From NCBI GenBank assembly GCA_045613345.1, contig JAZLAT010000005.1:203263-267262 (forward strand): a DNA stretch of 64,000 nucleotides, given 5' to 3'. Numbering within the stretch: the first letter of the stretch is position 1; each line of letters starts with the position of its first letter. This document shows, in pieces, positions 1 to 64,000 of the stretch. The stretch comes from Candidatus Enterousia sp. GTDB taxonomy: Bacteria; Pseudomonadota; Alphaproteobacteria; Rs-D84. A model generated the notes under the pieces. It did not search any database. It worked only from the letters and a program-made list of their open reading frames with translations, and was not told the origin of the DNA. A program made the translations under genes and the position numbers.

Positions 1-960
1 AGCAACAACAATCTTGAATGTTGATCCCGGTGGATATAATCCTTCAAACACCTTGTTCATAAAGGGCTTTGCAAAGTCATGACGCAGACCATCAATGTAT
101 TCATCGGCGTCATCGTTTGAAAAATTATTTGGGTCAAAACTTGGCGTCGAAACAAGTGCCAAAATATCGCCATTTTCTATATCCAAGACAACACCGCATC
201 CCGCCCTGTGCATGGTAAGCGCGTCATAAAGTTTCCGTTGAATTGTGTCGTTTATAGTTGTTTGAATATCATTTCCAACAATTGGTACACGAAATTGATT
301 TTTATCTTCGCCTGTGACACGCCCCACTGCATTGGTAATCATAACGGTTTGCCCCGGAACCCCAGACAGTGTTTTATTAAACTGTTTTTCCATACCACTG
401 ATTCCATGTGTATAGAACGGATTGTTCGGCACCGCGCGTTCCGGGGCACCAACATATCCAAAAAATTGCGCACCCGCAGGTCCCATTTCATATACACGTG
501 CGTAACCGCTTTCTACATGTAATCCTGCAAGATTTTTCGCTTGGATTCCGGCAAGCTTATCCCAATTTGTATTTTCACTGACCAATACTGGTTGAAATTT
601 AGGTTGTTTTTTTATTTTTTTCCATATGTTATCAACACGTTTTTTTGTTAAATTTAAATCTGTTGCGACCGTATTCACCAAGGCTTCTAAATCTGGCGCT
701 TCTTCGGGAATAATATAGATGCGATAAACAGGCGCGTCATGCGAAAGCGGAGAACCATTTCGTGACAAAATCTTGCCGCGTTCAGGCATATTTATTTGGA
801 TACGAAATAAATTATTTTCGCTTTGTTTTTTATAATTTTTATAATTAAAAACCTGCATCTGCAACATACGCAGGACTAATACCGAAGTCAGAACTGTGCC
901 CGCGGTTAAAAACAGCGCACTGCGACGATCAAATTGTTTTGATATTTCGGTATCAATCAT
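1..960 (-). CDS. mrdA: Penicillin-binding protein 2 (peptidoglycan D,D-transpeptidase MrdA), N-terminal part; the gene runs off the window start
   Basis: I translated the minus strand by hand from an ATG at 958-960: MIDTEISKQFDRRSALFLTAGTVLTSVLVLRMLQMQVFNYK...NPFYTHGISGMEKQFNKTLSGVPG...GSTFKIVVA. This is a PBP2-type N-terminus and dimerisation domain. It lies directly downstream of mreD, the usual position. It is absent from the ORF track because no stop codon falls inside the window. Confidence 0.7.
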   Translation of the reverse strand, partial: MIDTEISKQFDRRSALFLTAGTVLTSVLVLRMLQMQVFNYKNYKKQSENNLFRIQINMPERGKILSRNGSPLSHDAPVYRIYIIPEEAPDLEALVNTVATDLNLTKKRVDNIWKKIKKQPKFQPVLVSENTNWDKLAGIQAKNLAGLHVESGYARVYEMGPAGAQFFGYVGAPERAVPNNPFYTHGISGMEKQFNKTLSGVPGQTVMITNAVGRVTGEDKNQFRVPIVGNDIQTTINDTIQRKLYDALTMHRAGCGVVLDIENGDILALVSTPSFDPNNFSNDDADEYIDGLRHDFAKPFMNKVFEGLYPPGSTFKIVVA

Positions 961-1411
961 ATTCGTCCACCATATTAATTATTGTTGCAATCGGGATGTA
1001 TACAGCGGAAACCAAAGCATACATCAAAATTCCAACCAATAAATTCATGAAACTAAAATTCCACAAAACTTGTGATAAAACCGCGATTCCAAAAAACAAC
1101 ATAAATGCGTACACACCGTGTTTCTTGGTGTGCGTCAAATCTATCATAGTTTGAATATTGACGATTACATAATAAATACAATAAACAGTTGTCCAAAATA
1201 ATACGGTATTAAACTTATAATCCAGTAGAAAACACATTAAAATTGCAAACGGAGTAAAATAATCAATTCGCCGGATAAAAGAACAGTAAAAAATCGGAAT
1301 AATTGCCAGAATTCCGGCGGGGTTTATCCACGGACAAGAAAGCCGCCACAAAAAAATCGTGATAATAAAAGGAAATAAAATTCGCAAATATTTAAATATA
1401 TTTTGCTTCAT
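953..1411 (-). CDS. mreD: Rod shape-determining protein MreD
   Basis: 152-aa polytopic membrane protein placed between mreC and mrdA. Its ends overlap both neighbours, which is the canonical arrangement. Confidence 0.6.
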   Translation of the reverse strand: MKQNIFKYLRILFPFIITIFLWRLSCPWINPAGILAIIPIFYCSFIRRIDYFTPFAILMCFLLDYKFNTVLFWTTVYCIYYVIVNIQTMIDLTHTKKHGVYAFMLFFGIAVLSQVLWNFSFMNLLVGILMYALVSAVYIPIATIINMVDEYD

Positions 1412-2253
1412 TTATATTTTCCTTCGGTTGTATTAAATTTTAAAATCATAACTCGCGACAATTCACCGGGTGATTGCACAGAAACTTCTGTTTCGTTACG
1501 CATTTGTCCAACATATATGTTTGACGGTAAAATTCCACTGATATTACTTGTTACAATTTTTACCCCTGCATCACCATGAAACTTTGGGTCGCTGAAAAAA
1601 CCGATTGTCGGTGTGTTTGAACCGTCGCCATGCAAGAATCCATAAACATCAGATCCCGCAACCCGAACTGCAATATTAGTATTTGCGTCTGTCAATGCAC
1701 GAACCCTTGCAAAATCGGACGCCGCATCTATGACAACACCAACCATAATGTTATTAAAAGAAACAACCACCATACCCGGCGTGACACCGTCGTTTGTGCC
1801 GCGATTTACCAAAAAGGTTTCGTGATTTATTGCCGAATTATCAAAAACTATATCCGCAACAACCGTATCGTATCCGATTGTGTACCGAGTATCCATTTCA
1901 TAGTTTAATCTTCTGTTTTCTAAAATTGCAACTTCACATTCTGTTTTCGTGGCCAAAGCCGCTTCAAGTCTTGTGCGTAATTCGTCGTTTTCTTGTTCAA
2001 GGTTGGAAATTTTATGAATTTTTCTTACCAAATTACCACCAACACGCACTGGCCAAGTAACCAAATCGCCAATTCCGTTTACAATCGGCATAGCAACATG
2101 AGCAATAGCATTTGTTATGCGATATTCGGGTTTTGCGACAATTGCGTATATAAATATTGTGGGTAACAATACCGCCACCGCAGCGGTCTTTAACAACGTG
2201 TGTAACCGTGAAGATACCTTTTTTGAACTCATTTGTCGCAAGTGTAAACACAA
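1408..2253 (-). CDS. mreC: Rod shape-determining protein MreC
   Basis: 281 aa with an N-terminal TM segment, a coiled-coil (ENDELRTRLEAAL...ENRRLNYEM) and an MreC beta-domain (VVSFNNIMVGVVIDAASDFARVRALTDANT...GILPSNIYVG). Confidence 0.75.
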   Translation of the reverse strand: MCLHLRQMSSKKVSSRLHTLLKTAAVAVLLPTIFIYAIVAKPEYRITNAIAHVAMPIVNGIGDLVTWPVRVGGNLVRKIHKISNLEQENDELRTRLEAALATKTECEVAILENRRLNYEMDTRYTIGYDTVVADIVFDNSAINHETFLVNRGTNDGVTPGMVVVSFNNIMVGVVIDAASDFARVRALTDANTNIAVRVAGSDVYGFLHGDGSNTPTIGFFSDPKFHGDAGVKIVTSNISGILPSNIYVGQMRNETEVSVQSPGELSRVMILKFNTTEGKYK

Positions 2254-2324
2254 AAAAATGAATATTCAATAAAAACTTGATTTTATAAAAAAATGTGTCA
2301 AAATAAGCCCGTTAAATCCCCAAA

Positions 2325-2343
2325 GTGGCAATGGCATTGCCAC
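2325..2343 (+). promoter_or_regulatory. Perfect 9-bp-stem hairpin (GTGGCAATG-G-CATTGCCAC) in the rpmI-rplT leader; candidate L20 autoregulatory structure
   Basis: Palindrome read directly, about 30 nt upstream of the rpmI start codon. Confidence 0.3.
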
Positions 2344-2371
2344 CAAGGGCAAAGCAAAAAAGAGGTTAAAA

Positions 2372-2575
2372 ATGCCAAAATTAAAAACAAAGTCATACTT
2401 GAAAAAGCGTGCAAGAATGACCGCAACCGGTAAAATCAACGTTCGCCGGAATGCTCACCACAAGTGTCTGTCGCATAAGTCTGCGCGTGCAAATAACGCG
2501 GGAACCAAGCCACAGTATTTAAACGAAAACATGGTCGGTCAGGCAAAAATCCTGGCGCCGTATGGTTTGAAATAA
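2372..2575 (+). CDS. rpmI: 50S ribosomal protein L35
   Basis: The N-terminus [26 protein letters not shown] matches L35. Confidence 0.9.
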
Positions 2576-2588
2576 AAGGGGGCATAAA

Positions 2589-2954
2589 ATGGCAAGGGTA
2601 AAACGTGGAACAACGGTTCGTCAAAAACACAATAAAATTCTGGAACGCGCCAAGGGTTATCTTGGCCGCCACAGCAGCACTTATCGCGCCGCGCGCGAAA
2701 AATCCGAAAAGGCGGGTCAGTATGCATATCGTGACCGTCGTGCCAAAAAACGTGATTTTCGTAGCCTGTGGATTGTGCGTATTAATGCCGCGGTTCGTCC
2801 GAATGGTATTACATACAGCCAATTCATGAACGGTTTGAAAAAGGCTGGTGTTGAACTGGATCGCAAGGTTTTGGCCGAAATGGCGTATGCCGGCGATAAA
2901 AACTTCGCAAAATTGGTCGAAACTGCAAAACGATTTATCGTCGGGGAAAAATAA
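2589..2954 (+). CDS. rplT: 50S ribosomal protein L20
   Basis: [29 protein letters not shown]...[21 protein letters not shown] is a textbook L20 sequence. Confidence 0.9.
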
Positions 2955-3039
2955 AACCCTTGGCGGCAGGTTGTTTTTTAGTTTAATATATATGGGCCGC
3001 GTTAGTGTGGCCCCATATTTATATAAAAAGGTAAAGGAT

Positions 3040-3990
3040 ATGACAAAGGAAAAAATAAAAGAAATAAATTCATTGGCGGAACTGCAAGAATTGTATACCG
3101 CAACCTTTGGTAAAAACGGTACTATGACCGCGCGCTTGCGTGAAATGAAGAATTTGGATAATGACGCGCGTGCAGAATTAAATCGTGAAAATGCCGAACT
3201 TCGTGAATTGTTTAAAAATCGCCAGTCCGAATTGGAAACTGCGGAATTAAACGCGGCATTGGCAAAGCAAAAATTGGATGTGACATTAGATGCCGAACCA
3301 CAAAATTGTGGAACGATTCATCCACTGACCCGTGCATTGAATGAAATTTCAGAAATTTTAGAATCCTTTGGTTATACACATTATACGGGACCCGAAATCG
3401 AAGACGATTGGCATAACTTTACTGCGCTGAATACGCCGTCTTATCATCCGGCGCGCGATATGCAAGATACTTTCTTTTTGCCGAATGGTAATGTTATGCG
3501 AACACAAACTTCGGCGATTCAAATTCGCACAATGGAAACAAATGGTGTACCTATCAAAATGTTCGGCACCGGGGCAACATACCGTAAAGAAATGGATGCA
3601 ACACATGGACCTATGTTTGGTCAAATTGAAGGCTTGTACATCGACAAGAATGTAACATTATCTGATTTGATTGGTGATATTCGCGCATTTTTCAAACGTT
3701 TCTTTAATTTAGATAATGTTGAATTGCGCATTCGTCCGTCTTACTTTCCTTTTACCGACCCCAGTATCGAGGTTGATATGAAATGGAACGGGGACAAATG
3801 GCTTGAAATGATGGGGGCCGGTATGGTTCATCCAAATGTTCTGCGTAATTGTGGGGTTGATCCGAATGAATATGGTGGTTTTGCATTTGGATTTGGTTTG
3901 GACCGGTTGGCAATGTTAAAGTATAACATACCAGATTTGCGCGACATATACGGAAATGATGTCCGTTGGTTAAAGTCTTGTGGTTTTTAA
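3040..3990 (+). CDS. pheS: Phenylalanine--tRNA ligase alpha subunit
   Basis: The class II core reads FTALNTPSYHPARDMQDTFFL...FGQIEGLYIDKNVTLSDL...FPFTDPSIEVD...GFAFGFGLDRLAML. The tracked ORF at 2848 overlaps rplT. An internal ATG at 3040 (MTKEKIKE...) is the more plausible start. Confidence 0.9.
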   Translation: MTKEKIKEINSLAELQELYTATFGKNGTMTARLREMKNLDNDARAELNRENAELRELFKNRQSELETAELNAALAKQKLDVTLDAEPQNCGTIHPLTRALNEISEILESFGYTHYTGPEIEDDWHNFTALNTPSYHPARDMQDTFFLPNGNVMRTQTSAIQIRTMETNGVPIKMFGTGATYRKEMDATHGPMFGQIEGLYIDKNVTLSDLIGDIRAFFKRFFNLDNVELRIRPSYFPFTDPSIEVDMKWNGDKWLEMMGAGMVHPNVLRNCGVDPNEYGGFAFGFGLDRLAMLKYNIPDLRDIYGNDVRWLKSCGF

Positions 3991-4005
3991 TAAAGGGGGA
4001 AAGAT

Positions 4006-6312
4006 ATGAAATGGACTTTTGATTGGTTATGTGATTATTTGAATACAGATTTGTCGGCAAAGCAAATCGCCGATACATTGACGCGCACGGGACTGGAAGT
4101 GGAAGATTTAATCGCCCCCCTGCCCCCGATTGCGGCAAAGATAGTTGAATGCAAACCCCATGAAAACAGTGACCACCTGCATGTTCTGCGTGTCGATGAC
4201 GGTTCGGGCGAATTGCGGACGGTTGTATGTGGTGCACCAAATGTGCGCGTTGGTATGATTTCTGCGCTGGCACGACCAGGCTGTGTTATCGAAGGACACG
4301 AAATTCAAAGTGGCAAATTGCGTGGTGTCGTATCCGATGGTATGATGTGCAGTGGCCGCGAACTGGGGATAAATGACGACCACAGTGGCATTATCGAATT
4401 GCCCGAAGATACAGAAATCGGCAGCACGATTGTCGATTGCCCAATCGTGTTCGACGCGGGTATTACGCCGAATCGTCCCGATTATTTGGCGGTGCGTGGT
4501 GTTGCGCGCGATTTGTCTGCGGCTGGTGCGGGTGAATTTATTGTACCAAATGACGCGGAATTCATGGTTTCCGGTAATGCACGCGATGTCCAGATTAAAA
4601 CAGACAAATGTCGTGCATATAAACTTGCAGAAATTCATGGAATCACAATGGCGCAAAGCAATGACAAGATTGCATCACGCCTGCGTGCGATTGGTATAAA
4701 CCCAAAGAATGCACCGGTGGACGCAACAAACTATATCTGTTATGACATGGCGCAACCAATGCATTGCTTTGATGCAGACGGTGTGCATGGCGACATTATC
4801 GTGCGCATGGCAAAATCGGGCGAAGAATTTACCGACCTTTTTGGTAATAAACATGAATTGGTTGATACCGATATGGTTATTGCGGATGCGGATGGAATAT
4901 TGGCTTTGGCGGGTGTGATTGGTGGTGCGCGCGGTTGCACAACCGATGATACGAAAAACATTATTCTTGAAAGCGCTTATTTTGACCCTGTGTCTGTGCG
5001 TAAAACCGCAAAGCGCCTTGGAATATCAACCGATGCGTCATATCGTTATGAACGCGGGCTTGACCCGACAATCACTGGTCCGGCTTTGATGAATGCGGTT
5101 AAAATTATAACCGACGCGTGTGGTGGCAATGTTGTTGGATTTAATGCGGCGGGAACCGATACACCATTGAACCCCGAAATAGAATTTGCACCCAAAATGT
5201 TTGCGCGTCGTACGGGTATAGAAATGCCGACTGACGAAATGCGCGATATATTGCAACGCCTTGGGTACAGTGGCAACTTTGACGGTGATTTGTGGCACAT
5301 TGTTGCGCCGAATTCACGTGTTGATGTCCAAATTCCGGAAACCGTTGTTGCCGATTTGATTCGTATATATGGTTATGATCGTATCGCCCAAAATGAAAAG
5401 CATACAACAGGTGACGCGCATCATGCGGATGATTTTGATATGGTTGTTCGTGAAACTTTGGTTGCGCGCGGATTGAACGAGTGCCGTTCTTATGGTTTTG
5501 GTAATTCGCGTATCGAAGAATTGTTAAGCGACAAACCCATTATTCGTGTTGCAAATCCGATTGTTGCAGACTTTGACACGGCGCGAAATTCTTTGTTGGG
5601 TATATTGCTGAACGCGGTTTCTGAAAACGAAAAACGTGGATATTCTGATTTGAATCTGTTCGAAGTTGGCACGGTGTTTGATGGCGACACACCGGGCGCG
5701 CAACATACATCGGTCTGTATAGTCCGCACGGGTGCGACATCGCCGCGGCATTGGCAGAAACGTAATCGCGATGTTGATATATACGATGTAAAATCTGATA
5801 TTGTTGCGTTGATGCGGGGTCAAAACTTTACGATTGATACCGAAAACCCACCGCGTTGGGCGCATCCGTACAGATATGGTCGCATTAAACAGGGCAATAA
5901 AACAATCGGTGAATTCGGCGAATTGCATCCATCGGTTGCGCGGGCTTTAAAGATAAAAACAAATGTCGTAATTGCGATGGTTGACGATATTGAAAACCTG
6001 CCACGGCCGGCGGTGAAGCGCAAGATTGTTGAAAAAGGTGAATTCCAACCGATAACACGCGACTTTGCGTTTGTTGTTGCAAATGATTTTCCGGCATCAA
6101 AATTGACGGCGGCGGCGCGCGGCGCATCGCCATTGATAACCGATATAGTCGTTTTTGATTCGTTTGAAATGGCGGACGGGAATAAATCTGTGGCTTTTAC
6201 GGTGACAATAGTCCCACGTGATAAAATGACCGAAGACGATTTGGCGAAACTGCACGGTGATATTATCGCGAACGTTGAAAAGAAATGCCCCGCCAAAGTG
6301 CGTGATAAATAG
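4006..6312 (+). CDS. pheT: Phenylalanine--tRNA ligase beta subunit
   Basis: 768 aa. N-terminus MKWTFDWLCDYLNTDLSAKQIADTLTRTGLEVE, followed by tRNA-binding, B3/B4 and B5 regions. Confidence 0.9.
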   Translation: MKWTFDWLCDYLNTDLSAKQIADTLTRTGLEVEDLIAPLPPIAAKIVECKPHENSDHLHVLRVDDGSGELRTVVCGAPNVRVGMISALARPGCVIEGHEIQSGKLRGVVSDGMMCSGRELGINDDHSGIIELPEDTEIGSTIVDCPIVFDAGITPNRPDYLAVRGVARDLSAAGAGEFIVPNDAEFMVSGNARDVQIKTDKCRAYKLAEIHGITMAQSNDKIASRLRAIGINPKNAPVDATNYICYDMAQPMHCFDADGVHGDIIVRMAKSGEEFTDLFGNKHELVDTDMVIADADGILALAGVIGGARGCTTDDTKNIILESAYFDPVSVRKTAKRLGISTDASYRYERGLDPTITGPALMNAVKIITDACGGNVVGFNAAGTDTPLNPEIEFAPKMFARRTGIEMPTDEMRDILQRLGYSGNFDGDLWHIVAPNSRVDVQIPETVVADLIRIYGYDRIAQNEKHTTGDAHHADDFDMVVRETLVARGLNECRSYGFGNSRIEELLSDKPIIRVANPIVADFDTARNSLLGILLNAVSENEKRGYSDLNLFEVGTVFDGDTPGAQHTSVCIVRTGATSPRHWQKRNRDVDIYDVKSDIVALMRGQNFTIDTENPPRWAHPYRYGRIKQGNKTIGEFGELHPSVARALKIKTNVVIAMVDDIENLPRPAVKRKIVEKGEFQPITRDFAFVVANDFPASKLTAAARGASPLITDIVVFDSFEMADGNKSVAFTVTIVPRDKMTEDDLAKLHGDIIANVEKKCPAKVRDK

Positions 6313-6424
6313 TGTAAGTGTTAGTGCAAGTGATTAGTGGTTAGTAGTGTCTGGAATAAATCCGTAATTACGAAATAATTCCAGAGCCCACTAACCACTA
6401 ACACTAACCACTAACACTTATACA
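6311..6424. repeat. Inverted pair of AGTG/GTTAGTG-rich repeat units flanking a central hairpin, sitting between convergent pheT and der
   Basis: The left arm is AGTGTAAGTGTTAGTGCAAGTGATTAGTGGTTAGTAGTG. The loop contains CTGGAAT...ATTCCAG. The right arm is CACTAACCACTAACACTAACCACTAACACTTATACACT. The same unit family recurs at 33463, 35112, 35181 and 44926. Confidence 0.55.
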
Positions 6425-7756
6425 CTAATCAAACGGATTCTCTGACTTTTCGTATTCTAAAACGATTGGCAAATGTTCCCATTTTAATGCGTTGGCAAGC
6501 CCGCGGCGCAAATACCGCGTATAAGATTCTGGAATATCCGACGCACCACCAACATTTATCACAACGCGCATCGGGTGGCGACCGGCTTGGCGTGCAAACT
6601 TTATGCGCATCGGCCGTTTAAGGCGCGACATTGGTGGCTGGCGCGATTCAACCAATTCACCGATGATTTTGTTTATCAAACTTGTTGGTGCGGTTGCATT
6701 AGAAATATCCCACTGTTCATAAAGTCGCTTGAACATATTCTGGACACCGGTTCCTGTTTCTGCCGAAATCGCCAATATCAGTGGCTTTATAATCTGGTGA
6801 AAAGAATTTGTAAATTGGTGCTTTAATTTCAACAACTTTTCTTCGCGTTCCGACGCATCCACCAAGTCCCATTTGTTCAGCGCAACACAGAGTATTTTCC
6901 CCGCGTCATATACGCGTGCCGCAATACCTAATGCTTGGTTTTCAATATTTTTTGTTGCGTCCACAACCAATATAACTGCATCAGCCTTGTCAATTGCATC
7001 CAAAGATTTTAATGCCGATAATGTTTCCACATCATCACGCACATTTGATTTTCGTCGTAAACCCGCCGTATCCATCAGTACTATATCACGACCATAGAAT
7101 TTTGTCGGAATCTTGACCGTGTCGCGTGTAACACCGGGTTCGTCTTTTACAATCTGGCGCTTTTCACCCAAAATACGATTTACCAGTGTCGATTTACCAA
7201 CATTTGGTTGTCCCAAAATTGCAATTTTTATCCGTGTGTCCGCCGCCACAGATTCCGCGTTTTCCGCCGCCGGCAAATGCCGTTCCAAAAATTCATATAT
7301 CGCATCAAAGCCCGACTTGTGTTCTGCCGAAATCAAGACCGGTTCCCCAAATCCCAATTTATAGAATTCATTTATATCCGCCAAACGTTTGTCTGATTCC
7401 GCCTTGTTCACAACCAATAATATCGGCGCATGAGTTTTACGGCGCACTGTGCGTGCCCAATTCATATCTTCCGATAACAAGCCCGCGCGTCCGTCGACCA
7501 CAAACAAAATCGCATCCGCGTCACCAATCGCGTCAATCGCCATATCCGTTGAATCGGCGGCGATACCACTTCGGGCATTTTCCAAACCCGCCGTGTCGCG
7601 CACAATACAATCAGCCCGCGTCGCCAAAGTTCCGCACACCGTGTCACGCGTCACACCCGGACGGTCATGCACCAATGCATCCCGCGTTCCGGTTAATGCG
7701 TTAAATAAAGTTGACTTTCCCGTATTCGGTCGTCCAACTATAGTAATCTTTGCCAT
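6425..7756 (-). CDS. der: Ribosome-biogenesis GTPase Der (EngA), two tandem GTPase domains
   Basis: MAKITIVGRPNTGKSTLFN, a second P-loop IAILGQPNVGKSTL, and a KH-like C-terminus. Confidence 0.9.
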   Translation of the reverse strand: MAKITIVGRPNTGKSTLFNALTGTRDALVHDRPGVTRDTVCGTLATRADCIVRDTAGLENARSGIAADSTDMAIDAIGDADAILFVVDGRAGLLSEDMNWARTVRRKTHAPILLVVNKAESDKRLADINEFYKLGFGEPVLISAEHKSGFDAIYEFLERHLPAAENAESVAADTRIKIAILGQPNVGKSTLVNRILGEKRQIVKDEPGVTRDTVKIPTKFYGRDIVLMDTAGLRRKSNVRDDVETLSALKSLDAIDKADAVILVVDATKNIENQALGIAARVYDAGKILCVALNKWDLVDASEREEKLLKLKHQFTNSFHQIIKPLILAISAETGTGVQNMFKRLYEQWDISNATAPTSLINKIIGELVESRQPPMSRLKRPMRIKFARQAGRHPMRVVINVGGASDIPESYTRYLRRGLANALKWEHLPIVLEYEKSENPFD

Positions 7757-7824
7757 AGTTTTTTCCGTTGATTTTTTCTAATTATAAAGCAAAAATATAA
7801 ATAATCAAACCCAGAGGTCACAAA

Positions 7825-8418
7825 ATGAAAAAAATAAAAAAATGGTATCGTTCAATCAAAGATGTCATTGTGAACCCGCGCCGGTTCTTTTCCAAGATTG
7901 TTGCAGACGGTGATATCGAAGAATCTATGTTAAAGGCGTTTATGTATGGCTTGATTGGTGGCGCGTTGGTTTTGGCGATGCGATTGATTGGTGGTGCGAC
8001 GGTCACAATAAGTTCTGTCTTTACGGCGGTCGTCATAGTCCCAGTGATTGCGGTGGCATTGTTATTTATTGGTGGGGGATTGATGATGTTGGTGTCCGAG
8101 ATTACCGGTGGCGAACGTGACTGGGAAATTGCGATAAAGGGTTTGGCGTCGATATTCTTTATATACCCCGTGATTTTGGTTTTAAATGCGCTTGCATTTA
8201 ATTGCACATCGCTTTGGGTGATAAGTATAATTTGTGATGCGTATGTGTTGTTCTTGTTCTATAACATCGCACTGTATTGTATGCGCGGGCGTCGTGGTGC
8301 AGTTTTGGCTGTGGTTGGCATATTTGCAGTGTTTATGGTGACGGTTTATTTAACAAACTATCATATTGGATGGTTCTTGTTTAAAAACACAACCGCCGCA
8401 TTGTCTTGTTTAATATAA
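7825..8418 (+). CDS. Multi-pass membrane protein, possibly Yip1-like
   Basis: 197 aa with about five hydrophobic segments. No catalytic motif was recognised. Confidence 0.35.
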   Translation: MKKIKKWYRSIKDVIVNPRRFFSKIVADGDIEESMLKAFMYGLIGGALVLAMRLIGGATVTISSVFTAVVIVPVIAVALLFIGGGLMMLVSEITGGERDWEIAIKGLASIFFIYPVILVLNALAFNCTSLWVISIICDAYVLFLFYNIALYCMRGRRGAVLAVVGIFAVFMVTVYLTNYHIGWFLFKNTTAALSCLI

Positions 8419-8419
8419 G

Positions 8420-8728
8420 ATGGCATCAAGTCGTGATTTTTTAGAATTTGTATTGGAACAATTATCAGAATTGCCCGATATAACATATCGCGCGATGATG
8501 GGCGAATTTATAATTTACTATCATAATACCGTGGTCGGTGGCATTTACGACAACAGGTTTTTGGTAAAGCCCACCGAATCTGTACGCAAGATTTTACCAA
8601 ACGCAAGCATGGAAATACCGTATAATGGCGGAAAACCGATGATGATGTTGGATGATATTGAAAACCCAGAATTATTAAAATGTGCGTTGAACGCGGTATA
8701 TGACGATTTATCAAAATCAAAAAAATAA
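8420..8728 (+). CDS. TfoX/Sxy N-terminal domain protein
   Basis: 102 aa: FLEFVLEQLSELPDITYRAMMGEFIIYYHNTVVGGIYDNRFLVKP resembles the TfoX_N fold, which has a conserved MFG/MMG..Y....F motif. Confidence 0.5.
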   Translation: MASSRDFLEFVLEQLSELPDITYRAMMGEFIIYYHNTVVGGIYDNRFLVKPTESVRKILPNASMEIPYNGGKPMMMLDDIENPELLKCALNAVYDDLSKSKK

Positions 8729-8739
8729 TGTAAAGTTTT

Positions 8740-9462
8740 TTATTCTATTATGAAACTTCGCGGATAAAAATCGCTGTAAAACCGGCCGTCGGTTGCGGTG
8801 AATCTAAGGACGCAATAGTTCGGGTCGGTAACACCACCAGGATAGTATTCGGTATCACCGTCGCGCCAAATCATTTCTTTGGTTGCGGTATCGGTCAAAA
8901 CTTCCATAGTTCCACGCAACATCATGCCTTGGAAATTTTTATCATCACAGAAGTAAATGCTGGCCTTGGGGTTTGCTTTATATTGTGCAACGCGTAAAGA
9001 AAAGGTGTTTGTGGTGAAATAAAATACTTTGATACCTTCACGAACGCGGGGCGACAACATTGCCTTGGTCCACGGGAAACCGTTTTCATCAACCGATGAT
9101 ATAAAGGTTATTGGTAATGTGTCTGCCATTTTGGCAATAAGTTCTTTGATGCCACGCAACGCGGGGTTTTCTGGGGTTTTATCTGTGATGGTCAATTCTG
9201 TGTGCCAACGTTTTAATTTTGGAAAATACATTTTCATTTGCCCAATGTATTCTTCGCGTGTGATAGGATTTGGTAAATTCTTGTTAAAATTATCAATAAA
9301 TTGCGCACAATGTTCAATCATTTCATCCATTGTAAAATTCTGTAAAAATTCGCCGTTTTTATAGCAATATATACAATAGTCAGAATTTTTTGCGCCACCC
9401 GAATCCGTGCCAAATAAGTTTTCATCGTTTATTGGCATTCCGCAACTTTGACAGATTTTCAT
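8740..9462 (-). CDS. Fusion protein: N-terminal zinc ribbon joined to a pyridoxamine-5'-phosphate-oxidase-like (split-barrel FMN-binding) domain
   Basis: The N-terminus has CQSCGMPI...DYCIYCY (a four-Cys ribbon). The C-terminal half (ITFISSVDENGFPWTKAML...KASIYFCDDKNFQGMMLRGTMEVLTD) is PNPOx-like. Confidence 0.55.
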   Translation of the reverse strand: MKICQSCGMPINDENLFGTDSGGAKNSDYCIYCYKNGEFLQNFTMDEMIEHCAQFIDNFNKNLPNPITREEYIGQMKMYFPKLKRWHTELTITDKTPENPALRGIKELIAKMADTLPITFISSVDENGFPWTKAMLSPRVREGIKVFYFTTNTFSLRVAQYKANPKASIYFCDDKNFQGMMLRGTMEVLTDTATKEMIWRDGDTEYYPGGVTDPNYCVLRFTATDGRFYSDFYPRSFIIE

Positions 9463-9653
9463 GATGATTCCTTTTGGTTATTGTTATGATGTTAACAGTT
9501 CCTATATAAAAAGCAAAGACTGTTTTTTGTTAAGAACCGCTTGCACTATCTCGGCAGAAAATAAACAAGAGTTTCCAGATTTAATGAAACAAGTGAAAGT
9601 GTTTAACGAAAAATGGTTATAATAACACTACATGCATATAATTTTGTGTCGTA

Positions 9654-10034
9654 TTATTTTTGTTTATAACCACACTTTATAAAACTTAGTACTTTTTGCA
9701 TTATTGGTTGCGATTGTTTATAAAATTTTGAAATACACAGCATATTTAATTCGTGCAAGGCTTTGAACACTTCTGTATTTTTTTGGTTGTCTAAATAAAA
9801 TGTAAAAACAGGTTTATTTCCTAATTGCATTTTATATTCATATGCGTTCAATAAATCATCATAATGTTCATAAATTGAAAATATATGCACCCCTGAACTA
9901 AATACATGATACCAATTACTTTGTTCTGGAAGATTAAAGATTTTAACCTTTTTGTTTTGCATAATATCACAATATATTTGTGCAAGATTATTCAAAGATT
10001 CTAAAAATATATTTTTATCCATTTTATGTGTCAA
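9654..10034 (-). CDS. Hypothetical protein, first island cargo gene
   Basis: 126-aa ORF in the AT-rich island with no recognisable motif. Its size and context fit an immunity-like protein. Confidence 0.4.
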   Translation of the reverse strand: MTHKMDKNIFLESLNNLAQIYCDIMQNKKVKIFNLPEQSNWYHVFSSGVHIFSIYEHYDDLLNAYEYKMQLGNKPVFTFYLDNQKNTEVFKALHELNMLCISKFYKQSQPIMQKVLSFIKCGYKQK

Positions 10035-10088
10035 GCCTCAGATAATAAGCATTATAAAATAATTATACAAATAATCAATATATTCGAA

Positions 10089-10123
10089 AAATGGTTAATT
10101 TCACCCGATGGTGAATTTTGATT
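10089..10123 (+). promoter_or_regulatory. Conserved hairpin module AATGGTTAATTTCACC-N6-GGTGAATTTTGAT just upstream of a TATAAT box; copy 1
   Basis: Near-identical to the module at 11200-11233. Both copies precede plus-strand island genes. Confidence 0.45.
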
Positions 10124-10173
10124 AAACATCAAAGATATGATATAATAATACCTGTTATTATAGAGGTATATAA

Positions 10174-10950
10174 ATGCGTTTGAATTGGGAACAAAAAGAT
10201 TTTGATAAAGATATAGATTTTATATTATTTCATCAAAAAGATAAAACACCTGTTTGGTGGCACAAACAGTTATTCAATACATATCCTGATTTAGATTACG
10301 ATTATTGTTGGAATTCTGGTATCAGCGAAGAGCAACGATTTGAATATATAATCAAGCAAATGAAAATTCAGGCACAAAAACGACAGCCTGTTATAGAAAA
10401 ATCAATAAATATATTCCAAAAAGCATGGACAGATATTGCTGATAATCTAAATGATGCATACAGTTCCGCTTTTGATAACGATTGTTTAAATATATTAAAC
10501 TCAATGACAGCAGAAGTTGGTTTAAATCCAATATGCCCGCGCGATAACGAAAATCATAAATTTGATATATATCATTATTTTGATGTTCAATATGCGATAT
10601 TAACAGCATTACATGAAATTACACATTTTGTATGGTTTTATTTTTGGCAGCAACACTTCAAAGACAACATAAATGAATATGATTATCCAAACTTAAAATG
10701 GTTGTTATCAGAAATAGTTGTTGAAACAATTATTCGTAATTCAAAGATAAACGATTTGATTGAACAACCCAAATATATCGCTTATTCGTATTTCTATGAT
10801 ATGAAAATTGGTGATGAACTGATTTTTGAAACTATGCGAAAAATGTATCTAAATCGGAAAGACATTTTTGATTTTATGAAAAAATCTTTTGATTGGATAA
10901 AAAATAATGAAACTGAATTAAGAAACAAGATAGCAGAAGCTGAAAAATAA
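10174..10950 (+). CDS. Hypothetical protein with an HExxH motif (LHEITHFVWF); possible zinc metallopeptidase-like protein
   Basis: 258 aa on the AT-rich island. Only the HEITH motif was recognised. Confidence 0.4.
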   Translation: MRLNWEQKDFDKDIDFILFHQKDKTPVWWHKQLFNTYPDLDYDYCWNSGISEEQRFEYIIKQMKIQAQKRQPVIEKSINIFQKAWTDIADNLNDAYSSAFDNDCLNILNSMTAEVGLNPICPRDNENHKFDIYHYFDVQYAILTALHEITHFVWFYFWQQHFKDNINEYDYPNLKWLLSEIVVETIIRNSKINDLIEQPKYIAYSYFYDMKIGDELIFETMRKMYLNRKDIFDFMKKSFDWIKNNETELRNKIAEAEK

Positions 10951-10952
10951 TA

Positions 10953-11227
10953 GTAAAAACTGCCTCGGTGGATTAGAACGGAGCAACCCCTTGGAAATCT
11001 TGGTTGTTCGAAGATTGGTAAAATTTAGTGTTTTTTATATATGCTTTCTTCGAACCGCCCGAACAATATAAAATACAAAGAAAACCGCACTTTAAAGGTG
11101 CGGTGTATCTTTTGGTGGGAGTATGCTTGCACTAATCGAGCAGAAAATAAACAACGGTTTGATGATTTAATGCAACAGGTAAAAGAGTTTAAAGAAAAAA
11201 ATGGCTAATTTCACCAATAGGTGAAAA
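10953..11227. repeat. Island inter-cassette repeat module, copy 1
   Basis: It contains CTTGGAAATCTTGGTTGTTCGAAGATTGGTAAAATTTAGTGTTTT. It also has a hairpin ACCGCAC-N-GTGCGGT followed by GTATCTTTTGGTGGGAGT, which matches the tRNA-Tyr 3' end. It ends with GCTTGCACTAATCGAGCAGAAAA...TTTAATGCAAC and a TTTCACC...GGTGAAA hairpin. Homologous copies lie at 12476-12780 and 13200-13595, and partial copies at 9535-9650 and 10085-10140. Confidence 0.6.
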
Positions 11228-11233
11228 TTGATA
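11200..11233 (+). promoter_or_regulatory. Conserved hairpin module AATGGCTAATTTCACC-N5-GGTGAAAATTGAT upstream of a TATAAT box; copy 2
   Basis: See 10089-10123. It sits immediately upstream of the S41 peptidase gene. Confidence 0.45.
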
Positions 11234-11278
11234 AAATCTTGTATATGTGATATAATCACAAGGAATAAGAGAAATATA

Positions 11279-12472
11279 ATGAAAAGCATCACTTTTAATC
11301 AGATTGTTTCTGCTGTTGGTTTTTCAGATTTAACAACAATAAGAACCGATGATGTAAAAACAAATATATCTGCTTTTGCAAGATGGGTTTTTAAGGGGCA
11401 CCCTGCATGGCCTTTTTGGGATAAACAAATTAAGGATTCTTTTAAAAAACATATAGTTGAATTGTATAAATATGCAAATAATATTTCTTCTTCAACACAA
11501 CTACTTGAAAGGTTGTATGAAATATCTTTAAAAACTATACCGGATCGGCATTTTTCTGTTTCTTTTAGCAATCATAAACGGGCTCTTGATAAGGAACAAA
11601 GAAAATCTATTAAGCATAAAATATTATCAGATTTAGAGGCTAATGAATCTGTTGGACACAACCTTGCTAAATTGAATTTATCAGAATTAAAAAAACTGGG
11701 GATAAATATTTATATGCGTGAGGATTTATCAAATGTCGGCAAAGCTTGGTTGTTTGTTGGTGAAATTAACCAAAAAATAGGTGTCATAGCTTGCACTAAT
11801 TTGACGACTATAAATCCCACAACAAAATTATTTTCTAAAGATCAGTTTAACAAAATATCAAAAATGGTAAAAACTGTAAAAAAATACAGTAAAAATTGGC
11901 TTGGTGTTATTATTGATTTGCGTGATAATACGGGTGGCGATTCCCAATTTTTTGAACAAATTGCTGGTATTATAAATGGGGGGGCTGCAGCGCCAATCAG
12001 TAAAAGATTGTGGGTAAGAAATACATCAGAAAATATTTGGTTATTAGAAGAGTTGCAGAAACGTTATAATGTACTTGATATAAAAAAACTTGAAAAATTG
12101 CGGGCACAAAAAAAATTAAAAATTTTATGGTATGAAGGCAAGAAAATAACAATAAAAAAACCATATAAACAGATAAGAATACTAACAAATAGGTTAGTCC
12201 AATCTTCTAGCGAAGCTGTAATTTTTCAACTTGGAAAATGTCCGGCATATAAAACTGTTGGTGAAAATACTGGTGGTTGCACAATAGGCTTTTGTCCGAT
12301 TGGGGTTATGTTGCCAAATGGCGGAATTATAAATATGGCAACCAGTTATTCTGTTAGTCCTATGATCTGTAAAGAAGGTATTGGAATTTCGCCAGATATC
12401 CCTATTACAAAAAAAGATACTTTTACTGTTGCGTTGAATGATATTGAACAAAAATTAAAAAAAGCATATTAG
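11279..12472 (+). CDS. S41-family (C-terminal processing / tail-specific protease-like) serine peptidase
   Basis: Motifs VIIDLRDNTGGDSQFFEQIAG (S41 IIDLRxNxGG), QSSSEAVIF (catalytic Ser region) and TVGENTGGC...GISPDIPI. The tracked start at 11228 is a TTG inside the promoter. ATG 11279 (MKSITF...) is preferred. Confidence 0.6.
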   Translation: MKSITFNQIVSAVGFSDLTTIRTDDVKTNISAFARWVFKGHPAWPFWDKQIKDSFKKHIVELYKYANNISSSTQLLERLYEISLKTIPDRHFSVSFSNHKRALDKEQRKSIKHKILSDLEANESVGHNLAKLNLSELKKLGINIYMREDLSNVGKAWLFVGEINQKIGVIACTNLTTINPTTKLFSKDQFNKISKMVKTVKKYSKNWLGVIIDLRDNTGGDSQFFEQIAGIINGGAAAPISKRLWVRNTSENIWLLEELQKRYNVLDIKKLEKLRAQKKLKILWYEGKKITIKKPYKQIRILTNRLVQSSSEAVIFQLGKCPAYKTVGENTGGCTIGFCPIGVMLPNGGIINMATSYSVSPMICKEGIGISPDIPITKKDTFTVALNDIEQKLKKAY

Positions 12473-12475
12473 TAT

Positions 12476-12780
12476 ATTCGATTAAAGCAAAATGTTGAAA
12501 ATCTCGGCTGTTCGAAGATTGGTAATTTTTAGTGTTTTTTATATATACTTTCTTCGAACCTGTGCAGATATTAAAAATCCAAAGACAACAAGTAGATTTT
12601 GCAAGCGAAGCGTGGCGAAATCGTTACGGTTGGCCCGCAGGGCTTTGCCCAAGGGAAACCCGCACTTTGATGGTGCGGTGTATCTTTTGGTGGGAATCAG
12701 TTTGCACTAATCGAGCAGAAAAAGAATTTTCTGATTTAATGCAACTAGTCTCCATATTTAAAAATAAATGGTTGGTTTAA
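12476..12780. repeat. Island inter-cassette repeat module, copy 2
   Basis: It shares the blocks TGTTCGAAGATTGGTAA, AAATCCAAAGACAACAAGTAGATTTTGCAAGCGAAGCGTGGCGAAATCGTTACGGTTGGCCCGCAGGGCTTTGCCC, the hairpin plus GTATCTTTTGGTGGGA, and GTTTGCACTAATCGAGCAG. Confidence 0.6.
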
Positions 12781-12781
12781 T

Positions 12782-13132
12782 TTATTTCTTATAACACCCA
12801 TATGTGTGTTCATCAGAATTTATACCAAGCATGTAATCTATTTGTTTCCCTTTTTTCGAAAAAACTATCATCAATTTAATTTGTTCGCCAACAGTATTCG
12901 TTCCATAGTAAGATATAGAATTGCTACCACTTTCTTGTTCTTGAGATTTCAATACGATGTTTTCACCATTAACAACAACATTTGCAACATGTTTATCAGC
13001 ATTAACATCTAATGTGATTTCTGCTTGTCCAGAATTATGAGTTGCATCTTCGCATAACAAACCTGTTTCTTGATATTTATTGCTACACGCGGCTAATAAA
13101 AGTCCAAAACTTAAAAACATAATTTTTTTCAT
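12782..13132 (-). CDS. Lipoprotein, probable MliC/PliC-family c-type lysozyme inhibitor
   Basis: Lipobox LLAAC-S. Two Cys are spaced as in MliC (LLCED...YGC). SGSNSISYY and FSKKGKQ resemble the MliC SGxxY and F/WxKG motifs. Confidence 0.45.
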   Translation of the reverse strand: MKKIMFLSFGLLLAACSNKYQETGLLCEDATHNSGQAEITLDVNADKHVANVVVNGENIVLKSQEQESGSNSISYYGTNTVGEQIKLMIVFSKKGKQIDYMLGINSDEHTYGCYKK

Positions 13133-13199
13133 AAATTCTCCTTTGATTGTGTGAATAGATTATATACATGAACACGTAAAAACACAATACAAAAATGCC

Positions 13200-13595
13200 T
13201 TGATGGATTCCCTCGACACTGCGTGTCTGTGGGGAAACCGTAACGATTGTGGTGTGCTACGCTTCCACAATCTACTTGTTTTCGAACGGGGCAAACCCTT
13301 GGAAATCTTGGTTGTTCGAAGATTGGTAAAATTTAGTGTTTTGTGGGTATGCTATTTTCGCTCGCTCGGCACTATGTGCCGGCTGCGCGCAACCCGTGAC
13401 GATTGCAGTTCGTTTCACTTCCGCAATCTACTTGGTTTCGAACCTGTACAACTATTGGAAATCCAAAGACAACAAGTAGATTTTGCAAGCGAAGCGTGGC
13501 GAAATCGTTACGGTTGGCCCGCAGGGCTTTGCCCGAGGGAAACCCGCACTTTTTAGGTGCGGTGTATCTTTTGGTGGGAGTGGGTGTGCCTTGAT
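13200..13595. repeat. Island repeat module, copy 3, with internal inverted sub-repeats; ends in 18 bp identical to the tRNA-Tyr 3' end
   Basis: CGTAACGATTGTGG...CCACAATCTACTTG occurs twice in one orientation and once inverted. The module ends GGTGCGGTGTATCTTTTGGTGGGAGTGGGTG. Confidence 0.6.
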
Positions 13596-13785
13596 AAACA
13601 ATAATCAACCGTATATGCAAAAACTCTATTAATCATATCCGTTTTTGCACGGTTGCTAATTGTTCATCTGCGTATTCATCATGCGTGTCATGGTCTTCGC
13701 CCACGAAAATTTCATTTTCGTACGGCACTTGTCGTGCCGTTGCCACTCTGGCGCATCCACCCACTCTCTTTTAGCAAAATAAAAA

Positions 13786-13812
13786 ATGACCCATCCAGGT
13801 CATTTTCTATTT
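13786..13812. terminator. Bidirectional hairpin terminator (TGACCCATCCAGGTCA with flanking A/T runs) at the 3' end of the tRNA-Tyr/Gly operon
   Basis: Read directly. Confidence 0.5.
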
Positions 13813-13899
13813 TGGTGGGAGTGGGTGGATTCGAACCACCTCAGGCTTAAGCCAACAGATTTACAGTCTGCCCCGGCTCTCCAACTCCGGCGCACGCCC
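13813..13899 (-). tRNA. tRNA-Tyr (anticodon GTA), class II with a long variable arm
   Basis: The reverse complement is GGGCGTG CG CCGG AGTTGGAGAG CCGG G GCAGA CTGTAAA TCTGT TGGCTTAAGCC TGA GGTGG TTCGAAT CCACC CACTCCC A CCA. The acceptor stem has one C-U mismatch. Confidence 0.75.
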
Positions 13900-13908
13900 A
13901 GAACTCAG

Positions 13909-13983
13909 TGGTGCGGGCAGCGGGACTCGAACCCGCACATCAAGCTTGGAAGGCTTGCGTACTAGCCCTTGTACTATGCCCGC
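13909..13983 (-). tRNA. tRNA-Gly (anticodon TCC)
   Basis: The reverse complement is GCGGGCA TA GTAC AAGGGCTA GTAC G CAAGC CTTCCAA GCTTG ATGT GCGGG TTCGAGT CCCGC TGCCCGC A CCA. Confidence 0.85.
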
Positions 13984-14103
13984 TGTGCACGTTAAGGCGA
14001 AGTCATTATATAACACATTTATCAAAAATCAAGAAAATAAATGGGTTGTGCCCCATAAAAATACTTGAAAAGCTTAATATTCTTGTGTAAGGTGTCTAAC
14101 ACC

Positions 14104-14179
14104 GCCGGTGTAGCTCAGTTGGTAGAGCATCTCATTCGTAATGAGGGGGTCGTAAGTCCGAGTCTTATCACCGGCACCA
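14104..14179 (+). tRNA. tRNA-Thr (anticodon CGT)
   Basis: GCCGGTG TA GCTC AGTTGGTAGAGC A TCTCA TTCGTAA TGAGG GGGTC GTAAG TCCGAGT CTTAT CACCGGC A CCA. A hairpin terminator follows at 14186-14212. Confidence 0.85.
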
Positions 14180-14216
14180 GAAATCAAAAACCGCCAAACG
14201 GCGGTTTTGTTTATTC

Positions 14217-14825
14217 TTATCGTGAACGCGCAAGTTGTTGCATTTTGAACTTTTCATCCACAATATTTGCCAGATAATTTGACAACTGTGGCGATATAGC
14301 CGCAATCTGTTTATATCCATCGCGCGAATCAAACTTGAATACGTACCCGTTACCTTGGATTCCGTCGCACCATTCTGTTCCTGCCGATGCAAAGTTTATC
14401 ATGTATTCGCCAAAACGGCAACGCATTGGTACACAAGATTGATGTTCGGTTTCTTCGAAATAGCGAACATTTATAACCTCTTGGTTTGACAGGCTGTATA
14501 ACACATTAACCAATCCTTTGGAAGTGATTTCAAATACAGGATTATATTTTTCTGCCGCAAACCGTGCAACACGAGCATCTGCGCGTTCCAAAGACCAAGT
14601 ATATAATCTTAACGAATTTGATTCTGTTATATGCTTGCGAAAATGACGTTTATATGTAGAGAAAAAATGTAATCTCTTGTCAATATTATTGATGTCCATT
14701 ATATCACTGCGAACTCCGCGTGCCGCCGCAAAAGGCGCAGAAATATACGCAATAATCGTATCGGCAAATGCCGCCATATCGGTTAATGTTTTATTTCTTT
14801 TTTCTATTTTTTCTAATGTTTTCAT
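14217..14825 (-). CDS. Hypothetical protein
   Basis: The tracked ORF extends to 15155 through low-complexity sequence. An internal ATG at 14823-14825 (MKTLEKIEKRNK...) has a good RBS (AAAGGAAAATATATG) and is the likely start. No motif was recognised. Confidence 0.45.
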   Translation of the reverse strand: MKTLEKIEKRNKTLTDMAAFADTIIAYISAPFAAARGVRSDIMDINNIDKRLHFFSTYKRHFRKHITESNSLRLYTWSLERADARVARFAAEKYNPVFEITSKGLVNVLYSLSNQEVINVRYFEETEHQSCVPMRCRFGEYMINFASAGTEWCDGIQGNGYVFKFDSRDGYKQIAAISPQLSNYLANIVDEKFKMQQLARSR

Positions 14826-15051
14826 ATATTTTCCTTTGATTGTACTGATAAATATAGCACAAAAAATCCAATTGTCAAGACATGCTTTTCTTGAATAAAA
14901 TACTGGAATTTTCTGATTTAATATATTACACTGTCCCACGATGAAAACAAAGACAATAATTATTATAAAATAATCGACTGGCGCGCTTTGGCGTTGACCG
15001 GGGCGCGTGCGGCGCCGTTTTTTTGTAATAAAACCAATGGAGTAATATACT

Positions 15052-18000
15052 ATGGCATACCCAAAGACAGAACCCAAGGCGGATTTTCCAAGCTTGGAAC
15101 ATAATGTAATAGAGTTTTGGCGCAATGATGATACTTTCCATAAAAGTTTAAACAAAACAAAAATGGGCGAACCATTTATGTTCTATGACGGTCCGCCTTT
15201 TGCAAATGGTTTGCCGCATTGGGGGCATTTGGGGGTTTCTGCGGTTAAAGATATGATATCGCGGTATCAAACTATGTGCGGTCGTTATGTAGAGCGTGCG
15301 CTGGGGTGGGATTGCCATGGTTTGCCCGCCGAAGCATCTGTTGAAAAAAAACAGGGACGTACCGCTAAAGATATTGTTGCAAACGATGGTATTGCTGCTT
15401 TCTGTGATATGTGCCGCGACGACGTTATGACATATACCAATGAATGGTTACGCTTTATCGAACGGGTCGGTCGTTGGGTTGATGGTGGCGATGATTATGG
15501 TTATCGCACAATGGACAAGAATTTTATGGAATCTGTGATTTGGGCAATAAAAGAACTTTATAACAAAGGGTTGCTTTATAAAGATTTCAAGGTCAATCCA
15601 TATGATTGGAAATTGGGAACCGTTCTGTCTAATTCCGAAGCGTCAAGCGAATATCAAGATGTTGTTGATGACACTGTGACCGTATGGTTTGAATTGGAAA
15701 ATGGTGACCGTGCTATCGCGTGGACAACGACACCTTGGACACTGCCCGCGAATTCTGCATTGGCGGTGAATCCAGATATGGAATATGTTCGTATGCGGCA
15801 CGATGACGGGCATGTTTATGTTTTGGCAGCATCGCGCGTTTCGGCATATGACAAGATTTTTGCGACATCTGAAAATTTGGGGACGGTGCGTGGTTCTGAA
15901 TTGGTCGGTATGCGCTATATACCGCTTTTCCCGTATTACAGTGATTTGTCCAAGAATGGTCATGGGCTGTATACAGTGATTTCTGGGGATTATGTATCTG
16001 ACAGTGATGGTACCGGTATCGTTCATATTGCGCCCGCGTATGGTGAAGACGACTATATCGTGGCTAAGGCAATTGACCCGATGTTCCCGGTGATATTGAA
16101 TGTTGATGATTATGGAAATTTTGATAACACTGTTACTGATTGGGCGGGTGAAAATATCTTTGATGCAAATTCAAAGATAATTGATTGGCTGCGCGCAAAT
16201 GGGCGACTGGTGCGCAAAGAACAACATAAACACAGTTATCCGTTCGGTCCACGCAGCAAAGAAAAACTAATCTATCGTGCGACGGATGCATGGTATGTTG
16301 ATGTGCCAAAGATTCGTGACCGGTTGGTTGAAATAACCAAGAATGAAACAACGTGGACATCGGCGGGAAATCGTTTCTTGTCTTGGATTGAAAACGCGCG
16401 GCCTTGGGGAATTTCGCGCAATCGTTTCTGGGGTGTACCATTACCAATTTGGGAACGAAATGGCGAATACAAAATCTTTGGTTCGGTTGCCGAAATTGAA
16501 GAATTTTTTGGGGTAAAAATTGATGACCTGCATCGACCAACATTGGATGCGTTAACCAAAGATGGTTGGAAACGTATTCCGGATGTTTTGGATTGCTGGT
16601 TTGAAAGTGGGTCTATGCCGTTTGCGTCGTTGCATTACCCATTTGAAAACCGTGATTTGTTTGAAAAAACTTTTCCGGCGGATTATATTATCGAAGGTCA
16701 AGACCAGACACGTGGATGGTTCTATCATTTAATGATTATGGCGGTTGCGCTGTTTGATCGACCGGCATTCCGCGTAGTTTCTGCGAATGGTATGGTGGTT
16801 GATGAAAATAAACGCAAGTTTTCTAAATCTTTACATAACTTTGTTGACCCAACCCAGCAACTTGAAGCGTACGGTGCAGATGCGGTTCGACTGTTTATAT
16901 TGGGCAGCAATTTTATGAAAGCCGAACCGGTGCCTGTTGACAAAGAAGGCAAAGTGTTTAATGAGTCAATCAAGACAATTTTGACACCATTGTGGAACGC
17001 ATATCATTTCTTTACATTGTATGCGAACGCGGGAAATATCACCGCATGCGATGTATGGGGTAAACCAACACGGAACGCGTTGGACGAGTACATATTGAAT
17101 GAAACGAATGTTTTGATAATGGTTGTGGCAAATGCGTTAGACGAATACAAGCCAGATATTGCAGTTAAAGAATTTGTACGATTCTTGGATGTCTTGAATA
17201 ATTGGTATATTCGTCGGTCGCGTGCGCGCTTTTGGGACGAAGACACGGACGCGTTTAATACGCTGTATACAGTGCTGACCACTGTATGCCGCGTTTTGGC
17301 ACCATTTGCACCATTTGTTTCTGAATATATTTACAAAAACTTGACTGGGGCGGAATCTGTGCATTTAACGGGCTTTCCAACAACATGTGCGGCAAATGAT
17401 AAAATCGTTGACGATATGCGGCGGGTCCAAGAAATTGTGTCTGTTGGAAAACAATTGCGCGAACAGTATAAATTGCGGAATCGTTTGCCACTTTCCAAGT
17501 TGATCGTTGCGGGTGGGCGCGCGATGCCAGAATACACTAACATCATTCGCGATGAATTAAATGTCAAAGAAGTTGAATGGGTTGACAATACCAATAAAGT
17601 CGCAGACAGCTTTATATACCTTGTTACACCAAAGATTGGTTCGCGGCTTGGCAGTGCGTTGCGCGACATTGTACCGGCGGTTAAACGCGGCGAATATGAA
17701 TTGCGTGGTGACAAGTTGATTGTTGGCGAATATGAATTAAACGCGGACGAATTTGAAAACCGCCTTAATATGCGTGAAGGTGTAACCGGCATGGCATTAC
17801 CAGATAACACTGCGGTTGTGGTTTTGGATACCGAATTAAATTCTGAACTTATTGCCGAAGGTTTGGCGAATGACGCGTTGCGATTTATTCAAGACACACG
17901 TAAAACAATCGGTTTGGATGTTTCTGATCGTATAAAATTGACCTATACAGCGGATTTAGCGCTGTCGGGGGCGATTGAGCAACACCGCAAACGAATAATG

Positions 18001-18096
18001 GCGGATGCATTGATTCGTGAAATGTCACCGGGTGCGGCAGAGCACTTTACGGAAATTGAAGGCTATAACTTTGGTATTTCCATAGAACACGCATAA
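15052..18096 (+). CDS. ileS: Isoleucine--tRNA ligase, type 2 (eukaryote-like) form
   Basis: 1014 aa. YDGPPFANGLPHWGHL is the type-2 HxGH region. KFSKSLHNFVDP is a KMSKS variant. There is a long editing domain. Confidence 0.9.
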   Translation: MAYPKTEPKADFPSLEHNVIEFWRNDDTFHKSLNKTKMGEPFMFYDGPPFANGLPHWGHLGVSAVKDMISRYQTMCGRYVERALGWDCHGLPAEASVEKKQGRTAKDIVANDGIAAFCDMCRDDVMTYTNEWLRFIERVGRWVDGGDDYGYRTMDKNFMESVIWAIKELYNKGLLYKDFKVNPYDWKLGTVLSNSEASSEYQDVVDDTVTVWFELENGDRAIAWTTTPWTLPANSALAVNPDMEYVRMRHDDGHVYVLAASRVSAYDKIFATSENLGTVRGSELVGMRYIPLFPYYSDLSKNGHGLYTVISGDYVSDSDGTGIVHIAPAYGEDDYIVAKAIDPMFPVILNVDDYGNFDNTVTDWAGENIFDANSKIIDWLRANGRLVRKEQHKHSYPFGPRSKEKLIYRATDAWYVDVPKIRDRLVEITKNETTWTSAGNRFLSWIENARPWGISRNRFWGVPLPIWERNGEYKIFGSVAEIEEFFGVKIDDLHRPTLDALTKDGWKRIPDVLDCWFESGSMPFASLHYPFENRDLFEKTFPADYIIEGQDQTRGWFYHLMIMAVALFDRPAFRVVSANGMVVDENKRKFSKSLHNFVDPTQQLEAYGADAVRLFILGSNFMKAEPVPVDKEGKVFNESIKTILTPLWNAYHFFTLYANAGNITACDVWGKPTRNALDEYILNETNVLIMVVANALDEYKPDIAVKEFVRFLDVLNNWYIRRSRARFWDEDTDAFNTLYTVLTTVCRVLAPFAPFVSEYIYKNLTGAESVHLTGFPTTCAANDKIVDDMRRVQEIVSVGKQLREQYKLRNRLPLSKLIVAGGRAMPEYTNIIRDELNVKEVEWVDNTNKVADSFIYLVTPKIGSRLGSALRDIVPAVKRGEYELRGDKLIVGEYELNADEFENRLNMREGVTGMALPDNTAVVVLDTELNSELIAEGLANDALRFIQDTRKTIGLDVSDRIKLTYTADLALSGAIEQHRKRIMADALIREMSPGAAEHFTEIEGYNFGISIEHA

Positions 18097-18744
18097 ATGA
18101 TAACGCCACGGCAATTTTTTGAAATCGTTCCGCCGAACCTTAACATGAATATTCGGTCAGAGTTGTATTATACAAACGAATTCAATTTTGCCGTGGCGGT
18201 AATTCTGTCCGCCCAGGCGACCGACAAAAAGGTCAACGAAGTAACACCGGCTTTGTTCGCTGTTGCGGACACTCCGCGTAAAATGCTGGCGTTGGGCATT
18301 GATGAATTAAAGAAACATATCCGTGTGATTTCGTTCTTTAATAACAAGGCTAAAAGTATCATGGGGCTGGCGGCGGCTTTGGCTGAATTTGATAATGGTG
18401 ATACGAACTTTATTTTTCCAAAAAAATTTCATAATCGTGATGAACTTATGAAATTACCCGGGGTTGGTCAAAAGACCGCAAATGTTATCATGAATGTTCT
18501 TTGGAATGCACCAAATATTGGGGTTGATACACATGTGTTTCGGCTTAGCCATCGGTATGGTTGGGTTGATGATACGGCAAACACGCCCGAAAAAGTAGAA
18601 CAAGAATTATTGCGCATAATTCCAAAAAAGTATCATGCAATTACGAATCATGTAATGGTCTTGTTTGGGCGGTATACATGTACGGCGCTGCGCCCAAAAT
18701 GTGACAAGTGTCCGTTGCGAATATATTGTCATGGGTGCAAATAA
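18097..18744 (+). CDS. nth: Endonuclease III
   Basis: ILSAQATDKKVNEVTPALF, LPGVGQKTANVIMN (helix-hairpin-helix) and a C-x6-C-x2-C-x5-C iron-sulfur cluster site. Its start overlaps the ileS stop. Confidence 0.85.
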   Translation: MITPRQFFEIVPPNLNMNIRSELYYTNEFNFAVAVILSAQATDKKVNEVTPALFAVADTPRKMLALGIDELKKHIRVISFFNNKAKSIMGLAAALAEFDNGDTNFIFPKKFHNRDELMKLPGVGQKTANVIMNVLWNAPNIGVDTHVFRLSHRYGWVDDTANTPEKVEQELLRIIPKKYHAITNHVMVLFGRYTCTALRPKCDKCPLRIYCHGCK

Positions 18745-18810
18745 AGGTTTGATTTTTTCTTGTATTGTGCTATGGTTTCGACATAGAAGCGAAACCAAAG
18801 GAGAAAATAC

Positions 18811-19176
18811 ATGAAAAAATTGATGTTTTGTGGTGCGGCGGCGGCAATAATTGCGGGCTGTTCTTCACATGAAAAGCCGGTTGCTGTTTTTGATGCACAA
18901 TGCGAACAAATTACAAAACTTAATGCGGGTACTTTTGTTGTGAAATGTCCGGTTACGCGCATATTGACCGTTATTCAACAGCAAAAACCAAACGGCAAAT
19001 TCACCAATACCGAAGGTTTGCCTTTGGCGGACTATGTTGCGGATGCCGAACACGTATATGTCGAAGTGACACCAAATGTGACATTTGGTGGTCAAGCAAA
19101 TCGGACACAATATCGTGTAATGGTTCCAAATGCCGATATCACCTCAGACCATTGGTCGGTTGCTTTGATAGATTAA
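18811..19176 (+). CDS. Lipoprotein of unknown function
   Basis: Signal peptide with lipobox IAGC-S. 121 aa. Confidence 0.5.
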   Translation: MKKLMFCGAAAAIIAGCSSHEKPVAVFDAQCEQITKLNAGTFVVKCPVTRILTVIQQQKPNGKFTNTEGLPLADYVADAEHVYVEVTPNVTFGGQANRTQYRVMVPNADITSDHWSVALID

Positions 19177-19198
19177 AAGCTTCTATTATTTTAAATAA

Positions 19199-19230
19199 AC
19201 ATACCGACGTTTGTCGGTATGTTTTATTTT
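19199..19230 (+). terminator. Rho-independent terminator (CATACCGACG-TTTG-TCGGTATG followed by a T-run)
   Basis: Read directly downstream of the lipoprotein gene. Confidence 0.6.
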
Positions 19231-19265
19231 AATAATCAATAATTTTATACAAAATAAAATGAATA

Positions 19266-19299
19266 AAAAACCACCGACATATGTCGATGGTTTTTTTCT
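19266..19299 (-). terminator. Rho-independent terminator for the adhesin gene (CCACCGACATATGTCGATGG with a T-run on the minus strand)
   Basis: Read directly. Confidence 0.6.
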
Positions 19300-19318
19300 C
19301 ACTTTCCGTTCAAAGGGT

Positions 19319-21934
19319 TTAGAACAATTTGAACTTATAGTTTGTTCCGGCGCGAACCGAGAAGTTGTCGCTGCCCTTCAGGCCAAGACCAGCACCAGCA
19401 TTAACCGACCAACGATCGCTTAAGCCCATTGCCGCGCCCAAAGCCACTGCAGATTGGTCATTGTAATAACCATATCCACCACCGACAGACACTTCACCGC
19501 GTTTCACATTCGAAACCGCAACCGAAGACAAGGCAACCGCGCTTGCCACGCCCGCCGACACATTTTCTTCTAATTTGTCGGTATAGCCCATTGCTTGTTT
19601 CAATGTCAATTCATCGCCCGCTACACGGTTTGCAACTTCTGTATCAAGTGACGCATTCAAAGTTGTCAAATGATCCGCAACACTTGGTGTTGTGGTGCTT
19701 GTTGCCGCCGCCAGGTTGTTACCAGTCAAGCCCGCAACATTACCAATTGCAACATCCAACGAATCCAAATGACCCGCGACACTTGCCGTAGAAACCGCCA
19801 AGTTGCCATTAGCATTTGTCATGCTGTGCACCGCACCAATATCATTTGTATTGGTTGTAACTTGGGTATCCAACGCCTTGATATTTGTCGCGATGTCACC
19901 AGTGGTTGTATAAGTCCCCGCCATATTACCACGGTTACCAATGGCGCTGTTCAAGGAATTCAAGTGCGCCGCAACGGTGGCTGTGGTTGCCGGTGACACA
20001 GGCGTCGCTAAATTAGTCCCGGTCACTGTGGACATATCGCCAATCGCATCAGCATTCGCCTGGATACCATTGTTCAAGCTTTGCAAGTTTTGTACAACAT
20101 CATTTGTACCGTCGACATAATTACCTGTCAATGCGCTGCGATTACCAATTGCAGTATTCAACTTTTGTAAGTTTGCAACAACTGTGCCATCTGTAACAAG
20201 GTTTTCACCACTCAAGCTACTGCGATTACCAATTGCGTTATCAACCGCATTGATTGCACCACTGAAAGTTGTTTCTTCGCCGGCATTTGGTCCTGTTAAA
20301 GCAGTTTTAACCGCATCAGCATTTGCAGAAACGATACCCAAGGTATTATCAACCCAAGTCTGTTTTGCATTAAATGTCGCAACAGCTTCTTGGCGCAATG
20401 CATCAACCTTTTGATCAACTGAACCATTAACTGTTTTGTCGCCGTTCAATTTATCAACCGCAGTATCCAGGCTTGTCAACACACCTGAAACGGTTGCGCC
20501 TGTTCCGCCAATCGCTTCCACTTCATCAGGGTCGCCAATAACGTCTCTGACCGCGACCAATGCATCGGACACCGTGGCACCCATGTCACTGAAGTCAGCA
20601 CTGCCCAGTTTACCATCGATTTCTGTCTTGGTGTAAACAGATGACGCATCAGCTTTGGCATCCAACGCCGTATCCAATGCACCACCATCAGCCATAGAAC
20701 GTGCTAATGCAGCATCAACTTCACCATCCACAGCTTTCTTCGTAGAAGCATTATAGGTATTATATGCACCAAGGGTTGTAGCATATTCGCCAGAATCCGC
20801 TGTAAAGGCCGCATAAGCATTTTGATAATCAGCATTGGCCGTGGCATAATCACTGGCTGCCGTAGTATAATCTGCATCATAAGTATTATATGCGTCAACC
20901 AACGAATTAAATGCACCACGTTCCGTGTTATATTGTGCAACAGCAGCTTGATAATTAGTATTATCGCCACCCCATACTGCCATTTCTGCATCATAATTTG
21001 TTTTATCGGTATTATAATGAGAAACCGCGGTCGCCGCATTATCAAATTCAGATACAGGCAAATTCAGCACTCCTTCCGAAACATAATTTCCTAAATTGTC
21101 AGCTTCGCCATTGGTGTTGGTAAATGTATAAACAGTCCAATCTAAACCGTCACCATTTAACGCATGCGAAACACTGTTCCAATCTGTCCATGAATAACCG
21201 GTATAAGCCAGGTTCGCATTCGCGTCTAACAAACCGTTAGTCAATTCAGTATTTGTGACATCTTTCAACGAAACATCACCGCCCGCCTTAGTAGAAGCGA
21301 ATGTATAATTGTCGCCAGCCAAAGCAGCCGCCACAGTTGGGTCATCACCAGCCGTTGCACCCATTTGGAATTTATAACCACCTGTTGCTTGCGTGTACAA
21401 TTGTGCATTGTTACGTGCAACATGTGCGGTACTGTAATCGTTAGCACCAGTCAAAGTGCCATCCGTCGCGGTTTTCAAATCACCGTAACTTGAAATAGCA
21501 ACCAAAGACTTGTTCATGTTTGTCCCATCGCCATTTCCATTGATGGTTGTTTGTGTGCCACCAAAATCAAACGCATACTCTGCCTGAGTCGGTGCACCAG
21601 CGGTCACACTTAATTCTGATTGTTCATCAATACGATATGCAGCAGTAGCATCATATTTTCCGTCAGAATAGTTTGTGTCGGTGATGCTGGCATTGACCGC
21701 AGCAACCGCAGCATTCATAACCGTACTGGAACCAGCAGCCGCTATTACTGCGGAATTTTGTACCTGTGGTTCGATATTTGTTAATACGTCATTAACGTCA
21801 ACATTAATCGCAGCGTTCGCAGGCATCGCAGCCACAACACCCATTACTGCAACACTTGTCAAGAATGCGTGACGCAAAACACCACGGTATTGCGCCGTCA
21901 ACTCTTTCAAAGTTGTTTTAGTTTGTCTTAACAT
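19319..21934 (-). CDS. Trimeric autotransporter adhesin (YadA-like)
   Basis: The C-terminal YadA-anchor is GVASAVALSSVAVSNV...GEVSVGGGYGYYNDQSAVALGAAMGLSDRWSVNAGAGLGLKGSDNFSVRAGTNYKF. The stalk carries repeats of the form HLNSLNSAIGNRG / NLQKLNTAIGNRS. The likely start is MLRQTKTTLKELTAQYRGVLRHAFLTSVAVMGVVAAMPANA, an extended autotransporter-type signal peptide, with RBS AAAGGAAAG. The tracked start at 22006 sits further upstream. Confidence 0.75.
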   Translation of the reverse strand: MLRQTKTTLKELTAQYRGVLRHAFLTSVAVMGVVAAMPANAAINVDVNDVLTNIEPQVQNSAVIAAAGSSTVMNAAVAAVNASITDTNYSDGKYDATAAYRIDEQSELSVTAGAPTQAEYAFDFGGTQTTINGNGDGTNMNKSLVAISSYGDLKTATDGTLTGANDYSTAHVARNNAQLYTQATGGYKFQMGATAGDDPTVAAALAGDNYTFASTKAGGDVSLKDVTNTELTNGLLDANANLAYTGYSWTDWNSVSHALNGDGLDWTVYTFTNTNGEADNLGNYVSEGVLNLPVSEFDNAATAVSHYNTDKTNYDAEMAVWGGDNTNYQAAVAQYNTERGAFNSLVDAYNTYDADYTTAASDYATANADYQNAYAAFTADSGEYATTLGAYNTYNASTKKAVDGEVDAALARSMADGGALDTALDAKADASSVYTKTEIDGKLGSADFSDMGATVSDALVAVRDVIGDPDEVEAIGGTGATVSGVLTSLDTAVDKLNGDKTVNGSVDQKVDALRQEAVATFNAKQTWVDNTLGIVSANADAVKTALTGPNAGEETTFSGAINAVDNAIGNRSSLSGENLVTDGTVVANLQKLNTAIGNRSALTGNYVDGTNDVVQNLQSLNNGIQANADAIGDMSTVTGTNLATPVSPATTATVAAHLNSLNSAIGNRGNMAGTYTTTGDIATNIKALDTQVTTNTNDIGAVHSMTNANGNLAVSTASVAGHLDSLDVAIGNVAGLTGNNLAAATSTTTPSVADHLTTLNASLDTEVANRVAGDELTLKQAMGYTDKLEENVSAGVASAVALSSVAVSNVKRGEVSVGGGYGYYNDQSAVALGAAMGLSDRWSVNAGAGLGLKGSDNFSVRAGTNYKFKLF

Positions 21935-22176
21935 TTTTCTTTCCTTTCGTTTTTGATTAATCAAACCCACGACCCAACCACGGACCGTGTATTTTTTATT
22001 TAGCACATTATATATTTCAAATCAAGATTTTTTTGTTTACAATTTCAAACCACACGCAAAGTCACGGTTCATGCGGCTTTGCGTATCGTACAAAATTTTT
22101 ATATTTATTTATATAACAAAGATATATAACTTGGAACAATAATAAGCAAAGTTATATTTAAACAAATTATATAAAT

Positions 22177-22206
22177 AAAAAAAACCGCCAATTGGCGGTT
22201 TTTTAT
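22177..22206. terminator. Bidirectional terminator (A-run, CCGCCAATTGGCGG hairpin, T-run)
   Basis: Read directly downstream of skp. Confidence 0.6.
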
Positions 22207-22216
22207 CAAAGCCTTT

Positions 22217-22870
22217 TTAAAAACCTTTGGGTTTATCCATCTTTACATTGGATACTTTTTTATTTAACGCATTAACAACGTCATTAGTTATATCCAAATT
22301 TCCAATGTTCGCACCCGTGCGAGCAAAACGACCATCAATCACCAAAGACAAATTCTTTTTAGTGATTATTGCATCAATAATTGGATCAAGATGCTTTTCT
22401 TGAATTTCTGCAAGTGCTTTTTGGAAAGCGACTTCTACGGCTTGGGCGCGTTCGGTTAAATCGCGTTGTAATTTTGCGATTTTTCCTTGGTATTCAACAA
22501 CGCGACGTTGTAATGCTTCACGCGATAAAACATCTTGAGATTTTTCGATGTCGGCTTTTTCTTTTTCCAAATCTTTTTGTTCTTTTTCCATTTCTTTGCG
22601 CAGTTGATTTTCATATTTTTCTTTTTGGTTGCGCAAATCTTGCAATGCTTTGGATTCCGATTGGATTGCGTCCATACGAACAATCGCAAATCGCAATTCG
22701 CCACCCGTTGGTGCATCTGCAGAAACTTCGGCAATGGCTTCGTCGGCGCTTACGTTTTTGGAACCACCAACCAGTGATACCCCAATCAGCGCAATTGCGA
22801 CAACCACCGCGGCAACGATACCAAATTTAATATATTTTTTTTGTGGGTTATTATTTTTTGTGTCTTGCAT
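22217..22870 (-). CDS. skp: Periplasmic chaperone Skp (OmpH family)
   Basis: Signal/TM segment followed by a long Lys/Glu-rich coiled-coil (KALQDLRNQKEKYENQLRKEMEKEQKDLEKEK) and the tail LVIDGRF...ITNDV. Confidence 0.7.
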   Translation of the reverse strand: MQDTKNNNPQKKYIKFGIVAAVVVAIALIGVSLVGGSKNVSADEAIAEVSADAPTGGELRFAIVRMDAIQSESKALQDLRNQKEKYENQLRKEMEKEQKDLEKEKADIEKSQDVLSREALQRRVVEYQGKIAKLQRDLTERAQAVEVAFQKALAEIQEKHLDPIIDAIITKKNLSLVIDGRFARTGANIGNLDITNDVVNALNKKVSNVKMDKPKGF

Positions 22871-23050
22871 ATCTAATCCTTTTTGTTGACACGGTGACTA
22901 TAGCAATAAAAAATTACAAAACACAAGTGAAAAATTTGGAACCGTTTATATTGGGAAAAATATCATCATTTATAAACGATACAAAAACCAGACTATGTTG
23001 TCTTGAAATGCGCAAATCGAAGCATTTAAGTAAAACATTTGTGAATATTT

Positions 23051-23518
23051 TTATTGTCCCTTGCGACGACGGAATTCGTCAAGTGACACGACACGCCCTT
23101 TATCAGGAATAGTATCACCCGTGCCGTCCAATGGTAATTCTATATCATTATCGGGCGATGCGACGGACGGTCTGTTGTGGAAAGACAACATAAAGTCCAC
23201 CGATGGGTCTTTGAATTCAACCAATGCCGAAAACGGAACACGAATAAAGAATGGTCGCCCATCAAAAGTCAATTGCACACCAAATTCTTTATCCGACACA
23301 TTTAAATTATTATAAGAATACTGTAACACTATTGTCATCACATCAGGATATCGTATACGCAAAAAATCCGGCAATACCACCCCCGCATCATGGGTGCGAA
23401 ATGTTATAAAGAAATGCATTCCGTCACCAAGGCCATTTATTTGCGCGTGTATCAAAGCTTCGCGTACCACAGATTTCAGTGCGTTATCTAATAAAGTTTG
23501 ATAATCTATTTTTGCCAT
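23051..23518 (-). CDS. sspB: ClpXP adaptor SspB (alphaproteobacterial type)
   Basis: GMHFFITFRTHDAGVVLPDFLRIRYPDVMTIVLQYSYNNLNV...GVQLTFDGRPFFIRVPFSALVEFKDPSVDFMLSF aligns closely to Caulobacter SspB-alpha. The protein ends with a ClpX-binding-like tail (RVVSLDEFRRRKGQ). Confidence 0.65.
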   Translation of the reverse strand: MAKIDYQTLLDNALKSVVREALIHAQINGLGDGMHFFITFRTHDAGVVLPDFLRIRYPDVMTIVLQYSYNNLNVSDKEFGVQLTFDGRPFFIRVPFSALVEFKDPSVDFMLSFHNRPSVASPDNDIELPLDGTGDTIPDKGRVVSLDEFRRRKGQ

Positions 23519-23520
23519 TT

Positions 23521-24603
23521 TTATGATTCCTGTTTTCTTATTATATTATGTATTCCCCCATCAACGCAAGCAACAAATATTGCATTTTGTACATTATTAA
23601 ATATTTCGGAATCTATTCCGGTTGCCCAAACTTGGGCATGTGCCGCCCCAAGTTCGGAAAATAACCGCGCCCGTGCATTTGTATCCAGATGTGCTGCGGC
23701 TTCGTCCAGTAATATTATTGGTTCTGCGCCCGTCTTTGTATGAATCAATTTTGCGTGCGCCAAAATTATGTTCAATAAAGTCGTTTTTTGCTGGCCGGTA
23801 CTGGTCAAATTTGCCGGCAAGTTCAATACCCGATTAAAGACACCGAAATCAGATTTATTAACACCATCCAAGACCATCTTGTCATTTACCAATTCTTTGG
23901 TTTGGCGCAAATATGATAAATAATTTCTTTCGGCATCTGCGGCATTTGTTTGCATTATCATGGATTCAACTATTCCGTCCACGGATATAGCGCAATCGGT
24001 CAAAAAATAGTTTATTTCACCTGCATATTGAATACGCGCGGCGGCAATTGCGATGGCAATCGCAGCAATTTGAGTATCAATAGCATCAATCCAGTTGGCA
24101 TCCGCCCCACCCTTTAATGCGGCGGCACGTTCAGTCATCAATTTATTGTGTCTTGCGATGCGTCCTGCGTGCGCTGAATCAAATCCGGCAACCATTCTGT
24201 CAAAAAAAGCACGTCTGTCCGCAGATGCATCAACAAATATTCTGTCTTCGCGCGGTGTTATCCACACAATACGCAATGATTTTGCCAATTCGGCAAGTGG
24301 TGCATTATCGCCATTTAATTTTGCGTGTCTGTTTGCATCCCCAGAATTGAAATATACACAAACTTCATCATCATGTGCGGTTGTCGCATACACTGAAAAT
24401 CCGCCCGTGCCGTCAAATCGTGCAACATCGGTCATTGGTGCACCACGCATACCGCGGTCCCCAGACAGCATCGATACGGCTTCGATAATTGCGGTTTTGC
24501 CCGCGCCATTGGGACCGGTTATAATAATATTACGCGCACCGTGAATATTAAGGCGCGTAGATTTATGGTTTCTAAAATCTGTCAAAGTCAGCCGACTAAT
24601 CAT
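23521..24603 (-). CDS. recF: DNA replication and repair protein RecF
   Basis: MISRLTLTDFRNHKSTRLNIHGARNIIITGPNGAGKTAIIEAVSML (Walker A) and LLDEAAAHLD (Walker B / signature). The tracked ORF begins 18 codons further upstream. Confidence 0.85.
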   Translation of the reverse strand: MISRLTLTDFRNHKSTRLNIHGARNIIITGPNGAGKTAIIEAVSMLSGDRGMRGAPMTDVARFDGTGGFSVYATTAHDDEVCVYFNSGDANRHAKLNGDNAPLAELAKSLRIVWITPREDRIFVDASADRRAFFDRMVAGFDSAHAGRIARHNKLMTERAAALKGGADANWIDAIDTQIAAIAIAIAAARIQYAGEINYFLTDCAISVDGIVESMIMQTNAADAERNYLSYLRQTKELVNDKMVLDGVNKSDFGVFNRVLNLPANLTSTGQQKTTLLNIILAHAKLIHTKTGAEPIILLDEAAAHLDTNARARLFSELGAAHAQVWATGIDSEIFNNVQNAIFVACVDGGIHNIIRKQES

Positions 24604-24717
24604 AACATGAATACTAGAAATTTTCCCGCGTATTTGCAAGAAATAAAGAATATCCACCCTGCTCTATTTGCTTTTGCAAAGAAAAACATCGGCAATCGCC
24701 GGTGTTTTTTATAAATT

Positions 24718-24791
24718 TGGAGGCTTGGGTCGGAATCGAACCGGCATCAAAGGATTTGCAGTCCTCTGCATAACCACTCTGCCACCAAGCC
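24718..24791 (-). tRNA. tRNA-Cys (anticodon GCA)
   Basis: The reverse complement is GGCTTGG TG GCAG AGTGGTTAT GCAG A GGACT GCAAATC CTTTG ATGCC GGTTCGATT CCGAC CCAAGCC T CCA. Confidence 0.85.
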
Positions 24792-24876
24792 ATGATTAGT
24801 GATTCAATCCTAACAAAAAAAATTTATTTTTCAACACAAAAAATATATAATAAAAAAGTTAAATGGTCAATGGGGA

Positions 24877-26205
24877 ATGAATTCGGTAAAAATTTCTTTA
24901 CTGTTTATTTTTATCTGCGAATTCGCGTTTGGCGCGAACAATGATTGTGTATCTCGTAAAACCGTGCCGACCGAAGTTATGGATTTAAGTGCGGTGATTG
25001 AATTGGGGTTATGCCGAAATCCAGATACCATGTCTGCGTATTATAATTATCAATCTGCACGATACAATAAAAACGCCGGATATGCAAATTACCTGCCCGC
25101 AGTAAATGGTTCGGCATCAATGTCGAACAATTATCAAAATCATGATTGGACAGATTGGCAATATGGTGCGTCAATTTCTGCATCTTATTTGATTTTTGAC
25201 TTTGGCAAGCGTCTTGCCGATTTGAACCAGTTGTCGTCTGTGTGGCGCGCGACCGGATTTGACTATGATGATCGGGTTCAAAATTATGTATACAGCATAA
25301 TTGGTTCGTATTATGGTTTGCTGAATGCAGACGCCGATTTAGAAAGCGCAAAATTTCTGCGCAGTGTTGCGCAAACGGCACTTGATATGGCAAAGACAAA
25401 ATTTCGTGCTGGTGTCGTTGCACGCGCAGATGTCTTGCGTGCAGAAACCACATTGGCGACGCGTGATTTAGAATTGGAACGCGCAAAAAACAATCGTGAA
25501 ATTTCCAAAGGAACATTACTGACCAAACTTTCTTTTCCGGCGAACCAGGAAATAATTATTGCAGATATGACCGGTGATTTTGGTACACCCCATGAAAACC
25601 GCAGTATAGATGAATTGGTCGATGTTGCACGTCAAAAACGTCCCGACCTTTTGCGGGCAAGCGCAAACAAAGATGCGGCATGGCATCGGCGCAACAGTGC
25701 ATTCCTTAAAAATTTGCCGTCTTTCAGTGCGACGGGAAATTTGAATTGGAACGATGACAATGCGCAATTCTTTGGCACGGGTGGTGATCACATTAGTGCG
25801 GGAATTGGAATTCGTGCGTCTATGCCGATATTTGCAGGGTTCGCGAATATGTACGGTCTGCGCAGCGCAACCGCCGCATACGAAAGTGCGGACGAAACAT
25901 TGCGTTCTGTTCGCGACAACGCCATGCTTGACGTGTTCAGTGCATATCAAAATTACAAGACCGCACAAACAGTTTTAACACAAACAGATACATTATTAAA
26001 ATCTGCAACTGAATCAGAACGCGTGACGGCGGGAATGTACCGTGTTGGGCGTGCAACTATGCTTGATTGGCAAACCGCACAATCAGAATTAGTTTCAGCT
26101 CAACGTCAACATAATGCTGCTAAATATGACCTTTATATCAAACGCGCGGCGGTTGCATTATCAATCGGCGATATCAAATCAGAAATAGAAAAGGATAATT
26201 TATGA
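24877..26205 (+). CDS. TolC-family outer-membrane efflux protein
   Basis: Signal peptide. Duplicated coiled-coil OEP repeats (ADLESAKFLRSVAQTALDMAKTKFRAGVVARADVLRAETTLATRDLELERAK...). Confidence 0.75.
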   Translation: MNSVKISLLFIFICEFAFGANNDCVSRKTVPTEVMDLSAVIELGLCRNPDTMSAYYNYQSARYNKNAGYANYLPAVNGSASMSNNYQNHDWTDWQYGASISASYLIFDFGKRLADLNQLSSVWRATGFDYDDRVQNYVYSIIGSYYGLLNADADLESAKFLRSVAQTALDMAKTKFRAGVVARADVLRAETTLATRDLELERAKNNREISKGTLLTKLSFPANQEIIIADMTGDFGTPHENRSIDELVDVARQKRPDLLRASANKDAAWHRRNSAFLKNLPSFSATGNLNWNDDNAQFFGTGGDHISAGIGIRASMPIFAGFANMYGLRSATAAYESADETLRSVRDNAMLDVFSAYQNYKTAQTVLTQTDTLLKSATESERVTAGMYRVGRATMLDWQTAQSELVSAQRQHNAAKYDLYIKRAAVALSIGDIKSEIEKDNL

Positions 26206-27392
26206 CGGATACCATGGAACCCAAAAAATCTTTTATTCGCCGTATGTTCGGATTTATATGGCGACACAAATGGTGGTCTTTGGTTGTGTTGTTGTGTTTA
26301 ATCGGTGGTGGCGTATGGTGGATTATCGCGGCAAGTTCAGAACGCGTGGAATATGTCACGGTTAATGTGTCGCGTGGTGATATTCGGCACTTGGTAACCG
26401 CCACAGGTGAAATAAATCCTGTGAACACGGTCAGCGTCGGTTCCCAAGTTTCCGGCACAATAGAAGAAATCTATGTTGATTATAATTCTCATGTGAACAA
26501 AGGCGATTTATTATTGACCATCGAACCGTCGGTATTACAGGCGTCGGTTGATGAAGCGCGCGCATCATTGGATTCGGCTAAATCGCAATTAAACCTTGCC
26601 AAAAACGATTATGAACGCAATAAAACATTATATGACCAAGGTTACATTGCACGCGCAGAAATGGAACAATCCCAGGCAAACTATGAACAAGCTGTGCAAT
26701 CCGTGAAACGCGCAGAATCTCAATATGAACGCGCAGAAACGAACCTTGGGTATGCGACCATTACTTCGCCTGTGGACGGCACGGTTATATCGCGCAAGGT
26801 TGACCGTGGACAAACAGTTGCGGCATCTTTCCAAACGCCCGATTTATTTGAAATTGCCGAAGATTTATCAAAAATGCAGATTGAAACCGCTGTGTCCGAA
26901 GCCGATATCGGTGTAATCCAAGAAGGTCAAAATGTCACATTTACTGTTGATGCATATCCACAAAAGAAATTTAATGGCATTGTTCGTCAAATAAGATTAT
27001 CGCCAACAATGACATCAAATGTTGTTGTATACACTGTGGTTATTGATGTTGATAATTCCGACCTTAGTTTGATGCCGGGTATGACCGCTTTTGTCACAAT
27101 ACTTATCGACGAAGCAAAAAACGTGTGGAAAACCCAAAATGCGGCATTTTTGGTGCGAAATTTTAAGAATATAATTCCAAATGCCCCCGAAGATATTAAA
27201 CCCGATGCATATGTTGCAATTCTGCGCGGCAAAGATGTTGTCTATGTGCCCTATTCCAAAGGTTTAACCACCGCCACCGAAAGTCAAATTGTGTCCGATA
27301 AAATTGTCGAAGGCGATAAAATCATTGTCGGTCGTATCGGTCAATCAACTGCATCGGCCGCAACCCAGGCGCGTCGTCGTGGTCCAATGTAA
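26202..27392 (+). CDS. Efflux periplasmic adaptor (membrane-fusion protein, HlyD/MacA family)
   Basis: N-terminal TM segment, coiled-coil hairpin, lipoyl and beta-barrel regions (YATITSPVDGTVISRKVDRGQTVA). Confidence 0.75.
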   Translation: MTDTMEPKKSFIRRMFGFIWRHKWWSLVVLLCLIGGGVWWIIAASSERVEYVTVNVSRGDIRHLVTATGEINPVNTVSVGSQVSGTIEEIYVDYNSHVNKGDLLLTIEPSVLQASVDEARASLDSAKSQLNLAKNDYERNKTLYDQGYIARAEMEQSQANYEQAVQSVKRAESQYERAETNLGYATITSPVDGTVISRKVDRGQTVAASFQTPDLFEIAEDLSKMQIETAVSEADIGVIQEGQNVTFTVDAYPQKKFNGIVRQIRLSPTMTSNVVVYTVVIDVDNSDLSLMPGMTAFVTILIDEAKNVWKTQNAAFLVRNFKNIIPNAPEDIKPDAYVAILRGKDVVYVPYSKGLTTATESQIVSDKIVEGDKIIVGRIGQSTASAATQARRRGPM

Positions 27393-27393
27393 A

Positions 27394-28134
27394 ATGAAGA
27401 AAACCGAAACAATTATTTCTTTGAATAAAATTTGCAAAAGTTTCCCATTGGAAATTGGTGGGCGACAACAGGTTTTATTTGATATAACTTTTGATATTGG
27501 TGCCGGCGAATTTGTCGCAATTATGGGACCATCGGGTTCGGGCAAATCCACATGTATGAATATCATTGGTGCGCTGGACACGCCAAGTTCCGGTGTATAC
27601 GCGTTGTACGGTCGCGATATTACAAATATGACCGCGGATGAACTTGCGATGGTTCGTAACGAATATATTGGGTTTGTTTTTCAAAACTTTAACCTTTTGC
27701 CCAAACGAAATGTGTTGGACAATGTTATGTTGCCATTGATGTATCGCGGAATGTCGCCTGATGACAGAATCCGCCGTTCACGTGAAATGCTGCATCGGGT
27801 CGGTCTTAGAGATTTTGAAACTTATTTGCCGACACAATTATCGGGCGGAATGAAACAACGTGTCGCAATTGCGCGCGCATTGGCGGGTGAACCCAAATTG
27901 ATACTGGCAGACGAACCAACTGGCGCATTGGATTCCAAAATGGGAAACGAAATTTTGGGATTCTTTCGCAAATTAAATAACGAAGAAGGAATTACAATCG
28001 TTATGATAACACACGAATTTGACACGGCACAATATGCAAAACGGCTGATACACATTTACGATGGTCGAATAAATTATGACGGGGTCGTCCCAGAAACCGA
28101 AGCAACACTTATCAAAAAGACGCAAAAGAAATGA
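27394..28134 (+). CDS. ABC transporter ATP-binding protein (MacB/LolD-type)
   Basis: Walker A GPSGSGKST, signature LSGGMKQRVAIARAL, Walker B ILADEPTGALD. The ATG at 27394 follows the MFP stop. Confidence 0.85.
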   Translation: MKKTETIISLNKICKSFPLEIGGRQQVLFDITFDIGAGEFVAIMGPSGSGKSTCMNIIGALDTPSSGVYALYGRDITNMTADELAMVRNEYIGFVFQNFNLLPKRNVLDNVMLPLMYRGMSPDDRIRRSREMLHRVGLRDFETYLPTQLSGGMKQRVAIARALAGEPKLILADEPTGALDSKMGNEILGFFRKLNNEEGITIVMITHEFDTAQYAKRLIHIYDGRINYDGVVPETEATLIKKTQKK

Positions 28135-29348
28135 CATTAAACGACATATTAAAAGAATCTTGGTTATCCATAAGTGGCAACAAAATCCGTTCGTTTTTGA
28201 CGGTCTTGGGAATTATTATCGGTGTTTTGGCGGTGGTTTTGATGGTCGCCGTTGGCGAAACAGTGCAAACAGAAATTACCGACCAATTTTCATCACTTGG
28301 GACAAATACTATCGTGATTCGTGCAGGTGCGGCACAAATAGGTGGTGTGCGCAGTGGGAATCGTCAAACATTGACGACTGATGATGCCGAAGTCATCGCT
28401 AAATTACCCGATGTCGCCGCCATAACCCCAGTGCAAATATCGGGTGCACAAATTGTTTACGGCAATAAAAATTGGTCTACATCAATGATTGGTGTTTATC
28501 CCGATTATACCACTGTTCAAAGTGTGGATATCGAATATGGTGCATTTTTTGACCAAAGCGCGGTTCGAAACGCTTCCACTTACGCCGTAATCGGTCCCAA
28601 AACGGCAAGAGAGTTGGGGATGGATGCAAACCCTGTCGGTGAAGTAATTCGCATCCAGAACGTCCCTTTTGTGATTGTGGGGGTGTCCAAAGAACGTGGC
28701 GATACCGCCATGGGTTCCCAAGACGATATGGTTATGATTCCGGTAACCACAATGAAAAAAAGATTGCAAGGCAGCAAGTTTCCAAATGCCGTCAGTATGA
28801 TTGCGTTAAAACTTTATACTGATGCTGATAATTCCGTGGTAATCGACCAGATTTCCGCCCTGCTCCGCGATAGACACCGTTTGCGCGATGGTGACGAAGA
28901 CGATTTCCAAGTTATGGATATGCGCCAGATTATGGAAACTATGACAACCGTAACCGGATATTTAAAACTGTTATTGATTGCAATTGCGGCGGTATCTTTG
29001 TTGGTGGGTGCAATTGGTATCATGAACATGATGTTGGTGTCTGTGGCGGAACGCACGCGTGAAATAGGTATACGTAAAGCAATCGGCGCACGCGAACGTC
29101 ATATTATTACACAGTTTTTGGCCGAATCTATTATGATTTCTTTTATTGGGTCAATGATTGGGTTGATTTTGGGTGTTGGATTATCCCAAGGAATCGGACG
29201 GTTTATATTGGGTTATAATGTTCCGTTCAGCGCGTGGCCAGTTGTGCTTTCTATTTCTGTGGCGGTAATCGTGGGGTTGGCATCGGGGGTTATGCCCGCA
29301 ATCAAGGCGGCAAAATTGAACCCAATAGACAGCCTTAGATATGAATAG
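28131..29348 (+). CDS. ABC transporter permease, FtsX/MacB family, with a large periplasmic domain
   Basis: 405 aa. N-terminal TM segment, periplasmic domain, then three C-terminal TM segments with a MacB-like motif region. Confidence 0.8.
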   Translation: MTLNDILKESWLSISGNKIRSFLTVLGIIIGVLAVVLMVAVGETVQTEITDQFSSLGTNTIVIRAGAAQIGGVRSGNRQTLTTDDAEVIAKLPDVAAITPVQISGAQIVYGNKNWSTSMIGVYPDYTTVQSVDIEYGAFFDQSAVRNASTYAVIGPKTARELGMDANPVGEVIRIQNVPFVIVGVSKERGDTAMGSQDDMVMIPVTTMKKRLQGSKFPNAVSMIALKLYTDADNSVVIDQISALLRDRHRLRDGDEDDFQVMDMRQIMETMTTVTGYLKLLLIAIAAVSLLVGAIGIMNMMLVSVAERTREIGIRKAIGARERHIITQFLAESIMISFIGSMIGLILGVGLSQGIGRFILGYNVPFSAWPVVLSISVAVIVGLASGVMPAIKAAKLNPIDSLRYE

Positions 29349-29349
29349 T

Positions 29350-30963
29350 TTATTTGATTTTCTTTAATTTTTTTTGAATGTTTGGGACAATAACAAATCC
29401 ATCGTCTGATAATTCTATGGCACGCATATAGGCTGTGCGCGCCAAGTCATTTTTGCCGGCGATTATATACGCGTCACCCAAATGTTCAAACAGCGATGAA
29501 CAAGTGCTTGCACTTGCACCAACGCGTTCCAAAATGTCCAATGCCGCATCGTTTCCTTCGCGTACAGAAACAACCACCGCTAAAGTATCCCAGGCTAAAA
29601 CATCCATTGGATCATTTTTAATCATATTCATTGCATAATCATATGCATTTTCAATTTCGCGCCATTGTGCCGCCCAAATGCGCGCTTGGATCATTAAAAC
29701 TTCGGCATTTATTCCCGACAATTTAACCGCGTCACGAATATCGGCCTGGGCATCATTTAAATTGCCAAACAGCATATTGACCAATGCCCGCCTTTTTATC
29801 AAGTACGCACGTCCCGTATCGGTCAGTTTCTTGTTTTTTAAAGCACGTCGCAAAACTGTCAATGCGGCGGTTTTGTTACCGTTTGCAATATGCAACGCGA
29901 CCAATTTATTTAATGCAGGAACAAACAGCGGTTGCTTTTTTAATATTTTTTCCAATGCATCAATCGATCCGCTGTCCCCTGCCCTTCGCATTTCTGCAAA
30001 AAGATACAGCGGGCTTTCGGGGCTGATTAAATCAAATTGTTTTTGATAATTTCCGCGTGTATTCGCAAAAAATTGCCCGATATAGTAATTACATGTGTCT
30101 TGAAATAATTGTGTGTCTGGACCGATTATTTGCGCAAAACGCAACATCAAAACAGACAAATCCGAATAAAGAATAATTTGTGTATGCGATACATTTTGTA
30201 TTAAACTGAATGCCAATGCATTCTTTATTCCCTTGTATATGGCAAAATCTGGGAAGTTTGCAAAGTCTGACATAAACATTCCGCCAATCGATGATGTAAA
30301 TTTTTTTTGTAATTCATTTGCTTGGTCTGTCAAGGAATTCGCTGTATAGAACGAATAAAGATACATATAATCGTTGATATTCATAAAATCGATTGGAACC
30401 GCAGCAAATTCTTTGGTGGCTGATTTTATATCGCCCTGCTCTGCATAAATTTGACCGCGAACAAATGCCTTCCAAGCGGCACCCGCCTCCATGGAATCGA
30501 TGTATTTCAAAGTTTCCTTGTAATGCCGTGTCGCGATTCCTGACCATATGCGAAAAGGCGCGTCCAATGCCGATTTGTTGGTGCTGTGCCGTTTATACAA
30601 TGTATCCCAATCGTTGTTTTGCGCCAAATAAGCATCATAAATAAATTTCAGCGCGGTATTTTTTTCTTTGACCAACTTTTGGGCATCTTGGGGTATGTTG
30701 CCACCCAAAAATTCTGCCAACATACGTGTGACTTTAACGCCATCATATTCAATATCGGCAAATTCTTGTGTAAATGTTTTTGCCGTCTTGAAATCATTTG
30801 TATATATTGCATGCTGGGCCGCCAAATATGCACCGTATTTAGTTGTCAGTCCGGACACTTCATAATCCGCCCCACCTTTTGGCAAATGTTTTACAACGGC
30901 GATACCGCCGCCCAATATAAAGGCACAAAAAGCGATAAAAAATAAAGTTTTTCTTTTCATCAT
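29350..30963 (-). CDS. Secreted TPR-repeat protein
   Basis: Signal peptide followed by repeated TPR-like helices (for example AYMRAIELS, AYDYAMNMIKN). Confidence 0.5.
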   Translation of the reverse strand: MMKRKTLFFIAFCAFILGGGIAVVKHLPKGGADYEVSGLTTKYGAYLAAQHAIYTNDFKTAKTFTQEFADIEYDGVKVTRMLAEFLGGNIPQDAQKLVKEKNTALKFIYDAYLAQNNDWDTLYKRHSTNKSALDAPFRIWSGIATRHYKETLKYIDSMEAGAAWKAFVRGQIYAEQGDIKSATKEFAAVPIDFMNINDYMYLYSFYTANSLTDQANELQKKFTSSIGGMFMSDFANFPDFAIYKGIKNALAFSLIQNVSHTQIILYSDLSVLMLRFAQIIGPDTQLFQDTCNYYIGQFFANTRGNYQKQFDLISPESPLYLFAEMRRAGDSGSIDALEKILKKQPLFVPALNKLVALHIANGNKTAALTVLRRALKNKKLTDTGRAYLIKRRALVNMLFGNLNDAQADIRDAVKLSGINAEVLMIQARIWAAQWREIENAYDYAMNMIKNDPMDVLAWDTLAVVVSVREGNDAALDILERVGASASTCSSLFEHLGDAYIIAGKNDLARTAYMRAIELSDDGFVIVPNIQKKLKKIK

Positions 30964-30987
30964 TGGAATTTATGCTACAATAATATC

Positions 30988-31560
30988 ATGAATAGTAAAG
31001 AAAAATTTGAAAAATATGCAAAAATGCTGTGCGAATGGTCGGAACGCATGAATCTTGTTGCGCCAAGTACGCTGTCTGATATAGAAATACGACATTTTGC
31101 AGATTCGGCCCAATTGGCGGATGTTTTACCAAATGATGTTGAGGTAATTGATTTGGGGTCGGGTGCGGGTTTTCCTGGGGTTGTTTTGGCAATTTTGGGG
31201 TGGCGTGTCACATGTATTGAATCAATCGGTAAAAAAGTATCTTTTTTGAATGCGGTGCGTGATGAACTTCAACTTGAAAATTTAACAATTTATCATGGGC
31301 GTGTTGAAAACTTTTTCCCGGCTTTTTTGAACAAAAATGCAAAAAAAGCCGGTAATTTTGTCGTAACCGCACGTGCTTTTGCACCATTAGTTAAAATTTT
31401 AGATTATGTTCGTAATGTAAATTGTCGGCTTTTTTTACTAAAAGGTCGGGAAATTGAAAACGAAATTGCGGTTGCAAAGCAAAAATACCGATTCGATTAC
31501 GAACTTATCCCATCAAAAACCGGCGATGGTTTTATTATAATTATCGATTTTGACCGGTAA
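30988..31560 (+). CDS. rsmG: 16S rRNA (guanine527-N7)-methyltransferase RsmG (GidB)
   Basis: LCEWSERMNLVAPSTLSDIEIRHFADS...VIDLGSGAGFPGVVLAI. Confidence 0.85.
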   Translation: MNSKEKFEKYAKMLCEWSERMNLVAPSTLSDIEIRHFADSAQLADVLPNDVEVIDLGSGAGFPGVVLAILGWRVTCIESIGKKVSFLNAVRDELQLENLTIYHGRVENFFPAFLNKNAKKAGNFVVTARAFAPLVKILDYVRNVNCRLFLLKGREIENEIAVAKQKYRFDYELIPSKTGDGFIIIIDFDR

Positions 31561-31562
31561 TT

Positions 31563-31637
31563 TCATATGAAATAAAGAATAACATATTGAAATTACGTAT
31601 TTTTGGTTTTTTGTTGTATTATTTCATGTGAAATAGA
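31563..31637. promoter_or_regulatory. Two degenerate parS-like palindromes (ATTTCATATGAAAT and ATTTCATGTGAAAT) upstream of parA
   Basis: They resemble the parS consensus TGTTTCACGTGAAACA but carry a TG/TA centre in place of CG. No exact parS was found in the window. Confidence 0.3.
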
Positions 31638-31741
31638 TTATAATATGTTGTTTTTACTGTTTTTTTGTGTTTTATAAAATTTATGCCTTGACCCGATTTG
31701 TTTTTTGATATATGTTATTTGTGACAAAAGGAAAGGACAAA

Positions 31742-32515
31742 ATGACAGAAATAATAGCGTTTGCGAATCAGAAAGGTGGTGTTGGCAAAACGACCACCGC
31801 AATAAACCTTGGTGCATCGTTGGCGGCAATCAAAAAGCGGGTGTTGTTGGTTGATTTGGATTCCCAAGGTAATGCCGGCACGGGGCTTGGGTTCGTGCGG
31901 TCTTCGCATTCACAAAGTGTGTACGGGGTTTTAATGGGTACGGACAGTGCGGCAAACAATATTTTATCAACCGCGGTTCCGGGATTGCATATTTTGCCGT
32001 CGACCCAGGCGTTGTCGGGTGCAGAAGTTGAATTATTGGATGTGGAAAACCGCGAATATCGCTTGCGCGAAGGCTTAAAGCCGATTATGGAACACTATGA
32101 TTTTATATTGTTGGATTGTCCGCCGGCTTTGGGATATGTGACACTTAATGCGCTGACAACCGCGAATCATGTTATAATTCCGTTGCAATGCGAGTTTTTC
32201 CCACTGGAGGGTGTTTTGCACCTTGTTAATAATATACGCGGTGTGCGACAAAAATGGAATCCAAATTTGGATGTTTTGGGGGTATTGTTGACCATGTACG
32301 ACCGCCGGTATGGCATGACGCGTGATGTAGAAGAAAATGTGCGCGCGACGTTTGGCGACAAGGTGTTTAAAACCGTTGTTCCGCGCAATGTTCGCGTGGC
32401 CGAGGCGCCAAGTCACGGTAAACCGGCGTTATTTTACGACTTTAATTCCACCGGTGCCCAGGCATATTTGCGTGTGGCAACCGAAGTTATTCAAAAAATA
32501 GAGCAGGGGGCATAA
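31742..32515 (+). CDS. parA: Chromosome-partitioning ATPase ParA
   Basis: MTEIIAFANQKGGVGKTTTAINLGASLA (deviant Walker A). The tracked ORF starts 10 codons upstream. Confidence 0.85.
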   Translation: MTEIIAFANQKGGVGKTTTAINLGASLAAIKKRVLLVDLDSQGNAGTGLGFVRSSHSQSVYGVLMGTDSAANNILSTAVPGLHILPSTQALSGAEVELLDVENREYRLREGLKPIMEHYDFILLDCPPALGYVTLNALTTANHVIIPLQCEFFPLEGVLHLVNNIRGVRQKWNPNLDVLGVLLTMYDRRYGMTRDVEENVRATFGDKVFKTVVPRNVRVAEAPSHGKPALFYDFNSTGAQAYLRVATEVIQKIEQGA

Positions 32516-32520
32516 ATAAA

Positions 32521-33405
32521 ATGGCTAAATTTGGACTTGGGCGCAATTTAAACGATTTGCAGAACGAAATAGGCGTCGCACCGGATATATCGATTTTATC
32601 GGGGGCTGAACGTGTTGTGGTGCGTCAGATACCGTTGGCACAAATCGGTGTGAATCCAGATCAACCGCGTAAGACCTTTACGCCCGCGGATTTGGAAGAT
32701 TTGGCGGCATCTGTTCGAGAAAAAGGCGTTTTACAGCCGATTTTGCTGCGCAGTGTAAAAAACCGACCCTATTTATATGAAATTGTTGCGGGTGAACGTC
32801 GTTTCCGCGCAAGCAAGATGGCTGGATTGTCCGAAATTCCGGCGTTTATCAAGAATTTGGCGGATGAAAACGCGATGGAAATCGCGCTGATTGAGAACGT
32901 GCAACGCGAAAACCTGAATCCCATAGAAGAGGCAGCGGCATATGTGAACCTTATGTCCAAATGCAAATATACTATGGACGATGTGTCGCGCCTGATTGGA
33001 AAATCAGAAAGTTATATTCGAAATTTGGTGCGTTTGAATGCGTTACCAGAATCTGTTAAAAAGTTAGTAGAGCAGGGCGCAATTTCCGCGTCCCATGCGC
33101 GTACTATTGCGGTGGCGGAAAATCCCGAAGCATTGGCGCGTGAGATTATTGCCGGCAAAATGTCGGTGGCGGAAACCGAACGCCGTGTAAAACATGCACC
33201 GCGTGCCGCCCGCGCCCGTGCGCACAGCGATAAAACGATGGATGAAAACGATGTTGCCGATATGACCAAGAGGCTGGGGCGCGCCTTGATGTCGCGCGTC
33301 AAAATTACAGAACGTCGTGGCGGTTCGGGTCAAATAACAATTTACTTTAACACGCGTGCACACTTGACAGAAATTGTTAACAAAGTTTCCGGCAAAAATG
33401 AATAA
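32521..33405 (+). CDS. parB: Chromosome-partitioning protein ParB
   Basis: ParB box (GERRFRAS), HTH region, and C-terminal dimerisation domain. Confidence 0.85.
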   Translation: MAKFGLGRNLNDLQNEIGVAPDISILSGAERVVVRQIPLAQIGVNPDQPRKTFTPADLEDLAASVREKGVLQPILLRSVKNRPYLYEIVAGERRFRASKMAGLSEIPAFIKNLADENAMEIALIENVQRENLNPIEEAAAYVNLMSKCKYTMDDVSRLIGKSESYIRNLVRLNALPESVKKLVEQGAISASHARTIAVAENPEALAREIIAGKMSVAETERRVKHAPRAARARAHSDKTMDENDVADMTKRLGRALMSRVKITERRGGSGQITIYFNTRAHLTEIVNKVSGKNE

Positions 33406-33462
33406 AAATATCAAAAAAGCCGGAAAAATCTTGACAAAAGTTAAAGCGATTTGTTAAATAAT

Positions 33463-33517
33463 AGTGTTAGTGGATAGTGTAAGTGGTTAGTGCGGGCGCA
33501 TTCGCGCCCGTGTTTTT
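33463..33517 (+). repeat. AGTG/GTTAGTG repeat unit (AGTGTTAGTGGATAGTGTAAGTGGTTAGTG) fused to a hairpin terminator (GCGGGCGCATTCGCGCCCG with a T-run)
   Basis: Read directly downstream of parB. Confidence 0.55.
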
Positions 33518-33810
33518 TGATTCCTGTATATGATAATATTCCAAAGAATTGCCATGGTGGACGGGCGTTTGGTGCGTTTTTTTCACATATAAAGTGGTCG
33601 AAATTAAACCAAGGTTTTTTTTCTACCTTGTTTTTGAAATCCACCATTTACGGTTTGTGTATTGTTTTTATTGATAAAATTTGTTTTTTAAATATTAAAA
33701 AAAGTGGTTGACTTTTAACCTTGGTTTTTTATACACTTTTCCATAGGGAACTTCTTGAATAAATTGGTATCTGGTGTGACGCAAAATGAGAGGAAATATT
33801 AGAGATAAAG

Positions 33811-33960
33811 AGATTATTCCAGAAACTGTCATTCCGGACTTGGTCCGGAACAGGGCTAAGAGTTCTGGACGGATTGTTCAGAATAATTCTGAAAACACCG
33901 GCTCGCATTTCCTGGCCCTATTGCGGACCGGGTCCGCAATGACAGTATCAGGAGTAACAA
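33811..33960 (+). promoter_or_regulatory. Conserved leader element, long form, upstream of the secreted-paralog gene
   Basis: GATTATTCCAGAAACTGTCATT...AATGACAGTATCAGGAGTAACAAAAATATAAC. The arms ACTGTCATT / AATGACAGT enclose two internal hairpins (CCGGACTTGGTCCGG and GCGGACCGGGTCCGC). A shorter homolog lies at 48887-48960. Confidence 0.45.
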
Positions 33961-33996
33961 AAATATAACCAATAAAAACAAAAGGGAGTAGAAAGG

Positions 33997-35118
33997 ATGA
34001 ACCTTAACAAAATAATTTTAACATCACTGTGTGCCATCATCACCACGGCGACCGCCGCATTCGCCGCCGGCGAAAATGTGGTGGCATCAAAAAAATACAC
34101 CGACGACACGTTTCAGACGAAAATATCAACCGGAAATGTTTTGTTTTGGGATGATGACGAAGATGGTGTTTATGACGCGGAAGATGATGTGCAGGTTCCG
34201 GGCCTGGTTGCATATGACCCAACCACTGGTGCCCTGAACGGCAGAAAAATTGGTATTTTGGATTATGAAACGATTGCGAGTGATGGTGAGGGTTCTTTGA
34301 ATTTGTATTCTTATGATGGTGGATATGGCGCTGAAATGGATAATTTTGTTCCAACTGTTCATGCCGTTGCGAATGATTTGCAACGCATATGGAATAGTAT
34401 AGAAGTATTACCTTGGACCTACACCCAAACCGCGGCCGTGAATAATTACAGCACCGCATTTAACAACACAACAAATAATTGGTCAGATGTTGATTCAGGT
34501 TACATGGTTAACGGACTTAGTTTGGCAAACGGCCTGGCATTGAAACAAAACAAGATCCCGGCGCATGCGGCAAATGCGGTTGATTCAGTTTTAACCGATT
34601 CAACCACCGATGGTAATGTGCAAAAGCGTGCAATATTTGATGGCAGTGCCACATATGCCGCCGGCACTCACGCAAACCAAATCCCAACCATGGGTGCGGT
34701 TATGTCGGCAATTACAAATGGTACACCAAAGATAACTTGGTCGGCAACACAAACCGCCGCGGTGAATAATTACAGCACTACATTTAACGGCACAACAAAT
34801 AATTGGGTCGCAGCCGACAGTGGTAAATTGGTTGATGGTAATGTTTTGGCTAATGCGGTCGCACTAAAACAAAATAAAGTTCCGGCGGGGATAGCGGGTA
34901 ATGTTGTTACATATACCGGTACCGCGGGCATGGTTGGGTCGGTTGCAACATACGACGGTTCAACAACTTATGCTGCGGCAACTGACGCAAATAAAATTGC
35001 AACCGCGGCATTTGTGGAAACAAAACAAAAAAAGAAAGTATGTGCGGGTTGGCCGGACGATGTTGCGGTTGCCGATCGCACAGATGCGAATTGCTGGCTT
35101 TGGACTTTCCCAGATTAG
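33997..35118 (+). CDS. Secreted repeat protein, paralog A of an uncharacterised family
   Basis: Signal peptide MNLNKIILTSLCAIITTATAAFA. Internal repeat TQTAAVNNYST.FN.TTNNW...DSG..V.G..LAN..ALKQNK.PA. The conserved C-terminus is ETKQKKKVCAGWPDDVAVADRTDANCWLWTFPD. Paralog B is at 48994. Confidence 0.5.
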   Translation: MNLNKIILTSLCAIITTATAAFAAGENVVASKKYTDDTFQTKISTGNVLFWDDDEDGVYDAEDDVQVPGLVAYDPTTGALNGRKIGILDYETIASDGEGSLNLYSYDGGYGAEMDNFVPTVHAVANDLQRIWNSIEVLPWTYTQTAAVNNYSTAFNNTTNNWSDVDSGYMVNGLSLANGLALKQNKIPAHAANAVDSVLTDSTTDGNVQKRAIFDGSATYAAGTHANQIPTMGAVMSAITNGTPKITWSATQTAAVNNYSTTFNGTTNNWVAADSGKLVDGNVLANAVALKQNKVPAGIAGNVVTYTGTAGMVGSVATYDGSTTYAAATDANKIATAAFVETKQKKKVCAGWPDDVAVADRTDANCWLWTFPD

Positions 35119-35247
35119 TGGTAAGTGTCAGTTGTTAGTACGGGTGGCAAATGCCACCCGTTTTTTTGCACCAGAAATCCGTTACTAACCACTAACACTT
35201 ATCACTATCACTAAAAAAACACCGCCCGGATGGGCGGTGTTTTCAAT
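35112..35247. repeat. Forward AGTG-repeat unit, hairpin terminator, inverted AGTG-repeat unit, second hairpin terminator
   Basis: GATTAGTGGTAAGTGTCAGTTGTTAGTA, then CGGGTGGCAAATGCCACCCG with a T-run, then GTTACTAACCACTAACACTTATCACTATCACT, then AAAAAAACACCGCCCGGATGGGCGGTGTTTT. The architecture matches 6311-6424. Confidence 0.55.
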
Positions 35248-35257
35248 TTGTTTTAAC

Positions 35258-35674
35258 TTATTTAACCGTTGTGGTTGCGTTACGGTTATATTTCCAAACC
35301 GCTTCGCCGGTACCTTTGACCAACGGGCGTTCTTTACCATATGAAATGGTAGAGATACGACGTGGATCGATACCTTCTTCAACGATGACTTGTTTCGCCG
35401 CGTTTGCACGACGTGCGCCCAATGCCAAGTTGTATTCGGTTGAACCGCGTTCGTCGCAGTTACCCGCGATTTGCACCCGAACATCATCGTGCGATTTCAT
35501 ATACAGCGCCTGACCCATAAGGTTGTCGCGCGCCGCGTCAGAAATTTCCGACGAATTGAACGCAAAGAATACGCGTTGATTGTTAAGGTCTTCTGGTTCA
35601 ACAATACTTGAACCACCGCACGCCGCCAGAACCCCAGCCGCGCCAGCCAATAAAGCAAAGTTTTTTATTTTCAT
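35258..35674 (-). CDS. pal: Peptidoglycan-associated lipoprotein Pal (OmpA family)
   Basis: Lipobox LAAC-G. OmpA-like domain FAFNSSEISDAARDNL...GNCDERGSTEYNLALGARRANAAKQ. Confidence 0.8.
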   Translation of the reverse strand: MKIKNFALLAGAAGVLAACGGSSIVEPEDLNNQRVFFAFNSSEISDAARDNLMGQALYMKSHDDVRVQIAGNCDERGSTEYNLALGARRANAAKQVIVEEGIDPRRISTISYGKERPLVKGTGEAVWKYNRNATTTVK

Positions 35675-35727
35675 GAAAATACTCCCTTGAGTTTTTGTTG
35701 CTCATGTTATAGTCTATATTAAAACTT

Positions 35728-36510
35728 TTGAAAAATCAAGACGAAAAGAAACGAAAAATGAATGAATTTTTACGCGATTTATTTATGGCGGGTGTTCGGT
35801 GGGAATTGTCTGAAAATTCCGTTGGTTTTATGGAAATGATGTCACGTGCATCGGCAACCACGGCGGCAAGTGCACGCACGCGAACATCGCATACGGTTGT
35901 TCCGCCAATTTCGCCGGTATTGCCTGTATCTGTTGAAACAGCAAACGCTATGGCGGCGCGACCGACAACCGTCGAGGCATTAAATCGTATGATTGGGGAA
36001 TTTAATCACCCGTTGCGCGGCGGTGTTTCAAATGTGGTTTTGCCACACAGTGCACCGAATCCAAGTGGGGTTATGATTATTACTGATATTCCGTCCAGTG
36101 ATGATGATAAATCCGGACAAATTTTGACTGGTGCGGCGGGCGATTTATTAGACAAGATGCTTGGGGCGATTGAATTATCGCGCGATTCGGTATCTGTGTG
36201 TCCGCTTTTATTCTGGCGCACACCGGGCGGTCGCACACCGTCGCGCATAGAATTGGATTTGTCGCGACCTTTTGTTAATCGATTTATCGAACTGAACGAA
36301 CCCAAAGTAATTATCACACTGGGGACGTTATCGGCATCAGAAATCGCAGGCACAGATTTAATGCGCGAACATGGTGCGATGGTTGATTTGCCAAATGGTC
36401 TGCATGTGTTCCCGATATATCATCCAAACTTTCTTATATTAAAACCCACATTAAAACGTGATGTTTGGGTGGTATTGCAAAATGTGCAAAACTTGTTGAA
36501 AAATGTGTAA
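35728..36510 (+). CDS. Uracil-DNA-glycosylase-superfamily protein with a non-canonical motif A and a low-complexity N-terminal extension
   Basis: The C-terminal 150 aa (MIITDIPSSDDDKSGQILTGAAGDLLDKML...VIITLGTLSASEIAG...HVFPIYHPNFLI) has a family-4/5 UDG-like layout. The GEAPG motif is replaced by TDIPSS. The start may be at 35758. Confidence 0.45.
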   Translation: MKNQDEKKRKMNEFLRDLFMAGVRWELSENSVGFMEMMSRASATTAASARTRTSHTVVPPISPVLPVSVETANAMAARPTTVEALNRMIGEFNHPLRGGVSNVVLPHSAPNPSGVMIITDIPSSDDDKSGQILTGAAGDLLDKMLGAIELSRDSVSVCPLLFWRTPGGRTPSRIELDLSRPFVNRFIELNEPKVIITLGTLSASEIAGTDLMREHGAMVDLPNGLHVFPIYHPNFLILKPTLKRDVWVVLQNVQNLLKNV

Positions 36511-36552
36511 AATTGTTTATACTGGACACATAGCTTAACAAAGGAGCATACA

Positions 36553-37110
36553 ATTAAAAACGCAAATAATCGTGACAATCGTCGGGACATTGGACCGCGT
36601 ATAAATAACAAAATCCTTGCAAAAACTGTTCAAGTTATTGGTGAAGACGGCAAAAATTTGGGTGTTATGCCAACTGGGGCTGCGGTTCAAATGGCGGCTG
36701 ATTTGGGGCTTGATTTGGTGGAAATGAATGCAAATATGACACCGCCGATTGCGAAAATTATGGACTTTGGTAAATATAAATACGAGCAAAAAAAGCACGC
36801 AGCCGAGGCCAAGAAAAAACAAAAAACGACCGAAATAAAAGAGGTTTGGATAAAGCCTTTTATCGAAGAAAATGATTTGCAAATTAAATTGAAAAAAGTT
36901 TTCGAATTCTTGGACGAAGGAAACAAGGTTAAAATTGCGGTCATGACGCGTGGGTCAAAGCGTGTTCTGGCCATGGGTAAAGACGCTGTGCCGGGGCTTT
37001 TTGCGCATGTGGTTGAATTGATTGGCGAACGCGGGACATTGGAAAGTCGTTCAAAGCCCGACGAACGTACAAAGTCTATTATTATTGCACCAACAAAACC
37101 CGCAAAGTAA
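36553..37110 (+). CDS. infC: Translation initiation factor IF-3 with a non-canonical ATT start codon
   Basis: In-frame translation from ATT 36553 gives IKNANNRDNRRDIGPRINNKILAKTVQVIGEDGKNLGVMPTGAAVQMAADLGLDLVEM...IMDFGKYKYEQ. The RBS is AAGGAG, 7 nt upstream. The tracked ORF begins at an internal TTG at 36658. Confidence 0.8.
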   Translation: MKNANNRDNRRDIGPRINNKILAKTVQVIGEDGKNLGVMPTGAAVQMAADLGLDLVEMNANMTPPIAKIMDFGKYKYEQKKHAAEAKKKQKTTEIKEVWIKPFIEENDLQIKLKKVFEFLDEGNKVKIAVMTRGSKRVLAMGKDAVPGLFAHVVELIGERGTLESRSKPDERTKSIIIAPTKPAK

Positions 37111-37196
37111 ATAAAAAACACCCGAACGGGTGTTTTTTTATGGAATATTTGATTTTTATTTTGTATGCTTTGCCCGTGAATTAAAAAGGTGAAAAT

Positions 37197-37403
37197 ATGG
37201 ACACGGAAAAATTATCTTTCGAAGAAGCATACAAGCAACTTAGTGAATTAGTTAAAAAAATGGAATCGGGCGAATTGCCTTTGGCAGACGCGGTCGCCGC
37301 GTACGAGCAAGGAATTAAACTGAAGGCGTATTGCGAACAATTGCTTAAAGAAGCCGAATTAAAAATCGAAACATTGAAAATAACTACACCTGACGCACAG
37401 TAA
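37197..37403 (+). CDS. xseB: Exodeoxyribonuclease VII small subunit
   Basis: 68 aa: LSFEEAYKQLSELVKKMESGELPLADAVAAYEQGIKLKAYCEQLL. Confidence 0.75.
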   Translation: MDTEKLSFEEAYKQLSELVKKMESGELPLADAVAAYEQGIKLKAYCEQLLKEAELKIETLKITTPDAQ

Positions 37404-37410
37404 ATTTAAT

Positions 37411-39924
37411 ATGGCTGAAAAATCCAAACTTACACCAGTAATGCAACAGTATGTGGATTTCAAACAAGAAAATCCCGATGCTTTGCTGATGTTTCGTTTG
37501 GGCGATTTTTATGAATCTTTCTTTGACGATGCAAAAATTATCAGTGAAAAATTGGGCTTGGTTTTGACTTCGCGCGGAACAGATGGCGATGGCGAAAATA
37601 TCCCTATGTGCGGGATTCCGTGGCATGCATCGGAAAACTATTTTGGGCGACTTGTAAGGGCAGGGTACAAATTGGCGTTGGTTGAACAAATGGAAACCCC
37701 CGCCCAAGCCAAAGAACGTGGTCACAAATTTATCGAACGAAAAATTATTCGTGTATTGACGCCCGGAACATTAACCGATGAAAATTTATTGTCGCCGAAA
37801 AATTCAAATTTCTTGGTGGCAATTTTGCCAACGGGTGGCGCAGGTTTTGATATTGCGGGTTGCGATATTTCCACCGGCGAATTTTTTGTTGGAAAGACAC
37901 AAGACATCATTGATGATTTAGTGCGGCTTGGGCCCGCCGAAGTAATATATCCATCAATGGATGCAGAAAATGAAAAGATATTAGATATTCGCGATATGTT
38001 CAAGGCAACGCCTGTGTTCGAAAAGATTTATCATCGGGCCGATATTGACACTATTATTAACGCGGTCTTTGCGGCGGGGGTGCGTGACGGAAATAACGCG
38101 GCGGTCGGACTGCTTGCGGGATATTTGTTTAATACGCAACGCGGTGCAAGTCTTACATTTCGTGCGCCTTATGAATTTAAATCTGGGGCGCAGGTTCTGA
38201 TTGATTCGGCGACATGGAAAAGTTTGGAAATAGATGCACCAATAAATGATGGCGGTCGATGTCTGCTTGATGTGTTGGATAAAACAAAAACCGCGGCGGG
38301 TGCGCGAAAACTGCGTGCATATATGCGGAATTTGACCGCAGATGTGGCGGAAATAAGATTGCGCCAAGAACATATTTCGCACCTTGTTTTGAATTCTGAT
38401 GTGCGTGGTATGGCGGTTGATATGCTGACGCATGTGCCGGATGTTGGGCGTGCGCTGGCACGGCTTTTGTCGGGGCGGGGGACGCCGCGTGATATGCGAA
38501 ATATTACGGATTTTATGATAGAGTTGCCAAATATTAAAATGCTGGCACCGCGTATGTCTGCGGGTTTGGGGCAACGTTTGGAATCAATCAATACTCACAA
38601 TGAATTGGCGCACCAGTTGAATTCTGCATTGGTTGAAGAATTACCGACATTCTTTCGTGACGGTGGCGTTATTCGTGATGGATTTGATGCGGGGCTGGAC
38701 AGTGTGCGCGCACTTTCGCATGGCGCAAAAGATACTATTGCAGAATTACAGGCGGAATATGCAAACACAACCGATATTCATACATTGAAAATCAAGTTCA
38801 ATAATGTTATGGGGTATTTTATTGAAGTCCCATCTTCGCGCGCATTTGAAATGATGAAACCTGAATCTGGGTTTATACATCGTCAAACTATGACGGGCAA
38901 TGTACGTTTTACTACTGCGCGTTTGGTAGAGTTGGATAATGATATTCGGTCGGCATCTGATCGTGCGGCGGCGATAGAGGCAAATATCATAGAAACGTTT
39001 ATTTCGGCAATTCGTGCGGTTGCAGATGATTTGTTGGCATCGGCGGACATATTGGCAGACATTGATACATGGTGTTCTTTGGCGACGGTCGCATCGGAAT
39101 GGGATTGGGTTTGTCCGACGATTACCGAAGGACGTGACTTTAATATTATTGGTGGTCGCCATCCGGTCATAGAATCTGCGTTGCGCATGCACGGGGACAG
39201 TTTTGTGAAAAATGATTGTAATCTTGATGTAAATCCAATTGCGCTTATTACGGGACCAAATATGGCGGGAAAGTCAACTTATTTGCGCCAAAATGCGATT
39301 TTGGTTGTGTTGGCGCATATGGGGTCTTTTGTTCCGGCAACGACGGCGACTATTGGCATATGTGACCAATTGTTCAGTCGCGTTGGCGCATCAGATAATT
39401 TGGCGGCGGGTCAATCAACATTTATGGTAGAAATGGGCGAAACGGCAAATATATTGCGGCGCGCAACACCACGGTCTTTTATCATATTTGATGAAATTGG
39501 GCGCGGAACAGCAACATATGATGGTATGGCAATTGCCCAAGCAGTATTGGAATATATTAATGATTTATCACCACGCACGCTGTTTGCGACGCACTATCAT
39601 GAATTGACGGGGCTGGCGGCGGGGCAGGGTGGAAATTTAAATAAAGTATCGTGTCTTACCATTGATGTGCGCGAGCATAATAATGAAATCGTATTTATGC
39701 ACCGCATAGTGCCGGGGGTTGCAAATCGGTCTTATGGTATACATGTTGCGCAAATGGCGGGCATGCCGGAATCAGTGGTCGCACGTGCAGAATCTGTCCT
39801 GGCGGGACTTGAAGGTTCAAAATCTTTGCCCCAAAATTGCCAGGCATCGCGTGTTGCGCCCTGTGTAAAATCGCCGGCGGCTGATTCGCCCCAGTTGTCT
39901 TTGTTTGGAGCATTGGGGGGATAA
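37411..39924 (+). CDS. mutS: DNA mismatch repair protein MutS
   Basis: 837 aa: TPVMQQYVDFKQENPDALLMFRLGDFYESFFDDA, Walker A GPNMAGKSTYLRQ, and STFMVEM. Confidence 0.9.
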   Translation: MAEKSKLTPVMQQYVDFKQENPDALLMFRLGDFYESFFDDAKIISEKLGLVLTSRGTDGDGENIPMCGIPWHASENYFGRLVRAGYKLALVEQMETPAQAKERGHKFIERKIIRVLTPGTLTDENLLSPKNSNFLVAILPTGGAGFDIAGCDISTGEFFVGKTQDIIDDLVRLGPAEVIYPSMDAENEKILDIRDMFKATPVFEKIYHRADIDTIINAVFAAGVRDGNNAAVGLLAGYLFNTQRGASLTFRAPYEFKSGAQVLIDSATWKSLEIDAPINDGGRCLLDVLDKTKTAAGARKLRAYMRNLTADVAEIRLRQEHISHLVLNSDVRGMAVDMLTHVPDVGRALARLLSGRGTPRDMRNITDFMIELPNIKMLAPRMSAGLGQRLESINTHNELAHQLNSALVEELPTFFRDGGVIRDGFDAGLDSVRALSHGAKDTIAELQAEYANTTDIHTLKIKFNNVMGYFIEVPSSRAFEMMKPESGFIHRQTMTGNVRFTTARLVELDNDIRSASDRAAAIEANIIETFISAIRAVADDLLASADILADIDTWCSLATVASEWDWVCPTITEGRDFNIIGGRHPVIESALRMHGDSFVKNDCNLDVNPIALITGPNMAGKSTYLRQNAILVVLAHMGSFVPATTATIGICDQLFSRVGASDNLAAGQSTFMVEMGETANILRRATPRSFIIFDEIGRGTATYDGMAIAQAVLEYINDLSPRTLFATHYHELTGLAAGQGGNLNKVSCLTIDVREHNNEIVFMHRIVPGVANRSYGIHVAQMAGMPESVVARAESVLAGLEGSKSLPQNCQASRVAPCVKSPAADSPQLSLFGALGG

Positions 39925-39927
39925 TTT

Positions 39928-40797
39928 ATGGACGGTTGGATTATTCTTGATAAACCCAGTGGCGTTTTTTCTAAAACGGCGGCAATGCGTGCAGCCAGGA
40001 TTTTTGACACCAAAAAGAATGGGCATATCGGCACATTGGATCCTATGGCAACGGGCGTTTTACCAATTGCGATTGGGAACGCGACAAAAATGGTTCCTTT
40101 TGTCGAAGAATTTTGCGACCAAAAAAAAGAATATTTGTTTTCTGTGCGGTTTGGGTTTGAAACAGATACTTTGGATAAAACCGGAACCGAAACCAAAAGG
40201 AACGATATTATACCAACCGAAATTGATGTGCGCGCAGTTTTGCCAAAATTTATCGGTAAAATTATGCAAACTCCGCCGTTGTTCAGTGCGGTGCACATTG
40301 CGGGGCGTCGTGCGTATGAATTGGCGCGTTCGGGCGAAAGCATTGAAATTCCACCCCGTCGGGTAGAAATATACGAATTGGAATTGGTTGGTGTTGCGGA
40401 TGGAATATGGAATTTCCGTATGGTCTGTGCGCCGGGAACATATGTGCGAAGTGTCGCACGCGATATTGCGTATGAATTGGACACTTTGGCGACGGTTGAA
40501 TCTATACACCGCACGCGCACCAGTGGCTTTGAAATAAAAGATGCGGTAAAACTTGATTTTTTGGAAAATCTGTTCAATAATGGGGCTGATGTCGGGCAAT
40601 ACCTGGCACCGGTGGATTTTGGACTGGGGGACATTCCGGTCCTAAGTCTGGACGGCGGATTTGTCAAATTGTATAAAAATGGCGGGTTCGTTCGTGTCAA
40701 CGGCGCAGATGGCATACGGCGCGTGTATTCAAACGGTGTATTCATCGGAATTGGTACGGTTGCGGATGGCGTTTTGCGTCCAACAAGAACACTTTAA
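39928..40797 (+). CDS. truB: tRNA pseudouridine(55) synthase TruB
   Basis: [52 protein letters not shown]. Confidence 0.9.
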
Positions 40798-40814
40798 CAA
40801 AAAAGGAAAACATA

Positions 40815-41087
40815 ATGTCCATAACAAAAGAAAAAAAGACTGAAATCATCAATGCGTTCAAAATGGGCGAACACGATAACGGTGGTTCTGTGGAATCCCA
40901 GGTTGCGGTTTTGACCGAACGTATTCGTAACTTGACCGAACACATGAAGAAAAATCATAAAGATTTGCATTCACGTCGCGGTCTGTTGATGATGGTCAAT
41001 CGCCGTAAAAAGTTACTTGCGTATATCAAGAAACGTAATGAAGGCGAATACGAAGAACTGATTAAAAAATTGGGTCTGCGTAAATAA
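40815..41087 (+). CDS. rpsO: 30S ribosomal protein S15
   Basis: 90 aa: [50 protein letters not shown]. Confidence 0.9.
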
Positions 41088-41110
41088 TTTGTGTAAAATT
41101 TTATACATTT

Positions 41111-41141
41111 ATGTCGACGAAATTTCGTCGACATTTTTTTG
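41111..41141 (+). terminator. Rho-independent terminator (ATGTCGACGAAATTTCGTCGACAT with a T-run) after rpsO
   Basis: Read directly. Confidence 0.6.
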
Positions 41142-41288
41142 TATGCGAACAAAAAAGTTTCAATAATATCTTCAAAGATAAAAATGCAGGGAAATAATAA
41201 GTTTTTAATAATGGTTTTGTGTTACTTTTTCTCTTTTATTTTTTTATGATCTGTGATATAATAAATTGATACCAAAAGGGGTCAGAGA

Positions 41289-44200
41289 ATGAATATATTT
41301 ACGAAAACTGTTGGAATTTTGTCTGTTTTTTGCGCGGTTGGGCCATGTATGGCGGCACTTCGTGCGGGTGGTACAAATACCCAAAACGCGACCGGCCGTG
41401 TTTCTGTTGCAACCACAACGGGCACATCGGCGGCGCGTCGTTTGCCGACATTGTTAAAGGGGACAACCACTACAACTGATACATCGTCTGATTCTTCTTT
41501 GTTGGGACGTGACGATTGTATTGAACAGTATGACGAATGTATCAAAGACGCAAATGTTTGCGGGGCAAATTTCGAAGAATGTACAACGGCGGAATTGTTC
41601 TATGCCAAAAAACCCCAATGCAATAATGTGTTGTTACAGTGCGGAACCGCGGGTATCAACGCCTTGTTCGGGACGTCAAATATCACAGATTTATCGGCGG
41701 ATAATATTGGTGTTTACCCCACAAGCGGAAGCTTGGTCGGGCAATATATCGAAGCCGGTCATTTGGCCAACTTGTATGATACGGGAACATGTGTTCGGCG
41801 TGTGACGTCATGTTTGCAAAAAGACAATGTATGCGGTTCTGAATTTGAACTTTGCACAAGTAACAATGAATTCAAAAAGCAACGCGTATTCTGTGAATCG
41901 AACATCGCGCGGTGTCAAGAAGATGGTATCCGTGAATTGTTCGGTTCGACCGACGCGTCATCTACCCCTGTTGAGGGCAGTCGCCTGCGTATATTGATTG
42001 ACGAAGGTGCAGATTTGGCGGCGGCAAACGCGGTTGACACATGTCATCGTATTGCTGACCAGTGCATATTGAATGCATGCAAGGCGAATCCGTACAAGTG
42101 CCTTGATGGCAGTAATGTATTAACCATAAACATTGTTGACGCAATAAACAGTGGGGCGTCTGTATCGGAAGAGCAAGCCAAAGGTGCGGCGGCTGTAACA
42201 TCCAAAGGAGAAGTAAATCGTTATATATACAGTCAATGCAGTGATACAATCGGGGGCAGCAAGTATTGCTATATGAATGCAAATGGTGGCAAAATTCCGA
42301 CGGCGTCACAATTGAAAGATGAATATATTCGTGACGAAGTTTTTGCAGATACTTATGAATGGGTAAAAAAGGCGGGTTTAGATGCAAAACTTAAAGAATT
42401 AAAAGAAAATTTTGATACCGAAGCCAAGGATAAATGTGCGGAAACACTTATGTCGTGCGCAATGAGTTCTTGTGGCGGTGGATTTGAAGCTGCATGCTAT
42501 GGAAAAGTGTACGGCAAAGACCCAAGTGGAACAGAATCAATAAATAAAACTGGTACGTATACAGAAATTCAACGCGGATGCGAAGCAATCGTGAATACTG
42601 ATGCAAATTGTCAGTATGCGGCGGCGGTGACAGATACGTATCAATATAATAACAAAGAAGTATTTACGACATTGTTCCCAAAATATACACAAGGTTACGA
42701 AGATCCAATTGGGGTTATTGCCAAGTTAAATGGTTCTTTGGCACAAACATATAATTCCGCGGCGATCGAGAGAATAGCGGACAGTTGCCGTGATAATGTG
42801 GAAGAGTGCATCATAAGTGAATGCGGTTCTGATTATAGTATGTGTTATCGTAATCGTTCGGATATTATGAGTGACACTTACGCGACAAGTGGAACCGATG
42901 TAACAAGCCTTAATACATTTGATGCAAGTATGAACAAGGTTGGTGGTGTTTTGGACTTTACAATTGTTCGTGGTTTGTGCATGGGTGATGTTGAAAAGTC
43001 GTCTGCATGTAATGAACACCTTAGAATCCAAGCGGCAAGAAATGATACCGGCAATGGTTGGGCCGGTGTGAAAAAAACCACGGTGGGCTCAACGTGGGCA
43101 GATACCGCCAAAGGGTATAGTTTGAAAGAAGTCGAATACAATGATGCTGATGACAAACTTTGTGTTGCGACCCCTGACGATTCTAAATGTTCGGTTGATG
43201 AAGCATCGGATCCGCACGAATGTGGCACGGTTGCAGATGGTTGCAAATATGATCAACCTATAACTTACAAAGATTATTTGTTGACGCTTAGTCGTGATAC
43301 GTTATTCCGCGAGGTTGTAGATAGAGTAGAAAAGAATGCCCAGTCGATGTATAACGCGCAACTGACCAAGGAACAAAATATGTGCCGTGCCGCGAACAAT
43401 GGTGGTGTTATGGGACGTAACGATATGGCCAGCACATATATGTGGGTGAAATTGAATTCACGCAAAGTTCCAAAGAATTACAGCGTCACTGGATTAAAGG
43501 CAAATGAATTCAAACCAAGTAACGATTTGTATGGTTCGTTCTGTCGTGCACGTGTCACGGTTCAGTCCGATGACCCAGATATACAAAACGCATTACAGAA
43601 AGGCGCGAATTGGTCCACGGCATACTTTGCGGTTGGTGATATGTTCACCTGCGGTTCCTGGATTCCACAAGATAAATTGGAAGAAATTGCGATAAATGTC
43701 GCATGCAAGAAAGCAAAAGCAGAAGGTAAAATAAAAGCCGATGCATCTTGTACTGGCGCCGATAGTGTGGGTATGACAACCGGTCAGAAATGGGCGACGG
43801 CGGCATCAGCAATCGGCTCGGCTGCGTTGGGTGGTGTCGGTATGGATTTGCTGCAAACCAAGACCGGATTGGGTGGGTTGGTGACAACTAAGAATTATAC
43901 GTCCAGCGAAGAAAATGCGATAAGTGCATCTATTGGTGCGGCAGAGGCCATTTACAATACAAATTGCACAGGAAATTCACCGAAATGTTCTGATGGCAGG
44001 AAGTGTTTTAGTGTTAGGACCGGCTTTAGTGGATCTAATATAACAAACACTTATACTTTCAATAAGGATAATGATAATTATCAGTATACGTGTGCAGATA
44101 TTAACAGTTATATAGATAAACAGTACAGTTTGTTAGGAATAAATAGAACGACAGGTGAGAGGTCTGGTAATTGGTGGCAGAAAAATGGCAAGCGTGCAAC

Positions 44201-44399
44201 TGTTGATGCGGTGGGCGCTATTGGACTTGGTATAACTGGTGGATTGGCGGTTGGTAAAAACATCAAGGCGGCAAATCGTCAAGAATTTACCAAAGATCAG
44301 CAAGAATTTATGAACCAAGTTGGCGACCATATCTATTGCTTTGTTGGTGCGGACGAAGCCGGAAAATACGGTGACCTGAACGAAATAAGTTTGGATTAA
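41289..44399 (+). CDS. Large cysteine-rich secreted protein of unknown function
   Basis: 1036 aa. Signal peptide MNIFTKTVGILSVFCAVGPCMA. Repeated C-x2-4-C modules (DDCIEQYDECIKDANVCGANFEECT; VTSCLQKDNVCGSEFELCT; ADQCILNACKANPYKCLD; CAETLMSCAMSSCGGGFEAACYG; DSCRDNVEECIISECGSDYSMCY). The C-terminal region is Gly-rich (AIGLGITGGLAVGKN). No TM segment lies beyond the signal peptide, and no family was recognised. Confidence 0.5.
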   Translation: MNIFTKTVGILSVFCAVGPCMAALRAGGTNTQNATGRVSVATTTGTSAARRLPTLLKGTTTTTDTSSDSSLLGRDDCIEQYDECIKDANVCGANFEECTTAELFYAKKPQCNNVLLQCGTAGINALFGTSNITDLSADNIGVYPTSGSLVGQYIEAGHLANLYDTGTCVRRVTSCLQKDNVCGSEFELCTSNNEFKKQRVFCESNIARCQEDGIRELFGSTDASSTPVEGSRLRILIDEGADLAAANAVDTCHRIADQCILNACKANPYKCLDGSNVLTINIVDAINSGASVSEEQAKGAAAVTSKGEVNRYIYSQCSDTIGGSKYCYMNANGGKIPTASQLKDEYIRDEVFADTYEWVKKAGLDAKLKELKENFDTEAKDKCAETLMSCAMSSCGGGFEAACYGKVYGKDPSGTESINKTGTYTEIQRGCEAIVNTDANCQYAAAVTDTYQYNNKEVFTTLFPKYTQGYEDPIGVIAKLNGSLAQTYNSAAIERIADSCRDNVEECIISECGSDYSMCYRNRSDIMSDTYATSGTDVTSLNTFDASMNKVGGVLDFTIVRGLCMGDVEKSSACNEHLRIQAARNDTGNGWAGVKKTTVGSTWADTAKGYSLKEVEYNDADDKLCVATPDDSKCSVDEASDPHECGTVADGCKYDQPITYKDYLLTLSRDTLFREVVDRVEKNAQSMYNAQLTKEQNMCRAANNGGVMGRNDMASTYMWVKLNSRKVPKNYSVTGLKANEFKPSNDLYGSFCRARVTVQSDDPDIQNALQKGANWSTAYFAVGDMFTCGSWIPQDKLEEIAINVACKKAKAEGKIKADASCTGADSVGMTTGQKWATAASAIGSAALGGVGMDLLQTKTGLGGLVTTKNYTSSEENAISASIGAAEAIYNTNCTGNSPKCSDGRKCFSVRTGFSGSNITNTYTFNKDNDNYQYTCADINSYIDKQYSLLGINRTTGERSGNWWQKNGKRATVDAVGAIGLGITGGLAVGKNIKAANRQEFTKDQQEFMNQVGDHIYCFVGADEAGKYGDLNEISLD

Positions 44400-44650
44400 T
44401 CCCCTTGGTGGCTTGGTATTGCTGGCACACATCAGTGTGCCAGTATTATTTTTCAGAAATTTAATATAAAACAAAATATAAATAGCGCTGTGTACGAATA
44501 TCTGTTGTTTTTTTGTCCGTAATTTTCACTGTTGTTTGGATTTTTCTTAGGAAAACAAACATAATAAAAATCCTTGTCCTAGGAAGTTATTTCAACTATA
44601 ATAAGAATACATACTTTAGTTCTAGTATAATACAAAAGGAGAAAGAAAAA

Positions 44651-44899
44651 ATGACTCATGAAGAATTATGGCGGGCGATTGTCGAATTGGCGGCTTCAAA
44701 AAATATGTCTTGTTCGGGGCTTGCGAAGTTTGCAGGGCTTGACGCGACAACGTTTAATAAAAGCAAACGGTTCAGTAAATATGGTCAACCCCGTTGGCCG
44801 TCGACATACAGTTTGGCAAAGGTTCTTAATGCAACGGGTATTACAATGTCTGAATTTGTCCGCTTTATGCCCGAACATAATAAAGAAATGGGAAATTAA
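44651..44899 (+). CDS. Small HTH (XRE/Cro-like) DNA-binding protein
   Basis: 83 aa starting MTHEELWRAIVELAASKNMSCSGLAKFAGLDATTFNKSKR, with RBS AAAGGAGAAAG. The tracked ORF begins 46 codons upstream in AT-rich sequence. Confidence 0.5.
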   Translation: MTHEELWRAIVELAASKNMSCSGLAKFAGLDATTFNKSKRFSKYGQPRWPSTYSLAKVLNATGITMSEFVRFMPEHNKEMGN

Positions 44900-44948
44900 A
44901 AACCGCCAATCGGCGGTTTTCACTAACCACTTACGCTGACCACCAGCA

Positions 44949-44950
<2 letters not shown>
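44898..44950 (+). repeat. Hairpin terminator (AAAACCGCCAATCGGCGGTTTT) followed by an inverted AGTG-repeat unit (CACTAACCACTTACGCTGACCACCAGCACTAAT)
   Basis: Read directly between the HTH gene and the mreB stop. Confidence 0.5.
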
Positions 44951-46492
<1,542 letters not shown>

Positions 46493-46509
<17 letters not shown>

Positions 46510-46729
46510 ATTTCCACGGTATATTGGGCTTGGACTAATTTGGGTTTACCAAAGATTTATTTCGCCCGCATTCGGTGGTCGTGCCGCGTGCCGATTTATA
46601 CCGACATGCAGCGAATATACCAAAACCGCGATTTTGCGATATGGTTTGTTTCGCGGAAGCATTATGGGTATGCGGCGGATTATGCGTTGCAGACCGGGCG
46701 GTGGGTTTGGATTTGACCCTGTGCCTTGA
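46493..46729 (+). CDS. yidD: Membrane protein insertion efficiency factor YidD
   Basis: LIWVYQRFISPAFGGRAACRFIPTCSEYTKTAILRYGLFRGSIMGMRRIMRCRPGGGFGFDPVP. The start overlaps the rnpA 3' end. Confidence 0.8.
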
Positions 46730-46791
46730 CAATTAGTCTTTTTTCTCTTAGAATTTATATAATATCGTAAAATTTTACAAAAGGATTAGAT

Positions 46792-47238
46792 ATGTCATTT
46801 CGTTCAACCGTAGAATCTATGTCGAAAATCATGGATGATATGGGGATTACAGAACTTGATTTGGAACGCCAATTTTTGTTTGGCGTGTATCGCAAACATA
46901 TTCATTTATCAAAACAAACAGCAACGGCGGTTGCTATGCCGGCATTGCCGACTTCGGACACCGCAAAGCACACAACCAGTGAACCTTCGGATGCGACGAC
47001 ATCGGGTTACGCGTTGAAATCGCCGATGGTTGGGGTTGCGTATTTGTCGCCTGAACCGGGTGCCAAGCCTTTTACCAAGGTTGGTGCGCAAATCAAGGCG
47101 GGTGATACCGTAATTTTGGTCGAAGCAATGAAGACCTTTAACCCGATTAAATCTGACAAAGACGGCGTCGTCAAAGAAATCTTGGTTTCCGACGGTGCGG
47201 CGGTCGAATTTGACCAACCATTGATTATTATCGAGTAA
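46792..47238 (+). CDS. accB: Acetyl-CoA carboxylase biotin carboxyl carrier protein
   Basis: Biotinyl domain with EAMKTFNPIKSDKDGVVKEILVSDGAAVEFDQPLIIIE. Confidence 0.85.
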   Translation: MSFRSTVESMSKIMDDMGITELDLERQFLFGVYRKHIHLSKQTATAVAMPALPTSDTAKHTTSEPSDATTSGYALKSPMVGVAYLSPEPGAKPFTKVGAQIKAGDTVILVEAMKTFNPIKSDKDGVVKEILVSDGAAVEFDQPLIIIE

Positions 47239-47242
47239 TATT

Positions 47243-48610
47243 ATGCCAAAAATTAAAAAAGTTTTAATTGCCAATCGTGGCGAAATTGCGTTGCGCATAA
47301 TTCGTGCGTGCCGCGATATGGGCATTCGCACGGTTGCGGTGTATTCTACCGCCGATCGTGATGCGATGCATGTGCAGTTGGCGGATGAATCTGTATGCAT
47401 TGGTCCGGCACAGTCGCGCGAATCTTATTTGAATGAATCGGCAATATTGACGGCGGCGTTATTGACCAATGCGGACGCGATTCACCCGGGATATGGCTTT
47501 TTGTCTGAACGCGCGGACTTTGTGCAAAAGGTAGAACAGCACGGTCTGATATGGATTGGACCGGATGCCGCGATGATAAATAAAATGGGCGACAAAGTGA
47601 ACGCCAAACGGACGGCGATTGAATGCGGACTGCCCGTGGTTCCGGGTTCGGACGGTTCGGTTGACACATTGGAAGACGCGTTAAAATGGGGTGAAAAAAT
47701 CGGATATCCCGTTATGTTAAAGGCATCCGCCGGTGGTGGTGGTCGTGGTATGCGTCCCGTGATGTCCGCGGACCAAATGGCAGAAGCATTTGAAATCACC
47801 AAGAACGAAGCACGCAGTGGCTTTGGTGATGACACATTGTATATGGAAAAATTATTGTTGCACCCGCGGCATATCGAATTCCAAGTCTTGGGTGACAAGC
47901 ACGGAAATGTTGTTATATTTGGCGAACGCGATTGTTCGCTGCAACGCAAGAATCAAAAGGTAATGGAAGAATGCCCCGCCGCGGCACTGACCCAGAAACA
48001 GCGCGACGACATGATTGAAATTTGCAAAACGGCGGCGAAAAAGATGGGCTATACGAATGCCGGCACTTTTGAATTTATGTACGAAGACGGAAAATTCTAT
48101 TTCTTGGAAATGAACACTCGGTTGCAAGTTGAACATCCGGTAACCGAAATGGTGTATGGTGTTGACCTTGTGCGCGAACAGATTCGTATTGCCGCCGGTG
48201 AAAAGTTGGGATATACCCAATCGAATGTAATTCCGCACGGGCATGCAATAGAATTTCGTATCAATGCCGAAGACCCCGAAACTTTTGTTCCAAATCCCGG
48301 CAAGATAACGCTTTATGCGCCGTCGGGCGGGTTGGGCGTTCGCGTGGACAGTGCGGTTTATACCGGTTACACAATTCCGCCAACATATGATTCAATGATT
48401 GCGAAACTGATTGTGCATGGGCAATCGCGGTCGGCGTGTATTATGCGTGCGGAACGTGCGTTGGACGAATTTGTTATCGAAGGTGTCAAGACGACAATAC
48501 CATTGCAAAAAAAATTATTGGGCAATCGCGATGTGCGAACATTGAACTTTGATAACCATTGGTTAGAAGGGTATTTAAATAAAGAAAATAAAAAAGAATC
48601 TAAAAAATGA
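47243..48610 (+). CDS. accC: Acetyl-CoA carboxylase biotin carboxylase subunit
   Basis: KVLIANRGEIALRIIRACRDMGIRTVAVYSTADRDAMHV...MLKASAGGGGRGMR...EMNTRLQVEHPVTE. Confidence 0.9.
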   Translation: MPKIKKVLIANRGEIALRIIRACRDMGIRTVAVYSTADRDAMHVQLADESVCIGPAQSRESYLNESAILTAALLTNADAIHPGYGFLSERADFVQKVEQHGLIWIGPDAAMINKMGDKVNAKRTAIECGLPVVPGSDGSVDTLEDALKWGEKIGYPVMLKASAGGGGRGMRPVMSADQMAEAFEITKNEARSGFGDDTLYMEKLLLHPRHIEFQVLGDKHGNVVIFGERDCSLQRKNQKVMEECPAAALTQKQRDDMIEICKTAAKKMGYTNAGTFEFMYEDGKFYFLEMNTRLQVEHPVTEMVYGVDLVREQIRIAAGEKLGYTQSNVIPHGHAIEFRINAEDPETFVPNPGKITLYAPSGGLGVRVDSAVYTGYTIPPTYDSMIAKLIVHGQSRSACIMRAERALDEFVIEGVKTTIPLQKKLLGNRDVRTLNFDNHWLEGYLNKENKKESKK

Positions 48611-48611
48611 T

Positions 48612-48640
48612 AAAACCGCCGAAATCGGCGGTATTTTTTT
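48612..48640 (+). terminator. Rho-independent terminator (CCGCCGAAATCGGCGG with a T-run) after accC
   Basis: Read directly. Confidence 0.6.
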
Positions 48641-48886
48641 ATTGCGTAAAATTCAAGAAATGTGTAATATAGTGATGACGCGTGATGAACGTGTTTGGGC
48701 GTAGAAACCCATAATTTCACGATGTCCGACAAGGACGAAAACTCCAACCAAAATGGTTGGAGGGGGACGAATAAATTGAATAATCCCGGCTATTTTTCGT
48801 GAATTATAGTTTCTAACCTCCAACCGCTTCGTTTCGCTGCGGTTTTTCAATATAAAAAAGCAAGGAAAAATGTTCGAAATAAAAAG

Positions 48887-48960
48887 AGATATTCCAGAAA
48901 CTGTCATTGCGGACACCGTTCCGCAACGCCATGACAGTATCAAAAGTAACAAAGATATAA
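48887..48960 (+). promoter_or_regulatory. Conserved leader element, short form, upstream of secreted paralog B
   Basis: GATATTCCAGAAACTGTCATTGCGGACACCGTTCCGCAACGCCATGACAGTATCAAAAGTAACAAAGATATAAC. It is homologous to 33811-33960. The arms are ACTGTCAT / ATGACAGT, with a central hairpin GCGGA-CACCGT-TCCGC. Confidence 0.45.
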
Positions 48961-48993
48961 CATAATAAAAAACAAACCAAAAGGAGGGCAAAA

Positions 48994-49758
48994 ATGAACC
49001 TTAACAAACTTATTTTAACATCACTGTGCGCCATCATCACGGCGACCGCCGCATTCGCCGCCGGCGAAAACGTTGTCGCGTCAAAAAAATACACCGACGA
49101 CACGTTTCAGACGAAAATTCCGGCGGAGGTTTCAACGTTGTCGGACATAACCGGTAATGCCGGTGCATTGATTGGTGCAACCGATGCAAACGGTGTTGTA
49201 TCACAACGTTTAATAATCCCCGGATATAAAAGTGCCAGCGGAAACGGTGAATTGGGGGCCGCGATGTATGAACAAAGTGGTGACGGTACTGAGCTGTGGG
49301 GTGCTTGGGACGACTTTACTGTCGATTCATTTGCCGGAACGTTGGATGACATTTATCGTCAGTTGAATGATGCTAACGGTATGGGATATGAGCCGCAATA
49401 TTCCGTCCCCAGTATGGAATTGGCTTTGAATTGGGTGGGTGATATTGGTGATAAATTGAGTGATATTAACGGTCAATTGGTGGATATTGACGAATCAAAA
49501 CAACCAATGATTCCGGCGGGCACGGCGGGTAATGTGGTCACTTACACTGGCACCGCGGGTGTGGTTGGGTCAAATACTGTGGCATCCGCCGCAACATATA
49601 ATCAACAAACCGGTGCTTTGACCAACGGTTCGTCTATTGCCAATGTGACTTTGGTCGAAACCAAACAGAAAAAGAAAGTATGCGCCGGTTGGCCGGACTA
49701 TGTTGCCGTTGCCGACCGCACAGATGCAAATTGCTGGCTTTGGAGCCTTCCAGACTAA
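48994..49758 (+). CDS. Secreted protein, paralog B of the family at 33997
   Basis: MNLNKLILTSLCAIITATAAFAAGENVVASKKYTDDTFQTKI is nearly identical to paralog A. The C-terminus is ETKQKKKVCAGWPDYVAVADRTDANCWLWSLPD. Confidence 0.5.
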   Translation: MNLNKLILTSLCAIITATAAFAAGENVVASKKYTDDTFQTKIPAEVSTLSDITGNAGALIGATDANGVVSQRLIIPGYKSASGNGELGAAMYEQSGDGTELWGAWDDFTVDSFAGTLDDIYRQLNDANGMGYEPQYSVPSMELALNWVGDIGDKLSDINGQLVDIDESKQPMIPAGTAGNVVTYTGTAGVVGSNTVASAATYNQQTGALTNGSSIANVTLVETKQKKKVCAGWPDYVAVADRTDANCWLWSLPD

Positions 49759-49858
49759 TTGTTTTGGTAATTTGAAAAAAAGTTATCGCGCACAACAAAG
49801 TGCGCGATAATTATAAATACCATAATTGCTTTTAATGATAAATAATATTTTTGTAAAA

Positions 49859-50203
49859 TTATCTTGGCAACGGTATTCCGGCGGTTGCGTCCGCCATTAC
49901 ATCATCAATAAGCTTGTCTGCCTTTTGTTTGGCGTCACGCATCGCCGCCAAGACCGCGGATTCTATTGCCGCGGCACCTTGCGCCAAAATATCCGGATTT
50001 ATTATCACCGATATCGGGTCATATTTGCCGGTGATATCGATAATGCATGCACCCCCCGCCGCCAAGCCTTTGACATGCATGTCCGCCAATTTTTCTTGTG
50101 CGTTCGCAACTTTGGATTGCAATTCACTGGCTTGTGCCATCAAAGCTTCCATATCCATTTTTTTATCCTTTTGGTTAAAAATGTCCGGTGCATGACCGGA
50201 CAT
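49859..50203 (-). CDS. ybaB: Nucleoid-associated protein YbaB/EbfC
   Basis: MEALMAQASELQSKVANAQEKLADMHVKGLAAGGACIIDITGKYDPISVIINPDIL. Confidence 0.7.
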   Translation of the reverse strand: MSGHAPDIFNQKDKKMDMEALMAQASELQSKVANAQEKLADMHVKGLAAGGACIIDITGKYDPISVIINPDILAQGAAAIESAVLAAMRDAKQKADKLIDDVMADATAGIPLPR

Positions 50204-50211
50204 TTATTTTC

Positions 50212-52419
50212 TTATTCCGTCACCGTGGATTCGGTTTTTCCGGTTCCTTCTTCGGACGATTTTTCCTTTTTGGTTTCTTCGCCCGTCTTTTGGTCGATGT
50301 TTGCCATGCTCATACGTGTTTTACCACGTTTATCTGCACCTAAGTACTTTACAAACACGGAATCACCTTCGGATAATCCGGCATCTTCAATCTTGGCCAA
50401 ATGTTTGCCCGTGATATCAGAAATATGAACCATCGCTTCAAATCCGTTCAAAATACGCACGAACAAGCCAAAATCTTTGATACCTGTGATGACACCCGGA
50501 TATATTGCACCGACTTCGGGTTCGGCGACGATTTCTTTGATGCGTTTGATTGCAGCATTCGCAGAATCTTTATTAAACGCCAAAATCTTGACCGTTCCGT
50601 CATCTTCCAAATCAATGGTTGTGTCTGTTTCACGTGTCAAAGCCTGGATAACGACACCACCTTTACCAATCACATCGCGAATCTTGTCCGGATTAATTTT
50701 GATTGTATAAACCTGGGGTGCGTATTCAGAAACATGATCGCGCGGTTTGTCAATCGCAGATGTAATCTTGCCCAAGATATGCATACGCCCGTCTTTGGCC
50801 TGGGCCAGGGCGCGTTCCATAATTTCAAAAGTAATAGATGTGATTTTAATGTCCATCTGTAACGCGGTGATACCACGGTCGGTCCCGGTTACTTTGAAAT
50901 CCATATCGCCCAAATGATCTTCATCGCCCAAGATATCGGTCAAAATTGCGTAATCATCGCCTTCTTTGATAAGACCCATCGCAATACCCGCAACCGGACG
51001 CTTCATCGGGACACCACCGTCCATCAATGCCAAAGTTGCACCGCAAGTTGTCGCCATTGACGAAGAACCGTTCGATTCCAAAATGTCCGAACAAATGCGA
51101 ATCACATAGTCAAATTCTTTACGTGATGGCAACATCGGATGAACCGCACGCCACGCCAAATTACCATGACCAAGTTCACGACGGCCCGGCGCACGCAAGC
51201 CTTTGGCTTCGCCAACCGAAAAGCCCGGGAAATTATAGTTTAACATGAATTCGCGTTCTTCGGAACCGTCCAAAGTTTCCAACGGTAACGCATCTGTGCC
51301 GCCACCCAATGTCAAAGACACCAATGCTTGGGTTTCGCCACGTGTGAACAATGCAGAACCATGTGCGCGCGGTAACAATCCCAATTCTATCTCAATCGGA
51401 CGCACCGTTTTCGTGTCACGACCATCAATACGCGGACGTCCCGCCAAGATGTTGGAACGCATGATACGCGCAGTGATATTTTCAATGATTTCGTCTGCCG
51501 CAGATTCCAATGTTGATGTTGCAACAACTGTATCAGGGAACATTTCCGGAATCAGTGTTTTTGCCGCCGCATGAATTTCGCCTAACTTTTCCAAGCGCAC
51601 CAATTTTTCCTTGATACCCAAAGCCGATTCAATATCGCCCGCGAATTGTTCGAAACGTTTTTCCATTTCGATATATTCTGGACTTTTTTCTGGGGTTGCC
51701 CAACGTTCTTTGCCCGCAAGTTTAACCAAATCGTTGATTGCATTGATGACAACTTGTTGTGCTTCAAACCCGAATTTGACCGCGCCCAGTGTTGTTGCTT
51801 CGTCCAGTTCGCCGATTTCAGATTCAACCATCAAAACGCCGTCTTTGGTTGCGGCAACGACCAAGTCCATTTCAGAAGTTTCCACCGCTTTCTTGGACGG
51901 ATTCAAAATGTATTGTCCATCGCGATATCCCACACGCGCCGCACCAATCGGTCCATTAAATGGAACACCCGATAATGCCAACGCCGCCGAAGACGCAATC
52001 ATTGCCAAGATATCAGGCTGGTTCTTGCGGTCATACGAAAAAACTTGTGCGATAACTTGGACTTTGTTTTTGAAAGTTTCAGGAAACAACGGTCTTATTG
52101 GACGATCAATAAGGCGCGCAATCAATGTTTCGCCTAAACTTGCACGACCTTCGCGACGGTCACGTGACCCCGGAATACGCCCCGCAGACGCAAATTTTTC
52201 TTGGTAATCAACGGTCAACGGAAAGAAATCTTGACCTTCGACCGCGTTCTTTTCGGCGCACACGGTTGCCAACACCATTGTTTCGCCCATTGTCGCTAAT
52301 ACGGCACCGTTCGCCTGTTTTGCCATACGTCCTGTTTCAAGACGCAATTTTGTCCGACCATAATCAACTTCGACCACAACCGGATTATTCAGGTGCTTTA
52401 CACCATTTTCATTTGACAT
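50212..52419 (-). CDS. pnp: Polyribonucleotide nucleotidyltransferase (PNPase)
   Basis: 735 aa: two RNase PH domains, a KH domain and an S1 domain (GAIYPGVITGIKDFGLFVRILNGFEAMVHISDI). Confidence 0.9.
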   Translation of the reverse strand: MSNENGVKHLNNPVVVEVDYGRTKLRLETGRMAKQANGAVLATMGETMVLATVCAEKNAVEGQDFFPLTVDYQEKFASAGRIPGSRDRREGRASLGETLIARLIDRPIRPLFPETFKNKVQVIAQVFSYDRKNQPDILAMIASSAALALSGVPFNGPIGAARVGYRDGQYILNPSKKAVETSEMDLVVAATKDGVLMVESEIGELDEATTLGAVKFGFEAQQVVINAINDLVKLAGKERWATPEKSPEYIEMEKRFEQFAGDIESALGIKEKLVRLEKLGEIHAAAKTLIPEMFPDTVVATSTLESAADEIIENITARIMRSNILAGRPRIDGRDTKTVRPIEIELGLLPRAHGSALFTRGETQALVSLTLGGGTDALPLETLDGSEEREFMLNYNFPGFSVGEAKGLRAPGRRELGHGNLAWRAVHPMLPSRKEFDYVIRICSDILESNGSSSMATTCGATLALMDGGVPMKRPVAGIAMGLIKEGDDYAILTDILGDEDHLGDMDFKVTGTDRGITALQMDIKITSITFEIMERALAQAKDGRMHILGKITSAIDKPRDHVSEYAPQVYTIKINPDKIRDVIGKGGVVIQALTRETDTTIDLEDDGTVKILAFNKDSANAAIKRIKEIVAEPEVGAIYPGVITGIKDFGLFVRILNGFEAMVHISDITGKHLAKIEDAGLSEGDSVFVKYLGADKRGKTRMSMANIDQKTGEETKKEKSSEEGTGKTESTVTE

Positions 52420-52666
52420 AATTTTTCTCCATTTTATTGGTTAAATTTTCATTTCACCCCAGAGAAAAATCATTCGTTATTGCATTCTGGGAAATCACAA
52501 AAAATGCAAAAATGAATAATTCTTTCCCCAAGGGCAACGGTATTATACGAAATATTTATCCATTTGCAAATATTTTATACGAAACAAACTTTTTTATTGT
52601 GTGTTCGTATTTTGCCAATGTTGCAATAGATGTTATAATTTTTGCAAAAAAATCAAAGCATGGTTT

Positions 52667-52993
52667 TTAATTCAGATTCGTTAAAAACATTGGAAAGCTT
52701 GGTTCTTCTTCGTCCGAATTGTCCGAAGTATCAGTATTTTCCACCGTGGTTTCTGGTGCATGCGATTTATCATGCGGATCGCGGCTTGAATCAATCTTGC
52801 TTTGTTCTTCATTTACGATACGACCGTAATGTTCGGCGGCTTGCAAAAGGCGTTCGCGTGCTATTTCATCGGTGGCTTGGCGTGCCTGGTCTAAATATTG
52901 TTTGCGTTTCATGCGCCATTTATGACACCGCTGGATCATCATGCCAACGGCAGATTGGTTTTTTCCAGATGACTGATTTTTCTTACTTGGCAT
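52667..52993 (-). CDS. DUF4167-domain protein (conserved in alphaproteobacteria)
   Basis: RMKRKQYLDQARQATDEIARERLLQAAEHYGRI matches the DUF4167 N-terminal pattern. The tail is acidic. Confidence 0.5.
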   Translation of the reverse strand: MPSKKNQSSGKNQSAVGMMIQRCHKWRMKRKQYLDQARQATDEIARERLLQAAEHYGRIVNEEQSKIDSSRDPHDKSHAPETTVENTDTSDNSDEEEPSFPMFLTNLN

Positions 52994-53138
52994 ATCTCTA
53001 TCTTTTATTTTGGGGATAATCCGTGGGCAAATAATTTTGCTTTGCCCGTCTTAACTACAGGTTAAATGATAAAACATCTTAAAACCAATTGCAATATTTT
53101 TTTTATATTGCTATGCTTTCATTGTATATGGGGGGGAT

Positions 53139-54506
53139 GTGAAAGCAGAACGTGGTAATTTTTTATTGCAAGCACTTTTGTCTTTGACATTGGTATTCGC
53201 GTTTATACCTTTTTTTGCGCGGCGTCTGGCAACACGTGATATGGGGTCCCAGATGTATACCACAACCCGTCAAGTCGAAACGGTAAAGGCGGCGGCAAAA
53301 TCGTTTATTATTGAAAATGCTTATACATTTCCATATGGTCGTATTCGTATCACGGGTGACAAGTTCATAGACAGCCTTAGTCCATACGGATTGCCGATTG
53401 GCTTTTTGACACGGACCGCGATGGGACAAGATATAAGTTTAATTATCAATAATGATGATGGGGTTGTTTCTGCATTTGTGCGATTGAGCGGCGGAAATCT
53501 TGGGGTGATCCAGCGCGCAGAGTTGGCGCGACGCATTGGATTCTTTGCGATGTATAATCCTGATGACCCTGATGGTCATATTGATGTCGGTATCCAATTG
53601 GCAGATATGTATTCTGATGTTGTGCGAAGAAATGAAAAGGATTATGAATATTCGGGATTCTTGTCTGATTTGGATATGGGTGGCTTTCGATTTGATAATG
53701 CGGCAACAATATTGGCAGAAAATGCATCTTTTGATACCGCGGAAGTCACCACGCTTGGTATAAATGGAACAGAATCAGGCCGCAAAGAACGAAGCGGAAT
53801 TTTAAGTATTACTACAAATAAGACCGTGTTTCAAACAAGTGCAGGTGAATCCGCATTGTCTATAAGTCGCGGCGAATTAAAAGCCGATTCACTGGTCGTA
53901 AGAACGGTGTCTAAATATGGCAGCACCGGCAACATAACCGTTGGTGATGCCGCGGTTGACAGTTTTGATATGTCCACGGGGCACACCGGATTCGAAGGCC
54001 CAGAAAAATGGAATGTTGGCGGCAATATTGTCACAAGCCGAATCACTTTTAACGTTGAAAGATTAGATATAAGTTCTGTTATCAATACTACGCGCGGTCA
54101 AGATGTATATATCGATTCAGACACATTATCGTACAGCAGTGTCAGTGGTATAGATGCCGGCACAATTTATGCGTCCAATATTACATTGCGTGACCAAACT
54201 TCGGGTGGCTTAGTCCGTGGTGGCGATGGCGCGGCAGTATTGGATATAAGGCCTGCTGGGGCTTCGTTATTACCGGACGCATTGGTTGATAATATAAATA
54301 ATGGCGGTTTTACGATACTTGCACAACCCGAAAAAGACGACAGTTCAACCGTAACTTGCGAATCTGTGATTGGCGCGATTGGCGGTAAATATAATTCAAA
54401 ATCTTTGTCACAATATATAATATGCCAATATGTTTTTTGGCAAAGATTGGAACACAGAATAAATATCAAACAATGCCTTGTGGAGGGTGGCAGTGATTGC
54501 AGGTAA
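53139..54506 (+). CDS. Large TadE/pseudopilin-like protein 1, with a prepilin-type N-terminus
   Basis: The N-terminus AERG|NFLLQALLSLTLVFAFIPFF is a class-III-signal-like segment with Gln at +5. Confidence 0.45.
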   Translation: MKAERGNFLLQALLSLTLVFAFIPFFARRLATRDMGSQMYTTTRQVETVKAAAKSFIIENAYTFPYGRIRITGDKFIDSLSPYGLPIGFLTRTAMGQDISLIINNDDGVVSAFVRLSGGNLGVIQRAELARRIGFFAMYNPDDPDGHIDVGIQLADMYSDVVRRNEKDYEYSGFLSDLDMGGFRFDNAATILAENASFDTAEVTTLGINGTESGRKERSGILSITTNKTVFQTSAGESALSISRGELKADSLVVRTVSKYGSTGNITVGDAAVDSFDMSTGHTGFEGPEKWNVGGNIVTSRITFNVERLDISSVINTTRGQDVYIDSDTLSYSSVSGIDAGTIYASNITLRDQTSGGLVRGGDGAAVLDIRPAGASLLPDALVDNINNGGFTILAQPEKDDSSTVTCESVIGAIGGKYNSKSLSQYIICQYVFWQRLEHRINIKQCLVEGGSDCR

Positions 54507-54507
54507 A

Positions 54508-55698
54508 ATGAAATTTTTATCACGCGCACATAAATCCGAAATCATCGCACAACGTGGTGGTGGATTGGTTGAAATATTGCTTGCGATGGTAATTATTTCT
54601 GTTGCTGCGCCATTTACTTATTCAATGATAGCCGAATCCACGCATGCGATACACAACATGGCAATTGCGAATGATATTATCAGTTTAAAATCAGGTATAT
54701 TGAATTTTGTGCGATTAAATCAAGACCTTTGGCCGACCGAGGTTCAGATAAAAATGTCTGATGATGAATTAGCAGAGTTTTCAGATTCCATATCATCAGG
54801 TTTTATTGATAAATACACGGTTCATGGCGGGACAATTATCGATGTATATTTGGCTTTTGATTTGGATGCGACACCAAAGCGTATCGCTCAAATTGCACAA
54901 AACATTGGTGATGATGCCGCGGTTGTTGCCGACGATGGAATCGCATACAGTGATTCTTGGGCGGTAACCGCCCCAGATTTTAAGCCCGGAAATTTGATTT
55001 ATAAAATAAGTCGTGATCTTTCGGATCGTGATACTTCGCGATTCTTGCATCGTGGTGCCTCTGGGACAGACAATTTGAATACAATGGAACGTGATTTGAA
55101 TATGGGCGGATACGATGTTTATAATGTTGGAAATTTGGAAGGAAAATCTGTTCGTGTTCGCACAATTGATACCACGTTTGTGAATTCAGAAACCATAGAT
55201 GCACAAAATGTTTACTTTTCGTCTGGGGCGAATATGAATGCCGATAAAGTTAAAATCGGAACAGTTCGTGTTTCGGGTGATACAAACGGATTCAGAAATA
55301 TCGAAGCAAAAAAATTAAACGGTTCCGCATACAGCATAAATGGACGTATAATCACAGATCGCGCTACGATAAACAATTCGATAAATATTGGACGCGATTT
55401 AACATTAAAATCTTCGTCTGTGCGCACCGTCAGTGGTTTTGTGGGTTTGGCGGTCGGTTCTGTGTATACGCCATATCTTTCCGCGGGTGAAATAATGTTC
55501 TATGATAATTTTGGTTTAACTGTGTCGGGCGAATTGATGATATCTTCAAATCCACCAATAAAGTTGGGTTCGTGGAGTTTTCCATCAACAACACCGCCGT
55601 CTTTTTCGTCATTGAATCTTACGCGTGCGATGATGCCATCAATGCCAAATCCAAAAGAATTTGATAAAATTATGGGGTCTGATTGGAAAACAAAATGA
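54508..55698 (+). CDS. Large TadE/pseudopilin-like protein 2
   Basis: MKFLSRAHKSEIIAQRG|GGLVEILLAMVIISVAAPF has Glu at +5 after the putative cleavage Gly. The ATG lies 2 nt after the upstream stop (TAAAATG). The tracked ORF begins at 54478. Confidence 0.45.
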   Translation: MKFLSRAHKSEIIAQRGGGLVEILLAMVIISVAAPFTYSMIAESTHAIHNMAIANDIISLKSGILNFVRLNQDLWPTEVQIKMSDDELAEFSDSISSGFIDKYTVHGGTIIDVYLAFDLDATPKRIAQIAQNIGDDAAVVADDGIAYSDSWAVTAPDFKPGNLIYKISRDLSDRDTSRFLHRGASGTDNLNTMERDLNMGGYDVYNVGNLEGKSVRVRTIDTTFVNSETIDAQNVYFSSGANMNADKVKIGTVRVSGDTNGFRNIEAKKLNGSAYSINGRIITDRATINNSINIGRDLTLKSSSVRTVSGFVGLAVGSVYTPYLSAGEIMFYDNFGLTVSGELMISSNPPIKLGSWSFPSTTPPSFSSLNLTRAMMPSMPNPKEFDKIMGSDWKTK

Positions 55699-57008
55699 AA
55701 ACATACAAAAAAATCTTTGCGCATAATTTTGCAGAACGTGGAACGGTGCTGATTGAATTTTTATTGACTATCGCATTGGCGGGGACATTGGTACCATTTA
55801 TATACAGTTATCATACTCGTGCCGTCACACGTGCAGAAAATGTTAAAATTACGCGTCAAATGGAACGTATTCAATCAGTATTGGAAAGATACATTGTGGA
55901 AAACAAAGAACGTATGATGACAACCGTCGGTCGCAGCATAATCAAAATAGGCTTGTCTGATTTAGTTGAATATGGTTTAGATTCTGATTTTGCAAACAAT
56001 GCCTCCGATAAATACCAAGTCAGAATATTAAAATCTGTGGATGCGGGCAATCAATCTTCTTTGCAAGGCGTGATTGTTTTAAATGATTCTGAGATAACCG
56101 CGTTACGCACGCGACAAATTGTGTCTATGGGTGATGACAAGTTGGGTTTTGTCGATGGCAATCGTGCTTATGGTGGATTCGGTACGTGGCGTGCAAGTAT
56201 CGCAGATTTAGGAATTGATAGTACATCGGGTATTGTTCGTACCACAGGCATAAATCGCGACAGCGCATTGTATTTATGGCGTGTGCCTTCGTCAAATGTT
56301 GCCGATGCAACAATGATGTCTGCATTAAACCTTGGGGGGCGCGACATTAAAAACGCATCTTTTGTAAATACGGGCGGATTAAAAATAGATGAAATTTTTA
56401 ATGCAAAAAAGATTGTCACAAATGATTTAGTCTTTCAAAACAGAACCACTATTGATTCCGATTATAAAACACAAACTGCGATAGTTTCCGGGACTTTATC
56501 GGGCGATTCGAAAAATGTCAATGTGAATGGAACTTTCTTTTTGAATGATTTGGGAAAATTTTCTGCATTCACAGCAGACAATTTATGGGTAAATACTTTA
56601 AATCTAAGTGGTTTATCTGTTAAATCTGGTGGTGCGGCGGTATTACGTACGGGTGGCTTGTTGGACATGACCGAAGGTCGCATAACGGCAATGTTTGTGA
56701 CGGTCGGTTTTACTGGGTCAATAACATCGCGTTTAAATGTCAAAAATAAAATAATCGATTCAATAAATTCTGATTACTATTGGGACGTCCAATCTCGTGT
56801 TGCAAATTTATCAGATATATCATCACCAACTTTATCAGATATGGCGACACGGGCATTACGCCGTGAATCTGTGTCTGGAAGCGTTGCAACACAATTATTC
56901 AATGCGGTTGCCACAAACAAGAATGCAACTGTGGCGGATTTTATGAATACGATAAATGAAATACAAACCAAGGTTAAGGCAAAATATCATATGTTGAATT
57001 TGCAATAA
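55695..57008 (+). CDS. Large TadE/pseudopilin-like protein 3
   Basis: MKTYKKIFAHNFAERG|TVLIEFLLTIALAGTLVPF is a textbook prepilin signal with E+5. The start overlaps the upstream stop (ATGA). Confidence 0.45.
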   Translation: MKTYKKIFAHNFAERGTVLIEFLLTIALAGTLVPFIYSYHTRAVTRAENVKITRQMERIQSVLERYIVENKERMMTTVGRSIIKIGLSDLVEYGLDSDFANNASDKYQVRILKSVDAGNQSSLQGVIVLNDSEITALRTRQIVSMGDDKLGFVDGNRAYGGFGTWRASIADLGIDSTSGIVRTTGINRDSALYLWRVPSSNVADATMMSALNLGGRDIKNASFVNTGGLKIDEIFNAKKIVTNDLVFQNRTTIDSDYKTQTAIVSGTLSGDSKNVNVNGTFFLNDLGKFSAFTADNLWVNTLNLSGLSVKSGGAAVLRTGGLLDMTEGRITAMFVTVGFTGSITSRLNVKNKIIDSINSDYYWDVQSRVANLSDISSPTLSDMATRALRRESVSGSVATQLFNAVATNKNATVADFMNTINEIQTKVKAKYHMLNLQ

Positions 57009-57045
57009 TTTGTGCTATAAGAAAAATATATCAAAGGAAACAGAT

Positions 57046-57564
57046 ATGAAAATTAAATGCGATGTTTGCAAAACAGAATATTCTATGGACAATGCGCCAA
57101 ACGGTCGTGTGCGTTGCACGGTATGCGGAAATGTATGGGCCGTGCCGCGTGCGAATCGTCGAAGCGGACTTATGGTTTTTATCGCATCAATTTGCGCATT
57201 GTTGGCGGCAACAATATTTGCGGTTGTGGTTATTGTTACTTCGCGTCACGATGACCCAAATAAAAGACCGCTTATTGCAACAATAACAAGTATTGAAAAT
57301 ATAAATCAAGACGGTAAAGATGCTTTGGTGGTCAACGGCACAATAACAAATCGTTCTGACGATATATACGGGTTGCCAGATTTGGTGATAATTTTGCATG
57401 ACGCAAACGGTGCACCAATCGCCCATCAAAAATTTATGCCAACGGCAACATTGTTAGATGCAGGACAATCTGTGGGATTCAGTCATACATTAACAACTAA
57501 TGTATCGGGTGTAAAAAAAGTTTCGGTTGAATTATTGGAATCTGAAAAACAAGGGACAAAATGA
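57046..57564 (+). CDS. Zinc-ribbon (MJ0042-type) + TM + DUF3426 protein
   Basis: MKIKCDVCKTEYSMDNAPNGRVRCTVCGNVW (C-x2-C...C-x2-C), then a TM helix (LMVFIASICALLAATIFAVVVIV), then a beta-rich C-terminal domain. RBS AAAGGAAACAGAT ATG. Confidence 0.6.
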   Translation: MKIKCDVCKTEYSMDNAPNGRVRCTVCGNVWAVPRANRRSGLMVFIASICALLAATIFAVVVIVTSRHDDPNKRPLIATITSIENINQDGKDALVVNGTITNRSDDIYGLPDLVIILHDANGAPIAHQKFMPTATLLDAGQSVGFSHTLTTNVSGVKKVSVELLESEKQGTK

Positions 57565-58040
57565 TGAAAAAACTTCTTGTGTTATTCGGTTTGGTTGCTC
57601 CGTTATATGCGATTGCCACAGATACACCACAAACACCGCCGGCACCGGTGCCCGTTTCACGCGTCAGTATCTTTTCAACAACGACTGATTGGGCGGCATT
57701 GACCGGATTGCCATTGCGTCAGTTTATTGGTGATTTTTCATGGACGAATTCTGATGTTACGCGTGGTCTTGTTTTATACTATCTTGACGCATTTCCATGC
57801 TATGGCGAAGCCGACAGTGTTCGCATATGGCTTGGTCCAAATAAACAATCAACCGGAACATTACGGTTGGTGTGCGTGCATGCACCGACAGAGATAAGTT
57901 TTACTTGGCGTAACGCCACCCGTGATGCAGATCAAGCACAAAGTACGGGTATATTGAAATGTCCTGTGACCGGTGATTATGAATTAAAAATCGATATATC
58001 AAAATGCAAACGCGGTCCCGATTGGAAGGAATATAAATAA
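57561..58040 (+). CDS. Secreted protein of unknown function
   Basis: Signal peptide MMKKLLVLFGLVAPLYAIA. Four Cys. The start overlaps the upstream stop (ATGATG). Confidence 0.4.
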   Translation: MMKKLLVLFGLVAPLYAIATDTPQTPPAPVPVSRVSIFSTTTDWAALTGLPLRQFIGDFSWTNSDVTRGLVLYYLDAFPCYGEADSVRIWLGPNKQSTGTLRLVCVHAPTEISFTWRNATRDADQAQSTGILKCPVTGDYELKIDISKCKRGPDWKEYK

Positions 58041-58042
58041 CA

Positions 58043-58999
58043 ATGTCTGATACGCGTGAACTTATTGTTAAACCCGAAAGTGCCGGTGTGCGCATTGATA
58101 AATTCTTGGTTGGTGAATTACCAGAATTTTCACGCAGCGAAATTCAAAAATTCATTGTCACACGCAATAATGCTTCGGTAAAATTTTCTGATAAAGTAAA
58201 ATGTGGCGATAATATATCTGTGGAAATACCCGCACAAGAAACAGATGTTGCAACCGATAATATTTCAAACGAACTGGATTTAGAAGTGTTATACCAAGAC
58301 GATGATATAATCGTTATAAATAAACCGCGTGGCGTTGTTATGTATCCGTCTGCGGGAAACAAGACGGGAACTTTGGTTCAAAATGTTTTATCAATAACAC
58401 ATCTGTCTGGGTTGGGTGGCGCAACGCGCCCCGGGGTTGTGCATCGTTTAGATAAAGACACAAGTGGCATCGTTGTTTTTGCGAAATCTGATGCCGCGTA
58501 TCGCGGATTGGTGCATACTTTTTCTACACACAATTTAACACGGAAATATATCGCCTTTGTTTGGGGTGTGCCAAATTGGACCGGGGCAGATATAACCGGT
58601 AATATCGCGCGTTCGTCCCGCAATCGTCAAAAAATGACCATGGTTAAAACCGGGGGACGCCCCGCACACACGGTTGTTGATGTTATTGACGCATGGACTC
58701 GCGTTGGGGTTTCGGAATTTCGTTGCACTTTGATGACCGGTCGAACACATCAAATTCGTGTGCATTTATCGGCACATGGTTTTCCTGTTTTGTGTGATCC
58801 GGTATATGGTCATGGTGCGTCGCGATACGGTTCGGTCAAAGATCCCGAGTTATTAGAATTTATCAAGACGCATAATGGGCAAATGCTTCATGCGGCAGTA
58901 TTGGAATTTGCTCATCCGGTGACGGGCAAACAAATGAAATTCAAAACGGAATTGCCCGACGATATGCAAGAATTACAATGTATACTAAATGAAGCCTAG
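58043..58999 (+). CDS. rluD: 23S rRNA pseudouridine synthase, RluA family (RluD-like)
   Basis: S4 domain, then HRLDKDTSGIVVFAKSDAAYRGLVHTF...KYIAFVWG. Confidence 0.8.
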   Translation: MSDTRELIVKPESAGVRIDKFLVGELPEFSRSEIQKFIVTRNNASVKFSDKVKCGDNISVEIPAQETDVATDNISNELDLEVLYQDDDIIVINKPRGVVMYPSAGNKTGTLVQNVLSITHLSGLGGATRPGVVHRLDKDTSGIVVFAKSDAAYRGLVHTFSTHNLTRKYIAFVWGVPNWTGADITGNIARSSRNRQKMTMVKTGGRPAHTVVDVIDAWTRVGVSEFRCTLMTGRTHQIRVHLSAHGFPVLCDPVYGHGASRYGSVKDPELLEFIKTHNGQMLHAAVLEFAHPVTGKQMKFKTELPDDMQELQCILNEA

Positions 59000-60639
59000 C
59001 CGCGCAAGCGACGCAATACAACCATGATTCCTGCCGGTGTTATGCCGGGTATTCTTTGTAAATCCGCAACCGTAGCGGGACGAGTTCGATTTAATTTCTC
59101 ACGCAATTCTAATGTCAAGCCCGGCATATTATCATAGTTAAAATCGGAGGGAATCTTTATCATCTTGTCACGATTATATGATTCAATTTCACGGTGGTTA
59201 CGTGCAATATATCCGGCATAGAATTTGTCGTTTTCAGAGATTTCTATGGATTTTTTATCCATTTTGTTCAAAAAAGCCGGCGATTCGATTAAACCCAAAT
59301 CAACACCAATTTGCCCAAGTCGTGCAATTGCATTATCCGCACGCAGGCTCAAACGATATTCCGCGCGCGATGTGAACATACGATAAGGCTCGTCCACACC
59401 CAATGTTGTTATATCATCAATCATAACACCAATCATTGAATTCGTTCGGTTCAGTTCAAGATATTTCGCATCCAACGCAAATGCCGCGGCATTTGCCCCC
59501 GCAACCAAACCTTGGGATGCGGCTTCTTCATATCCCGATGTGCCGTTGATTTGTCCTGCAAAGAACAATCCCGGTGCATTTCGTGACATAAGGTGTGAAT
59601 CCAATGCCCGTGCATCAATCGCATCATATTCGATTGCATATCCGTATCGTGCGATTCGCGCATTTTGCAGACCCGGAATCGTTCGAATCCATTGGTCTTG
59701 GACGGTGCGACCAAAACTTGTTGAAATACCGTTTGGATAAATTAAATCGCTGTGTAATCCTTCGGGTTCCAAGAATACATGGTGCGAAGTGTGTTCTGGA
59801 AAACGCATAACTTTATCTTCCAAAGACGGACAATACCTCGGTCCTGTACCAACTATGTCACCGTTATACATTGGCGCATCACCGATATTTTTACGAATTA
59901 TTTCGTGTGTTCGTTCGGTGGTGTGTGTGATATAACAAACTGCAACATTATTATCCACCGCGCAACCGTCGGAAAACCAATCGTGCGGATTATCAGGATG
60001 TTGTTCTTCACACACCGAAAAATCAATGCTGTCACGATATATGCGTGCCGGTGTTCCAGTTTTAAGTCGCATTATATCAAAACCAAAATCGTGCAACCTT
60101 TGGGAAATTGCTGTGTCTGGCGATTGGTATTCGCCACTGTCCATAATTCGGCCGGACGGAATTTTTTCCGCGCCCATGGTCACAAGACCTTGCAAGAAGG
60201 TACCTGTGGTAAAAACCAATGCTTTTCCGATGTATGCACCATTTATGACTTTTTTATCTAAATCAATTGAGTGAACCGTTTCGAATGTGATGGTTAAATT
60301 ATCATATTCACGCAAAATTTGCGATACTGCATTATGATACAATTCACGATCAATTTGTGCGCGCAGCGCGCGTGTCGCCGGCCCATGCGATGCATTCAGT
60401 GTGCGAAAGTGAATACCCGCCATATCCGCCGCGCGTGGCATAACACCCGCAAATGCGTCCATTTCTGCGACCATTTGCGATTTGCCGGGACCACCGATTG
60501 ACGGATTGCAAGACATCGCACCCAAATCAGATTCACGCATTGTTATCAACAATGTCCGCGCACCACGGCGCGCAGATGCCGCCGCGGCTTCGACCCCGGC
60601 ATGCCCCCCACCAATAACAATGACATCAAAACTGTGCAT
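58996..60639 (-). CDS. mnmG: tRNA uridine-5-carboxymethylaminomethyl modification enzyme MnmG (GidA)
   Basis: FDVIVIGGGHAGVEAAAASARRGARTLLIT...GAMSCNPSIGGPGKSQMVAEMDAFAGVM...FRTLNASHGPATRALRAQIDR. At 547 aa it is shorter than typical. Confidence 0.8.
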   Translation of the reverse strand: MHSFDVIVIGGGHAGVEAAAASARRGARTLLITMRESDLGAMSCNPSIGGPGKSQMVAEMDAFAGVMPRAADMAGIHFRTLNASHGPATRALRAQIDRELYHNAVSQILREYDNLTITFETVHSIDLDKKVINGAYIGKALVFTTGTFLQGLVTMGAEKIPSGRIMDSGEYQSPDTAISQRLHDFGFDIMRLKTGTPARIYRDSIDFSVCEEQHPDNPHDWFSDGCAVDNNVAVCYITHTTERTHEIIRKNIGDAPMYNGDIVGTGPRYCPSLEDKVMRFPEHTSHHVFLEPEGLHSDLIYPNGISTSFGRTVQDQWIRTIPGLQNARIARYGYAIEYDAIDARALDSHLMSRNAPGLFFAGQINGTSGYEEAASQGLVAGANAAAFALDAKYLELNRTNSMIGVMIDDITTLGVDEPYRMFTSRAEYRLSLRADNAIARLGQIGVDLGLIESPAFLNKMDKKSIEISENDKFYAGYIARNHREIESYNRDKMIKIPSDFNYDNMPGLTLELREKLNRTRPATVADLQRIPGITPAGIMVVLRRLRG

Positions 60640-61367
60640 TAAAACCGACCCAACCCGCCGTTGATATGTAATGTTTGACCGTTGATATAAGATGCTTCAT
60701 CGGATGCCAAAAACACACATGCGTTTGCGATATCAACCGGTTCACCAAAACGGGCCGCCGGAATTTGCGCCAGATATGCTTTTTTCAATTCTTCGGGCAA
60801 AACATCGGTCATTGGTGTTTTGATAAATCCTGGGGCAATCGCATTTGCGGTGATACCACGCGACGCGACTTCGGCGGCGATAGACTTTGTCATTGCGATC
60901 ATACCACCCTTGGATGCTGCATAGTTCGCCTGACCCGCGCCCCCAATGGTTCCGATAATCGACGCCATATTTATAATGCGACCAAAACGTTGCTTCATCA
61001 TCGGCATAATCGCCGCACGGCACATCTTGAAACAAGAACGTAAGTTCGTGTTTATCACATTATCAAATTGTTCATCGGTCATACGCATCAATAATGTATC
61101 CGCCGTAATTCCTGCGTTATTCACCAAGACATCAATGCGGCCGCATTTTTCAAGTGTTGCCGCGACCAAATCATTTGCACCATTTTCCGCCGCCAAATCT
61201 GCCGGAATTTTGGTATACGCATCGTCGAAATCTGCGTTTAATTTTTCCATGCTGCGTCCCGATACAACGACGGTTGCACCCGCATCGCGCATTTTCCGTG
61301 CAATTGCACCACCAATGCCGCCCGTCGCGCCAGTAATTAAAACAACTTTATTTGTTAAATTGAACAT
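60639..61367 (-). CDS. fabG: 3-oxoacyl-[acyl-carrier-protein] reductase FabG
   Basis: VVLITGATGGIGGAIARKM...NAGITAD...NMASIIGTIGGAGQANYAASKGGMIAMTKS (SDR catalytic YxxxK). The stop overlaps the mnmG start (TAATG). Confidence 0.85.
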   Translation of the reverse strand: MFNLTNKVVLITGATGGIGGAIARKMRDAGATVVVSGRSMEKLNADFDDAYTKIPADLAAENGANDLVAATLEKCGRIDVLVNNAGITADTLLMRMTDEQFDNVINTNLRSCFKMCRAAIMPMMKQRFGRIINMASIIGTIGGAGQANYAASKGGMIAMTKSIAAEVASRGITANAIAPGFIKTPMTDVLPEELKKAYLAQIPAARFGEPVDIANACVFLASDEASYINGQTLHINGGLGRF

Positions 61368-61379
61368 TGTTTTCTCCTT

Positions 61380-61715
61380 TTAAGATTTTACACATGCACC
61401 ACGTGTGTATGTGCGACTTTTTACCATTATTTCAAATTGTCGTCTATATTCATCTGTTATGTTCTGAATTGTTGCATTGTCCGAACTTGTGGGGTATGGA
61501 ATATCGATTTCCACATTGTTGAACACCATTTTTACGGGCATTTTGTATTGGTTTGATATATCTATGGATGCATGAACGGCACCATTTACAGAAGTGCCTT
61601 CTATGGGTGTGAACCGAATGTCATATTTGTTTTGCACATACGAACCAATGCATACATTGTCATCGTTATAGTATGCATGTGGTTTAATTCGTGCAAGAAA
61701 ACTGCGAAATATCAT
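61380..61715 (-). CDS. Hypothetical protein inserted between fabD and fabG
   Basis: 111-aa ORF with no recognised motif. It is tightly packed between fabD and fabG. Confidence 0.35.
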   Translation of the reverse strand: MIFRSFLARIKPHAYYNDDNVCIGSYVQNKYDIRFTPIEGTSVNGAVHASIDISNQYKMPVKMVFNNVEIDIPYPTSSDNATIQNITDEYRRQFEIMVKSRTYTRGACVKS

Positions 61716-61716
61716 T

Positions 61717-62598
61717 TTAGACCTCCAGTTTTTTGCCGTCCATTTCCGGACAAATCCGCTTGGTCAGCCCCGTCAAAACCGCGCCCGGACCGACTTCGAT
61801 TGTTTCGTTTATGCCCATGTCGTGCATAGCCAAGACGCTTTCGCGCCAACGAACACCGTGGGTAATTTGATACACCAAAGCGTCGCGAATTTTGTCTGGG
61901 TTGGTCAGTGGAGTGCAAGTCTTATTTGAAATCAAAGCCGCCGCCGGTGTTTTTATTTCTGTGTTCGCCAACGCGGCGCGCATTTCATTTGCCGCCGGTT
62001 CTTGGATTCGACAATGCACCGGCACAGACAACGCAAGTGGCATTGCACGCTTTGCCCCAGCGTTTCTGGCATCTTCCAATGTTTTTTCGACGATTTCGCG
62101 TGCCCCAGAAATCACAACTTGGCCTGGGGAATTATCGTTTGCGACATCGCAATCATTCTTTGCACATATGTCACGCACAACATCAATATCCAAACCCAAT
62201 ATCACGGCGGTCAGACCATGACCAACCGGAACCGCGCGTTGCATCGCGTCCCCACGCAGGCGCAAAAGACGTGCTGTATCCGCCAACGATAACGCGCCCG
62301 CGGCACACAGTGCGGTATATTCGCCCAACGAATGCCCCGCCACATATTCGGTCAACGGCACACCCGACGCACGCAACATCGCGATAGATGTCGCCATAAT
62401 CGCAGGTTGGACATTGGTGGTCAATGTTAAATCTTCCATCGGACCATTAAAAATTATATCCGATAATTTCTGACCCAGCGCATCGTCAACCTCGTCAAAG
62501 ACGGCGCGCGCCGCGGCATTGTTTTCGTAAAGTTCGCGTCCCATACCAACGGTTTGTGAACCTTGACCCGGAAAAACCAATACAGACGACATAATCAC
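61717..62598 (-). CDS. fabD: Malonyl CoA-acyl carrier protein transacylase FabD
   Basis: VLVFPGQGSQTVGMGREL...GHSLGEYTALCAAG. Confidence 0.85.
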   Translation of the reverse strand: MIMSSVLVFPGQGSQTVGMGRELYENNAAARAVFDEVDDALGQKLSDIIFNGPMEDLTLTTNVQPAIMATSIAMLRASGVPLTEYVAGHSLGEYTALCAAGALSLADTARLLRLRGDAMQRAVPVGHGLTAVILGLDIDVVRDICAKNDCDVANDNSPGQVVISGAREIVEKTLEDARNAGAKRAMPLALSVPVHCRIQEPAANEMRAALANTEIKTPAAALISNKTCTPLTNPDKIRDALVYQITHGVRWRESVLAMHDMGINETIEVGPGAVLTGLTKRICPEMDGKKLEV

Positions 62599-62681
62599 CC
62601 CTTTTTCTTTGATTATAGCAAGTAATATTCACTATGCAAATATAAATAAATATGGTAAAATTACAACCAAGGAGAATAAAT

Positions 62682-62963
62682 ATGAAAGATGAAATTTTGG
62701 AATTGATTAATAAATATGGTGCCGAAATAATGGAACACACCCCAAGCCGCCGGCGGTATCGCGTTGGCAAATATATGATTATAAAAAATCTTAAACCCAC
62801 CGAAACATTTTCCATAACCGATGAAAACGGCGAAGTTGATATGCCGGTTGAGGAAAAACAAGAAATATTTGATTATGCTCGCAAACATCCGTGTGCCAAG
62901 GTTGGTAATACTTTGGACGCGGCAATGGCATATTTGCGGAATAACCCTTATCTAAGGAAATAA
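62682..62963 (+). CDS. Hypothetical protein
   Basis: About 93 aa from MKDEILELINKYGAEIMEH. No motif was recognised. A terminator follows. Confidence 0.35.
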   Translation: MKDEILELINKYGAEIMEHTPSRRRYRVGKYMIIKNLKPTETFSITDENGEVDMPVEEKQEIFDYARKHPCAKVGNTLDAAMAYLRNNPYLRK

Positions 62964-62990
62964 AAAAAACCGCCGATTGGCGGTTTTTTT
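62962..62990. terminator. Bidirectional terminator (A-run, CCGCCGATTGGCGG, T-run)
   Basis: Read directly between the hypothetical gene and infB. Confidence 0.6.
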
Positions 62991-63009
62991 AATTATATTG
63001 TTTTTTTTA

Positions 63010-64000
63010 TTATAACTGTGCTTTGATTTCTTGAACTTCATAACATTCGACGCGGTCACCTTCTTTAAGGTCGTTGTATTTATCAAAGCTCATACCAAAT
63101 TCAACACCGCCAGAAACTTCACGCACTTCGTTCTTTTCACGACGCAGTTCACCAACCTTGCCATCGTAAATAACGACATTATCGCGCAGCAAGCGAACGA
63201 AAGCATCTTTTTTAATTACACCTTCACTCATACGGCAACCCGCAACCCGCGTGCCTTTGCCCACCGTGAACAGTGCAATAACATCGGCGTAACCAATAAA
63301 GTTTTCCTTGCGTTCAGGTGCCAATTTACCCGACAGAATTTCTTTGATTTCATCGGTAATGCGATATACGACACTGTGATAACGAATATCGACATGCGCA
63401 CTGCGTGCCATATCGCGAACCGCAGAATCTGCACGGACGTTAAATGCAATAACTACCGCACCTGACGCCGTGGCTAAACGAATATCACCTTCGGTAATCT
63501 GACCAACACCCGCCGACAGTATTTCCACTGATGCTTTATCGGTTTTGATATTGTTCAACATATCGGTAATTGCTTCGACACTGCCTTGAACATCGGCGCG
63601 TAAAATAATCGGCAAAGTCAATTTGCTGTCGGATGTTGTTTGTTTTGCAAACAGTTCTTCCAATGACGAACGTTTAACCGCATTTGCCTTGTCGCGGGCG
63701 CGTTGTGTCCGCCACGCGGCGACTTCGCGGGTTTGTGCGTCGGTTTCCATAACATTTAATTGGTCACCCGCCAAAGGCACAGAATCTAACCCCAACACCA
63801 TAACTGGTTGTGCAGGTTTCACTGACTTTACGCGTTCGCCGTTTGACATGACCAGCCCACGAACACGACCAAAAGTTTCGCCAACAACGAACACGTCGCC
63901 AACTTTCAAAGTTCCTTGGCGAATGATGACGGTTGCAACCGCACCAAGACCGCGTTCCATTTTTGCTTCGACCACGGTGGCGACCGCCGGCATATCGGGG
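63010..64000 (-). CDS. infB: Translation initiation factor IF-2, C-terminal part; the gene continues past the window end
   Basis: C-terminal domains ...VVIAFNVRADSAVRDMARSAHVDIRYHSVVYRITDEIK...GDRVECYEVQEIKAQL match IF-2 domains II to C2. Confidence 0.85.
   Translation of the reverse strand, partial: PDMPAVATVVEAKMERGLGAVATVIIRQGTLKVGDVFVVGETFGRVRGLVMSNGERVKSVKPAQPVMVLGLDSVPLAGDQLNVMETDAQTREVAAWRTQRARDKANAVKRSSLEELFAKQTTSDSKLTLPIILRADVQGSVEAITDMLNNIKTDKASVEILSAGVGQITEGDIRLATASGAVVIAFNVRADSAVRDMARSAHVDIRYHSVVYRITDEIKEILSGKLAPERKENFIGYADVIALFTVGKGTRVAGCRMSEGVIKKDAFVRLLRDNVVIYDGKVGELRREKNEVREVSGGVEFGMSFDKYNDLKEGDRVECYEVQEIKAQL

Follow-up and report, generated by a model that had tools for sequence, protein, structure and literature searches.

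Among the type IVb pili, the thin pili of IncI plasmids (R64, TP114) and of Salmonella Typhi carry PilV (PF04917, Shufflon_N), a minor pilin and tip adhesin of about 400-470 aa with a class III signal, which in IncI liquid mating stabilizes contacts. TadE and TadF, minor pilins of the Tad (type IVc) pilus, have about 190 aa. In general, the genes for minor pilins and those for the machinery that assembles them are often unlinked. CofB of the ETEC pilus CFA/III and TcpB of the Vibrio cholerae pilus TCP are large type IVb minor pilins that work as trimers at the tip, each a homotrimer of a single gene product, and initiate assembly (PMC7248040). The T2SS (GspI-GspJ-GspK) and type IVa pili (PilI-J-K, with PilY1) use three different, co-encoded minor pilins; in such complexes a subunit devoid of Glu5 forms the cap, and the complex starts assembly (PMC10191384). 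Another factor associated with a type IV filament is ZitP of Caulobacter crescentus and Rickettsia, which has a zinc finger, a transmembrane (TM) segment and a DUF3426 domain. ZitP binds PopZ, recruits CpaM and is required for pilus biogenesis (PMC5182063, PMC5182065). In Caulobacter, the DUF3426 domain is needed for biogenesis of the Tad pilus (PMC5182063), and roles have been assigned to the zinc-finger residues, including a Trp (W35) needed for PopZ binding (PMC5182065).

Here we compare with these systems a run of six closely spaced genes (53139-58999, + strand) in a 64-kb stretch of DNA (the window) from Candidatus Enterousia sp., order Rs-D84 (GCA_045613345.1, contig JAZLAT010000005.1). 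Ca. Enterousia is an alphaproteobacterium prevalent in the guts of animals and humans; it is uncultured and probably partner-dependent. The six genes encode three paralogous proteins with prepilin signals, a DUF3426 protein, a Sec-secreted protein and RluD; they are listed here with two other genes of the window, a slash marking the predicted cleavage site.

53139..54506, + strand: ORF1, GTG start, 455 aa, PilV-like giant pilin, 6-aa leader (MKAERG/NFLLQ)
54508..55698, + strand: ORF2, 396 aa, PilV-like giant pilin, 17-aa leader (...AQRG/GGLVE)
55695..57008, + strand: ORF3, 437 aa, PilV-like giant pilin, 16-aa leader (...AERG/TVLIEF)
57046..57564, + strand: ORF4, 172 aa, ZitP-like bitopic protein, N-terminus MKIKCDVC
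57561..58040, + strand: ORF5, 159 aa, Sec-type signal peptide (MMKKLLVLFGLVAPLYAIA/TD), 4 Cys, putatively periplasmic
58043..58999, + strand: rluD, RluA-family 23S rRNA pseudouridine synthase, last gene of the operon
52667..52993, - strand: small DUF4167-like gene, divergent from ORF1 (PF13763, E=6.6e-5, below the cut-off)
41289..44399, + strand: secreted Cys-rich protein, 1036 aa, 46 Cys

The likely start codons are ATG 54508 for ORF2, over a TTG at 54478 that would give 406 aa; ATG 55695 for ORF3, over an upstream alternative at 55683, giving 437 aa, as in the database proteins; and ATG 57046 for ORF4, over 57010. The ORFs sit where an earlier note on this DNA had placed them. It described all five genes upstream of rluD as joined by overlapping stop and start codons, which is correct for ORF2/ORF3 and ORF4/ORF5 (both ATGA, the ORF5 start lying over the ORF4 stop), whereas ORF1/ORF2 is a TAAAATG junction with a 1-nt gap and ORF3 is followed by a 37-nt spacer carrying an AAGGA Shine-Dalgarno sequence. 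The gap between the ORF5 stop and rluD is 2 nt rather than the 3 nt given there. The size range of 406-455 aa has to be widened as well, ORF2 probably having 396 aa, and the assignment to the size class of minor pilins or tip adhesins stands.

The six-gene order is identical in all 83 of 83 related loci, mostly from Ca. Enterousia or unnamed alphaproteobacterial MAGs of order Rs-D84, and both the DUF3426 zinc-ribbon gene and the gene for the secreted protein are indeed part of one conserved operon with rluD (TIGR00005, E=3.8e-71; PF00849, E=2.2e-28). ORF5, which reached the threshold of no Pfam or NCBIfam family, is kept with ORF4 and rluD in each of these loci, and at L088, a distant locus, as well. 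Distant lineages (L085, L088/89 and L090) retain only the trio; L085 has it without a ZitP-like gene, so the link with ZitP may be one of synteny only. In species-representative genomes, a gene of the operon occurs in 223 stretches. Throughout, the operon is flanked by core housekeeping genes, and its surroundings (DUF4167, pnp, the ZitP-like gene, rluD, mnmG) recur in the 83 loci. The DUF4167-like gene lies upstream of ORF1 in nearly all loci and is a conserved neighbour. An orthologue of the 1036-aa Cys-rich protein is encoded directly downstream of rluD in 73 loci (tblastn), which suggests that the cluster may have a seventh member that has been displaced in the window. Its C-terminal ~47 aa are better conserved than the body of the protein. 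As a gene for a secreted protein of ~1000 aa adjoining the cluster in relatives, it is reminiscent of PilY1/PilC, whose genes adjoin those of minor pilins; unlike PilY1, the protein is Cys-rich, and it gave no Pfam or NCBIfam match and no detectable PilY1 domain.

The class III signals and the hydrophobic helices ending in P-F that the earlier note had recognized are present in ORF1-3. Each protein has a short, basic leader, Gly at -1 and a hydrophobic helix (alpha1-N) some 20 residues long (MKAERG/NFLLQALLSLTLVFAFIPFF in ORF1, ...QRG/GGLVEILLAMVIISVAAPF in ORF2 and ...AERG/TVLIEFLLTIALAGTLVPF in ORF3), and the helices terminate in IPFF, APFT and VPFI, respectively. When all six frames of the window were searched for G-x4-[EQ] with 15 uncharged hydrophobic residues behind it, ORF1-3 came up, together with two internal false positives, in MreB and a secreted protein. 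When the trio was surveyed in about 80 species, Gly(-1) was invariant in every orthologue whose motif was found, and mature position +5 was Glu in 80/80 orthologues of ORF2 and 83/83 of ORF3. In ORF1 the same position is Gln in 76/76 orthologues, a fixed feature, overlooked in the earlier note, and not noise. As it is never Glu in these orthologues, ORF1 is a candidate cap subunit. The very distant trio of L088 has the same Q/E/E pattern; the ORF1-like proteins of L085 and L090 carry E at +5, and the cap signature is accordingly not universal. The C-terminus of ORF1 also has four nearly invariant Cys residues.

All three proteins have the lollipop fold of type IV pilins, a long N-terminal helix on an antiparallel beta-sheet head, together with a beta-solenoid similar to polymer-forming bactofilin; ORF3 is made up of a pilin domain, the beta-solenoid and a C-terminal helical domain. 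Foldseek gave no significant match in the PDB. The profile of the ORF3 family aligned with solved type IV pilins at E=3e-4, with G-1 and E5 matched; against PilA-N, G-1 falls in register. The three proteins are paralogues; ORF2 is similar to ORF3 (BLASTP E=6e-11 over 264 aa) and to the ORF3 family (hhalign 98.8%, E=1.4e-16). The type IV pilin identity proposed earlier for all three is supported.

Which pilin family they belong to is a separate matter. On their own, ORF1-3 reached the threshold of no Pfam or NCBIfam pilin model; for N_methyl (PF07963)/TIGR02532 only ORF2 matched, and its 13 bits fall short of the cut-offs, 21.2 and 16.3. The earlier TadE/TadF/TadG label is not borne out by Pfam, where TadE, Tad, T2SSG/I/J/K and N_methyl gave nothing at or above threshold. 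TadE (PF07811) and Tad (PF13400) had no match even at E<=1, and as regards GspI/J/K there was no T2SSI/J/K match and no gsp gene in the window. For PF04917 itself, the direct HMM matched none of ORF1-3 at E<=1, and of 54 family members it picked up just 2 at E<=0.01, the better one with 2.8e-11. A whole-library profile search retrieved only 256 relatives, bona fide Shufflon_N proteins among them (Pfam E 4e-69 to 3e-25). Comparison by hhalign with four Shufflon_N-positive, PilV-type proteins gave probabilities of 99.1% for ORF3 (280 columns), 98.5% for ORF2 (E=2.9e-15, 272 columns) and 94.5% for ORF1 (193 columns). Judged by these profile-profile comparisons, the nearest family of the trio is PilV/Shufflon_N of type IVb pili, a distant kinship. 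In the databases the family members are all labeled "hypothetical protein", apart from stray labels of PilE and PulG, the latter given by JGI to one distant cluster member.

PilV and the trio share, besides size and signal, a homologous constant region that includes, where the beta-solenoid begins, the motif LY.R.P....D..M...L(D/N)(M/L)GG.DI.N, and by analogy an adhesin role is plausible for the trio. The differences are also clear: where PilV is one gene, three paralogues that have diverged lie side by side on the chromosome, none matching PF04917 directly and one without Glu5, linked to a ZitP-like gene and rluD and not adjacent to the pilL-pilU assembly genes. As for a shufflon, the region 53000-58100 has only short, chance-level repeats, and Pfam found no recombinase among the window ORFs scanned. 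CofB and TcpB resemble the trio as multi-domain giant minor pilins, with a pilin domain followed by beta-rich domains and a trimeric tip logic (PMC7248040), yet no sequence similarity to them was detected and the C-terminal domains differ. GspI-J-K and PilI-J-K share with the trio a set of three different subunits with one lacking Glu5, but there is no T2SSI/J/K or PilC/PilY1 match, and all three subunits of the trio are large.

The earlier note did not recognize that ORF4, by its sequence, is built like ZitP, an alphaproteobacterial polarity and pilus-biogenesis factor, and carries the key residues of that protein. A cytoplasmic CxxC-x15-CxxC zinc ribbon, one TM-like stretch and a periplasmic DUF3426/FxLYD domain are predicted; DUF3426 (Pfam) scored 28.2 bits against a cut-off of 27.7, FxLYD (NCBIfam) 26.1 against 23, and the MJ0042_CXXC zinc ribbon was also above its cut-off. 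The best PDB sequence match, at E=0.023, was 2nb9; this chain of 49 aa, entered as "uncharacterized protein", we take to be the ZitP zinc finger. Its numbering fits the C5/C8/C28/C31/W35 of that domain (PMC5182065), and aligned to these are C5, C8, C24, C27 and W31 of ORF4, invariant in 81 orthologues. R21/R23 align with R24/R27 of ZitP, in a basic patch that is not strictly conserved. ORF4 is smaller than ZitP (172 versus 311 aa), its Cys spacing is x15 instead of x19, and its gene, unlike that of ZitP, lies within a pilin operon.

The earlier note's statement that the window has no pilus machinery is borne out. Neither a motif scan nor Pfam analysis of most large ORFs turned up a gene for a prepilin peptidase, an extension ATPase, a platform, a secretin or a small major pilin in the 64 kb, and Pfam returned only housekeeping genes (pnp, mnmG, fabG/fabD, infB, mreBC, accC, mutS, truB, parAB, MacAB-TolC and tRNA synthetases). 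Across 89 related loci (1.7 Mb), a narrow-regex scan reaching 10 kb to either side of the operon found neither of its two motifs, the ATPase Walker A and the peptidase GxGDxK; secretin, platform and pilin genes are outside its coverage. Neither flp, cpaA/tadV and cpaC-F nor GspD/E/F and ComEC were found in the window or these loci, and ORF1-3 are not encoded in a type IVb pil operon (pilN secretin, pilQ ATPase, pilR platform, pilS pilin, pilU peptidase). The composition, as had been claimed, is that of no described pilus locus. Genomes of order Rs-D84 are <1 Mb, and the only genome survey of the order reports type IV pili for another lineage, not for Rs-D84 (PMC12306168).

Our judgment tips, if only slightly, towards a heterotrimeric PilV-type tip or initiation module of three large type IV pilins, positioned by ZitP and serving adhesion. 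Each of ORF1-3 would be of PilV (type IVb minor pilin/adhesin) lineage and consist of a signal peptide of class III, an alpha/beta pilin head, a beta-solenoid and a further domain at the C-terminus. A prepilin peptidase whose gene lies elsewhere would cut after the invariant Gly, and the products would form a staggered heterotrimer, the heteromeric counterpart of the CofB/TcpB homotrimer (type IVb) and of the GspI-J-K / PilI-J-K trimer, with ORF1, on account of its constant +5 Gln, as the cap, the Glu5-bearing ORF2 and ORF3 beneath it, and the beta-solenoids and C-terminal domains as the exposed adhesive part. The ZitP-like ORF4, zinc finger in the cytoplasm and DUF3426 in the periplasm, would position or stabilize the complex at a defined site, probably the pole via PopZ, and ORF5 would be a periplasmic accessory protein. 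The class III motif, invariant G(-1), the Q/E/E pattern, the PilV profile link, paralogy, synteny and the ZitP residues argue for this reading. Counting against it are the lack of machinery in the window or, for two motifs, the 89 loci, the lack of reported type IV pili in Rs-D84 (PMC12306168), the failure to reach any pilin threshold together with the Foldseek null, and the exceptions L085/L090 (E at +5) and L085 (no ZitP-like gene).

Several of these same observations would suit exapted PilV-derived "orphan" pilins, an explanation we consider unlikely though a real contender. Here the N-terminal helix would anchor the proteins in the inner membrane, no filament motor would be needed, and the beta-solenoids would form a periplasmic or envelope-spanning scaffold, organized by the ZitP-like protein, for envelope organization or cell-cell contact. 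The permanent place of the operon amid housekeeping genes and before rluD, its presence in 223 stretches, the bactofilin-like solenoid, the absence of nearby machinery genes (window; two-motif scan of 89 loci) and the small genomes without reported type IV pili (PMC12306168) are all consistent with this. A plain anchor, however, leaves unexplained why Gly(-1) and a charged Glu5 within a membrane helix are strictly kept down to about 20% identity, and why just one paralogue has a fixed Q. It is also common for minor pilins and their machinery to be encoded at unlinked places. A bolder reading, which we hold to be rather doubtful, is a minimal or machinery-independent organelle in which the three PilV-derived giant pilins make up a polar attachment device with ZitP-PopZ-type positioning in genomes of <1 Mb that have no canonical type IV pilus apparatus; the ~1000-aa Cys-rich secreted protein may be part of it.

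That the trio provides the minor pseudopilins for T2SS-like secretion or competence-type DNA uptake, as a short periplasmic piston rather than an adhesive surface fibre, strikes us as improbable. Metabolically dependent bacteria would gain from uptake systems, a three-member set with one Glu5-less subunit recalls GspI-J-K (PMC10191384), and there is the one PulG label. Yet proteins of 400-455 aa with a large beta-solenoid are much larger than GspI/J or the ComG minor pilins, there was no match to the T2SSI/J/K or ComG families, GspD/E/F and ComEC were not found nearby, and the nearest relatives are PilV adhesins. The original assignment to TadE/TadF/TadG of a Tad pilus, for all that the host is alphaproteobacterial, the G/xxxxEF of ORF3 resembles TadE and ZitP is a Tad-pilus factor in Caulobacter (PMC5182063), is very hard to sustain against the silence of PF07811 and PF13400 at E<=1, a size and three-paralogue structure unlike TadE/F, the profile placement of all three with Shufflon_N/PilV, and the failure to find flp, cpaA/tadV or cpaC-F in the window or loci.

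For a genome of <1 Mb, the ~3.9 kb given to three giant pilin-like proteins, in one operon with a polarity-factor gene, is striking, and since the arrangement is kept in 83/83 loci despite the small genome, the locus is a prime candidate for an attachment organelle. Its likely role would be to attach these gut bacteria, whose genomes are reduced and which probably depend on partners, to other cells or to surfaces. The trio carries the PilV family beyond the conjugation pili of plasmids into the core genes of chromosomes and, as proposed, would be a naturally occurring heterotrimeric form of the type IVb tip, and ORF4 provides a second, independent genomic link of ZitP with type IV filament proteins. 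If the machinery-independent device were the true reading, it would fit an epibiotic, partner-dependent lifestyle and perhaps steady contacts for a type IV secretion system.

Six genes follow one another on the forward strand at 53139-58999, the first three encoding large prepilin-like proteins (the trio).

Genes of the operon, in window coordinates
53139-54506, + strand: ORF1, prepilin-like, GTG start, 455 aa
54508-55698, + strand: ORF2, prepilin-like, ATG start most likely, 396 aa (406 aa if the mechanically called TTG at 54478 is the start)
55695-57008, + strand: ORF3, prepilin-like, ATG start, 437 aa
57046-57564, + strand: ORF4, zinc-ribbon membrane protein, ATG start, 172 aa
57561-58040, + strand: ORF5, small secreted protein, 159 aa
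58043-58999, + strand: rluD, last of the six genes

For ORF3, 437 aa is the length common to all database orthologues. The earlier note had all five genes before rluD joined by overlapping codons; read from the DNA, this holds for ORF2/ORF3 and ORF4/ORF5 (both ATGA) and fails for ORF1/ORF2 (TAAAATG, a 1-nt gap) and for ORF3/ORF4, where a 37-nt spacer contains an AAGGA ribosome-binding site. The gap between ORF5 and rluD is 2 nt. A scan of 52400-59300 for sigma-70 promoters and terminators found nothing beyond shuffled expectation. A scan of species-representative genomes matched 223 stretches. Our locus comparison rests on 80 of these 223, which belong to MAGs of rumen and gut origin that go under 'Candidatus Enterousia' or unnamed Alphaproteobacteria, and 83 related loci were examined for order and motifs. 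The order ORF1-ORF2-ORF3-ORF4-ORF5-rluD is found in 83/83, with identities to the window proteins of 47-83% for ORF1-5, 58-81% for rluD (the lowest value being a cut fragment) and 83-89% for pnp over full-length matches. Divergent from ORF1 lies a gene (52667-52993, - strand) whose small, basic product matches DUF4167 below threshold, a layout kept in nearly all 83 loci.

Translation of ORF1, ORF2 and ORF3 reproduces exactly the three prepilin-like N-termini and P-F-ending helices described in the earlier note: MKAERG/NFLLQ, ...QRG/GGLVE and ...AERG/TVLIEF, respectively (slashes mark the predicted cleavage site), each followed by an uncharged hydrophobic stretch with P-F at its end. A six-frame pattern scan of the whole window matched only these three proteins, plus two internal false positives. 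Across the 83 loci, the Gly preceding the cleavage site is kept wherever the motif could be located, and residue 5 of the mature protein is Glu in 80/80 ORF2 and 83/83 ORF3 sequences and Gln in 76/76 ORF1 sequences. This Q/E/E pattern recurs, with gene order unchanged, in a trio only ~20% identical (locus L088); in the distant trios of L085 and L090, residue 5 is Glu in all three members. Subunits that undergo cleavage and docking into a type IV filament are marked by this combination, a charged Glu within the membrane helix with an invariant Gly just ahead of it, and we infer that the trio is cleaved at this Gly.

ORF1, ORF2 and ORF3 are paralogues of one another. BLASTP aligns ORF2 with ORF3 over 264 aa (E=6e-11) and ORF1 with ORF3 over the N-terminal 147 aa (E=2e-5), and at the profile level the ORF3 family matches those of ORF1 (99.1%, E=1.8e-18) and ORF2 (98.8%). 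The TadE/TadG-type label proposed in the earlier note did not survive: none of the PF07811, Tad, T2SS and N_methyl HMMs scored above threshold. Searches of ORF1-3 against Pfam and NCBIfam yielded only a sub-threshold N_methyl/TIGR02532 signal on ORF2, and the TadE, Tad (TadG N-terminus) and T2SS pseudopilin models gave no signal at a cut-off of E<=1. When 1.84 billion representative proteins were searched with a profile built from 17 ORF3 orthologues, just 256 relatives came out at E<=1e-3. Among the matches listed, the full-length relatives inspected carry a G-x4-E motif at their N-termini, and the weaker relatives include proteins with strong Shufflon_N matches (PF04917, Pfam E 4e-69 to 3e-25). 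Shufflon_N models the constant part of PilV, which serves type IVb thin pili as minor pilin and adhesin. Profile-profile comparison with PilV-type proteins supports all three families: ORF3 (99.1%, E=1e-18, 280 columns), ORF2 (98.5%, E=2.9e-15, 272 columns) and ORF1 (94.5%, E=8e-8, 193 columns). By eye, PilV proteins have DRLYR..VPG.PDLNQMQTAIDMG.NDINNA where ORF3 has ALYLWRVPSSNVADATMMSALNLGGRDIKNA. Among solved type IV pilins, the ORF3-family profile matches Geobacter PilA-N at E=3e-4, the alignment bringing the cleavage Gly and Glu5 into register, with lower scores for GspG and PilA. ORF1-3 are distant relatives within the PilV lineage. They differ from known PilV in failing direct membership tests for PF04917, and both a shufflon and a type IVb operon context are absent around them; a search for shufflon-like repeats at the operon (53000-58100) returned short chance matches only. 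Public databases annotate family members as 'hypothetical protein', stray PilE/PulG labels aside.

More distant lineages vary the arrangement. L087, with an ORF3 ~43% identical, keeps it complete. In L088/L089, four opposite-strand genes (acyltransferase, DUF218, FtsX-type and ABC-type) follow the trio and precede the zinc-ribbon gene, a 155-aa gene and rluD. In L085, the trio is followed by efp and the zinc-ribbon gene is absent, and L090 has three giant versions in a row (1203, 1150 and 1092 aa), the first of which matches Shufflon_N directly. From these arrangements, the trio is the core unit of the cluster. The giant genes (L090 10001-20383, + strand) belong to a 47% GC lineage, have KGG.L.E N-termini in all three products and adjoin leuS and squalene/phytoene synthase genes; single relatives of ~1000 aa occur near flagellar genes (e.g., L086 10001-13255). 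Given these larger forms, the PilV-like family has members of 400-1200 aa spread over several, probably alphaproteobacterial, lineages. In one relative, L087, a VirD4/TraG-type T4SS coupling protein (1-187, - strand) is encoded ~10 kb upstream of the operon; PilV adhesins help T4SS-mediated mating of IncI plasmids.

An AlphaFold2 model of ORF3 (54-sequence alignment, mean pLDDT 76) has an N-terminal helix of 56 residues (14-69), an alpha/beta head (81-183, pLDDT 85-91), a beta-solenoid (221-371, pLDDT 60-70) and three C-terminal helices (378-433, pLDDT 85-89). Foldseek comparison of the model with the PDB returned nothing at E<0.5.

ORF4 combines a zinc ribbon on the cytoplasmic side (CxxC-x15-CxxC), a single TM segment and, in the periplasm, a DUF3426/FxLYD domain. 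The PDB sequence closest to ORF4 (E=0.023) is that of the 49-aa chain 2nb9, whose deposited name is 'uncharacterized protein'; as its numbering agrees with the published C5/C8/C28/C31/W35, we take this chain for the zinc finger of Caulobacter ZitP, solved by NMR. All 81 orthologues keep the four Cys and the Trp that corresponds to W35, and the alignment places R21 and R23 opposite R24 and R27 of ZitP. ZitP W35 is needed for PopZ binding (PMC5182065), and the periplasmic DUF3426 domain of Caulobacter ZitP is needed for Tad pilus biogenesis via CpaM (PMC5182063). On the strength of its architecture, the 2nb9 match, the invariant residues and this link of ZitP to pili, ORF4 is best read as a short ZitP orthologue. 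ORF5, which always accompanies ORF4 and rluD in the loci examined, carries a Sec signal peptide; two of its four Cys are invariant across an 81-sequence alignment, and it matches no Pfam or NCBIfam family.

In 73 related loci, a secreted Cys-rich protein of ~1000 aa is encoded directly downstream of rluD, so that the conserved cluster in relatives comprises seven genes. In the window, this gene is shifted ~9 kb upstream instead of following rluD.

The Cys-rich protein and orthologues
Window 41289-44399, + strand: secreted Cys-rich protein, 1036 aa, 46 Cys
L026 13517-16774: orthologue
L001 13370-16504: orthologue
L087 13372-16308: orthologue

Against Pfam and NCBIfam the 1036-aa protein has no match, nor did it show a PilY1 domain. 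Conservation is higher over its last ~47 residues than over its body (62-81% vs about 50%). The genes for the large tip adhesins PilC/PilY1 accompany those for minor pilins, and the adhesins attach via a C-terminal strand (PMC13533445); by analogy, and speculatively, the 1036-aa protein may be a PilY1-like partner of the trio. We rejected a homologous relationship between the 1036-aa protein and secreted, Cys-rich proteins encoded close to distant trios, since BLASTP with L088_725 and L086_579 gave E of at least 0.014. Two other secreted proteins in the window, of 373 aa (33997-35118, + strand) and 254 aa (48994-49758, + strand), are paralogues: their first 43 residues, a signal peptide plus GENVVASKKYTDDTFQTKI, are 93% identical, their middles diverge and are partly repetitive, and about 60% identity returns over the C-terminal ~110 residues, which end ...KKKVCAGWPD.VAVADRTDANCWLW..PD. 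The pair matches no family and looks like a variable surface-protein family.

Minor-pilin tip complexes are capped by one subunit without Glu5 (PMC10191384). The best-supported reading, which we hold to be somewhat better than an even bet, is that the trio forms a heteromeric PilV-type tip or initiation complex. ORF1, with Gln5, would cap the complex and ORF2 and ORF3, with Glu5, would lie beneath it, the beta-solenoid and C-terminal domains providing an exposed adhesive end. The ZitP-like ORF4 would place or stabilise the complex at a pole, and ORF5 may be a periplasmic helper. The analysis establishes homology, motifs, fold and synteny; trimer formation, placement at the tip and adhesion are, like cleavage, inferred. 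Such a trimer would parallel GspI-J-K and PilI-J-K, as well as CofB/TcpB of type IVb pili, although the latter is a homotrimer.

The main weakness of the tip-complex reading is the unseen machinery. Pfam scans of most large ORFs in the window gave housekeeping functions only and no pilus machinery, upholding the earlier note on this point. Regex searches for two motifs, the filament ATPase Walker A and the A24 prepilin peptidase GxGDxK, had 0 matches in the window and 89 loci (1.7 Mb), and the contexts of L085, L087, L088/L089 and L090 contain no pilus assembly genes. Neither a peptidase nor a motor, platform, secretin or major pilin turned up in the window or in the loci around the operon. 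The principal rival dispenses with a filament motor: the trio would be exapted pilins in a ZitP-organised envelope or contact structure. We give this perhaps one chance in a few; a plain membrane anchor would leave the kept Gly, the Glu5 of ORF2 and ORF3 and the fixed Gln of ORF1 unaccounted for. A pseudopilus for secretion or DNA uptake, for which the GspI-J-K parallel could speak, is unlikely, and a Tad reading highly improbable even with the Caulobacter ZitP-Tad link: ORF1-3 do not class as TadE/F/G or Gsp minor pseudopilins, as no TadE, Tad or T2SS model matches and the profiles point to PilV.

Candidatus Enterousia belongs to the order Rs-D84, whose genomes are described in a genome survey as mostly <1 Mb and without flagella, respiration and much of glycolysis, and whose members are thought to be partner-dependent; the lineage for which that survey reports type IV pilus genes is a different one, not Rs-D84 (PMC12306168). 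The window also encodes a four-gene efflux operon (24877-29348, + strand; TolC-like, HlyD-type adaptor, MacB-type ABC ATPase and permease), kept in a very small genome. In the Enterousia/Rs-D84 literature we found nothing specific on pili. Nor did we find a paper describing minimal genomes in which three chromosomal PilV-like paralogues with a fixed Q/E/E pattern are combined with rluD, a ZitP orthologue and a gene for a small secreted protein, in agreement with the earlier remark that the locus matches no known pilus locus. With ORF4 read as ZitP, its place within a pilin operon would independently tie ZitP to type IV filament proteins a second time.
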